Assembly (NCBI GenBank): GCA_032718475.1
Contig: JAUCBJ010001346.1
Span: 16,475 to 80,474, forward strand
DNA: 64,000 bases
Direction of reading: 5' to 3'
Source of the DNA: Nemertoderma westbladi
Taxonomy: Eukaryota; Animalia; Xenacoelomorpha
The position numbers were made by a program, and so were the translations under genes. Positions within the stretch are counted from its first letter, which is position 1; every line of letters starts with the position of its first letter. Positions 1 through 64,000 of the stretch are shown one piece after another. The notes under the pieces were generated by a model. It was not told the DNA's origin and searched no databases. It saw nothing but the letters and a program-made list of their open reading frames with translations.

Positions 1-3000
1 CCTACTCTCTCACGTACAACTCTTTACTGGATGTCCATTTCCCTACTGTCTCACATACAACTCTTTACTGGATGTCCCTTTCCCTACTGTGTCGCTTACA
101 ACTCTTTACTGGATGTCCCTTTCCCTACTCTCTCACATACAATTCTTTACTGGATGTCCCATTCCCTACTGTCTCACATACAACTCTTTACTGGATGTCC
201 CTTTCCCTACTCTCTCACGTACAACTCTTTACTGGATGTCCCTTTCCCTACTCTCTCACGTACAACTCTTTACCGGATGTCCCTTTTCCTACTGTCTCAC
301 ATACAACTCTTTACTGGATGTTCCTTTCCCTACTGTATCGCTTACAACTCTTTACTGGATGTCCCTTTCCCTACTCTCTCACGTACAACTCTTTACCGGA
401 TGTCCCTTTCCCTACTGTCTCACATACAACTCTTTACTGGATGTCCCTTTCCCTACTCTCTCACGTACAACTCTTTACCGGATGTCCCTTTTCCTACTGT
501 CTCACATACAACTCTTTACTGGATGTCCCTTTTCCTACTGTCTCACATACAACTCTTTACTGGATGTCCCTTTCCCTACTCTCTCACGTACAACTCTTTA
601 CCAGATGTTCCTTTCCCTACTCTCTCACGTACAACTCTTTACCGGATGTCCCTTTCCATACTGTCTCACATACAACTCTTTACTGGATGTCCCTTTCCCT
701 ACTGTGTCGCTTACAACTCTTTACTGGATGTCCCTTTCCCTAGTGTCTCACGTACAACTCTTAACCAGAAGTCCATTTCCCTACTGTCTCGCGTACAACT
801 CTTTACCGGATGTCCCTTTCCATACTGTCTCATGTACAACTCGTTACCAGATGTTCCTTTCCCTACTGTATCGCTTACAACTCTTTACTGGATGTCCCTT
901 TCCCTACTCTCTCACGTACAATTCTTTACTGGATGTCCCATTCCCTACTGTCTCACATACAACTCTTTACTGGATGTCCCTTTCCCTACTCTCTCACGTA
1001 CAACTCTTTACTGGATGTCCCTTTCCCTACTCTCTCACGTACAACTCTTTACCGGATGTCCCTTTTCCTACTGTCTCACATACAACTCTTTACTGGATGT
1101 TCCTTTCCCTACTCTCTCACGTACAACTCTTTACCGGATGTCCCTTTCCCTACTGTCTCACATACAACTCTTTACTGGATGTCCCTTTCCATACTGTCTC
1201 ACATACAACTCTTTACTGGATGTCCCTTTCCATACTGTATCGCTTACAACTCTTTACCAGATGTTCCTTTCCCTACTCTCTCACGTACAACTCTTTACTG
1301 GATGTCCCATTCCCTACTGTCTCACATACAACTCTTTACTGGATGTCCCTTTCCCTACTCTCTCACGTACAACTCTTTACTGGATGTCCCTTTCCCTACT
1401 CTCTCACGTACAACTCTTTACCGGATGTCCCTTTTCCTACTGTCTCACATACAACTCTTTACTGGATGTCCCTTTCCCTACTCTCTCACGTACAACTCTT
1501 TACCGGATGTCCCTTTCCCTACTGTCTCACATACAACTCTTTACTGGATGTCCCTTTCCATACTGTCTCACATACAACTCTTTACTGGATGTCCCTTTCC
1601 ATACTGTATCGCTTACAACTCTTTACCAGATGTTCCTTTCCCTACTCTCTCACGTACAATTCTTTACTGGATGTCCCTTTCCCTACTGTATCGCTTACAA
1701 CTCTTTACCAGATGTTCCTTTCCCTACTCTCTCACGTACAACTCTTTACTGGATGTCCCTTTCCCTACTCTCTCACGTACAACTCTTTACCGGATGTCCC
1801 TTTCCATACTGTCTCGTGTACAACTCTTTACTGGATGTCCCTTTCCCTACTGTATCGCTTACAACTCTTTACTGGATGTCCCTTTCCATACTGTATCGCT
1901 TACAACTCTTTACCAGATGTTCCTTTCCCTACTCTCTCACGTACAACTCTTTACCGGATGTCCCTTTCCATACTGTCTCATGTACAACTCTTTACTGGAT
2001 GTCCCTTTCCATACTGTATCGCTTACAACTCTTTACCAGATGTTCCTTTCCCTACTCTCTCACGTACAACTCTTTACCGGATGTCCCTTTCCATACTGTC
2101 TCATGTACAACTCTTTACTGGATGTCCCTTTCCATACTGTATCGCTTACAACTCTTTACCAGATGTTCCTTTCCCTACTCTCTCACGTACAATTCTTTAC
2201 TGGATGTCCCTTTCCCTACTGTATCGCTTACAACTCTTTACCGGATGTCCCTTTCCCTACTGTATCGCTTACAACTCTTTACTGGATGTCCCTTTCCCTA
2301 CTCTCTCACGTACAATTCTTTACTGGATGTCCCTTTCCCTACTCTCTCACGTACAACTCTTTACTGGATGTCCCTTTCCCTACTCTCTCACGTACAACTC
2401 TTTACCGGATGTCCCTTTCCATACTGTCTCGTGTACAACTCTTTACTGGATGTCCCTTTCCCTACTGTATCGCTTACAACTCTTTACTGGATGTCCCTTT
2501 CCCTACTCTCTCACGTACAATTCTTTACTGGATGTCCCATTCCCTACTGTCTCACATACAACTCTTTACTGGATGTCCCTTTCCATACTGTCTCACATAC
2601 AACTCTTTACCAGATGTTCCTTTCCCTACTGTATCGCTTACAACTCTTTACTGGATGTCCCTTTCCCTACTCTCTCACGTACAATTCTTTACTGGATGTC
2701 CCATTCCCTACTGTCTCACATACAACTCTTTACTGGATGTCCCTTTCCCTACTGTATCGCTTACAACTCTTTACTGGATGTCCCTTTCCCTACTCTCTCA
2801 CGTACAATTCTTTACTGGATGTCCTTTTCCCAACTGTCCCATGTACAACTCTTTACTGGATGTCCCTTTCCCTACTGTATCGCTTACAACTCTTTACTGG
2901 ATGTCCCTTTCCCTACTCTCTCATGTACAATTCTTTACTGGATGTCCCATTCCCTACTGTCTCACATACAACTCTTTACCGGATGTCCCTTTCCCTACTC

Positions 3001-6000
3001 TCTCACGTACAATTCTTTACTGGATGTCCCATTCCCTACTGTCTCACATACAACTCTTTACCAGATGTCCCTTTCCCTACTGTATCGCTTACAACTCTTT
3101 ACTGGATGTCCCTTTCCCTACTCTCTCACGTACAATTCTTTACTGGATGTCCCATTCCCTACTGTCTCACATACAACTCTTTACCAGATGTTCCTTTCCC
3201 TACTGTATCGCTTACAACTCTTTACTGGATGTCCCATTCCCTACTGTCTCACATACAACTCTTTACCAGATGTCCCTTTCCCTACTGTATCGCTTACAAC
3301 TCTTTACTGGATGTCCCTTTCCCTACTCTCTCACGTACAATTCTTTACTGGATGTCCTTTTCCCAACTGTCCCATGTACAACTCTTTACTGGATGTCCCT
3401 TTCCCTACTGTATCGCTTACAACTCTTTACCGGATGTCCCTTTCCATACTGTCTCATGTACAACTCTTTACTGGATGTCCCTTTCCCTACTCTCTCATGT
3501 ACAATTCTTTACTGGATGTCCCATTCCCTACTGTCTCACATACAACTCTTTACCGGATGTCCCTTTCCATACTGTATCGCTTACAACTCTTTACTGGATG
3601 TCCCTTTCCATACTGTCTCATGTACAACTCTTTACTGGATGTCCCTTTCCCTACTCTCTCATGTACAATTCTTTACTGGATGTCCCATTCCCTACTGTCT
3701 CACATACAACTCTTTACCGGATGTCCCTTTCCCTACTCTCTCACGTACAACTCTTTACTGGATGTCCTTTTCCCAACTGTCCCATGTACAACTCTTTACT
3801 GGATGTCCCTTTCCCTACTGTATCGCTTACAACTCTTTACTGGATGTCCCTTTCCCTACTCTCTCACATACAACTCTTTACCGGATGTCCCTTTCCCTAC
3901 TGTATCGCTTACAACTCTTTACCAGATGTTCCTTTCCCTACTGTATCGCTTACAACTCTTTACTGGATGTCCCTTTCCCTACTCTCTCACATACAATTCT
4001 TTACTGGATGTCCTTTTCCCAACTGTCCCATGTACAACTCTTTACTGGATGTCCCTTTCCCTACTCTCTCACGTACAATTCTTTACTGGATGTCCTTTTC
4101 CCAACTGTCCCATGTACAACTCTTTACTGGATGTCCCTTTCCCTACTCTCTCACGTACAATTCTTTACTGGATGTCCTTTTCCCAACTGTCCCATGTACA
4201 ACTCTTTACTGGATGTCCCTTTCCCTACTCTCTCACGTACAATTCTTTACTGGATGTCCTTTTCCCAACTGTCCCATGTACAACTCTTTACTGGATGTCC
4301 CTTTCCCTACTCTCTCACGTACAATTCTTTACTGGATGTCCTTTTCCCAACTGTCCCATGTACAACTCTTTACTGGATGTCCCTTTCCCTACTGTATCGC
4401 TTACAACTCTTTACTGGATGTCCCTTTCCCTACTCTCTCACGTACAATTCTTTACTGGATGTCCCATTCCCTACTGTCTCACATACAACTCTTTACCGGA
4501 TGTCCTTTTCCCAACTGTCCCATGTACAACTCTTTACCAGATGTTCCTTTCCCTACTGTATCGCTTACAACTCTTTACTGGATGTCCCTTTCCCTACTCT
4601 CTCACGTACAATTCTTTACTGGATGTCCCATTCCCTACTGTCTCACATACAACTCTTTACCGGATGTCCTTTTCCCAACTGTCCCATGTACAACTCTTTA
4701 CCAGATGTTCCTTTCCCTACTGTATCGCTTACAACTCTTTACTGGATGTCCCTTTCCCTACTCTCTCACGTACAATTCTTTACTGGATGTCCCATTCCCT
4801 ACTGTCTCACATACAACTCTTTACCGGATGTCCCTTTCCATACTGTCTCATGTACAACTCTTTACCAGATGTTCCTTTCCCTACTGTATCGCTTACAACT
4901 CTTTACTGGATGTCCCTTTCCCTACTCTCTCACGTACAATTCTTTACTGGATGTCCCATTCCCTACTGTCTCACATACAACTCTTTACCGGATGTCCCTT
5001 TCCATACTGTCTCATGTACAACTCGTTACCAGATGTTCCTTTCCCTACTGTATCGCTTACAACTCTTTACTGGATGTCCCTTTCCCTACTCTCTCACGTA
5101 CAATTCTTTACTGGATGTCCTTTTCCCAACTGTCCCATGTACAACTCTTTACTGGATGTCCCTTTCCATACTGTCTCACGTACAACTCTTTACCGGATGT
5201 CCCTTTCCATACTGTCTCGTGTACAACTCTTTACTGGATGTCCCTTTCCATACTGTCTCGTGTACAACTCTTTACTGGATGTCCCTTTCCCTACTGTATC
5301 GCTTACAACTCATTACTGGATGTCCCTTTCCATACTGTCTCATGTACAACTCTTTACTGGATGTCCCTTTCCCTACTGTGTCGCTTACAACTCTTTACTG
5401 GATTCCCTTTCCCTAGTGTCTCGCATACAACTCTTTACCAGAAGTCCATTTCCCTACTGTCTCGCGTACAACTCTTTACCAGATGTCCCTTTCCATACTG
5501 TCTCATGTACAACTCTTTACCAGATGTTCCTTTCCCTATTGTATCACATCAATGTTTCGCCTAACTCCTTACTGGATGTCCCTTTCCCTATTGTCTCATG
5601 TACAACTCTTTACCAGATGTCCCTTTCCCTACTGTATATCGTACAATTCTTTACCGGATGTCCCTTTCCCTACTGTCTCACGTACAACTCTTTACCAGAT
5701 GTCCCTTTCCCTACTGGCTTGCGTACAACTCTTTACCAGATGTCCTTTTCCCAACTGTCTCGTGTATAACTCTTTAATGGATGTCCCTTTCCCTACTGTC
5801 TCGCGTACAATTCTTTACCAGAAGTCCATTTCCCTATTGTCTCGCGTACAACTCTTTACCAGATGTCCCTTTCCATACTGTCTCATGTACAATTTGCACC
5901 TAACCCTTTACTGGATGTCCCTTCCCCTACTGTCTCGTGCACAACTCTTTACCAGATGTTCATTTCCCTATTGTCTCACATCAATGTTTCGCCTAACTCT

Positions 6001-6724
6001 TTAATGGATGTCCCTTTCCCTACTGTCTCGTGTACAAATCTTTACCAGATGTCCATTTCCTACTGTCTTGCGTACAACTCTTTACTGGATGTCCCTTTCC
6101 CTACTGTTTCACGTACAGCTCTTTACTGGATGGCCCTTTCCCTACCCTCTCGCATACAACTCTTTACCAGATGTCCAGTTCCCTACCGTCTTGTGTAACA
6201 TTTTGCGCCTAACTCTTTAATGGATGTCCCTTTCCCTACTGTCTCGTGTACAACTCTTTACCAGATGTCCCTTTCCCTACTGTCTCGTGTACAACTCTTT
6301 ACCAGATGTCCCTTTCCCTACTGTATCGCTTACAACTCTTTACCGGGTGTCCCTTTCCCTACTTCTGTCTTTCGTACAACTCTTTACTGGATGTCCCTTT
6401 CCCTACTGTCTCACATAAAACTCTTTACCAGATGTTCCTTTCCTTATTGTCTCACGTACATTTTGTGCCTAACTAATTTCATGGATGTCCCTTTCCCTAC
6501 TGTCTCGTGTACAACTCCTTACTGGATGTCCCTTTCCCAACTGTCTTGCTTACAACTCTTTAATGGGTGTCCCTTTCCCTACTGTCTCGCATACAACTCT
6601 TTACCAGATTTCGCTTTCCCTAATGTCTTGCTTACAACTCTTAACCAGATGGCCCTTTCCCTAACTGTCTCCCTTACAACTATTTACCATATGTCCCTTT
6701 CCCTACTCTCTTGCGTACAACTTA
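1..6724. repeat. 40-bp tandem satellite (~168 units; consensus TACAACTCTTTACTGGATGTCCCTTTCCCTACTSTMTCRC-like) filling flotillin-2 intron 3; continues off-window
   Basis: 40-nt periodicity with about five variant unit types. Homogeneous from 1 to ~5400, progressively degenerate from 5400 to 6724. Confidence 0.99.
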
Positions 6725-6726
6725 AC

Positions 6727-7038
6727 CTCAGCATCGAATTCTGCTCTCCTCATATCGAACCCACGTTTGCAATCAGCGATCGCTGTATCGCTCTGGAATC
6801 TCGCGTCCAGTCGTTCTCTATCGCACTTGGATTCGTGTATGCCGGAGTCGCGCTCAGCCTGTGCCACTGCTATCACCGCATTGCGTTTAACGTTAGCTGT
6901 CTGTGCGCGGCCCAATGAATCGAGGTATTTAACCTCATCGAAAACATCGAGAATAGTGAAGGATAGTATTTCGATGCCCATCTTGGCGACGTCTGGGGAA
7001 GCGACTTCACGGACGAGCCTAGCGAACTGATCTCGGTC
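6727..7038 (-). CDS. FLOT2: Flotillin-2 coding exon 3 (104 codons, DRDQFARLVREVASPDVAKMGIEILSFTI...RAEFDAE)
   Basis: Matches flotillin-2 DRDQFAKLVREVAAPDVGRMGIEILSFTIKDV...AEAERDAGI. Acceptor cttcctAG|GAC at 7039/7038, donor GAG|GTTAAG at 6727/6726, phase 0. Confidence 0.93.
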
Positions 7039-7598
7039 CTAGGAAGGGATGTAGGCTTAATTAATATCAACTTACTTTTAATTATCACTTCAGCGTTCTG
7101 GCTGTTACAAAAAGCTTTATAAAGAGAGTTTTATAAAGAGCTACTTTATCAAAAATTATGTTTGTAATTTTCCTTACTTAAAGTACAATTACATTAACTT
7201 CTTGCGCAGTACTTAAAAAGGTTGGCCCAGGTAAAATATAACATTATATGTTATACTAGAATTTCGTTTATTTTTTTTTTTTCATAAAAAGAAACAGCTG
7301 TCAACAGTCAGAAACAGGCTTCACCTTCGTTTTCTTTATTAGTATTTATATACTGAGTGGTTGAGATGGCGGGTGGGCGCTTGGGTTTGGCAGGCAGCCG
7401 AGAGCGTCTGGGTTGGTGTGTGGGAGAAAAATGTCCTAACATATTAATTGAAGATAAATTATATTTTAGACTTACTGTATAGTAGATCTCGATATTGTTT
7501 TTACTCATTATGATTTACATTACTGTAGGCCTATTTTCCGCAGGAATAAATATATATACTTACAGATTTCGCTTTAAATAAATATTTACTGAACCCAC

Positions 7599-7745
7599 CT
7601 GGAACACAGCTTCAACTGTTAGTGTTCCTAGGATAGACCTTAAGTGGCCTTCTAGGGTCTGCATTATAAGATAACCGATCTGTCTTACAGTTTTCCCTAA
7701 CAGCTGTTCGCAAGCCATCACAAGTAAATCATGATCGGACATAAC
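7599..7745 (-). CDS. FLOT2: Flotillin-2 coding exon 2 (49 codons, VMSDHDLLVMACEQLLGK...QTLEGHLRSILGTLTVEAVFQ)
   Basis: SPFH motif QTLEGHLRSILGTLTVE. Acceptor ttttctctAG, donor CAG|GTGGGT, phase 0. Confidence 0.95.
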
Positions 7746-8284
7746 CTAGAGAAAACCCAATAACAAGATATCAATCAATCAATAATTTATATTGAATAAT
7801 AATGATAAGAGGGGAGACTTGACGCAAATCCTATCTCGGCGAATTAATATTTCGTTTCCAAGTTAAATTATCAATGGAGGGAAAGGATTAGCGCAGGTTA
7901 CAGTTTGCAAGTTAATCTAACCAAAACAATACACTATAGTAAAGTCAATAAAGCAGGTTACAATTTTATTTTGTGATAGTACTGATGATAGTATTTATGA
8001 GCTGTTATTTGCGTCGATGTTTCGCTGAAGAAGGATGGATCCGTAATTTTAGGATTTTTCCCTTATCTGTGAATAATACCGGGATATAAATGTTGAAGTT
8101 GTCACAAAAGTGTACAGTATATCCCGTTAATTTGATTACATTTGCGCGAAAGTTAACCTTGACAGAGTGCCATTTGGTAGAATTCACAAGCCGAAATGGG
8201 AAAATACAGAATAATTAATATATATATACAGTATATATATATATATATATATATAGGCCTATATGACTTACACTTTTACTACAG

Positions 8285-8500
8285 GTCTAGACCTACATTA
8301 GTTAATGTAGTTAGTAGCCCCTAATGTAATCCTTGGAGTTAGTAGAACCTCACTAAAGTCACTAACCTGACTTTATCTACTATTGCTATATAGAGCCCAA
8401 TTTTGTATTAAAAGTAACCCCACCACTGACCTAATCTGTGTTTTAGAACCCCTCTAACCTAATCTTTGTGTTAGAACACCTCCAAATATAATCCTTGTTA
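8285..8500. repeat. Degenerate ~29-bp tandem repeat, distal part of the intron-1 array
   Basis: Recurrent ctaacctaatc(t)ttgtgttagaacccc-like units, same family as 11240-11962. Confidence 0.6.
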
Positions 8501-9108
8501 TACAGTTGAACCCCCCTAAATTAGTCGATTTTTCGCGCCTCCGTAGGCAAACATAAAAAATACACTCCGAAGGGATTCTAATTTAAAAATGCAATAATCA
8601 CTACACAATTATTTCCTTTTCCCCCTTTCCCACCGTAATATTTATCTCCAAATAAATCCAATATTCCGATGTATTTCCATCCCAGACATCCTTAGCCGGC
8701 CTCAGCCACCATCTCTAACCAATATTACCGGCTACTCCCCCATGAATCATTCCAATCCAATAAAGGAGGCAACCATTCAACCTCCCTCCCTTCTCTCATT
8801 GGCCCTCAACACACCAACCCCATCCAACTATCACCCTCACCCAGTTGTTATCAAAGGAATAATTGGTCACCTTCAAAACTCTATTGCCGTTCCTTAATAA
8901 TTGGTTATTGGTCAGTCAATCATACAACGTGTTAATTATATTTTACATGGGTTGAACGTAAAATCTCTGCACTAGAAAGACAAACTGTGTTTAGGTGATA
9001 ATTATGGGTCAACTTCATATCGACCCCACACTGGGTTTAAAATTTGGGTGGAAATGTCAGTCCCAACAACCAGCCTTACAGTTGGCCGCCTCGGCAGCTA
9101 AACTGGGC

Positions 9109-9350
9109 TCTGCTCCAAGGTAGAGGGCGTCTTTGTTCCCTGACCGGGCTCTAACACGGCTTCATGGTCGCTGGGAAGGTAAGACGATTCCGCCTAAAGG
9201 ACTGAGTCTTGGATGACTAGCCTTAAAGTGAGGTCTGCTCCAAGGTAGAGGGCGTCTTTGTTCCTGGGCCAGGCCCTAACATGGCTTCGCGGTCGCTAGT
9301 AAGGTAAGGCGATTCCGCCTAAAGGACTGAGTTTCACTGGCTAACTAGCC
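9109..9350. repeat. Two diverged tandem copies of a 125-bp GC-rich unit
   Basis: tctgctccaaggtagagggcgtctttgttcc...gattccgcctaaaggactgagt at 9109 and 9234. Confidence 0.85.
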
Positions 9351-9912
9351 CAAGAGCGCTCGCGCACTCTGTCCACTGGCTACTTTAGTTCGCCCCAGGA
9401 ACAACTATTTCGTTTTGGGGCAAAGTAACAGCTAACCGTTTGCGTCCAATCGGCCCCACCCCTGTTTGGACTCAGACGGTAACCTGGTGTTCTGCAATAT
9501 CACCAAGTTCCAATAGCGTGAAGCACCAAGATTATTATGACGTTTTGCATAACCTGTGACTTTTTTTCCATAACTCTGACTTTTATTCATATATATTTTA
9601 TCAGTGTATTTTTAGCATAAGGAAACGACTAAAAATACTGTATTTTCTGTATATTTTGGATTATTTTAAGGCTATACTTTGGATCCTAACGGACCCAAAG
9701 CACCCCTCACCCGGTTTCTCCTTTTTCCTCATCCCAGAGGTTTTTCTATGGTGTTACAGTACAGTATTTTTATATGCCAGAAGGGAGCAATATACATTTG
9801 GGAAGAACAGAAATCACTGTGTTTTTGCACTATATTGAAAGGTTGTGGATGTCCATAAATAACAAGTCATTGAAGGACCGTGTTCTAGTGGGAAATATTT
9901 TATGTCAGCCAG

Positions 9913-11132
9913 TGTAAAAGCTTTTGCGGAATTGCCCGGTTATTTTTCCTTATTTTTCCCGTAAAATACTCTGTAGTTGGTTTAGTAGGCGTAAGAGGCC
10001 GTATTATTGCTGTATCGGTGTTTTTTAGAGGACCTAAGAGCTATTTCTTCCGTATGTGTACTTTGGGGGACATGGTTGGTGATTCTATGGCAATTCTATG
10101 ACGCAAAATAGCTAGATCCTCTTGAAACAGTAGTTACTATGACGACGGTTAACAGCTGAGCTGTATACGTGTCGATTTTCTTTGTTCTACGGTGCCTCTC
10201 AGTTCAGTCAACCAATCAGAGCGTTTTTACTGTTCTTGTACAGAAATTTCCTAGAAATCACGCAATGCTTTATGGGCAGTGTTATCATTCAGTCCTGAGC
10301 CAAGAAAGAACGGCTTTTGGAATATTTGTGCTTTTCTGCTTTTAGCCTAACACTAGTAGGCTTAATTATAAGGACATATATCCGTTATCACTGGGTAACT
10401 CAATGGTTAACAACTTACTCAATGCTTGGCTGATCTTGTCGTGCATACTTTTATAACGTTATACTGCTATTTACTGTCGGTTATTCATTATATGGTTGAT
10501 GAAATATTATATTTGGAATAACGAGAAATAACCCCGAAAACCCAATATTCTTGATATACCGAAGGTAAGAGAGACAGGTTACATATAACGATTGTGACTT
10601 ATGTTAAAGTGGTTTGAAGTGAATCTAATGTTATCTGATAGACCCTACATGAGTCGGTCTGTGTTCCTTTTATATGTGACTAAAATCAGTGAAGATCGGC
10701 AGATCAGTGTGCAGTATTGTGCAGCATTGTGTATGAGTGAGACTGATAACGAAGCATTTCCTAAAGAATGCGCCATACTGTATATGTGAATTGTAACTAA
10801 GCCATATCGTTGCATGTAGTTTAAGTCATAGCTCTGTTTATATAGATAGAGCGCCACGTCCAAAAGGAACTGTTAATATTCCCCGAAGGTGAATAATATT
10901 GTCAGAGATTATATAATACTGTCAGTCGAATAATACATTAGGCTTACATAGCAATAAGATTAAGCCGTCGAAGTCAATCTCCCAGGTATATCCAGCGGGT
11001 GAATGATCGCGCACAGATTGGTTTCAACTAGTGTAGTGAATCAAATACTTGTCAGAGGCTAAAAGCGATTTATTATCTAGAAGACATCCTAATTTGGCGG
11101 GTTAAACTGCCAAAGGTCTGAAAGCGCGAACA
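9913..11132 (+). mobile_element. BEL/Pao solo LTR (1220 bp) in flotillin intron 1, antisense to the gene
   Basis: TGTAAAAG...GAACA termini, 5-bp TSD GCCAG (9908-9912 and 11133-11137), colinear similarity to the LTRs at 34987 and 63466. Confidence 0.9.
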
Positions 11133-11239
11133 GCCAGAAACCAAAACAATAAGGAAAGATATAGCACTTCCTGAACTTTTAGAGATTGAAGCCGTTTTAG
11201 TAGCTTATCGTGCCAAGAAGCACGAGAAATGCATTACAG

Positions 11240-11962
11240 TTAGTCTTTGCGTTGACGGTCAACGCAAATCCTATCTAATGCAAATGCTATCCTTCCACGA
11301 TAGGACACCACTAACATCATCTTTGCGTTAAAATCCCATTAACTTAAGCGTTGTGTTAGGACCCCATCAAACTAAGCTTTGTGTTAGGACCGCACCCACG
11401 AAAGGTCCCACCTCGGTGTAGTGGTTGCATTGAATTCACATCTTTCATAGGTCGTGGGTTCGATCCTCACATGGGCTAGGGCAGTTTTCGTTTCTGCACG
11501 AATGCTTTGAAGGGAACAGCCACGGCGCATCTCAGCCTTAGCCTTGCATCTAAGTGGTATCTAAATGAGTAATGAAGTTTCCTCTGGGGAGTATAGTTCT
11601 GGAGGGACCACACTGGCAATAAGTCGTCCGACTTTGTGCGTAATCCCTGGCCTAACTGCCAAAGAAAGTTTACATTTTTTTAAAGACCAACTAAGCATTA
11701 CATGTACTGTACGTTAGGCCCCACTGACCCAATATTTGCGTTAGGACCCCATTCACACGAAATTTGCGTTAGGACCCCACTAACTGACTAACCCAATCTT
11801 TGCGTTATCACACTAACTGACTAGGCCTAACTTAATCTTAGGCCTATAGTTAGAACCTCAACAACCTAATATTTGCATTATGAACTCGACTAACCAAATT
11901 GCGGCATAATGACCCCTCTAACCTAAACTTTTGAGTTAGATCCCCATTAGGTCTAACCTAAC
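11240..11962. repeat. Degenerate ~28-30-bp tandem repeat starting at the intron-1 donor, interrupted by a SINE
   Basis: Minus-strand consensus is approximately GTTAGTGGGGTCCTAACGCAAAGATTAG. Confidence 0.7.
11407..11680 (+). mobile_element. tRNA-derived SINE
   Basis: Pol III A-box-like GGTGTAGTGG (11415) and B box GGTTCGATCC (11457), followed by a non-tRNA body. Confidence 0.65.
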
Positions 11963-12196
11963 CTTGCATTGCGCAATCCCTGTTACAGTTAACGGAACCC
12001 CTTCTGCCGTCTCCACCACCTCGCATTTAGGGGTTAACGACATAATAGATAACGATATTCGCTGGACATCGGAAACAAACCACCAGGCCCACGCGTACCC
12101 ACCAGAAATGTAGCGTTTCTTGTTTGAACTACAGATCCCACAACCTCCAGACACAACTAAAGCCTCATTGGGGCCGGCTGTGTGGACATTACCCAT
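11963..12196 (-). CDS. FLOT2: Flotillin-2 coding exon 1 (78 codons, MGNVHTAGPNEALVVSGG...VETAEGVPLTVTGIAQCK)
   Basis: N-terminus matches flotillin-2 MGNCHTVGPNEALVVSGG, including Gly2. Donor AAG|GTTAGG, phase 0, in frame with exon 2. Confidence 0.95.
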
Positions 12197-13949
12197 TACT
12201 ACTGTAGATTCAGAGCTACTATTTTTAACGACAAAATCAGCCAGGCCGCACAAGTACACCTTTCGTTGTTACCTATAGGTGATTATTTTAAATCTGTCTG
12301 TCTGTAAATCGTCTTTGCAGATAGAGCATGAGCACTCAGAAAATTAAGGTACTGTTTAATGTAGTATGTACTACTGCTACTGCAGCACTGGTGCTGACAC
12401 TGACAACTGTACCTCTACTGCCGAATGTGGATGTAAGTTTTTATTATAAATAAATGGGCAAAACAATCGACGTATCGACATAATGTTGCAATACATAACT
12501 GCAATGCATTGCATTGCAGCATTGCAGTTTTACAATATTACAAGACAGTACCTAGCACGTAGCACCCCTATCAATACTACTGTACACAGTAGGCCTATGG
12601 ATGAATAGTAAACAGGACTTGAATAGTACTCTAAGTCCATCCAGCCAGATGCCATGGGAAAGTGCTCTATATTCACTATTACTACAGTACTATATAACCT
12701 TGTGTACGGTAGTCGTTCTTGTACAGTCTTTGTGTGTCGAACACACACTATACAGTAGGCTACCATATCAAAGGAAGTGATGTGCTTTTCATGTACAATA
12801 TGACAGTACGATAACAATACCGAACAGTAACTGCCGGTAGGCCTTACTACTGTACATGTAATATTAGTGGTGCAATCGAAACACTTTCAGTATCCCGGTA
12901 CACAGACAGTACACTGTACTGTCTGTACCAGTACCGGTACTTCAACAGATCTGAAGTTTACAATGTCCGGGCTCAGTACACATTTATTTTTTGTGGCATT
13001 TTAATTCGAATTATAGCCATTAGCCAGATTGTAAGTAGGGCCTTATCGCCCCTTGCATCTTTTCCGTCCCTGGTATGATAATTAATTCGCGTGCTATCTC
13101 GTGGATAGAAATCTCTTTGGAGTTTTTGCGCGCGCAATAATGTAATAATGGCATTTTATCGCGCGCTAAAACTCTAAATATATTGGGGGTGCATAATGCA
13201 GTAACTCAGGAAATACGTAATTATAATACTTGTGCTATGATTTAGCTGTTATAGGGCTTTAACTCTATATTGTTGTATTTATTCCGCGCGCTGTGATTGG
13301 TTGTAATGGGGTGCGTTTTTATTCAATGTGGGAAGGGTTTTCTTCTTGTCTATAATACTGTAGAGTTGTTGATTCTCGAAAAAATTGTTGGGCTAGAAAC
13401 AATCGTATAAGGGGTAAGAAGGTGCTGTAAATCGTGTGACGTGGTGTGTTTTTGGTAAAAACACGTGGAAACGATCGAAATGGTATGCCAGGGAAGCCAA
13501 TTTTGAAAATCGGCTGTGAATGGTTGCTACTGCACATACTGTATTTTGACGTCACTACGCAGTGTTCTGATAATTTATTATATTGGTTTCTATTGAGGGT
13601 GATTTTAGATCATTCAACGTCTCGCTGTTAATCTTGCTGTTACTACACTTTTTGTTTATACAGTATGTAAGGATGTAATCCTCCAGCTTTGGTTTGGTTC
13701 CATTATGGTATTGAAAGGTCCATCGCTTATAATATTAATAATATTTAAATTTATATATAGCAGCTCCCTTTCCTATAGTTTGTTCAAGGCGCATTATAAT
13801 ACAAATAACCAACACTGTAAACTGTATATGATGTAAAATAAATTCTCATGAGGATACGAAATACAAATATAAATATACAGTATATTCAAATAGATATACA
13901 AATACAATTGCGCACCCAATTTTACAATTACTGATTACGATTATATAAA

Positions 13950-14220
13950 GCAGTTAATATGAGTCTGGGGGGTCTGCACCCTGAAGACCAGCACCATCCC
14001 GAAATCCCAGTCCCCTCCAAGATCTGCGACTCCCTCACAGGCGCGCAGTGAGTTGGTGCACAACAGCGCGAACTGGAGGTGCCTGTGGACACCGCCCATC
14101 ACCGGGGCCAACCCTCGCCAACACATCCCCTCCAGCCTGGCGATCAGAGTCTCTGCAAAGTGCCGGATGGTTATCTCGGCCTCCTTGCACCAGACGTCGT
14201 CCGTGGTTCCAACAAGGGGA
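13950..14220 (-). mobile_element. 3' fragment of a second CRE-like non-LTR element
   Basis: PLVGTTDDVWCKEAEITIRHFAETL...VHRHLQFALLCTNSL aligns by eye with the C-terminus PFILAATGGMG...WLRRKISFALLRSV of the CRE ORF at 28170. Confidence 0.6.
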
Positions 14221-15599
14221 GTTTATTGTAGTTTTATCTACACCTCTGGGGCGTCAGTTATGAATAATTGTAAAACGGTGCCTTGGGTCGTTTTAAGAAT
14301 ATTAAGTATACAGTGAGTTACTACAAAGTACAAAGACTCTGTCAGTCTCGGTGAAAAGCAATGGTTGTAACTTCGGACACTGTTAAAAGGTGGTTAACAA
14401 AATATATGAGATAATGTACTGCAATACTGTTCTTTGATTTACTCCCATGAATGAGAAAAGATATAGAAACCGGATAAAAGGTTCAGTGGTCGCTGTGAAG
14501 TTACAGTCGTACCTTTTGGTGTAAATAACATAAAATAGTGAATTAATTTTTAAATAATACTGTACCATTGTGCTGCCATGCTTTGATACCGTAAAATACA
14601 GTATAAGTGTATCTGTGAAGACTTTGGTCTATATACAGTAGTGGTTAGAAGTTATTATAATATTTCCAATCTACCTGCCCGCATTATAACGTATGCAGTA
14701 AATAAACGACATATGCTATAGCACATAAAGTATACTAAATATGTATAAATATACCGTTAGCCGAGGGGATTAGCTGCTTATACTGTAGCAAAGGCTAGTT
14801 TCGCGCAGCTATCGAGCTACTGTAACCAGCTTTCGCCCACGATTCCGGTATGCCCTATACAGTATTGTACTTTTTGTGATAACTGATATACAGATAAATA
14901 GAAATACTTACACCTTTCAGTACTTACAGTGGACAGTGGACACCCCTATCCCCACCCCACCCACCTGCCGATCCTAAGCTACCTATTTATTGCAGATTTG
15001 GAAGTGGCCATTGCATGAGTTTTTTTACCTTACTGATAATATAGATTTCACTTTAATTTCGAGGAGAGATTTATCCATTTTGTTTCAATGTGATGCATGA
15101 AAATGCTAATGATCGTGCGCCTACTGTATAATTAAATTTACTCTAGGTATGATGAACAAATTTTGGGTATGTGACTGAGTACCGTAATTGTGATGAACAT
15201 CATTTTTTGATATAGTGGAAATGATGACGCAAATCGATCTGAAAACGTGATACAGCGTAAAATTTTGTTATCATTAATTCGTACTCGATTTATTAGGGTC
15301 GATCCAGCGCTTCCCCAGTTTATTAGACCTTATGTTATGTATGGATGAATTAGAGAATGGTACAATGTTTTGAGAATCGGGGTCGGAAAAATACGACGCA
15401 ATTTGTAAAAAATCCGGGCAGTTTTAGATATTTTGCTTAAAATATAGTTAATGTGTGCAATCCACGATAGCTTACTGTCTATGTAAACGGTAAACGCCTA
15501 GATATTTTGTAGAATTTGTAAATTTTATTTTGGAGCCGTTAATAAACAAATTATGATCGACACCTTTTTATACCTTTTTAGAATGGTGAAACATTTTGT

Positions 15600-16360
15600 T
15601 TGGTTTCTTGTCCAGCTTAATTAACTGTTCTGTATTGAGGTGGGTGAATTTCTAGAGTTAATTATCGCCCCTCGTCATGTGATCTTCTTACCGAAATTTC
15701 TAAAGAATATGTTACCCATAGGTCCAGTGCACCTTGGAAAGCTCCTTTTGTTAAGGGTCCAAAAGTTCACGGTGGAATCCCTTGTTATCTCTGATCCGGT
15801 GTTTGTTGGTATCAATTCACATTCTTCCATTAGGTCTAAAAGTAAGTACCATTTCTGTTCGAACGGGTGTTATACAGTAGGTGTTACCCTTGATGTCTTC
15901 TGGGACAATTTGCGCATTCAGGTCACCCACAATGACTTTAACATTGTGTTTCGGAATGTCCTTTATAAGTCCAGTCAGATCTTCATAAAACTTGACTGCT
16001 TGTTCTGGCTCTGAGGCATTATATTGGTTGGATTGCAACAACATACTGTTATTTTGGGATTCCCATCAAATATTGCAATTATTGCTCTGAAATTTATTGA
16101 TTTTATGTTGTTTAGAGTGAAAATTGAAGATTGAGAAGTGAAAATTGGTTTAGCAGAATTCCTCCTCCACCAATTGATGCTTGGCCGAATTTCTTACTGC
16201 TGAGCTTGTTACTAACGTCCATCCATTTCCAATGTCATTGTACTTCATGGCAGTGTCTTCATGACAAATCCGATGTTCTTGGATACAGATGATGTCGATG
16301 TTATATTCCATTGCCTTGCCAGAGCTACCATGTCACCCTGTTTGTTACCAACGACTCAGG
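15600..16360 (-). pseudogene. Degenerate APE endonuclease region of an RTE-like LINE
   Basis: IDIICIQEHR and FYEDL...IPKHNVKVIVGDLNAQI motifs, with frameshifts. Confidence 0.85.
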
Positions 16361-16693
16361 TTATGGGGTAATATTAAGAACAAGCCCTTGGAGGTTGGAG
16401 GGAAGCCAACACAGAAATTGGCGACCCAATATAATAACAATAGTAGATCGGTCGGCGGCACTGAATTTACCATTAAGTAAGGGTAAAATACCTCACCCAA
16501 TATCACACGGGAAACACCAGTGCAATTTATACTATGTATATGTATCTTAGATACTTTAATCGGTGCAATGCCATTATTAGTTCAGTTGTGTGAAAGTTTT
16601 CGATAGAGTTATGTTAGTGAACTAAGAAGTTCTTACTGGTTTTTGTCAGTAGGCCTACGATTTCACGATTAATTCAGCGCAATTCAACATGCA

Positions 16694-16800
16694 GATTTAT
16701 TAGTAAACTTAGTGACATTATTTTATATCAGCAATTAATACAATACTATATTGTATTAATTGCTGATATAAAATAATGCCATTGAGTTGACTTATAAATC
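16694..16800. repeat. Palindrome: perfect 30-bp arms (16716-16745 / 16749-16778), 3-nt loop, imperfect 22-bp extension
   Basis: cattattttatatcagcaattaatacaata-cta-tattgtattaattgctgatataaaataatg. Confidence 0.95.
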
Positions 16801-17856
16801 GATGAGCTTTCAGAGTGCGTGCATTCATTGTAGCTCATTTCAACACGTTGATTCTTCTTCTTATCTACATACTGTATATCTGTCTTTTGACACACCTGGG
16901 ATTGGTTAGTAAGGTTAGTATGCTGGGTTACTAGCCTACCTTCTTATCTCCTTTATATTTCCGCCAGAAATACGTATTACTGTATTTCTCTCTCAGTTCG
17001 TGGGCGCTGTCCTTTACTGATGAGAGGAGTTATTATTTACTATATGGCGCGAAATTCTGAAAACAACTATGCCACTTTCCGATAGATTAAATCGTTTCCA
17101 ATTTAATTCTGATATTGGTAATATAATAAACACATTTATCGACAAATATCACAAACTCAGTGCAATTTCGCAAAAATAATATTAAAATAGAAAGGAATCG
17201 ATAAGTAATTATCACGAAGATGTCTAAACTGGTGGAATTATTTCAAAGAATTTGTATTTCCCAGTAGTATCTACAGTTAAACAACCAAAGATGTACTGTA
17301 CAATACAGTTATCGTTGTACAGTGGGCCTACAGTAGTCTATATTTATATCTTCCACATGGCATCGCTGATTTGTATTAGGCCAATCAAATATTCTTGGAA
17401 AAAATATCCATGTTCAGCAACAGTTTAGGAACAAATATTTTGAATTCGTTTCAGAACAAAATGAACAACTTCTACCATTATGTTTAGTTTAATGGTCATT
17501 AGTGTGCTACAGTATTGTTGACATTAAACAGAAATATTATGGAAATTCGGCTAGTGTGTTTAGTAACCTAAGAAACTAAGTAAACATTGTAAATCCGACT
17601 AGATATTAATTGAAAAATATTTTTTATGATCCCTTTTTTTGATCATTATGACCCCTTTTTTCATAATGTACCGGTTCCTACTACTACTAGCAGTACCGGT
17701 GTTTGTATTACTATAGTATTACAGTATAGTACCCATTAGGTAACGCCTCATTATTATAGGCGTGCGGACTTTGGTTTTGGGGTGCTGATGCTGAGTCTTA
17801 GGTAATGATGCGGAACCATGCGTATAGTATAGTTTACGGTACTGTGTAAGCATTAA

Positions 17857-18165
17857 CCCTGTAACCGCGGATGTCTCGATTTCTGTTGTTTATTGTTTTG
17901 GTTAGAAAAACCTGACTCGTTAAACTTATAATTTCCCTCAATGGGTAAAGTGTGATCGTTTATTGCTTTGGTTAGAAAAACCCGCCTCTGTAACCTGATC
18001 CTATCCATCAATTGGTAAAGTGATCGTTTATTGTTTTGGTTAGAAAAGCCCGCCACTGTAACCTGCCCCCAAAGGGTAAAGTGATCGTCATCGATTGTTG
18101 TTTTGGTTAGAAAAATTCCTCATAGCTTTTAAATGCCATCTTGTGTGCATGTTAAGGTTACAGAG
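17857..18165. mobile_element. piggyBac-type MITE with four internal ~70-bp subrepeats
   Basis: TTAA on both sides, TIR CCCTGTAACC / GGTTACAGAG (1 mismatch), repeated TTGTTTTGGTTAGAAAA. Confidence 0.75.
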
Positions 18166-19559
18166 TTAATTTAATTAAATTGTATTTTGTACTGTCTGAA
18201 TGTAGTGTGTATTTAATTTATTATAACTTCATTAAAACTGAGTAGGACTGAAAGTCGTTTACTGTGTGAATTACAGTCTGGATGTTGTTTCAGTACAGTC
18301 TGAATGTCGAAAAAAAATGGGGTAATAAAAATAATTTCTAAAAAATAGGGGTAAAAAGAGTAATAAAAGGTGTCAAAATGAGCAGAAACGGGGTCATAAA
18401 AAATAACTGCCATATTAATTCGCGTTCATATTACAGTACCACCTTGTCTGTTTTTGACTAACAAGTTGTTTTGCTGTATCGCCATTCGAAACTAAGATAT
18501 GATGATTTGATAATTTACCTACTGTACAGCACCTGCGGTATATAAATGAACTGATCCTTCTTTCTGTAATTTATCGACCTTTCAAGTTTTTTAACAGAAT
18601 AATTTATTTTGGTACTCCAGTGACATTATCTCCACCTGGTCGCTCCTCCCTGGTCACCAAAACCATAACCTTGTCTTTGCCATTCTAATTATTGGAATGT
18701 CGACGACACATGTACCAATGTACTGTACAGTACGAATTTAATTATCCATTCCCGTGGATCCGTATTGGACCACATGGTTCCATTCCAAGTGTACCTACAG
18801 TATCTACTCTGAAAATCGTAGTATTTTTTAATCACCCTTATGGGACCGCGGCGATCATCAAAGCTAGCGAACGACCTACGGTAGTCGACAGACACGTTGT
18901 ATATAAGATTCCATGAAGCTGTGGTAAAAATATATAGGTCAGTCTACAGTATGTAGACCTACTCTTGTGATGTTTGTATTGTTGAACATGATGCGACAAC
19001 ATTCCCTGAGTGTAAAATGTCCATGAATAATAATTGTATACAATGTACGAACAACCTGCAGTAGCAATTGTATTTCAATCTTTCAACCATTTGTTCACTC
19101 ATTTTATTATTAACTTAAAGTAGAGCAAATATCAACGAACTTACATTACAGTAAGATTATAATAATGGAATCCCAAACTTAGGAAATTACAGTAAGGTAG
19201 GGGTGTATAATACATACAGTAGCATATGAGTCATGTTGTCTCGCATAATAATAGATCAGCCTTGGTTATAATAAAATAATATATATTTGATTTAAATACA
19301 GCAGCACTGTATTTCTCGCTATCTCGATAGGGAATATATCCACGAACGAGAGCAAGTGAGTTAGTGAAGTATATGTTTGGCCTTATCGAAAAAAGGTACC
19401 GGTAGCGGTAGGCCTATCGTGTACCGGTACACGCACATGCCCCATCTCGCAATTGTGCGCTTCCTTGTCCATTGCCTTCGCGCGCTGATGCCTTATATCA
19501 GCATAATATTCAACAAATTCGAACGAGTTCATATAGTAGGCCTAGACTGACTTATATAT

Positions 19560-19770
19560 TTTACAAGTGATATTGATAAAATATCAGTTCGATTCCAGTA
19601 TTTATTACAGAATGAAAGTGCAGTTACCTGGTACCATTTAACTTTACCAATGATAAGCCCAATAAGTCCGATATTAGTGTGTCTCTTTATGTTCCAGATG
19701 GAACAAAATGCTGACTTAGAAGGGTTTTCACCAAAAGACTGGTTATGGTTCGTCGATGACACTTGGAGTA
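19560..19770 (+). pseudogene. Penelope-like reverse transcriptase fragment
   Basis: PMISPISPILVCLFMFQMEQ...PKDWLWFVDDTW resembles the PLE motif MGSPLSPxLANLFM...WxRYVDDT. Confidence 0.75.
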
Positions 19771-19789
19771 CAGTATGCTCTATCTATAA

Positions 19790-21300
19790 TCGGCCTGCTG
19801 CATTGAAGCTGCACATTGTGATGCTATGTCGGCTTAACAGAAAAATTTTGCCACCACCATGCAATCCACAATTGGCAAGCCCAATGCAGCGTGCATTAAG
19901 AATGCTATGCCGGCTTATCAACAAAGTTGCACCGCCACAACTCCCTATCCACCACGGCTTTCGCGAGATCATCCACATCTTCAAGGTCAGTGTCCTTTAG
20001 GAGACCCCTAGATCCCTTCTTATAATAAAATCCTTTAGGAGAGGTCTCATCTCAATAAAGTCATGGGCTGTCCACCATGCTTATTTTCGCCGTGGGGCTG
20101 CCAAAGCACTAGATTGTGAAGAGGCTGGTCCTCACAGAGAAAACAGTGTCCTACAAAGCAGTATACGATGGTTCGACAACATTTGTGTCTACTGTTGACG
20201 GTGACACAGAACCATTTGAAGTGTTATGGGGCGTCCTCCAGGGAGACACACTTGCACCATTCTTGTTCATAATTGTTGTTGACTATGTTCTACGCATGTC
20301 CTTAGATCATCATAATGGTGATGGGGTGATGATAACTCCACCTACTGGCTCCAGAAGTTGAGGAAATCCTGCCAAGTACCTAACTGGTCTAGACTTTGCT
20401 GATGACTTAGGAGTACTCTCAGAATCACTAGAGGGAGCCCAACGGCTCCTCAGCTCATTAGAACATGCTGCTTCTAGTGTTGGGTTTTTTATTAACTCCA
20501 GAAAGACCAAAATTTTGACAGTTAACTTTGAAAGTCCTCAGCAAGTCTCTGATCGGATGAGCATAAGCTCAAAAGATGGTATGCTTGTGCATGTGGGTGA
20601 CTTCTGTTACCTGGGATCATGGATCCGGAAGTCAGGTGAGGACCTTCGAATACGTAAGGGAAAGGCATGGGCAGCCTTGAATAGGCTTTCCAGGATTTGG
20701 AAGTCACCGAGAATTAATCGGAAACTTAAGGTCCGGTTATTTAGAGCAGCAGTAGTTCCAGTACTCCTCTATGGGAGTCCATGCCGGGCTCTAACTGCTG
20801 AGGACAACAAATCTCTGGACGGCACATTCAAAAGAATGCTACGCCGGGTTCATTGTGTTAAGTTCAATGCACACATCTTTAACCAGACACTATATAACAT
20901 TGGAGGTGTCTCATTGGATCCCCCAAGCTTGCCACTAGAACAAAATCGCCTCCGCTTTGCAGGACATTGCTTTCGCCGTGAGGACCAGCCAGTGCATAAT
21001 CTTGTACTTTGGCAGCCTCATGGAGTGAATAAACATGGTGGACAGCCCATGACTTTCTTTAGACGCATCTTAAAGGACACTGGCCTTGAAGATGCGGATG
21101 ATCTAGCAAATGTCATGGGTGATAGGGAGTTGTGGCGGTGCAATTTTGTCGATAAGCCGGCACAGCATTCTTAAAAATGCAGCTGCAATGCAGCATGCCG
21201 ATCCTAGTAGTAGTAGTACAAAGCGGGGGCGGCTTTGCAAGGCCAAGCTTGGGGGAACCAATGAAACACCTTCAATTTTATATAGTGTCTGGTTGGAGAC
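19790..21300 (-). mobile_element. Old RTE 3'-end fragment (19790-20159 plus 21225-21300) split by a younger antisense copy of the same family
   Basis: Colinear diverged similarity to 43880-44200, resuming directly after the insertion. Confidence 0.8.
20160..21216 (+). mobile_element. 5'-truncated RTE-clade LINE (RT C-terminal half), (TAG)n tail, 8-bp TSD
   Basis: GVLQGDTLAPFLF and LDFADD motifs, RLRFAGHC, tail TAGTAGTAGTAG, TSD TACAAAGC at 20152-20159 and 21217-21224. One in-frame stop. Confidence 0.92.
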
Positions 21301-21303
21301 TTA

Positions 21304-21430
21304 ATGTATGCTGATGATATATGCTTCATTTCAAATTAACTACTGGGTTAACAGTGCCTGTTAGATTGTTGTGCAAAATTCACTATCACTCATAATATTA
21401 TATTTAATTTAAAGAAAACTAAAGTAATGT
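21304..21430 (+). pseudogene. Short degenerate LINE RT fragment of a different family
   Basis: MYADDICFISN*LLG*QCLLDCC...NIIFNLKKTKVM. Confidence 0.7.
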
Positions 21431-22492
21431 TTATTATTCCATTAGGTTGTACGTTAAAATACTTTGCCATGATTGACTTGGTCCCCATTCTCCGGGCCCC
21501 AATTTTCCAGCTCCAATAACAAACAATAGAATTGTGCCCGGACAATTCGGACAAATAATCCCATTTAAAAATGCTGGAGCGAAAATAAACAGAGTGAGCA
21601 AAATCAAGGAAAAAATATGTGAGGAATATAAATAAATATAATATTTAATAATTCGAGGTATCATCGAGGTATCATTCGCTGTAGGCCATTTTATTATATT
21701 TAATTTTTAAATCGATAATTCTATTTTATCCCAAAAATTATAAAAAAGTAATCTGCAATCATAATGGTCAGAATAGAATTGAAACAGAAAAATAACAGTG
21801 CTATAATTAATTATAGCCTACTACAGATAATATTTCATTACACTATAATATTATAGTACTAGGGCCTACTACTAAAGCACAGGTATGCAGTTACAGCATA
21901 GCTTAGGTTAACCTTTTCTTTGACAAAATTATATGACAGATAACATTTTGAGTTTCCCCCATGCCAATAATATTTAGCAAACTTTTGAAACAATAAAAAT
22001 TGCCAAAAACTACTCAGAACTATCAATTTATTTTAAGGTCCCTTTCTTCAAATGCCGCCACAAAAAATAAAGTTCTGTACAGCAAAACTCTACACATGAA
22101 AGTAACTAATTTCTTACCCACCCTGAGCAAAAAGCTCGCATAAATGATAAACTAATTATTGTCAGTTTATATCCGTATATTCCATTCTAGAACAGACAAT
22201 AATTCTAGAATATAGAGAGAACTTCCCCTTTGCTTAATATATTTTATATAAGAGTACATGTAATATTAAAATTAGAAATGTAGAAAGTTGATTATAATGT
22301 TTAAACAAGTAAATTAATTAATAAATACTATATTCTAGAAGTCCTTGCTTTAAATAGGAAATTATCTTTGTCAGAGAAAACTGAAAAAATTGTACTACAG
22401 TACAATACTTTATAGAAATTATCATGGGGGGAAATACGACTGAAAAACGTTTGAAACAAACGCATTTCATCCAAATTGAGCATCTATTGTAA

Positions 22493-23365
22493 TTAAATAT
22501 TCATAGTGTATTTAACAACATTCATATTTCCAGCAGCCATGTCTACCAACGCATTGTCAAACTCGCCAGAGTCACGATGAAGTTCAATTTGGGCGGCTTC
22601 CTCTGTGGATCTAGCGAAGGGTTGGCTGATATGCGGTCCCTGACCCTGTTGCAACGAAGAACTACACGAATCGTCCGAGTATGAATCGAGGTAGTGCACG
22701 TAGGGAAGTTCGGAGGGGTGCATTATCTCCCGTGGGATGGGTGTGCGTTTAGGACGTAACGGGTTGTGCGGAATACGTTTTGGGAGTGGGTATCGCATGG
22801 AATCCGCCCCACGACAGCTGCACAACATCTGCATGTTGCACACGACCGGAGAGTCAACCTCTGACAACTCAGTTATATCATTTTCAGCTACTTGCGCATT
22901 ACCATTTTTTGGTGGGAATAACTCTGGGAATATTGCAGCAGCAACTGGGATACTATATTTGTCGCCGGCGAATTTCGCACGGTATTCTGACTCCATCGGC
23001 ACTCCAAAGACCAAACCTGCAGTGGCAGCTGCTAAAATCCCCGAACTCTTATTACATTTCTTAGGTTTTTTTCGTGGTTGATCATCTTTGTTGAAAATGT
23101 AGTTTTTATAAACACGGTACAATATACAGCAAAGTATTCCTACAACCGCTATCACTATCAGCCAAGGGTACCACTTCGCGAATACAGATGGCGATTGTTC
23201 GTCAGCCACAATGCTCTGTACCGTAGAATTTTCCGTGTTGCAACATAGCAGCGTTCCGTTGTCCTCACGTCGCTCGCAACATGTGTTAATATCCTTGAAA
23301 CATAGAACCTCAATAGGGTTGCCGTTGTCACCCTTGCATGTTAATGAATCTTTTCCATCTTCCAT
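22493..23365 (-). CDS. Intronless single-pass membrane protein: Cys-rich N-terminal domain, TM helix, Pro/Ser-rich tail (Shisa/WBP1/VOPP1-like architecture)
   Basis: 290-aa ORF with C..C..CC..CC ectodomain, TM PWLIVIAVVGILCCILY and basic stop-transfer residues. Family assignment from architecture only. Confidence 0.6.
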   Translation of the reverse strand: MEDGKDSLTCKGDNGNPIEVLCFKDINTCCERREDNGTLLCCNTENSTVQSIVADEQSPSVFAKWYPWLIVIAVVGILCCILYRVYKNYIFNKDDQPRKKPKKCNKSSGILAAATAGLVFGVPMESEYRAKFAGDKYSIPVAAAIFPELFPPKNGNAQVAENDITELSEVDSPVVCNMQMLCSCRGADSMRYPLPKRIPHNPLRPKRTPIPREIMHPSELPYVHYLDSYSDDSCSSSLQQGQGPHISQPFARSTEEAAQIELHRDSGEFDNALVDMAAGNMNVVKYTMNI

Positions 23366-26300
23366 CGCATATTCACTTGATTATCTAAGAAAAATTAAAA
23401 TAATTTTAGAATTTTTACTGAAGTTAAAAAGTCGCATAAAAGTAAAGTAACAAAACGACCCTTTTAATCAGGAGGCCACAAAGATGTGTGTCCTGTGTAA
23501 CTGTTATATTCTTCATCCTATTCAGCTTCCTTTTTAGCGCGGCAGTGGAGATTGTGCTGCCGATTACATTACTTGCGGGACTGCTGTTCCTACTGCTGCG
23601 GACACGAGATCTCCAGGGGTGGCACATGTTGTCAATGTTATGAACACAATGTGGGGCGAGTCAAAACTGCGAGCCATCAGCGAACTGTTATAATTACACT
23701 ATGGCCGTTTTCTAAAAATGTATATATATGTGTGTGTGTGTGTCGGGAGCCATAATTGTCGGAAGCCAAGATATAACTAGCCATAGTATAATTATAATTA
23801 TTCGCTTAGATGGCTTGCAGCTTTTGCTGCACGAAGGCCCCACTGGTGTTTGATATCCATGCATATAGGCCATGAGATCCTGCAATTATGCTGATCACTT
23901 TATTAACAAATCTAAGCTCAACCCTTGCAAGTGTACCACTTAAAGATAGTCGGTGTTCAAACTTGGTGATGGTGGCTAGTCAATAACCTTACTTTGTTGG
24001 TTGCTTAAGGAAGGACAGTAAATACATACAGTATATATTATTGATTTAATCAAATAAATTGATATACAGTATTTAGATTGCACGATAAAACAATTTTAAC
24101 CTAACGATCCGATGAGAAAAAGAATTTAACGTATTGCTTAGCATAGGCACCAAAAATAATTTTATATTGTTAGCATAAATTTGACATTAATTTTTTTTAA
24201 AGGGCTTGTCGTTATTTTCGTGTGCTAACAAAATGTCTAAATTTAGACAATGTTATTCTTGTTGGACATGGTGTTGGTGTACAACACAATATACTGTAAT
24301 TACCAATAATGACAGCGCAACATATGGTGCTATACTGTAGGGAGTAGTTGATAACAGTATCAACCGCAATCAGCCCACATGTCAGCCAAAGTACTTCCTC
24401 TTATTTGTTCACATAGACGCCTGCTTATCCGATACAGTACGTCACTGTCTACAGTAGCTCAACTCATAAAAGGTAATTGAGGCATTGAACGGAGGAAGCG
24501 ATGGCAGTTTTTCAAACATAATTGATCATCTCGGGTTTCTAATATCTAAAGAGTATTTTTGTGATTTTATTGGAAAACATTCTAAATTTATTTGAAATCT
24601 TTATTTTATGGTAGGGTGCCAAGTTTAGTGATGCACCTAACAGTCAGCCACAAACTGTGACTAACACAGTACCTACAGTATATCACAGTATCACAATCAA
24701 GTTTCCCTTGTGAATATCATATCGCCTGCAAGGTTCCATAAAAAAAGTTCAACGCTCCATCCATGACAACACTCAAAAGTTGGTGACAACACTCATCACA
24801 CACAGTCGAATCTTATTAGGCCTACTGGAATTCAGAATTCTGCTATACCAACCTGTGATTACCTCTACCGGTATCTACACTAAGCCTACAGTAGTTTAGT
24901 TTAGTCATTGCCTAATTGAATCATTTACCAGCGATGATAATGAGGAGTGCACATTTCGCGCATTTGACAAACCATTGTAACCCCATTATGCGCGATAGTT
25001 GGCTATTCAAATATTGAATAATGATAATGAAGGTGTTGTACAATAGTTGTTATTTACTGTAGCATCCCTATTATTTTTGCACCTGGAGGCAACCAATGAC
25101 TTATGCGTGGAGGAACAATGTGTCAAGCAGTAGAGACCTAGTAGCCGGAAATTCAGTAATTATTTCCATTAACTTCCATAACATCAGACGGGGGCCTCGT
25201 TACGCGATTTAAATTCCCAGACGGTTCGCATTCGCACTCATCCACACACCCCCAACCCGCACCACCACAATCCAACCTGCAAGTCATACTGGAATCAATA
25301 TAATTTCATGGTGATGACAATGGAGGTTAAGAGCTGCAATTCTTTCTCTACCAAACTAATAAATTGTGGTAAAACATGTAATGATGTGTCGATTATAGCC
25401 GCTTGTATTACAGTACATACAGTACATACATTAATCTCTTGAATCACCTTACCACTTTTATTCGAAGAATAATAACTTACTTTACGTACAGACTGTTCTA
25501 TGTTAAGTATTATACTGTAATTACAGTAGTAAGAGCACTTCGTCTGATAAGGTATTAGGTATTCCTCGCATTGATGTGTGATTTACAATATTCATATTGC
25601 TCATAACTGGGATTGCTTATTTAGTACCCCGGTTGCACTGCCTCCCTCCATGATGGCTACGAATTGATTTAGCCAGGCGACCGACCACATACAACGACTT
25701 TGGCCTTTCAAAATTATGGAGCAGTTGGTTACGAGTTGCATGATAATTCTAACTACTAATTCTAACTACGCATTCGCATTTTACCTATCCTACCAAGCTA
25801 TAAAAACATCGGGGATGGTTTATTACCCTGTAGTTACTTACTGTGTGTACCTACCTGCTGTCTGTAATATGTGTAGGGTTGGATACAGGATTCCTTAGGG
25901 CAACATTGGGAATGGCTAAGTCATACTTCAGCAAATACATTCTAGGAAACAACTGCTTCTCAAAATATAATATTAGGCGTAGATTGTGTCAGTATTATAC
26001 TGTCCCGAGGCCTTCCATGTTACCTAAGATGCTTGCCCCCCCCCCCCCCATATATGGTTATAGTCACGGGTTTATGGTGCAGACAGGGTGTAATTATCGA
26101 TCCGGTATAATATACTGTACGGATATCTTCAACCAATTGAGACGGTTTGAGTTCACGAACCACACCCTATCCCATGGTTGTCATTGTCAATATATCTTGT
26201 TTGATCCCGCAATATTGCGCAGCCAATTTAATAAAGGGAATATTAAATAGTTATTTCCATTCTTTGAGTTGATACAATACACTTATTAACTGACATTTAC

Positions 26301-27689
26301 CCACCAACTTATTGTAATTTACACCAAAGATGGAAATATTTTAATATAATTTTTAATAAAGTCCATGAATATTACTATCACTGCAGATGTTATTAGGTTG
26401 CATCCATGGCAACCAATATATTCGAACGTACGTTATTATTTAGGATTGCCAATAAATATTTCATTAATAATTTATTAATATTGATATAATTTATTGATAT
26501 GTTGAATGCCTTTCTCTTGGGCGTGGTACTAAAACTAATTAACTTATATTGACTTGGGCCTCTGTAAAGGCAACGCGCTTTATTATCAGGCATTTAATAA
26601 TAAAATATATGAGTTTATATCCAATAAGACCTTATTGATTGAAAAGCTTATTGTAATTTAATCTGCCACCAGCGTAAATTATTAGTTTGTGCTTTCCATA
26701 GAAATACTTATTCCAGAATATTATAGTAAAATTCCCCAGTTTTTCAGTTTTTGCTAATATTTAATTTTAGCACTTAATAAATCCAGGAAATGTTAAAGTG
26801 TCAGTGATCTTAATCAATTCAATTGAGTTTTAATTAAATAACTTTTCCCTACAAAGACAATAACATTTAATATATAGATAATCAGAATACAAGTAATTAA
26901 AATATTACGTAATCCAAAAGCAATATATACTATTATAGCATCTAACACTAACAGTAATATATCACATCACAACAGGGTAGCACAGAAACAATATTGAACA
27001 ACATAACTAAACAATTGAACTAAAATGGGTCCTATATTCAATTCGTAATGCGAGTTATTGTTTATGAAATAAATATATTTGTAATGTTAAATTGATTTTC
27101 ATGGTTTTGCCTACGTAAAAGTCTGAATTCTACGGAGTACTTTTAGCATCGCCTTCTTGAAAATACCTCATCATCAGACCAGGATTTCCAACAGAACTTT
27201 AAAATTCAATTTAATTCAAAATTCCGACAATTAAATTATGAAAAAAATAAACACTAAATTAGTATTATAACCTTTTATCGTGACTGTGTCAATTTATTAT
27301 ATTTTATAAAATAGTTCTAGAGGATAGAATAAAATCTGTAATCTCTCGACAATATCTAGAAACTAAGCGCCATAATATCCCGTAATAAAGTCCTAATTCA
27401 TCATCATCATTGGCGTTTAATGTTTTGGTTAGATTTTATCTGTTCAGTATTTTCCCCGATTAGGTCACTTTTTAATTAAATTTATTTAGAGTTTATTAAT
27501 TAAAATATCATGTCGCCTGATCATTTTTTGCTCATATTCGGATATTAATTAATGATAACTATAATTTTGTGTTTGACCACCCAAGGATGACGTAATATTA
27601 AATATACTCAAAGTTTCCGTCAATTAGACTTGTTGAAAAAGAAGTTTCAATACGCCCAACAAATATCGTTTAATATATTATTCTTAGAA

Positions 27690-30600
27690 CGTGTTTCTAC
27701 TATCATTTGTCACTACTAGTGTTTGTTTCTACTATTCGTTGTCTGTTTTTTATATCCAGTACTTGCCTCTCGTATTATTTGCATCTAATATTATTTGCCT
27801 CTACTAGTATTTGTATCTAATTGGTATTTATCTCTAATAGTATTTGCCTCTACTAGTTTTTGTCTCTAATAGTTTTTGTCTCTGCTAGTTTTTTCTCAAC
27901 TAGTTTTTTCTATACTAGTATTTGTCTATGCGAGTATTTGCCTCTACTAGTATTTGCCTCTACAAGTGTTTGTCTCTACTAGTATTTGCCTCTACTAGTT
28001 TTTGTCTCTAATAGTTTTTGTCTCTACTAGTTTTTTCTCAACTAGTTTTTTCTCTACTAGTATTTGTCTATGCGAGTATTTGCCTCTACTAGTATTTGCC
28101 TCTACTAGTGTTTGCCTCTACTAGTATTTGCCTCTACTAGTTTTTGTCTCTAATAGTATTTGTCTCTACCACTTCCGTAACCACCACTTCCCAGAAGTGG
28201 TTTGCTGATGACGCCAATGCTAGCGGTCGTCTAAAACAACTAAGAAAATATTGGGGAGAATTGGTCGAATGGGGACCTAAATACGGGTATTTTCCAAATG
28301 CCTCAAAAACTTGGTTAATAGTAAAACCCGAGTTATTAGAAGAGGCGAGGATGCTGTTTGCAGGAACCAATGTGCAGATATCTGCAGGTGGTCATAGGAT
28401 CCTGGGCGGTGCAGTTGGTAGTGACGATTCCATTCGGCAGTTTGTTCTTGATAAGGTCGAGTCTTTTGTTCGACAGGTGGAGCGATTGAGTCCGATCGCA
28501 GACATTGACCCGCATTGTGCATTTACCTGTCTTTCGTTTGGACTCTCTGCGAAGTGGCGGTTCATTTGTCGGGTAATCCCCAACATCGAGCTGCTATTGG
28601 CACCACTCGACGAGGCAGTCAAGACTTTCCTAATGAAACTGGGGAACAGAGTAAACTTATCTGAAACCGAACAGAAACTAATAGCGCTGCCAACAAGATT
28701 GGGAGGACTAGGCATACCCATTCCATCAGATCTTAGTAAGGAATACGATAACTCAAGAGCCATCAGTGAGCCATTGATGGAGCGACTTCCAACAGATACA
28801 ATGGCCGATGTCAGGGAAAAACAGAAAGAAACATCCAAAGCTATCAAATCGGAGCAAAACATAAGGGTCTCAGAAGAAATACAAAGTATACAGGTCGCAA
28901 TATCCCCAGTTCAGGAACAACTACGAATCTTATCTTCACAGAAGGGGGCATCGGCTTGGCTCAACACCAGACCATCAACCCAGCACAACTATCACCTCAC
29001 AAAGTCAGAGTTCAGGGATGCGATCCAGCTTAGGTTCGGATGGCAGTTGCAGGCGACACCGGCGGAATGTGCCTGTGGGGCGCGGTTCACAGTAAACCAC
29101 GTTTTATCGTGCCCCACAGGTGGTTTTCCGTCGGTCCGTCACAATGAAATCAGAGATTTCATCGCCAACACATTAACCGAGGTTGCCCATGATATCTCAA
29201 TCGAGCCTGTACTCCAACCAATCACTGGGGAAACATTCCATCGCTCTACAACCACAAGGGATGAGGGTGCTCGGTTAGATGTATCTGTCAGTGGTTTCTG
29301 GGGAGGTCGTTATGAGAAACTGTTGATTGATGTTTCTGTATTTAACCCTCTAGCACCATCCAATTCCTCTTTGGGCGTCGATAGAGCTTATACCCATCAC
29401 GAGAACCGAAAGAGGGCCCAATATGAAGAAAGAGTTCGGGATGTAGAAATGTCAACGTTCTGTCCCTTCATTCTAGCGGCTACTGGAGGAATGGGTTGGA
29501 GTGCACGTATCTTCACTAAACGTCTCGCTGATTTGTTAGCAGTGAAGAGAGAGATCAGCTACAATGAAGCAATTCAGTGGCTTCGCCGCAAAATCAGCTT
29601 TGCTTTATTACGTTCAGTAATAATGTGTGTTCGCGGAAGCAGATCGACACTAAGGCGACCCATTCTGCACAATATGGCCGATACCTCAATCTTGGTAGCC
29701 AATGCGGACGCGCGGGTGGTGTAAGATTGGAGGGACCATGCTTTGTTCTGCAGTTTTGTGGTGTTTCTTTTTTTATAAATATAGATGTCTATAATTGCTC
29801 ATTTTGATGATTTAATAAATTTACCGGTAAGATTAATTAATAATAAAAAATTAGTTTATAATTATGTTTGTAATATTAGGCTAATGAATGTGCTTAAATG
29901 TTGTTATTGTGTTTAAAAAAAAAAAAAAAAAAAAAAAACAACATGTATCAATACAGAGTAGGCCTATCTGTAAAAAAAAAAATTTGTCTCTACTAGTATT
30001 TTCCTTTACTAGTTTTTGTCTCTAATAGTTTTTTCTCAACTAGTTTTTTCTCTACTAGTATTTGTCTATGCGAGTATTTGCCTCTACTAGTATTTGCTTC
30101 TACTAGTGTTTGTCTCTACTAGTATTTGTCTCTACTAATTTTTGTCTCTAATAGTTTTTTTTCTCTAATAGTACTTGACTCTATTATAATTTGTCTCTAC
30201 TAGTATTTATCTATACTAGTATTTGTCTCTACTAGTTTTTGTCTCTACTAGTTTTCCTCTACAAGTATTGACTATACTAGTATTTGCCTCTACTAGTTTT
30301 TATCTCTACTAGTTTTGTCTATACTAGATTTGTCTCTACTAGTATTTGTCTACACTAGTATTTGTCTCTACTAGTTTTTCTCTACTAGTTTTCCTCTAAA
30401 AGTATTGACTATACTAGTATTTGCCTCTACTAGTTTTTATCTCTAGTAGTATTTGTCTATACTAGTTTATTTCTCTACTAGTATTTGTCTATACTAATAT
30501 TTGTCTCTACTAGTATCTGTCTCTACTAGTATTTGTCTCTACTAGTATTTGTCTCTACTAGTTTTTGTCTCTACTAGTTTTCCTCTACAAGTATTTGTCT

Positions 30601-32430
30601 CTTCTAGTATTTGTCTCTACTAGTATTTGTCTCTACTAGTATTTGTCTCTACTAGTTTTTGTCTCTACTAGTATTTGCCTCTACTAGATTTTATCTCTAC
30701 TAGTATCTTCATCTACTAGATTTTTTCTCTACTAGTTTTGTCTATACTAGTATTTGTCTATGCGAGTATTTGCCTCCACTAGTATTTGCCTCTACAAGTG
30801 TTTGTCTCTACTAGTATTTGTCTCTACTAGTATTTGTCTCTACTAGTATTTGTCTCTACTAGTATTTGTCTCTGCTAGTATGTGTCTCTACTAGTATTTG
30901 TCTCTACTAGTATTTGTCTCTACTAGTATTTGTCTCTACTAGTATTTGCCTCTATACTAGTTTTTTTCTCTACTAGTATTTGCCTCCACTAGTTTTTGTT
31001 TCTATTAGTTTTTTTATCTACTACTATTTGCCTCCACTAGTTTTTGTTTCTATTAGTTTTTTTCTCTACTAGTATTTGTCTATACTAAGATTTGTCTCTA
31101 CTAGTATTTGTCTCTACTAGTATTTGTCTCTACTAGTATTTGTCTCTACTAGTTTTTGTCTCTACTAGTTTTCCTATACTAGTATTTGTCTCTACTAGTA
31201 TTTGTCTCTACTAGTATTTGTCTCTGCTAGTATTTGTCTCTACTAGTATTTGTCTCTACTAGTATTTGTCTCTACTAGTATTTGTCTCTACTAGTATTTG
31301 CCTCTACTAGTATTTGCCTCTACTAGTTTTTATCTCTACTAGTATCTTCCTCTACTAGATTTTTTCTCTACTAGTTTTGTCTATACTAGTATTTGTCTAT
31401 GCGAGTATTTGCCTCTACTAGTATTTGCCTACAAGTGTTTGTCTCTACTAGTATTTGTATCTACTAGTATTTGTCTCTACTAGTATTTGTCTCTCCTAGT
31501 ATTTGTCTCTGCCAGTATTTGTCTCTACTAGTATTTGTCTCTACTAGTATTTGTCTCTACTAGTATTTGTCTCTACTAGTATTTGCCTCTACTAGTTTTT
31601 TTCTCTACTAGTATTTGCCTCCACTAGTTTTTGTTTCTATTAGTTTTTTTATCTACTAGTATTTGCCTCCACTAGTTTTTGTTTCTATTAGTTTTTTTCT
31701 CTACTAGTATTTGTCTATACTAAGATTTGTCTCTACTAGTATTTGTCTCTGCTAGTATTTGTCTCTACTAGTATTTGTCTCTACTAGTTTTTGTCTCTAC
31801 TAGTTTTCCTCTACTAGTATTTGTCTCTACTAGTATTTGTCTCTACTAGTATTTGTCTCTGCTAGTATTTGTCTCTACTAGTATTTGTCTCTACTAGTAT
31901 TTGTCTCTACTAGTATTTGTCTCTACTAGTATTTTCTCTACTAGTATTTGTCTCTACTAGTATTTGTCTCTACTAGTATTTGCCTCTACTAGTTTTTATC
32001 TCTACTAGTATCTTCCTCTACTAGATTTTTTCTCTACTAGTTTTGTCTATACTAGTATTTGTCTATGCGAGTATTTGCCTCTACTAGTATTTGCCTACAA
32101 GTGTTTGTCTCTACTAGTATTTGTCTCTACTAGTATTTGTCTCTACTAGTATTTGTCTCTACTAGTATTTGTCTCTGCCAGTATTTGTCTCTACTAGTAT
32201 TTGTCTCTACTAGTATTTGTCTCTACTAGTATTTGTCTCTACTAGTATTTGCCTCTACTAGTTTTTTTCTCTACTAGTATTTGCCTCCACTAGTTTTTGT
32301 TTCTATTAGTTTTTTTATCTACTAGTATTTGCCTCCACTAGTTTTTGTTTCTATTAGTTTTTTTCTCTACTAGTATTTGTCTCTTATAATTTATCTCTAA
32401 TAGTTTTTGTCCCAAGTAGTTTTTGGATCT
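27690..32430. repeat. 16-bp minisatellite (CTACTAGTATTTGTCT)n with ~640-690-bp higher-order repeat, interrupted by a CRE element
   Basis: 16-nt periodicity. The rare variant GCGAGTATTTGCC recurs at 30070, 30762, 31401 and 32067. Confidence 0.97.
28170..29982 (+). mobile_element. 5'-truncated CRE-clade non-LTR retrotransposon (RT C-terminus, zinc finger, REL endonuclease; ORF open to 29724) with poly(A)
   Basis: FADD, LPTRLGGLGIP, CACG..HVLSC..GG..RHNEIRD, RLDV...IDVSV, ENRKRAQYEERV motifs. A24 at 29915-29938. Candidate TSD ATTTGTCTCTAC (28158-28169 / 29982-29993). Confidence 0.92.
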
Positions 32431-32706
32431 ACGCGTGACTGGTGCAATATTGATGATCGGCCGCCAATGTTTTTGTAATGTTTATCACTAATTAATGGAA
32501 TAAGCAATTTATTGTTCCCTTGTTGCAAACGTTTGACGGTTAAAAAAAACTAATTATAAGTCAGTTAGCGGAAAATAAGGTTGTTAAACTGAATAGTTTC
32601 AAATTCCATGCAATCTAATTAAGATTCGTAAATAATTTGTTGCGGTTTATCTTTAGGGTCGTGACACTGAATGAAGACATTAATATTCCATGATAAGGTT
32701 TTTAAG

Positions 32707-33001
32707 GGGGGTAAACGTTACGCCTACATTTTACACACGCGTCCAGACGCCCCCAAACTCTTACACACACACCTACACAGTACACACCCCTACTGTATGT
32801 ACCGGCCTGCCGGTAAGCCAATACATCTGACTGTTGATCCTCAAACTACGGATTTCCAATTAAATAATGTTTCCTATCTCTAGTTTATTGTTTTGATTCA
32901 TTTGAACTCGCCTCTGTAACCTGCTTCTTTACTAACCTGCCTACAAGTAGGTGTAATTGTGAGTGTAGGCGTGTGTAAGTGTAGGCGTAGCGTTTACCCC
33001 C
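32707..33001. mobile_element. Mutator-type MITE
   Basis: TIR GGGGGTAAACGTTACGCCTACA / TGTAGGCGTAGCGTTTACCCCC and 9-bp TSD GTTTTTAAG (32698-32706, 33002-33010). Confidence 0.9.
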
Positions 33002-34653
33002 GTTTTTAAGTACAATACCATAAGTAACAGTAAGTCCAATGGATATTGTGTTAAAAATTGACTTTCAAAAGTTATTTACAAGTAACGTACAGAGGTGCTT
33101 CTCATGTAACTGCCAAATTGTAAACGTTTCTATGGTTACGATCTACTCAATATTTACTGTAAGGCGACTACAGAACAGGGTGTGGAGTGTGTTGGAAGCA
33201 CTCTGTGCTCAGACTATAAACAGTACGCTGCAATCGGAAGACTGCAAGGTTGACAGTTCGATAATACTCGCTGAGTGAGAGCGAACTATAACGTGCGTTG
33301 TTGGCTCATTCCGCTTACCTGAATTGCATGAAACATTTACTCTTTCTGATTGGAACCGCATATAAATATCTATTTAATTATAAATGGTCAAATTGAAGAT
33401 TGTAATAATGACGCAGTAATTATTATCTCAAACGGAATGAAAAAATGTAATTTAACTGTATAAAAAATCTATCAAACATTTGTAGTCCATTAATTGGACT
33501 ATAGTAATTAAATTAATGTATTAATTAACTGCTTGCTTATCTTAGATAAAAAAAACATTTAGTAAATGTGTAGATGATACAATAAACTTAGTGAAGGTTT
33601 TTGGTACAATGCAACCTTATAAACAATGAAGCAGTGGCTATTGATTGGTTAGAATTCAGCTTGTTATTGAACTGCTGATGCTGAACCTCTCGTGTTCTGT
33701 CCTGACAAGAATCCTCATCACGTAAAATACATTACCGCCATTTAAACGGGATGACGACGCTAGCGTAACAACCAACTGGCCCGCCGTCTTTCAGCCTCAC
33801 TAACTAAACACCAGATGCATGTTAAGTGCAGAAATACGCACACGCCCACCCAATCCGCACATTATTCGCGTCAGTTTCTTCTAAGTAAGCAGAACGAAAC
33901 CCTTCTGTAATAACTTAAATTTTCCTCGAGCAATTTCCTTCTAACGTTTTAAATTGGTAAATTTAGCAGCTTTTAACCTGATACCGGGTACTTAGGTAGC
34001 ACATCCCAAGGGACCTATTCCATTGGATTCAATGATTGTTTCGCTAACAAGTTGTGTGAGATAAGAAGCCTCGCAACATGCGCGTTTAATCACGAATGGA
34101 CAATGGGTCGAATTATTGGCCGGTGCCCTTGGGATCGGGTATTATTTTTACGGTTTCCTATCTCGATCGTGATGTTCGTTCAAGGTTAACACAATATTTT
34201 TTGTCATTTAACGTGTCGCGCGAGGAAGGATGATGGGCCGGAGGTTAAACTCTCGATTCTATTTAGTTACGCTTTTATTTACAGTTGTGGATGTGTGAAC
34301 TGTTTTCCGGCCTTAATATATATATAGGTTGTCATTGGGAATTTGATTTTATTCCAAATTATTATTTAATTTATTGATAAATTGAAGTTTAATTTAATTT
34401 AATTTAATTGATAAATAAATATAAATATATGAAATAGTCTGAGTGGATGGGAATCTGACGAATATCGCAAATATTTAAAAGAATATAATGTATAAAGAAT
34501 GTTTGCGCTTTTCGTTAGTGCCCTGTCTGCCATTTAGTTTTTCAGGTGGTTGACAAATCTATTATACGAAAAACAAGTTAAGTAAGCGTGTGATGGTATT
34601 AGTCCTAGTATTCCACCAATAAATTTCGGTAAAGAAAAAAAAAAAGGGGGGGG

Positions 34654-34905
34654 GGGGTAAACGTTACGCAGGGACACGCCTACAATCACCCCCACACGCT
34701 TATTCACGCCTATACAGTAGGTGCATGTACCGGCCTGCCGGTAAGCCAATCTGACTGTTGATCCCCAAACTGTTGATTCTCAATCAAATTAAGTTTCCTA
34801 CAGTATCTCTCGTTTATTGTTTTGGTTCCATGCAACCCGTCTCTGTAACCTGTTTCTTTACTAACCTGCCTAAGTAGGTGTAGGTGTAGGCGTATCGTTT
34901 ACCCC
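34654..34905. mobile_element. Second copy of the Mutator-type MITE
   Basis: Same TIRs and internal sequence (gtaccggcctgccggtaagccaat). TSD not clear. Confidence 0.85.
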
Positions 34906-34986
34906 AGTAAAAACTTATCTATCGAGGTTGCATCTCTAGAATTTGTTCATATAACAACAATGATTCATAACAAACACCTAGAAAAC

Positions 34987-36115
34987 TGTAAAAGCTTTTG
35001 CGTACATAACAATTCATTTTCACGCAATGCGCAGAATACTCTAAAATAGCCCTAAAATTGTTCAACTACGCGTCGGAAAGAAATTAGAACCAGGGTGACG
35101 AAATCTGTCAGCTGATTCTTTGTGTACGTGGAGGTTTCTTTGTTCAGACTTATTCAGCCAATCAGAGCAATCTTCCCAGTTATGCCAGTAGAGACCTACC
35201 TGAGGAAACTAGCGCAATGCATTATGGTTATGGTTTTTCTGAGAATTAGATTCCTCTCAGGATTTTGTACTAAGTACGGTCGTTTCAGACTTTGGCCCAA
35301 GAACATCTGATGGCCTTAGTTATAAGAACGTAACTCTATTAACATTTTACCGACTTAACTACTCAATACGACGCATTGCACCAAACTGAACTTCATGAAC
35401 ACATACTGACTGTTCACCGCACCGTTTTACTGCTGTTTTATATTGTGTTAATTGTTGTTTATATTAATGGATGTTATATTTGGAGAATACCGATAAATAA
35501 TCATAAACCCCCTCAATCTTCTTGATTACTGAGGTAAGCGGAGAAAGAGTCTACCGGTAGCAACTGCGACTTAAAATACACTGGTTTTGTGTGAATTAAA
35601 TGCTGTTTCATAATCCCTACGTGTGTCAGTTGCAATCCTCCTTATATATGATCAAATTCAGTGACGGTCGGCAAATTAGTGTGAGTCAGTGTAAATTAGT
35701 GTGAAGTAGTGTGAAGTCGTGTGAAGTCGTGTGAAGGTTAATAAAGCATCTCCTAAAGAATGCGCTATTTACGAAACTCTGTGGCCATCTAGTTGTGATT
35801 ACTATAAGTCATAACTCTGTTTTTATACTTAAAGCGCCACATCCCAAAGGAACTGTTAATATTTCCCCGAAAGTAAATATAGTTGTCAGAGATTATATAG
35901 TAGCGATCAATCGAATAATACAAAGTAGCCTACACCGCAATACTTCCTAAGGAACCCGAATCCAGTCTCCCACACCGTGGGTCATACGCCGCGCACGGAC
36001 TGGCTTCGGCAGATGTAACTTCAGTGCACCAGGTAATTGGTAAGAGCCAAGGTCGATTCATAATCAAAAGGACAATTAAAATTGGCAGGTTATGTTTGTA
36101 GATTCCGAAATCACA
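34987..36115 (+). repeat. BEL 5' LTR (3' boundary approximate)
   Basis: TGTAAAAG start, colinear with solo LTR 9913-11132. CCAAT (~35158) and TTATAA (~35320) are conserved between LTR copies. Confidence 0.8.
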
Positions 36116-37008
36116 TCCCTACTATTTGGGAATCCTGCAATATCCTACTGTAAAGTCTGTGAATCACAAAGCATAAATCCATAAATCCAATCAAGTGCTG
36201 ACTTGCTGACGGACTAAAGGCGCTCGTATACTTTGCCGCGGTGTGATTTATATGGGGCTAGCAAAATGTCTAACTAGCGGGCGAACTGCGGCGTGGACAA
36301 AATTATTTTATATATTTCGAGGTGTAAATAATTCCTAACGCGTGTGTTTTGAATTTTATAATCGAAATTTAGTTTTGTACCCCTTTACATTATATAATTT
36401 ACTGGGTCCGGTGTGCATTTTACAAATATTCTAATTTTGCGGTCTGTAGGTCTAATACTTACAGATGATAAGGCTCCTTCCCCTTTTGTGTATTTCCAGG
36501 ACTCAAATATCAGGCATAAAGTTAGTAACTACGCCCAGAATTCGGCAATTTAAATCTACCAGGTCCCTAATACTAAGAAGAAATGTGTTAGTTTACTACA
36601 GTAGGCGTACGGTTACAATAGCTAGCCTGGTCTCCTATCTAGAATTTTGGTTGCCTAGGTGGGCGCGGCAACTTCTTATCAGAATGTCGGCGTGGACACG
36701 GTAGGTGTTAGTATCCCAAATAGCCCTAATTGTAATGCGCCTAGTACAGTAAACTGCCCAACCACCTGAACGGTACAATCCTGATTCAGGCAAAACACGG
36801 TAACCTTCTCTTGGCCTACAGACTTCAATACAAGCAATGGACACCGTTGTACTACTAAATAAGCCACCAGCACACCTATACCCAGCAAACAAGTTAGGCG
36901 TACAGTTTTGATGTACCATGTACATGCCCCGTAATGGTGTGCCTGTGTCCTATCTGTGTACTTGTATCTATTCTCTCTTTCTCTCTTTTCTCTCCTCCCC
37001 GTAGGAAT

Positions 37009-40000
37009 ATGAAGGGGTTCCAACAGACTGTTCAATTGTTAAAGGGAACAGTAAGGGAGAGTAGGTTAGAGCTGCAAGAAGTACAGCAAAATATCGCTCT
37101 AGAGCGCGATAAATTAGTAAATATACAAATGGGTATACCACCACCCCCTGTAACAATGTGTCAGCCCATTAGGTCTGAAGTATTTCATGCGCAAGGTGTG
37201 GAGCCTACACGCATCTATACTGCTAGCGAAGTAGAAACTCCGATCGTAAACCCTATTAAGGGTATTAATAAGCATGTTGATAATGATATCCCATAATGAT
37301 CTGATAATAATCCGAGGAATTTATATACCAATAATTCGATATTAAATAATACGATGGCTCAAGAAAGTTTTACCCGTCAGATGGCTAGAACTGAAGCCCG
37401 TCAAGCGGTAAAAGTGGGAGAGGTCGTCAAGTTCAATGGAGATGAGATGAAATGGTTACCTTTTAATGAATATTACAAAGATAACATACAGAACTCCGTA
37501 CTATCCAATGGAGAGAAACTACGATTCCTCATCGAGTGCTTGGAAGGACCTCCCAAGTCCCGGACGGATTGAGACAAGTTTGGGATACATTAAACATCAG
37601 GTATGGTAACAGGACTAACATAGCTAGGTATCTGTATGCGAAATTAGTAGTGCCCCGAAAGTTTCTTAGCAGCGGGATTATAGAGTTTTCAGATAAGATT
37701 CAGGAGATCTGTAGACAGCTAGACTGGTTAGGTAAGTCTCAGGAATACCAGAGTTCTATGGTTGTTGGAGCCGTAGCATCAACTTTGCCAAAGGGTGGAG
37801 TAGGTACTCGCTGGGACAAAAAGGTTCTCTATTTGATGGACCAACAACATAGAGACCCTACCATGGCTGATCTCATGTCGTTCTTAAACGGAGAGGTAAG
37901 ATTACAGCTCCTAAAACAGTCTAGCGAGAAGACACCAGAAAGTAAGGTAAGTGAAAAACCCGTTACTAGGAGAAAGGTAACACCAGTGTGTTATACAGAT
38001 GATTGCGAAAGCCAAACGTCATATGACGAGAACAGCGGCAAGGACACCGAAAGATCTTATTATGTCAACAAAGTTAGGAAAGACGTAAGTAAATCTAAGT
38101 CTCGAACCAGTGACAGGAGAGAACAGGTAACAACTCCCCCTACATCTCCTGAGAGAATTCATGGAAGGAAGCCCGAAGAAAGAGCTAGCATACACAACAC
38201 GATGCAGGTTAAGGTAAGTAACATCAAACCTAAGTGTGTATTGTTTGAGTGGGTGTGATGAATTCTTAAAGAAAACATTGAAGGATAGACGTGATGTCAT
38301 GTGGGGTAAACTGTTGTGCTATAATTGCCTCAGGCGAGGACATCAACGAAGAACCTGTTACTCAGACGCGAGGTGTGCTAAGTGCGGCGTGAAACATCAT
38401 ATCTTGCTGCACACCGAGTTTGATAGGACCCGTATGAGTCAGGTAAGTGAGCCCGAACTACATGTCCAATTCAGTGATGTGAACGACACTGACCACAGTT
38501 TGGAGATGGAAGGATTCTACACTGATGAATTCTCAAACGAAAATGAATCCTGTTATATGATCAACACAACCGTGTATCGAGCGCTTACGTATGAGACCGA
38601 AACGGAGAGAGAAGATCCTCGATTGTCTATTCCGGATCGACAGCCCTCTTGGAAAGCGCCAACATCTTCTGTCGGTATCCGAGAATTCCCGGTGGTGCAA
38701 CTGAGGGTCCATGGGATGGGGAAGGGTTTAATAGTGAAGTACAGGCACCTTTATCGACAAAGACCTAGCCGAAGATATCTTTGCTGGTCAACCAAAGTTC
38801 CGAACCAAACTGAACCTTTCCGGAATTATGTAGGTTTGGAAATCCACAGTATCAACAGATTACTATGTGGGTTCATTGTCCACTCCCCAAGATGAACTCG
38901 GAGAAAATAGTGTAAGGTCAGTCAAGATGGTAGCAATAAAGAACTTTGCTACTAGCCAAGTGGAGCCTTACAACTGGGACGAAGATCATTTTACCCAGCA
39001 ATACAACATACCTAGATTCAGTACCGATTATCCAGGGGTACAGATTTTGCTCAGCCAAAATGCGCACGAGGCGCTTGAGACATTAGAAAAATGGCCTGCT
39101 CGACCGCGACCACTCCAGACGTATGAGGGAAGAACAAGAGTAGGTTGGTACTTCTCTGGACCTTCCCATAGGACTTTACAAGAAAGACTCCCGAGTGAAC
39201 AAGTCCACCAGGTAAATAAGTGGGGGGAAGATATAAGTGAAGAAGAAATTCCAGCTGAGGAAACTCCATACTCCTCAGATAATGACGACATATGTAATTT
39301 ATATGACGAGGAAAATACTATTGAACTCCTCACTGAGAACCAAACTTGGTTAAACCAGGTCAACTTATGTAACCTTATCAGTCAACATAGCGAACAATTG
39401 ACGTATGATGATGAATTAAATGAAGCGGTAGAGCGGTATAATAGTAAAATACGCGATGAACACACCGTACGATTCTTTACTCAAGAAGCGGTAGAGCCTA
39501 ATTCCTACAACAAAGCATTATTGGTCGAGGAAGAGAGAGCCAAGCAGATTCAGGAAACGACCACACGTTATCTGAAAGATGAAAGTCGTTACGAGATTGG
39601 TCTGCCGTTCCGACGGAGAGAACCCAGCTTCGTGAATAACCGACCTTTAGCGGAAAGAAGAATCGCGCAACTTCATCGGCATTTGACGGCTAACGATCGA
39701 GCCAAGGAAATGTATAGAACTCAATTGAAGAAATTTATAGACAAGGGATATGCGGAGCGAGTTCCGGAAGAAACACCCATAATGGAGAGAACGTATTATT
39801 TGACACATCATTACGTTCCCAAGCCTAGTAAACCAAACGAAGTCCGGGCAGTGTTTGACGGCTCCGCCCTTTACATGGGACAATCCCTGAATTCCGAACT
39901 GTTGCTGGGACCCAACTTACTCCAATCTTTGTTGGGAATATTAAAACGACTGCGGCAATATTCGATCGCCTTCGCTTCGGACGTTGAAGGAATGTTTCTA

Positions 40001-43000
40001 CAAGTCAAAGCGTTAGCTAGGGATTGAGACAGCCTACGATTTCTGTGGTGGCCTGAAGGAGACCTCAACCGACAACCAGTGGAGTACTGGATGACAATCC
40101 AGGCTTTCGGGATCATCTCGAGCCCCTCGAATGCTTGTTCGGTAGTGCGTACCACTGCCGATGACAACAGAGACGCCTTCTCTAAAGCGGTTATCGACAA
40201 CATCAAACGGGATATTTACATGGATGACAATTTAAAGTCCCTCTCATCGGTGGAAGAAGCAATCGATGTTGCCAAGGGAACGGTAGAGTGCTTACAACGC
40301 GGTGGATTTCGCCTAACCAAATTCACTAGTAACTCACGTGAGTTCCTGGAATTGATACCAGTAGAAGACCGAGGTGTTAAAGACCTGGACCTCATTAAGG
40401 ACGATCTTCCAGAAACCAAAACTCTTGGATTAAAATGGGACACGGAGAGAGATATTCTATTCTTTCAATTGAAGCAACGAGATAATCCAGTCAGAACTAA
40501 ACGGATTTGTCTAAGTATCCTGAGCACTTATTTCGATCCGTTGGGATTCATTAGCCCAGTCATACTAGTTGCTCGGAGCTTAGTACAACAAATGTGGCTC
40601 GAAAACCACTCGTGGGATGATCCACTCAAGGGAGAACTGCTAAAGAAGTGGATGAAATGGGAAGATTCTTTACCATCTATCGAGAACTTTAAGATTTCCC
40701 GCTCATATTTCAGTCACATTCTCCCCACGTATTCCTATCAACTCCATGTTTTTGGAGACGCCAGCGATATGGGAATAGGTATAGTAGCCTACCTGAGGGT
40801 TGAAACTCCCGATGGAATTAAGGTTTCATTAGTCGCCTCTAAGGCCCTAATAAACAACAAACTACGAGTTCCCAGAGCGGAGTTAAAGGCGGCTCTATAC
40901 GCTACAGCCATCGGCCGGAATGTAACGAGAACAGATCGACTATCCACTAGAGAAAACTGTCTATTGGACTGATGCTTTACTCGTTCTGGAGTATATAACT
41001 AATGAAGTCTGTCAGTTCAGCGTCTTTGTTACCAACAGAGTAGCCATTATACTCAGTCGCTCTAATATAGATCAATGGAGACATTGCCCTGGGACGATTA
41101 ATCCAGCTGACATCGCTTCCAGAGGAGCAACTCCTCAAGAATTGATAGATACTCCAGACTGGTTAGGTGGACCCGACTTCCTGAGTAAAGAAGAGGAGGA
41201 ATGGCCCCCTCATCTCACCACGGCGGAGATCAGACAAGCCAAGGGAGCGGAGAAAGTCAAACCGAAAACCCGGACGAGTAAATCAAAGTTATTTAAACCA
41301 GTGATAGATCTGTCTGTGCTACATGCCTCCGGTGACGATGCTGTGGATCTAAACTCACCCAAGGATGTTACCCGAAATACAAATAAATCCGTTATAGAAA
41401 TCAGGGAAAGAGACTGGAAATCTGGAACACCAGATGTCTCGCGAGGACTCTCTCCTCTCCTACAAAGAGCGATAGATCATTACAGCTCCTGGAATCGGCT
41501 TTGCAAGGCCATTGTGTATCTGAAAAGATGTTTCCATCATCACTATTCCAGGATGAAGATCGCTAATGGTACCGCTCCAGTAGTAGCTGAAAAGGTCCAT
41601 GCTACTAAAGACCTTCCCACTTATAGAGTGTCTGACAGGTTTCTGACCGAGAAGATCAGTTACCAAGAACATGATGATACCAATCAAGCAGCTACTGAAA
41701 CTCTTGCAATGTTACGAGGATTCCGATAAGTATTTCCTGTTGTTGAGAAATCCACAGATGCGCTTAAGGGATCGTTTCTCTAGCACAATGATAGATGGGT
41801 TAATACGTGTCGGAGGGAGATTAACCAATGCTCCATTGTCCTTTGACACTAAGTTTCCCATACTCATTAGAAATCTTGAAATACAAATCAAGATGATTGT
41901 AGATTTTCACAGTAAGCTTTACCATGCTGGTAGAGAACAAGTTCTTAGCGAAATTCGAACTCGCTATTATTTCCATAAGCCCCGTAGAGCTCTAAACCAA
42001 GTTCTTAGGAACTGTATACCCTGTAGGAAAGCATTTAGTAGGCCTTTAACACAGCGAGAGGCAGAATTACCTAGGGAACGAGTAAGCTGTTATGAACCAC
42101 CCTTTACTAATACTGGTGTGGATTTATTTGGCCCTATTGAAGTATATCGTGCTAGGACTACAGTCAAGCGATGGTGCGTCATCTTTGTCTGTATGACTTG
42201 TAGAGCGATCCATCTAGATATGGTGAACGATCTATCTACCAACAGCTTCATACTGAGTTTACGCCGACAAATCGCTCGTTTTGGGACTAGCAACACTATG
42301 AGATCGGACAAAGGAACTAATTTCATTGGCGCCAATAACGAGATCAAAGCTTACGTGAAGGATTGGAACCAATGACAGGTGGACGATCAGCTAAGAGTAA
42401 CAGCATCTAGCTGGACCTTCAACGCCGCCGACGCCCCTTGGTGGGGAGGAAGTTGGGAGAGACTCATACATAAGCGTAAAGACCGCATTTCACTTTATAG
42501 TGCCGTGCCGCACATATCTCACCAACGAACTTTTGCGGACGTTAATGGAAGAAATCGCCGCCTATCTCAACGAGAGACCGCTTATGCCAGTCTCATCTAG
42601 TCCCGACTCCCTAGAAGCGCTAACACCCGCGCATTTCCTACTTAAGAAACCTGTAGCCATGCTCCCGCAATCGGAAATAACAGACGTAGACGAATACTGC
42701 CGACAAACTTGGCAACTTATGCAGTTATTATCCCATCGTTTCGCTGACCATTTCGAAAAACATTATCTTCCTACGCTACAACTTCGAACAAAATGGTTTG
42801 CGCAGCAAGAAAACATCAGCGCCTGAGACATGGTCCTTATCGTGGAATCAGATCTTCCACGTAAGAGGTGGCAGACAGGTCATATCATCGAGACTCATAT
42901 ATCCGATGATGGTTTAGTGCGATCGGTAGAACTTGTCGTCATGCGACGTAACTATAAGAAACCTGGGATTGTGTTCGAAACACAACAACTTAATTGCCCA

Positions 43001-43087
43001 GTTGGTCGTTTATGTTTACTGGAAAGAGACCAAGAGATGTTCGGTAACTATGGAAGGCAAGAGACTCTTCCCACGACCACCTCCTAA
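37009..43087 (+). pseudogene. BEL/Pao gag-pol (Gag with Cys/His knuckles, protease region, RT, RNase H, integrase), about 10 stops or frameshifts
   Basis: CYNCLRRGH..C, CAKCGVKHHILLH, VRAVFDGS, SDVEGMFLQV, YMDD, LHVFGDAS, HCPGTINPADIASRG, GVDLFGP, SDKGTNF, APWWGGSWERL. Confidence 0.95.
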
Positions 43088-43854
43088 TCCAACAAACATC
43101 TAGGGACTCCTCAATGTAACAACGTTTGGAGTGGGTGTGTGACTACATTATTTTATTTTTTTTATTTTTATATTTATGTATGTATTATTATGTAATTTTA
43201 TTATAATTGTTTTCTTTAATTTTATTTAGTAGAATAATATTTTAACGATTATTCAGTAGATTAGTGCAATATATTCGTGTTTATTACTTAATTACTTAGC
43301 ATAATATATTTCGTTTAACGGCGAGAAATAATTCATTTTCTCTTTCCTTACTGTCCGTATCATACTATAAATACGTGACTACAGTAAGATGAAATGTCCG
43401 TACTTATTAAAAGTACAATACCGCCCCTACTATACTCAAGTATTATTGGTAAGTAGAGTATTAGGAATGCAAAGTTCAGATCCTCGTGTCTCGGCTAAAC
43501 CAAGCTCTGGGTAGACCTTGGAAACAACTTGCCTCTTCTCACTGACATTGCTTCTTGCAATATTGCTCTCATACCGTATCTTAAATAATACGTATAGTAG
43601 AATGATTTCCATTTAACAGTAGCGATTGAAGTGCAAAATATTTGTTAAACAAATCTGTTAATCAATCTTCAAATAAATCTGTTAAACCCTTTGACCATCT
43701 GAAATTCTAGTCGATTAAGATATCGCGGCACCCACCGATATACTTGAAAGACAAAATTCTAGAATCAGTGGTTAACGTCCCCAGACATGTTCTGGAATAA
43801 ATAGGTGCCCATCCTAAATATTAAATATTTAATAAATATTTACAATGTTTGTTA

Positions 43855-45890
43855 TACTACTACTACTACTAGGATCGGCATGCGCATTACAGCTGCATTT
43901 TTAAGAATGCTGTGCCGGCTTGTCAACAAAATTGCACTGCCACAACTCCCTATCACCCATGACATTTGCTAGATCATCCGCATCTTCAAGGCCAGTGTCC
44001 TTTAAGATGCGTCTCAAGAAAGTCATGGGCTGCTCACCATGCTTATTCACTCCATGAGGCTGCCAAAGTACAAGATTATGCACTGGCTGGTCCTCACGGC
44101 GAAAGCAATGTCCTGCAAAGCGGAGGCGATTTTGTAATAGTGTCAAGCTTGGGGGAACCAATGAGACACCTGCAATGTTATATAGTGTCTGGTTGGAGAT
44201 GTGTGCATTGTACTTGACACAATGAACCCGGCGTAACATTCTTGTGAATGTGCCATCCAGAGATTGGGTGTCCTCAGCAGTTAGAGCCCAGCATGGACTC
44301 CCGTAGAGGAGTACTGGAACTACTGCTTCTCTAAATAATCGGACCTTAAGTTTCCGATTAATTCTCGGTGACTTCCAAATCCTGGAAAGCCTATTCAAGG
44401 CTGCCCATGCCTTTCCCTTACGTATTCGAAGGTCCTCACCTGACTTCCGGATCCATGATCCCAGGTAACAGAAGTCGTCCACATGCCCAAGCATACCATC
44501 CTTTGAGCTTATGCTCATCCGATCAGAGACTTGCTGAGGACTTTCAAAGTTAACTGTCAAAATTTTGGACTTTCTGGAGTTAATAAAAAGACCAACACTA
44601 GAAGCAGCATGTTCTAATGAGCTGAGGAGCCGTTGGGCTCCCTCTAATGATTCTGAGAGTACTCCTAAGTCATCAGCAAAGTCTAGATCAGTTAGGTACT
44701 TGGTAGGATTTCCTCGACTTCTGGAGCCAGTAGGTGGAGTTATCATCACCCCATCATCATTATGATGATCTAAGGACATGCGTAGAACATAGTCAACCAC
44801 AATAATGAACAAGAATGGTGCAAGTGTGTCTCCTTGGAGGACGCCCCATAACACTTCAAATGGTTATGTGTCACCACCGTCAACAGTAGACACAAATGTT
44901 GTCGAACCATCGTATACTGATCTGATTGCTGCAATAATTTCATCAGGAATCCCATATAATGAAAGTATGCTGAACATACGTGAGCGAGAGACTGAATCAA
45001 AGGCCTTGAAGAAGTCAACAAAGATAACAGCCAGATGCCTGTCTTTCTTTTTTGATAATTCTTCAATTATCCTTCTAAGTGCCAAAATGGGCTCCATGGT
45101 CCCACGACCTTTACGGAACCCATTCTGATTTCCATGGAGCAGTCTCTCAATGGGATCCCTGATGCGATTTAATAAAATCCTATTGTATAGCTTTGCAGCA
45201 ATCGAGATCAATGAGATTCCCCGAAAAGAACCATAGAGTGTTAGGTTGCCCTTCTTGGGAACTGGCACCAACTTATTTGTTTTCATTTCTTGTGGGACTC
45301 TCGTTGTTCGGTACATGTCTACTATGATGGGATAGATGAGCTTTAAACACTCAGGTATTTTAAAGACCTCAGGGGGAACACCATCTACTCCACTGGCACG
45401 ATTGGTCTTAATGCTCTTTGCAGCAGCCTTCACTTCTGCAAAGGAGATATCGCCAATGGGAATATCTGGGAGTACAGACTCAGAAACTTTTACTTCTATA
45501 AAGTTATCAGGCAATACCCTGTCATTATTGAGGAGCTTTTCAAAGTGGGCTTTCCAACCATTGAGGCGATCGGCTGGTGATTCAGCCTTAACCTTGGTGG
45601 TTGGTTGGCTTTTCCGCCCAGTAAGCAAATTGATCGATTTCCATGCCTGGGATAATTGCCTGCTGTTGTCAGCATCATTGATGGCATCAACCTGTTGGTT
45701 TATTAGCTCCTGTAGATTAACAGAGTACTGCCTGTTCAGGGACCTAGATGCAGCCTTAACTGCATTCTTGGCCGCTGTAGTCTGTTTGAGTCGGGACTCT
45801 TTCTGCGCCTTATGAAGGTCATTTCGGCACTTCTGAATTTTGTTGTCAGTCCAGGGGGCCCTTTTCCTGTTTCGAGGGTATACAGGAACT
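43855..45890 (-). mobile_element. 5'-truncated RTE-clade LINE nested in the BEL element
   Basis: PKKG..FRGISL, QNGFRKGR, FVDFFKAFDS, GVLQGDTLAP and DFADD motifs, (TAG)n tail at 43855-43871, one frameshift near 44860. Same family as 20160-21216. Confidence 0.95.
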
Positions 45891-46865
45891 GAATAACAAA
45901 TGTTAAAATAGAGAAAATTATAAATTAAATCTGTTAAACCTATAGATCCTCTAAAATTCTAGTCGATTAAGATATCGTAGTACTTACCGATACTCTTAAA
46001 AGGCAAAATTCTGGAATTAAGGATCCTAGTCCCCAGACATGTTCTGGAATAAAATTGTGTCTATTTTAATATCAAATAATAAAATTCACGGGAATAGATT
46101 TTGAATTCATATCCTCTCATGAATTTAATAAATTGTCATTTTATACAATGTAAAAACATTCCCAAAATTCAGTTAATTAATAGATCTTGGGAGCGGAGAT
46201 TCACCCTATTAAGTATATCAGTGTGAGAGAATCTCCAGTGTATAGTCAATAGCATAAAATCATGTATAAGGGGAATATTGACAATTAAAGAATCACTATT
46301 AAATAGCATCCCAGATCTGTATGCATGAGAAATACCCTAATTCTACCGCTAGCTTTGCATAATGTCACCATAGTAACAACCACGCTAGAATTAGAAGTGA
46401 GTTAAAAGAACAATAGAAAGCTTGCCCCATTGAATAGCATGCGGAATAAATAGCACCTTGCTAGTATCTAGGGATACATAATAATAACGTGGCATTCTGG
46501 AAGGCATTTGACTAACGGACAAATGGCCCTAATTTGTACAAATTGTGGCAGGAATGTGGAATTTGTATATTTATAGGTGAATGTTACTACTAAAGTGTGT
46601 TTACAGTAGCGAGTCGCAGTTGTGAAAGTTACCCTGCCTCTGTAGCAAGTACCTCCAGTATATCCAAGCCCTTGGGACGGACAGTGGAGTGACTCGCGCT
46701 GTTTATTGCTGTCGTTGTGTAGCTACTACATTGGCGAGAGGCACAGCGATGACAGTACATCAGCGCTGAGGATCTCACGCTGTCTGGGGGCACAGAGGGG
46801 GAGGCAGCGACGACCGCTAGCCTGATTATTATTAACTCTAATATGGATAAACTCATATAGCAGCT

Positions 46866-48335
46866 ATGACTGAGTTGATAGAAGATGATCTTGGTATCAG
46901 GGAGCGATATACCCTACCACTGAAAGCGTTTGTTGATAGTTTGATAAGCGGTGACGCTAGTCAATATACGACGGAAGACGATGGCCGTTATATCGAACCT
47001 CCCATGTCAAAGGAACAGCTCAAGCGTGAATTGGACTATAGAAAATTAACCGCTCGCTATACGCATCGTAATGGTATGTATATGGACTTCTTAACTACTG
47101 GTCATCCTATCGATTTACACAATACGGAGATGCAGATACTTATACTACGCATTATCTGAAGTATAGCTATTTACCTAACGCAAGCGAACGCGCAACTTTA
47201 TGGCATCCAGTGGGTATGACCATAGAAAACGCCACCAAAGAGTGGAACGAAACTCTTAACGTTATCGAAATGTATGGAGTTGTCACTTACGATAACGAAG
47301 GTAGCGTTCCGGTTGGAGAACTGGGAACTACTCGAATGAGACACATACGAGGACTGGCGGGTTCTACCCATGTATTTACTCGAGCGTGTTCCGACGTGAT
47401 CGATTATTCTTTTGAGACTCTCACAGAGATACAAAAGAAACTCCGACATGGACAATTCGAACTCGCGCAACGTTATGTTATCAATACCGAGCGCAAACCG
47501 GCCATGGGTATAGATGGATCTATGCTACCCCAGCCAGTGCTCGAGATGCTGTTTGACGAGAGAATCCTTAAAATCGTCTCAGCTGTTTATGGAGATCTCC
47601 AAAATGACTTCAGAAACATGGAGAATATCCCATGTCCTTTCGTAGACACCCAGCTGATTGCACCCTGGGCAGAAGGCCGAGGTTTCTTCCGAACCATGTA
47701 TGCCAACACATCAAGCGGAATCAATAAAGTACAAAGAACCTCTATCAGACATCTTGCCTTCCAAGAATACGGATGGAATTTCAAAGTTGGAAATCCTGTC
47801 AGTCATCAACAAATATATGGAGACCACTATTCTAAATTATATTTTGACGGACCATTAACCGCACCTGGAGTCGTCTATAGCTTTATGAGTGTTCCACTCC
47901 GTCCCTCATTAGATATATATACTATCTTCGAGAACGCCACACTTGCCGGTTGGCTAGCCGATGTGTGCAGTCGCACTATACGCGCTCATCCCTTAGTGCT
48001 TGGAACCAAACTCGCCAAGCTAGATGAACACAATAAATTCATCCGATTCGAATGCTTTAGGCGCTTTCTGACTCCGTTCCGCAACATCGATAGTCAGTTC
48101 AAGGACCGCGCTTTGACTAAGCTCAGCTTAAGAGACTCAGCTGCTGAGAAGTTGGACAGCGCTGGATTCGCTATTTTTAAGGACGTTTGTATACAGAACC
48201 TACATTAATCTGTCATACAAAGATCCCGAATTCCCACCGGTTATTCTATTGTGGAAGTTCAAACAGTGGGTTCACTTGAGGAAACAGCTGCGCCTATCTC
48301 AGCTATGCAAGTGGAAGAAGAACCAATTTGCTTGG
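46866..48335 (+). pseudogene. BEL accessory ORF2, 5' part: DEDDy-type (WRN/EXD/RNase D-like) 3'-5' exonuclease domain
   Basis: ExoI VVTYDNEG, LPQPVLEMLFDERILKIVSAVYGD (ExoII), FVDTQL, SIRHLAFQEYG, PLTAPGVVYSFMS (ExoIII position). Frameshift near 47118, in-frame TAA at 48206, frame then open to the Gypsy TSD. Confidence 0.72.
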
Positions 48336-49138
48336 TGTTACAGGGCTGCACGGCATTTCTGCAGTGTGAATTCCAAAGATAAAGAAATGAGTTATTTCAA
48401 CATCAGTCAAAATATTTATTCGGCAGTTAGGCCTACTTAGTTAGTTAGGCATTGCAACAGCAACAAAATACATAACCCCAGCAGACAGACAGACGAACCT
48501 ATATATATATATCTAAATATAAAACCGTACCGGTATCGGCATATCTACACTCCCTGGCTCTTTCTAAACATCACCCTTCTATCCCATTCCACAAAAATCA
48601 TACAGTACTATATATGGGTCAATGATAAATAAAATAGGGTGGTCCCCTTATCATATTACACAGTCACCCCGCCAAGAAAATGGTCATCGTCCCTGATGAT
48701 GTAAAAAAAATACAGTTTTAAAACTATACAAAAACAAAAACTATATAGAAACACTAAAGCATTATTAAATCACGTCTGATTAGGCTTCAACAAAAAAAAC
48801 TGTGTCTCAGCTTCTATAAAAGTCGGATCACCACTGAAACTTGACAATCGATCTAATTACTAACTGGCCAGGAAAGCAATCTAAACATCGATATCAAAAA
48901 CAGTAAATAGCATTCAAATTAATGCTACTAATATATCAGTCCACAAACTGAAAGTAACCCTTCTAATTAAGAATATGAAATATTCCAAATTGAACAACAT
49001 GTAAAGCAATATTATTTCAATCGCCATTAAACAAAGATAAATAAAAAAAAAAAATGCCAACTTTGGGCAATATAAAGATATACAAAAACCTAAACTCTAT
49101 AAACAAAAAACGAACAAGTTTTTAAAAGTTTAACAAAC

Positions 49139-52100
49139 TTAGGGCAGTGAGTAGTAAGGCATATAAGACGGTTGGAGCTGAAAATTATGTAACAGTGTAC
49201 TATAATATAACTGGGGAGACAACATAAATAATTGCTGCAGGACTGAATTCAGAACAATAAGTAGTTGTTCATAAGAACAATGATTGACAGGACAATCGTG
49301 CTGCTGAACATGGGGGTAATTAATAAAAGCTGGGGAATTTGCAGAAATATACTGCAAATGAGTAACCCCAGGTGACGGTGTTGGTTGATGACTACACAGT
49401 TGATAAGGACTTCTTAGTGGATGTTGCCAACGATGTCCACGGCGACGTGCTGCAACATTAGGGTTCTCCAATCCTCGACCTGCACCATTATTATCACACC
49501 GTTGAAAAGGAGAAGCTGCTGGATTCAATTCCGGGGGTAAATGAACTGTAGAGTTCGTTATAATTGAGTCATCAATCTCGGAAATGTTACGGCGAGGAGG
49601 TAATAAACCGATATATCCCTCATCATCATCAGAACTATCCATAGATTCTGGTTGGATAGGCTTATTATGATGGTTAGGTTTAGGCTTGAGTTGTGTTGTC
49701 TTGATGGCTGGTTTCATATGTTTACCGTTGTGAACATGTTGATCCATATTCAAATAATAGCAGGGGAACAACATATTTCTATGAAGAGTTCGTGTTACAG
49801 AAGGATTAGATTCTACAACGACCTCATAGACTGGATTCTCTCCAAAACGTTTTTTGACAATATAAACATCCTTTGACCAGTATGATTGGATCTTTCTATG
49901 TGGTTGGTTGGGCTTTGTAGATTTGACCAAGACACGATCACCAATATCTATGTCATGTCCTCTAACACGCTTACTGTATTGCTCTGCACCATGGTCACCT
50001 CCTTGTTTACTATGTTTCTCAGCTAACTTGTATGCTTCAGCCATCGCCTGTTTGTACCTATCAGCATACTTTGAAGGTGAAGTCACGTTCTCTTCCTCAC
50101 TTGTCTCACAATCCTGGAAAACCAAATCAATAGGCAGACGCGGTGATCGCCCAAAAAGCAAATAAAATGGAGCAAATCCTGTAGAAGAATGGCGCGTACA
50201 GTTATATGCATGCACCAATTTATTCAGATGCTTGGGCCAATGTACCTTCTCAATGTCAGTTAAATTTCTCAACATGTTAAGTAGAGTTCTATTGAAACGT
50301 TCAGTCTTTCCCTCACACATGGGATGATAGGGTATTGTTCTAGAACGCTTTATACCTGTCATTTCAGCTAAACATTTAAACAGTTTATTATCAAATTCAC
50401 GTCCCTGATCATGCAAGATACGATGCGGGAATCCATAACGAGGTATAAATTCGTTGAAGAGCTTTTCAGCAGCTGTTTTACTTTCCTTATTTCTTGTTGG
50501 ATAACATTCAGCATGTCGTGTGAAATGATCCACTAGGACTAGTATGTACTTAAAGCCTGTCTTTTGAGTCTGATTTTCAACTAGCAGAAAATCTAGAGAA
50601 ATTAATTCAAATGGTTTAGTAGTATGAATTGAAACCATTGGAGCTCTATCAAGGATGTTTGGACGTCTTCGCTGAAGACATGGACATCTCCTATTGATAT
50701 ATGTTTCAACATCAGCTGTCATTCGTGGCCAATAAAAACGATCTCGTATTAAACTCAATGTTCTTTCAACAGCTGGATGGCCCATTTTAACATGTAATTC
50801 ATCTAATACAAAGTCTTTATAGCACCTTGGAAGAACCAACTGCGATGATTGATTAAACTTACGATATAAAAGGCCATTCTTTATAAAAAGCTTGCGAGAT
50901 TCTTTCAACAATAACTTCACATCTGGTTCTATACTCTCGCCAAACTTAGAGTCATCGCCATTTCTTTCCATCTTCTTAAGTACAGGACCAATAACAGGAT
51001 CTGAAAGTTGGCTATGTCGCAGTTCATTTAGTGGAATATGATGAAGAGTTTCTCGGTTAATTTCTTCATCATTCAAATCAGTACTATACAATTCAACTGA
51101 AATTGGAGCCACAAACAATTCCTCATAATGTTGTATTGAATCAAGATATGCTTTAAGAAAATCACCTGATAATACTTCTACTTCGCTACTATCAGTAGAA
51201 TTATTCAATAAACTTGGCAATCGTGATAGAAAATCAGCATCAACATTACTCTTACCAGATCTGTAAATAATATCAAAATTAAAATCACTCAATTCTGAAA
51301 CCCATCGAAGCCCTGTTGCATTTAGCTTCGCTGTAGACATAACATATACAAGAGGATTATTATCGGTATAAACACTGAACTTTGGAGCATATAACAAGTA
51401 ATCCCTAAATTTCTCAGTGATGAGCCACTTTAATGCTAAAAATTCTAGCTTTCCTGAATGCAAGTGATAGTTTTTCTCAGCCTGGGTCATGTCAATGATC
51501 GTGAGGCAAAAGCAATAACGCGCAGCTTATCATCTGCCTGTTTCTGATACAATACTCCTCCAAGCCCATGATTACTAGCATCAGTTGTTATAATAAATGG
51601 TTTCTCAAAATCAGGGTAGGCCATTATTTCAGATCCAACTACTTCATTTACAAGTGAATGTAGTGTCTTTAAATGTTCATTATTTAACTGAATTTTATCA
51701 CTAGAAAGCCTTTGGCCTGTCCTTGTCTTCTTAACAGTTTTGTCACCAGTCTTTAATATATCATAAAGATTAGCCGCCTTCTGCGCAAAGTTTCGAATAA
51801 ATCGGCGATAATAACTAAGGAAACCTAGCACACGACGTAGGTCACCTACAGTCTCTATATTCGAATCTTTGATCTTCAATACATCATCTTTAACCATAGG
51901 ATCTATATAATATCCACTGGAACTAACCATAAATCCCAGAAATTTAACTTGATGATGGAACAATATGCATTTCTCTATTTTCAGCTTGGCTCCAACTTCT
52001 CGTAATTTCTTAAATGCCATCTTTATGGTTTCCAAATGTTGTTCAAAAGTTGTATCATATAAAAAAGTATCATCTTGAAATGGGTTACAACATTCATCTC

Positions 52101-53760
52101 GCATATCCTCAAAAGTATCGTCCATCTTTCGCTGAAAACAACTAGGACCATTTGAAATTCCAAACGGAATCCGTATCCATTGGTATTGGCCCCATGGAGT
52201 TACCAAAGCAGTATAAGGGCGACATTCCTCTTTTACATACCCCTGATGATACGCTTTAGCTTGATCTAATAAAGAGTACCACTGTCGACCTCCCAGATTG
52301 TCTAATAAATCCTGCACTTTAGGTAGTGGATGTTCATCCCTAACAAGTTTCTTATTTAAACCTCGATAATCTACACAAATTCTAAATCCACCACATTTCT
52401 TTCTGACACAAATAAGTGGAGCTGAGTAAGGAGAGTTCGATTTTTCTACAAATCCCTTTCGTATAAGATCACTCAAATAATCTTTTACTTCCTTATATAT
52501 ATTACGAGGTATAGACTGATATGATTTCTTAACTGGAATTGAGTCTGTAAGCTTTATGTCCATTTGTAATGAAGGCATATTACCAATATCAAATGAGTCC
52601 TTGACAAACAAATCTTTATTATCGTGAAGTAGGGAATGGAGAAGGTTTCGTTGATCATCATTCTCAAGCTCCGTTTTTTTTTATCACAAATTCAATCTTT
52701 TCATCCATAGACAATTGAATTAGTATGGTCATCTATTGACTCTTTATTTACAGCATAAATCAGAGTATCTTCAGTCTCATCATCAGATTGAAGTAGGCCA
52801 ACTGGAAATATTGACTTCACAAAAGAAAGATGTCCAACCACTGTTAATGGTGGTAATCTCTGTACACTTGGGCCATTGTTTTCAATGAGAATTGATATTC
52901 TAGAAAGCAATTTATCTGAATCATCAACTGATACAAGGCCTTCCATAACCACAACATCGGGGATTAATTCAAGAAAATTATCATCCACTTGAAATAACAT
53001 CACATCATTTGCAATCAATGATTTCAATGAATACAAATTAACCCAATTTCTTCCTGGTTCAATAAACATTGGTTGCTTGTTAGTTCTTGCAGGGACCACA
53101 ATAAATTCATTATTAGTATTAGCCTTATTTACAAAATCACTAGCTTGACTAACTGAAATCCCTATCGCAGAAGCAATTGAAGAATTAAACATTGGTCTAT
53201 TGCTGTTAACCAATTCCAAATCCTTGCACATTTCCAAATAAACCTCAATAACATTATAACCTATAATTGGTCGAACTAAACCTTTTGTAGTTGCCACTAA
53301 TACGAGAACTTCTAGACAAATGTTTGACACATTAGCAATTTGATTTCCTGGAAAATCCATGAGCCGAAATGGAAGAGGAATCCAACCTAAGTAAGGAATT
53401 GTAGAACCATTTGCAGCCCGAATTAAAATTTCAGAATCCAGGAGTTCACTAATTGGTCTTATTGTAATATCATGCATTTTCTCAGCAACCCAAACACTAG
53501 ATACCACACTAACCTGTGCTCCAGAATCCCAAAAAGCCTCAGACTTTACATCACCTAACCAGCATGTTATAGTACATATATGCCCCACCAACTTTACTAG
53601 CCGACTACTATTGTTAGCCTCATTGCTACTAGTAACCAGACTACAAAGTTCAATTTCTTCAGCAAAACATGTACAACGTGAAATAATGTCTTTGTTAGGG
53701 GACTTTGCGAAGTAATCTATGGCCGTTGCCCGTCCCTCGGAAACGGACGGCTTGAGTTTT
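49139..53760 (-). pseudogene. Gypsy pol: protease, RT, RNase H, integrase; frameshifts near 52690 and 51488
   Basis: DSGAQVS, RICVDYRGLN, IPFGISNGP, FQDD (deviant from YxDD), TDASNHGLG, HxxMGH..CPC, VDHFTR, HDQGREF, KTERFNRTL. Confidence 0.95.
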
Positions 53761-54967
53761 CCTGATGCCGAGACTCACCTAAATTCTTGGCTCTATTCCT
53801 GCAACCACGAGCATAATGATCTGAGCTGCCACAATGAAAACAATGATCACAATGGACATCATCACCTCCTTCTATACGTAAACTACATTGCCTACAGCTT
53901 CCTCTATGGACATACATATTCTTAGTTGTAACTGGCTGCCCCTTTTCAGCTCTTCCAAAAAATTGCTTGATGCCTTCAGTTAAAGTACTAACCTGAGCCG
54001 TTAACAACTGAACATCTTCTCTCAGATTTCCACCATCTTTTTTCACAGTCTTAAGAAGACCAACTGAATGTAATCCTTCAGCTTCTACAGGCTTTCCATC
54101 ACCAGTACTAATTTCATTCAAAACAACCTTTGCTGAACCAGAAACTTGTTTGGAAAGTTTCGCACTTTTCAATTTTTGCTGTCGCTCAGACTCACGGCAT
54201 GTCGACTCATTAAGTGCTTCCAGCAACTCAACCTCAGAAACAACATTTTTTAATTCCAGTAGTGGCTTTAGATCACTTCTAACTACCTCATTTGTTAGAG
54301 CCATGTTAATAGTGCGCATAGTTACACGTCTCACCAACTCAATGTCATATTTGAATTGAGCACCATCTTCTTGAGAGGCAAATAGTATCTTTTGCTGTAA
54401 ATTGAATACTCGTAGAACAAATGACTGAGCATCTTCATTAGCTTCTTGGATTGAATTGAACAACTCATGATACACTTCAGTAGGACCTCTCTCACAGTAA
54501 TGTGTTCTAATAAATTTACGTAGCTCACCCAGGGTCAATGAATCACGACTTTCTAAGAAACTTCTTAATGGCAAATTCGGGTCAATTGCCTTTATCACAC
54601 CCATTACAATCTCACTGTCAGAGTAACCTTTATCTACAGCTGCTTGAATCTGCTTCAAAAGACTGCAATAAACTAATGTATCCTTAGAATTTCGATCCTT
54701 TATACTACCACTTACTTTAAGTTCACGTCTGTTATTTTTAATAAAATCCTGTGAATCCAAAACCTCAGCTTGTAATGTGTTGAACTTACCTGTAAACTTC
54801 GAACTTAAATCACCAATTGCCGATTCATTAGTTTCCCTTTGAGCTGTAGTTATAGCTGAAAACTGATCTTTCAAGTCACTGATTGTATTTTCATACTGCT
54901 GTCTTTGTGCATTTAAAGCCGCCTGAACAATTGCATCAACCTCTTCACGCTGCATTTTAACTAGCAA
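53717..54967 (-). CDS. Gypsy Gag (coiled coil, C-terminal CCHC knuckle CFHCGSSDHYARGC)
   Basis: Open 416-aa ORF downstream of the PBS. Confidence 0.9.
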   Translation of the reverse strand: MLVKMQREEVDAIVQAALNAQRQQYENTISDLKDQFSAITTAQRETNESAIGDLSSKFTGKFNTLQAEVLDSQDFIKNNRRELKVSGSIKDRNSKDTLVYCSLLKQIQAAVDKGYSDSEIVMGVIKAIDPNLPLRSFLESRDSLTLGELRKFIRTHYCERGPTEVYHELFNSIQEANEDAQSFVLRVFNLQQKILFASQEDGAQFKYDIELVRRVTMRTINMALTNEVVRSDLKPLLELKNVVSEVELLEALNESTCRESERQQKLKSAKLSKQVSGSAKVVLNEISTGDGKPVEAEGLHSVGLLKTVKKDGGNLREDVQLLTAQVSTLTEGIKQFFGRAEKGQPVTTKNMYVHRGSCRQCSLRIEGGDDVHCDHCFHCGSSDHYARGCRNRAKNLGESRHQENSSRPFPRDGQRP

Positions 54968-55468
54968 TGTAATGAACTAATCCGTATAGCAAACAGCAAA
55001 TTTGTTAGGCTGTAGGCCTGTATTATCTCTCTAATGGCAGACTGAATCGTAATAGGGAAATAGAACTAGGTAGTTTACACTTTCTGTCTGGTACCGGTAC
55101 CGGTACACTTCAGCACTTCCAACGTCTGAAAATCAGCATCAGCAAGTTTAAAAATATCTAACCTCATTATTTATTAGTCGAATTCACATCCACAAATGAC
55201 CCAATGAGTGAAAACTTTACAACTTGCAAATCAGATACCGGTATCGGCAATGCAGTAATATACGGTTGACAAGCCTATTTTCCATTATATCCATCCATAC
55301 TACCATATCCCAATCTTTATACATAACTGATCGTTCAAGGCCAGGTTTAATAAGCACAAGAAGTACAAGTACTGGTTTCCGTCACCATGCCAAAATCAAA
55401 TACAGTAGCCAGTCAGTAGCAGCTCCGGTCCGCCGGTACAGAGCACAACAATTTCTGAATTTTGACTG

Positions 55469-55486
55469 ATCTCGTCCGGGTCACCA
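55469..55486 (-). promoter_or_regulatory. Gypsy primer-binding site, tRNA-Trp-like
   Basis: TGGTGACCCGGACGAGAT versus the tRNA-Trp complement TGGTGACCCCGACGTGAT (16/18), 3 nt from the LTR. Confidence 0.8.
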
Positions 55487-55835
55487 AAATGTTACAGGGC
55501 TGCACGGCATTTCTGGAGTGTGAATTCCAAAGATAAAGAAATGAGTTATTTCAACATCAGTCAAAATATTTATTCGGCAGTTAGGCCTACTTAGTTAGTT
55601 AGAATACATAAATACATAATAATAATAATACATAAAATACATAACCCCAGCAGACAGACAGACGAACCTATATATATATATATCTGAATATAAAACCGTA
55701 CCGGTATCGGCATATCTACACTCCCTGACTCTTTCTAAACATCACCCTTCTATTCGATTCCACAAAAATCATACAGTACTATATATGGGTCAATGATAAA
55801 TAAAATAGGGTGGTCCCCTTATCATTTTACATTGG

Positions 55836-56895
55836 AATCCGAGGAGATTCAACCCACAGCACCCAGGAGTAGCGACAATGATTATGTGTTGGAATGGTAT
55901 CAGGGTCCACAATGTCTCACGGCATATGATTATCGGCATGCCAATTACATTTCTAGGAAACGTTGCCGATTATGTGCATCATGAAACCACTTTACCCCGG
56001 TGGACTCCAGCAAACCCTGCTCCTACTTTAAAGATCAAACCTATTATGGAGATTTATTGTGCGTATTGTAGACTCAATAATCTACACATCTTCGCCGTCT
56101 GTCCTCAATTTATGACTCAATGTCACCATTGTCAGTTCAAGGGATATGCAAGTTTCGATTGCCCTTTCAACCGTGATCTGGAGAGCGTAGACGAAACAGT
56201 TACCCTGCGCTTCATCAGAGCTTGGGAAGCTAACGCGGATCTCCATTGCGAATCACGTCACCGATACTATCCAGGACGTGCATATGAAGGAGTCTATGCG
56301 TTTCACCCATACCTCTTTGCATCCGTCGAACAAAATTCTCGCATTCCCAGTTACGAACTGATGAAGCGTGTTGGCGAGAATATTTCAACTAAATATGTTC
56401 GCAAATATCTTAGGAATATTAATCCCAATAACCTGAATTCCTATAAATTGATCAACTTCATCCGTCAAGATCAGGAATACAGCGACTTGATCATAAACTC
56501 GCATCCTGAATTACAAGAAATTCATAGATGACCCTATGAATATAAAGCCAGAGAACGCGAATTAGAGAGAACAATTAAACCGCGGAAATTTCTCACTACA
56601 CACAGTCAACCTACCGCTGTCGTACAAACGACCCATCAAGGACCGGTAAGAGCTGCCGTCCTGAAACGAGCTCTAAAGGTTGTTCGCCCTCGTTCCACCG
56701 ATGTTGACATCGATCAACCGGGTACCTCGACCGGCGGATACACCGACCGTAATCCAAAACCTTCTGATGCAATCGTATTGCACCCTTCACCCAGGAGTTA
56801 TAGCCCTCCTAGTAAAGTGGCTTGCGCCAAAGAGAAAAAGACTCTTACTAGTCTCAAAAAAACTTCGTAAACGCCGTTCACGAAAGAAGGACTAA
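55836..56895 (+). pseudogene. BEL accessory ORF2, 3' part: CCHC-type zinc knuckles and basic C-terminus
   Basis: In frame with the 5' part across the TSD (EEPICL|ESEEIQ). CRLCAS*NH, CAYCRLNNLHIFAVC, CHHCQFKGYASFDC; KKLRKRRSRKKD after a frameshift in an A7 run. Confidence 0.7.
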
Positions 56896-56971
56896 TAGTT
56901 TAGAGTATTTTTGTATTTTAGAAACTGTGATTTTATATTTTATAGACTTAAATCCCATTTTCTGGGAGCGG

Positions 56972-57492
56972 TGTAAAAGCTTTTGCAGACATAACAAGTC
57001 ATTTTCACGCAATGCGCAGAATACTCTAAAATAGCCCTAAAATTGTTCAACTATGCGTCGGAAAGAAATTAGAACCAGGATGACGAAATCTGTCAGCTGA
57101 TTCTTTGTGTACGTGGAGGTTTCTTTGTTCAGACTTATTCAGCCAATCAGAGCAATCTTCCCAGTTATGCCAGTAGAGACCTACCTGAGGAAACTAGCGC
57201 AATGCATTATGGTTATGGTTTTTCTGAGAATTAGATTCCTCTCAGGATTCTGTACTAAGTACGGTCGTTTCAGACTTTGGCCCAAGAACATCTGATGGCC
57301 TTAGTTATAAGAACGTAAATCTATTAACATTTTACCGACTTAACTACTCAATACGACGCATTGCACCAAACTGAACTTCATGAACACATACTGACTGTTC
57401 ACCGCACCGTTTTACTGCTGTTTTATATTGTGTTAATTGTTGTTTATATTAATGGATGTTATATTTGGAGAATACCGATAAATAATCATAAA
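56972..57492 (+). repeat. BEL 3' LTR, truncated after 521 bp
   Basis: Near-identical to 34987-35507, then abrupt loss of similarity. Confidence 0.95.
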
Positions 57493-57661
57493 TAAGGGGC
57501 TATTTTTCGAAATTAAAAAAATACACTTTGATAATTTTTTCCGAAACTTTTTTCCACATCCTGGCATTGAGCTGCGTCGATTGATATAACTTTCATTGAC
57601 TGACGAGCTATAGTTTCGGAGGAGTTAACCCGATATACATAGATAGATAGATTATGTAGAT
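57493..57661. mobile_element. Possible Helitron/Helentron-type non-autonomous fragment at the LTR truncation point
   Basis: Ends with a (GATA)n microsatellite and TATGTAGAT, resembling HINE/DINE-like ends. Weak evidence. Confidence 0.3.
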
Positions 57662-58189
57662 GGTGAATACTTTTACAGTAATAAGCCCTAACGGTCTTCT
57701 AATTAGAAACAAAAATCAACAGTGCGTTTTGGTTGGAGCGCTAGACATCCCATCCAGTTCGATCCCATCTGGACGTCAATGACGAATTTTCTAGACATTG
57801 CACGACGAAAATTATAAATATCAGGGCAACAAAAGTGAATAATTATTTGTTATTTTTGGAAATTATAGACAGTAAATCCGATTGTATAATTGTGATGATT
57901 AGTGGGTTCTCTACAACTTACCGATCGTGTGAAATCGAACCTCTATTTGTGATGGTGTAGAATATTGTGCATCTGTCACATGTCAACATTGAACACCGTA
58001 ATAAAAGCAACATCGATTAATTGCCTTCCGATGCACAAGCTGTATTCAGAACTAACCCATTAGAAGCTATGGTTGCAAAATCGATTGAAAACCATATGGA
58101 CTCACTTAAACTAAACACAGGTTGCCAAAAATTTCCACAAACTTTCTGAATTATTATCTACTATTACTAAGACTATAATCGACCTTAGA

Positions 58190-58427
58190 GTGCAGCTGCA
58201 CATAGAGATGATATCTTGGTTTAACGAAAATATTTTGCCACTACCATGCAATCCACAAATGGCGTGCCGCAATGCATTAATGCTATGAATGGTATGATAT
58301 GCTAATTATATGCCGGCTTATTGACAAAATTTCGTCTCCACAACCCCTTTCCCCCCATGATATTCGCGAGATTATCTGCATCTTCAAGGTCTGTGTCTTT
58401 TAAGATGCGTCTCAAGAAAGCCATGGG
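58190..58427 (-). mobile_element. Degenerate RTE 3'-end fragment
   Basis: catcttcaaggt..gtgtc.tttaagatgcgtctcaagaaag.catggg matches 43981-44029 and shares an extended tail with 19790-19990. Confidence 0.75.
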
Positions 58428-59324
58428 GGTAATGGTGAAAAATATCGAGACTTGAAAAATATCGAGAGTAAAAATAACGAGAGTAAAAATATCGAGAGTA
58501 AAAATAACGAGTGTTGAAAATTAACGTGTTTAAAAAATATCGAGAGTAAAAATAACGCGAGATGAAAAATATCGAAAATAACGAGTGTTGAAAAATATCG
58601 AGTGTTGAAAAATATCGAGAGTAAAAATATCGAGTGTTGAAAAATATCGAGAGTAAAAATATCGAGTGTTGAAAAATATCGAGACCAAAAATATCGAGTG
58701 TTGAAAAATATCGAGAGTAAAAATATCGAGTGTTGAAAAATATCGAGAGTAAAAATATCGAGTGTTGAAAAATATCGAGAGCAAAAATATCGAGTGTTGA
58801 AAAATATCGAGAGTAAAAATATCGAGTGTTGAAAAATATCGAGAGTAAAAATATCTTGTGTTGAAAAATATCGAGTGTTGAAAAATATCGAGTGTTGAAA
58901 AATATCGAGAGTAAAAATATCGAGAGTAAAAATATCGAGTGTTGAAAAATATCGAGAGTAAAAATATCGAATGTTGAAAAATATCGAGAGTAAAAAAAAA
59001 TCGAGTGTTGAAAAATATCGAGAGTAAAAATAACGAGTGTTGAAAATATCGAGTGTTGAAAAATAGCGAGAGTAAAAATATTGCATTTTGCTTGAGCATT
59101 TTATTTAGAATTATGGAACAATATTGCAGTGCATGGGTTACAACAGTGCATAAGATAAGATGAGATAAGTTTATTTTCCACAAAATAAATTCACAAACAA
59201 TAATAAGTTAACACCATAATTTCTGTATAATATAAAGTGGTAGGGAGATAGTTTTATAGCAACGCTAGTAAGTAACTACTGTATCTACCTAATGGGGTGG
59301 GAGGTGGGGGTGGTGGAGGGGGAG

Positions 59325-59362
<38 letters not shown>

Positions 59363-59947
59363 GTGAAAGGCATTATGTAATACACCTTGGGTACCCATTT
59401 ACCAGATTTATTATACTAGCTAGTTTTTGCTATTTTTTTTAATAAATATTATAAAAGAAGTGCTAGCTACTGTATAAATTTTGATAAATATTATAAATAT
59501 TGTTAAATATTATATTAGAACACGTACTGTATAAGCTACCAAATGTTGATAAATATTGTTGTTCTAGACCATTTTTAGTAAAAAAAATTATCATACAACC
59601 CTTATTTAAAAAAATTGTTACTATCGATATTTTTACTCTCGATATTTTTCAACATTCTATATTTTTCAACACTCGATATTTTTACTCTCGATATTTTTCA
59701 ACACTCGATATTTTTCAACACTCGATATTTTTCAACACTCGATATTTTTACTCTCGATATTTTTCAACACTCGATATTTTTACTCTCGATATTTTTCAAC
59801 ACTCGATATTTTTACTCTCGATATTTTTCAACACTAGATATTTTTACTCTCGATATTTTTCAACACTCGATATTTTTACTCTCGATATTTTTCAACACTC
59901 GATATTTTTACTCTCGATATTTTTCAACACTCGATATTTTTACTCTC
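58425..59947. mobile_element. Foldback-like element: inverted arms of 15/17-bp minisatellite around a ~540-bp spacer with a G tract
   Basis: Left arm 58436-59082 (AAAAATATCGAGAGT / AAAAATATCGAGTGTTG)n. Right arm 59622-59947 is the reverse complement. Left terminus GGGGGTAA as in the Mutator MITE. Confidence 0.7.
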
Positions 59948-60055
59948 ATTTTAGAGAAAATGAGCAAAGAAAATATGCCGACAGTGTTCAGTAAAACTGA
60001 ACGGACACAGGCGGTTTGCTTCAGTCGACTAAAGATTAATGATTTATCGCATCCA

Positions 60056-61620
60056 TACTACTACTACTACTAGGTCGAGCGAACTCGGACAGTGGAAATT
60101 AGATCCTTCCAGGCTTCCCGATTCTCCATAGTTGTCGCAATTTCGTTTCTCCCAAGTTCAGTATCCCTTTCAAGTTGATCTATATATGTTATGGCCGGTC
60201 GTCCACGACTACGCTTTCCATGAGTTGGTTGCCAGAAAAGTAGATATGGTATGACCTCGTCTTTACTTTGCCAGCAGTGCCCACTGAATCTTAATCTGCG
60301 TTCACGGAGGGTGGTTGATACAGGTGGTATTGTACCATAAAGCTCGGCGTTTGTCATGTGTTGTCTCCAGCTAATGTTTAGGGCTGCCCTTAGTAGTCTT
60401 GTGTATCAACCATCAATTCGTTGTTCAAGTGATTTAGTCAGTGTCCAGGTCTCACCCCCGTATATAAAAATACACTTTCCACTGTGTCTCGAAAGAACTT
60501 AGTCTTCAGGTGCCTGGAGAGATCTGATTTCCAGATGGTATACATTTTTGATAGATCTACCCAAGCCTTTGCTTTCCTAACTTCTATATCCTTTTTGCTA
60601 CTCTCTATCCATGACGCAAGGTACTGGAAGTCGTCGACCTTCCTTAGTTGATTATTATCAATGGTTGTCAAGTTTCCATCAACATTAAAGGTCATCAATT
60701 CGGTCTTGGTGGCATTTATATGCAATCCAGCCTCCTCAGCAGCCCTCTCCACTTTATTTAGTTGAAGCTGTGCATCTGCTTGCGTATTAGAGAGCAGGGC
60801 GATGTCATCCGCAAAGTCGGTGTCTGTGACTGTAGTTGCCGGATATCTACTACTTCTGCGTTCTTGAAGTGTGAATCCCAGGTCTTCACCCGTTTGTGGC
60901 CGTCCTCATTGCGTAATCCAGCACGATTACAAATAGTAATGGTGCTAATGTGTCACCTTGCAGTACGCCAGCCAGGATTGAGAAAAACCCAGTTTCACCA
61001 TCTGGTGAGAGTACCTGCGCTTCTGTGTCACAATATAACAATCCAATGCCAGCAACAATTACTTCTGGTATTCCATAAGCTCTTAGGATTTCAAGCATTT
61101 TACCTCTATGGATGGAGTCGAATGCCTTCTTGAAGTCCACAAAAGTCATGACTGCTGGGAGATTCTTTGCTAATTCCTTCAATCAGTCTCCATAGTGCAA
61201 GTATATCTGAGCTATTGTTGATCTATTTGGTCGAACTCCATTTTGGCTCTTACGCAGTAGTTTCTCTATATGAGGCCTAATCCTATATAGAATCATTTTA
61301 TTGTATATTTTGGCAGCTACCGCAAGCAGACAGATCCCACGATAATTTGTTGGTATACCGAGGTCTCCTTTCTTGGGGAGAGGCTTTAGTTGACCTTTAG
61401 TACAAATTGGTGGTGGCTTTTCCCCTTTTAACATCCGGTTGCAAACATTCAATAATGGTCTGTTTAGCACTCCTGTTTTCCATACCTCCGCTGGGATTTC
61501 ATCAAATCCACTCGCTTTATTATTGGACATGCTTTTAATGCTTCTTTGGAGTTCGGCAGGTGTGAAGTACCCTGTTTCTATATGTAGTGTCTTGTGATAT
61601 ATTTTCCTTGTAGGGCTGAC
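60056..61620 (-). mobile_element. 5'-truncated, frameshifted RTE-clade LINE of a second subfamily
   Basis: LPKKGDL..NYRGICL, FVDFKKAFDS, GVLQGDTLAP, TDFADD and RLRFSGHCW motifs, (TAG)n tail at 60056-60072. Confidence 0.93.
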
Positions 61621-61699
61621 CTCGATGTATGGTAATATAGGAAATATAGGTTTTCTTTTTGGAGTTATTACAGCCCTGGTGACTAACTGAGAAAACAAA

Positions 61700-63465
61700 A
61701 CAGGTTCTTTATTATCAATTAATTTCTGCCACTAGGGCCATCTTCAGGATATAATCAAAACAAAACGGACAGAAACCACACCGACTACATACAGTTGCTT
61801 ATATTTACATACATGTTACAATAAAAAAGTACAAAAATAGGCCTAGGTAAGTACTGAAGTAACTACAAAAAACCGCAACCAACTACACCACAGCGGTCAT
61901 GTAGTACTGGTCTAGGTACCGGACCGGTACAGGACCCCGGGGTGGGGTGCTGCCCAATATCCCCTCCCTTGTAACTACGCGTAGTTCGTAGTTTTAGGGC
62001 CTATCCTTATTTATATTACATATACGTGACAGCAAATTACTAAACCAGATCCATTCAAAACAATAGTAGCAAGTAAACAACATTAAACAAACATGCACCT
62101 TTAATAATGACACCCCAGGGGAAAAAGACCCAAACACCTATACAGTATGTATTATTTCGTTATCAGTTCTATAATGTGTAATCCTAAACTAAAGAAATAT
62201 ACTTATGTTGGCTGGTTATACCCAACACGTTACGTGGGGGCTTATAGTAAATGAGCGTATTTCTACTGTACAAAATACACAATAGGGCCTACAATCTGTG
62301 CGTAGTTAAGTCGCACCCTAGTTACAAATGTAATGTATAACCCCGTATTATATCCCTAAAGCTTTCCAACATCGGATCCGACATTTAATTAGTATTGGCA
62401 CCAAAATAAATGAAGATATACAGTATGTAAATTGAAGCGTTTTTTTTACACTCATTGAGGAGCAAAACAAACTAAAATAAATTAAACTAAATATCTTCTA
62501 CGAATTTTTATATATAATATGTTTACGAACTTAAACTGAAAACTTTTAAACTAATTTCTAATAGATATATTTACAATACCTAAAACTACATCGCAATATA
62601 CAGTAAATAACTGGAAACAGGAAGTATGATATCCGCACAAATTTCATATTAAATATTTCATATATAATTAATATACTTGCCGACTCCCCCAACGTAGGGT
62701 TATCCAATATGTTGCTTAGACGCAAAATATGTAGTAAATAAGCGTATTTCTACTGTACCATAAGGTACATTAGGGTTCAAAAAATATATGTACGTAACAG
62801 TTTACTAATGTGACGTTTACTTACGAGCTAGATTCCTTTAAACTAAATTTGGGTATTAAAGCCTAAATAAATTTACAATACACAGTCCCGGAGCTTTATA
62901 ATTGGTTTTTTCCGTTCCCAAAACTACATCACCTAAACTCACACATTCATACATCACAAATTCACAACCTACATTCCCAAACTCACATGCGCTTACTTTA
63001 TGTTACATGTAAATCAGTTTATATGATTGATATAATAGTTTCGCCACCAAATAAGAGCGGAACTGCTCGGTAATTATATGGTGTTCAAATTGCGGGTTTA
63101 GACGCATTCCATGGCGGTTTAAACCTGTATATGTAATTTGCCTCGGCATGGATCCTACTCGAGTCATCCCTGAACCTCCGGAAAGCCGTCACTCTCAGGT
63201 TCGATATTGGGCAAGACAGGAAATGCTCAAGAAGGATGTACTCGACGTTGTCGCATACATCCGGTTCAGCTTCCCTTCTGTAAGCCCTCATGGTCGACCT
63301 GTGTTTTGACAGTCGTTCCCGCAGGGCTTGCTCGGTTTGACCGATGTAGAAACCTTCACTGTGAGCTGTACACGTTAAAATATAAAGAACGTTAACCGAT
63401 AGACAATTGAAAGACCCTGTAATCCCCTCCCCCACGGAGTTTCTTTAAAGTCCCTCATTGCATTA
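61700..63465 (-). mobile_element. Penelope-like element 3' part: GIY-YIG endonuclease (63085-63435), long 3' region, hammerhead-like motif
   Basis: FNCLSVNVLYILTC..FYIGQT..LRERLSKH..EANYI..PPWN. CTGAAGA..GAAA plus AATAAA at 61747-61708. Extent of the 3' region is inferred. Confidence 0.8.
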
Positions 63466-63948
63466 TGTAAAAGCCTTTGCTGAATTGCCCCGTTATTTTT
63501 ATTATCTTTTACATTAAAATACTCTGTTGTTGATTTAATAAGTGTAAGAGACCGTATTATTACTGTATCGGTGTTTTTAGAGGATCTAAGACTTATTTCC
63601 TCCGTATGTGTATTGTGAAAGGTATATTTTATGATTCTATGGCAATTTGTGACGCAAAGGAGTGATAGCTACTCTTGAACAGTAGTTACTATGACTACGG
63701 TTAACAGCTGACATTCATACGTGTTGATTTCCTTTGTTCTACGGCGTCTCTCAGCTCAGTCAGCCAATGAGAGCGTTTTTGTGGCTCCTTGTACAGAGAA
63801 TTTCCGAGAAATGACGCAATGCCTATGTGCAGTGTTTTCATTCAGTCTTGAGCCAAAGAAAGAACGGCTTATAAGTATTTTTGTGCTGTACTGCTTTTTA
63901 GTCGTACACTGGTAGGTTTAATTATAAAGGGCATATATCCTTTAACAC
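63466..63948 (+). mobile_element. BEL LTR fragment of the solo-LTR subfamily, abutting the Penelope element
   Basis: TGTAAAAGCCTTTGCTGAATTGCCC, colinear with 9913-10390. Confidence 0.88.
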
Positions 63949-64000
63949 ATCTGATAAATATCACTCCGTAAATATCTCACTGCTGATATACCGGTACTGA

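Follow-up and report, generated by a model that had tools for sequence, protein, structure and literature searches.

The window, by which we mean the whole stretch of 64,000 nucleotides of Nemertoderma westbladi DNA that was analysed, contains a BEL/Pao LTR retrotransposon with an additional sense-strand gene between pol and its 3' LTR, hereafter the accessory ORF. The gag-pol region of this element carries, in order, the DUF1759, Peptidase_A17, Integrase_H2C2 and DUF5641 domains (Pfam, 37485-42823), in keeping with the PR-RT-RH-IN order of Pao-type gag-pol, and its pol is matched at E ≤ 1e-10 by 87 BEL polyproteins, the closest being 44% identical. The two LTRs (34987-35507 and 56972-57492) are identical at 514 of 521 bases. 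Two further retroelements lie within it, one in the spacer behind pol and one inside the accessory ORF, and the features that matter here are the following.

34987..35507, + strand: BEL 5' LTR, the portion matching the 3' LTR (LTR comparison)
37485..42990, + strand: BEL/Pao gag-pol, split over several frames (Pfam, including Peptidase_A17 at 2.6e-34; 87 BEL polyproteins)
43858..45900, - strand: LINE-like RT insertion, with approximate limits, in the spacer that separates pol from the accessory ORF (RVT_1 matches; AATGTT on both sides)
46866..47128, + strand: N-terminal piece of the accessory ORF, about 88 codons from the ATG, without a family match, ending at a frame change
47132..48205, + strand: stop-free piece of the accessory ORF with the RNase D-like (DEDDy) domain
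47291..47299, + strand: candidate ExoI D-x-E (D47291, E47297), the best place of a mixed-family ExoI block (P=0.008, 500 shuffles) and found by one of three profiles
47531..47665, + strand: ExoII block with D47594 and a DTQ motif, 45 residues gapless against RNase D (TIGR01388, E=1.7e-4; 18.6 bits with our own profile)
47852..47890, + strand: ExoIII-like PLT-x5-Y, the catalytic Asp position being taken by Ser (highest-scoring ungapped placement, P=0.064; no gapped HMM match)
48209..48335, + strand: acidic linker between the stop at 48206 and the Gypsy insertion
48336..55831, - strand: Gypsy element nested inside the accessory ORF (Pfam; TG..CA LTRs; TTGG target duplication on both sides)
55836..56897, + strand: 3' part of the accessory ORF, containing the knuckles, a stretch that looks helical and a basic tail, interrupted by two stops and two frame changes
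55964..56020, + strand: knuckle-like motif 1, C-x2-C-x4-H-x10-C, with a stop inside
56058..56102, + strand: knuckle-like motif 2, C-x2-C-x5-H-x4-C
56121..56162, + strand: knuckle-like motif 3, C-x2-C-x4-Y-x4-C, with Tyr at the His place
56964..56971, + strand: short purine-rich tract 5' of the 3' LTR
56972..57492, + strand: BEL 3' LTR, cut at 57492 and incomplete in the window (LTR comparison)

The 5' LTR probably extends to at least 35922, and a related LTR fragment at 10504-10937 is 70% like its stretch 35471-35922. Once both insertions are subtracted the element measures about 13 kb, to be compared with the 4.2-10 kb given for BEL/Pao in the available text of PMC8742986, PMC13524379 and PMC3118150. 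The window also holds two tandem arrays, a 41-base satellite at 1-5950 and a second, complex array at 27690-32435.

The initial annotation, made from the sequence alone, had described a BEL/Pao host with a sense ORF of about 840 residues between pol and the 3' LTR, split by a Gypsy element whose removal with one TTGG copy joins the two parts in frame. The Pfam domains, the LTR match and an ORF of about 843 codons bear this out, as do the TTGG on both sides of 48336-55831 and the reading frames on either side of the insertion, which are in register. The Gypsy LTRs (48336-48660 and 55490-55831) show 12 differences in 325 positions and 17 gap positions; the host BEL LTRs diverge less (7 of 521), opposite to what the nesting order predicts; possible explanations are conversion of the LTRs, recombination among copies and noise in the assembly. 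The LINE-like insertion at about 43858-45900, absent from the earlier description, has its own ends, with a short-repeat tail and AATGTT on each side, and a second copy of it at 20159-21218, 95.7% alike, comes without the accessory ORF. Two 157-base copies, 78% alike, flank it at 43671-43827 and 45923-46078.

The accessory ORF runs from the ATG at 46866 to 56897 in pieces of 88, 402 and 354 codons and ends about 70 bases 5' of the purine tract and LTR; neither a tail nor a terminal repeat is seen in that interval. The window copy is damaged by frame changes near 47128, 56050 and 56860 and by stops at 48206, 55980 and 56529, in line with the roughly three frameshifts and three stops proposed at the outset. 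From 47132 to 48334 there is one stop in the coding frame, and each of the other five has 16-34. The predicted lack of a transmembrane helix was likewise borne out, no 19-residue hydropathy window exceeding 0.95 in the six ORF pieces, so that on this measure the ORF is not env-like. Pieces of contigs from public sequencing runs break off at 47125-47128 and leave loose ends, which suggests that the first frame change is peculiar to the window copy. A 208-base skip with its joint at 46892-47101 is seen at high depth in three runs and probably marks a subfamily whose ORF has lost internal sequence in its N-terminal part. Just 5' of the ATG, at 46838-46863, a CTAAT is followed about 20 bases on by TAG-CAG, a pattern just before 46866 that we take to resemble a branch point and splice acceptor.

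The likeness of the accessory ORF to exonucleases is carried by its ExoII block. NCBIfam RNase D models match it at E=1.7e-4 (TIGR01388) and 1.4e-3, and a profile of our own, built from 22 bacterial RNase D domains, gave 19.3 bits on the exonuclease piece through the same gapless 45-residue ExoII match (P=6e-8), the best of 1000 shuffles reaching 2.7 bits and 16 other ORFs of the window at most 0.2. The likeness to bacterial RNase D (TIGR01388) thus lies in the ExoII block and its DTQ motif, whereas the accessory ORF scores only 20-21 bits where the cut-off is 299, has no HRDC match and lacks the ExoIII Asp. Gapped HMM tests of the regions before and after ExoII stayed at chance level, leaving ExoII as the only statistically firm block; short RNase D profiles did not place the whole piece above shuffles, and Pfam PF01612, the model suggested as a check by the initial annotation, gave no match in the accessory ORF. 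Searches by tblastn returned RNase D as the sole, weak match among plasmids (E=2) and the N-terminal part of Pol I as the top, weak match among phages (E=9). The local score of hhalign corresponds to a probability of 74%, a figure without a shuffle control, its global mode and the control for that mode being uninformative.

Placement of the flanking motifs depends on the method. MAFFT agrees with ExoI at 47291 and needs about 40 inserted residues before the next strands, hhalign places ExoI near 47400, and with an RNase D-only ExoI block the 47291 site falls outside the top three placements. That same block also scores at 47954-48013 (P=0.002, 500 shuffles), which may reflect the helix after ExoIII or chance. 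ExoIII is set about 19 residues earlier by both MAFFT and hhalign. Even so, the ExoI-like, ExoII and ExoIII-like motifs stand in the right order, and the residues quoted in the initial annotation are present; it is its claim of the expected local spacing that fails, at ExoI. Its wider comparison with WRN, EXD, Mut-7 and RNase D exonucleases is narrowed to an RNase D signal; a bacterial WRN-like profile run on the whole piece did no better than chance (206 of 1000 shuffles scored as well). A single-sequence AlphaFold model of the domain has a pLDDT of 30; a second model (pLDDT 62; top fold match RNase D, E=1.3e-4) was discounted as circular because its alignment included 41 DEDDy proteins. Judged on the sequence evidence, a DEDDy fold for the accessory ORF appears very probable.

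Of the catalytic positions, D47291, E47297, D47594 and Y47876 are present. The position of the ExoIII catalytic Asp, four residues past the Tyr, is occupied by a Ser (codon AGT at 47888, two changes away from Asp), no Y-x3-D occurs in the translation after ExoII, the earlier ExoIII placement of MAFFT and hhalign included, and the His that RNase D has in ExoII is replaced. No difference at 47888 occurs among the 40 of 74 and 40 of 552 rows of differences listed for the sister copies, a weak sign that they share the Ser. Activity is doubtful because the ExoIII Asp is missing, and the protein would more likely be catalytically dead or weak than active; the PLT-x5-Y reported at the outset is there, but the label of nuclease is not supported. 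In the accessible text on trypanosome RNase D, the D230A mutant retains trace activity only (PMC7797062), and Maelstrom and EXD1 are described in the portion of PMC5408684 at hand as DEDD derivatives that are inactive but still bind RNA.

The 3' part contains three CCHC-like near-matches, two of them damaged, followed by a basic tail. The knuckles and tail of the initial annotation are thereby recovered in outline, but none of the three fits C-x2-C-x4-H-x4-C exactly. This half was compared with Pfam, PHROGs, NCBIfam, the window and the 87 BEL polyproteins; Pfam zf-CCHC gave no match, nor did any Pfam model under E=0.08 for 55838-56528.

Contigs of public sequencing runs were aligned at 80% likeness to 46100-48660, a stretch found in three of six runs from two studies, one of which runs may be the source of the window itself. 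The contigs aligning to it numbered 10310, 6931, 3310 and 121 in four runs. In one run (X1), contig depth summed to about 3e4-2e5 over 47218-48249 against about 55-85 on the Gypsy LTR, depth not being copy number, and the spacer upstream is covered as deeply as the accessory ORF. Single contigs in another run (X2) stand at depths of 9657 and 8846, other listed pieces on the BEL part lying at 35-160, and the depth of these single contigs points to what would be tens of near-identical copies. Among the pieces listed inside 47122-48275, 17 of 18 are gap-free at 11-19% difference, and five of the six listed in the upstream spacer contain gaps.

The accessory ORF is retained under purifying selection in sister copies of this multi-copy BEL/Pao family, as read on 47560-47920 of the exonuclease region, because the differences are mostly synonymous and nearly gap-free. 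The count rests on the 40 of 74 difference rows listed for this interval, chosen by the tool and each taken singly, and is not a dN/dS. In the ORF frame 27 of these 40 are synonymous, where 12.3±2.8 would be expected (none of 20000 simulations as high), as against 9 and 7 when the other two frames are read; 24 of the 40 fall at third positions (p=4.9e-4). The bias is found in the 25 listed differences that are variable among copies (20 synonymous vs 5 not), those at which nearly all copies depart from the window being 7 synonymous vs 8 not. A further 16 differences among the 40 of 552 rows listed divide into 10 synonymous and 6 not, and no indel row in 47560-47920 reached 20%. The region is thus present in sister copies with a synonymous bias, contrary to what a neutral one-off capture, or its lack from sister copies, would have given.

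Searches with 47159-48205 found no homologue among 2320 candidates of longer and 1503 of near length (word-indexed search), among 1.84 billion representatives (phmmer), in the ESM Atlas or in metagenome and viral contigs, and gave three chance matches per search against PDB sequences. A pol-based metagenome scan yielded nothing for the exonuclease piece, and none of the 87 BEL polyproteins has a fused RNase D-like domain. No report of an exonuclease in BEL/Pao was found in the literature searched, which lies outside most subscription papers, Repbase reports and supplements. The ICTV profile (PMC8742986) names only env-like third genes for BEL/Pao, as do the surveys PMC13524379 and PMC3118150 in their available text, where the word exonuclease occurs in neither.

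Third genes of this kind have precedents in other elements. In the accessible text of PMC5408684 and PMC6431247, the bdelloid rotifer LTR retrotransposons Juno and Vesta and the Athena/Terminon elements carry a DEDDy ORF3, and that of Juno and Vesta resembles the present gene in being an RNase D-like DEDDy third gene of an LTR element, non-envelope and without a TM domain. Compared by description in the same available text, the rotifer ORF3s retain their catalytic residues (DEED) whereas the ORF described here lacks the ExoIII Asp, and its BEL/Pao carrier, about 840 codons, three knuckle-like motifs and basic tail are unlike theirs. The part of PMC5408684 at hand further describes exchange of DEDDy ORFs between retroelement classes, and reports that the rotifer cargo neither deviates clearly from neutrality nor shows an association with copy number; Dada DNA transposons also bear DEDDy domains, according to the accessible portion of PMC3706591. 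BEL/Pao elements with env-like third genes likewise hold them between pol and the 3' LTR, but in the available text (PMC8742986, PMC13524379, PMC3118150) these are glycoproteins, whereas the gene described here is non-envelope. Among cellular proteins, Trypanosoma brucei RNase D (TbRND; PDB 7c42/7c45) is described in the available part of PMC7797062 as an RNase D-group domain followed by tandem CCHC fingers that replace HRDC and bind substrate RNA. Unlike the accessory ORF, which is element-borne and has three knuckle-like motifs, TbRND is an active enzyme of the cell and has four fingers, and the common architecture would likely be convergent since the PDB sequence searches gave no direct match to TbRND. 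The remark of the initial annotation that such a fusion was unfamiliar from BEL elements stands for BEL/Pao in the literature searched, but the pairing of exonuclease and CCHC has this cellular precedent in what is accessible of PMC7797062. EXD1 and Maelstrom, likened here by description, offer in the text at hand (PMC5408684) a DEDD fold kept for RNA binding after catalysis was lost; they are host genes, whereas the accessory ORF is element-borne. It would thus appear that the cargo is of a known kind, a DEDDy third gene as in rotifers, and that the BEL/Pao carrier, the knuckles and the missing ExoIII Asp are what is new.

We tentatively favour, with a probability of roughly 0.4, the reading that the accessory gene of this multi-copy BEL/Pao family encodes an RNase D-fold protein, dead or weak in catalysis, that binds RNA and acts on the element's own RNA. 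RNA binding is suggested because the architecture is like that of TbRND, whose fingers bind RNA, and of EXD1 and Maelstrom, inactive and still RNA-binding, as far as the available text of PMC7797062 and PMC5408684 describes them. The element's own RNA would be bound by the zinc knuckles, and its 3' end would be lodged in the exonuclease pocket and protected there, the target being the genomic RNA, for its stability, localisation, packaging or routing into particles, and the protein would be expressed from a subgenomic RNA. From the sequence we infer the whole-domain fold, the loss of catalysis, RNA binding, its target and subgenomic expression. An active 3'-5' exonuclease trimming the RNA 3' end, primer or cDNA of the element, with its fourth acidic ligand coming from a misaligned position, seems rather unlikely: three acidic residues (D47291, E47297 and D47594) are in place, ExoIII placement differs between methods and the rotifer ORF3s keep their catalytic residues in the portion of PMC5408684 at hand, but there is no Y-x3-D after ExoII, the ExoII His is replaced and ExoI requires a long insertion. 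Were the ORF a real gene without a DEDDy fold, ExoII being a local look-alike, the lack of Pfam, PDB-sequence, Atlas or phmmer matches and the pLDDT of 30 would be accounted for; we hold this improbable in view of a gapless 45-residue match with D and DTQ in place and of the correct order of the ExoI-like and ExoIII-like motifs.

Two other alternatives concern what the gene serves. The DEDDy domain belongs to the same superfamily as Nibbler/Mut-7/EXD1-type factors. An anti-silencing decoy or mimic of these, binding piRNA or siRNA 3' ends, would draw on this common superfamily, mut-7 and EXD1 being discussed in the accessible text of PMC5408684, and on the multi-copy state of the family; it appears distinctly unlikely, the signal being RNase D-like rather than WRN-like (bacterial WRN-like profile) and the measured stretch being under purifying, not fast, change. 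That the ORF is cargo of another mobile unit inside this BEL copy, and not a gene of the BEL family, would agree with a linkage to pol and LTR seen in one copy only and with the movement of DEDDy ORFs between retroelement classes described in the available text of PMC5408684. It is nevertheless very improbable, as neither a tail nor a terminal repeat is seen in the roughly 70 bases that separate the ORF from the purine tract and LTR, the spacer upstream is covered as deeply as the ORF, and the adjoining LINE is delimited by ends of its own and recurs elsewhere without the ORF.

A wider but unlikely possibility is that a BEL/Pao lineage evolved a pseudonuclease that has an RNase D fold and tandem zinc knuckles and would protect element RNA from, or jam, the host 3'-trimming and small-RNA machinery, a counter-silencing factor that might aid high copy number. 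Here a DEDDy-type cargo occurs in another LTR superfamily than in the rotifers, its carrier family is multi-copy and its synonymous bias is clear, which would mean that the element needs it. As the active site is likely dead and is coupled to knuckles, the question would move from what is cut to which RNA is held, and the finding would give BEL/Pao a non-envelope class of accessory gene.
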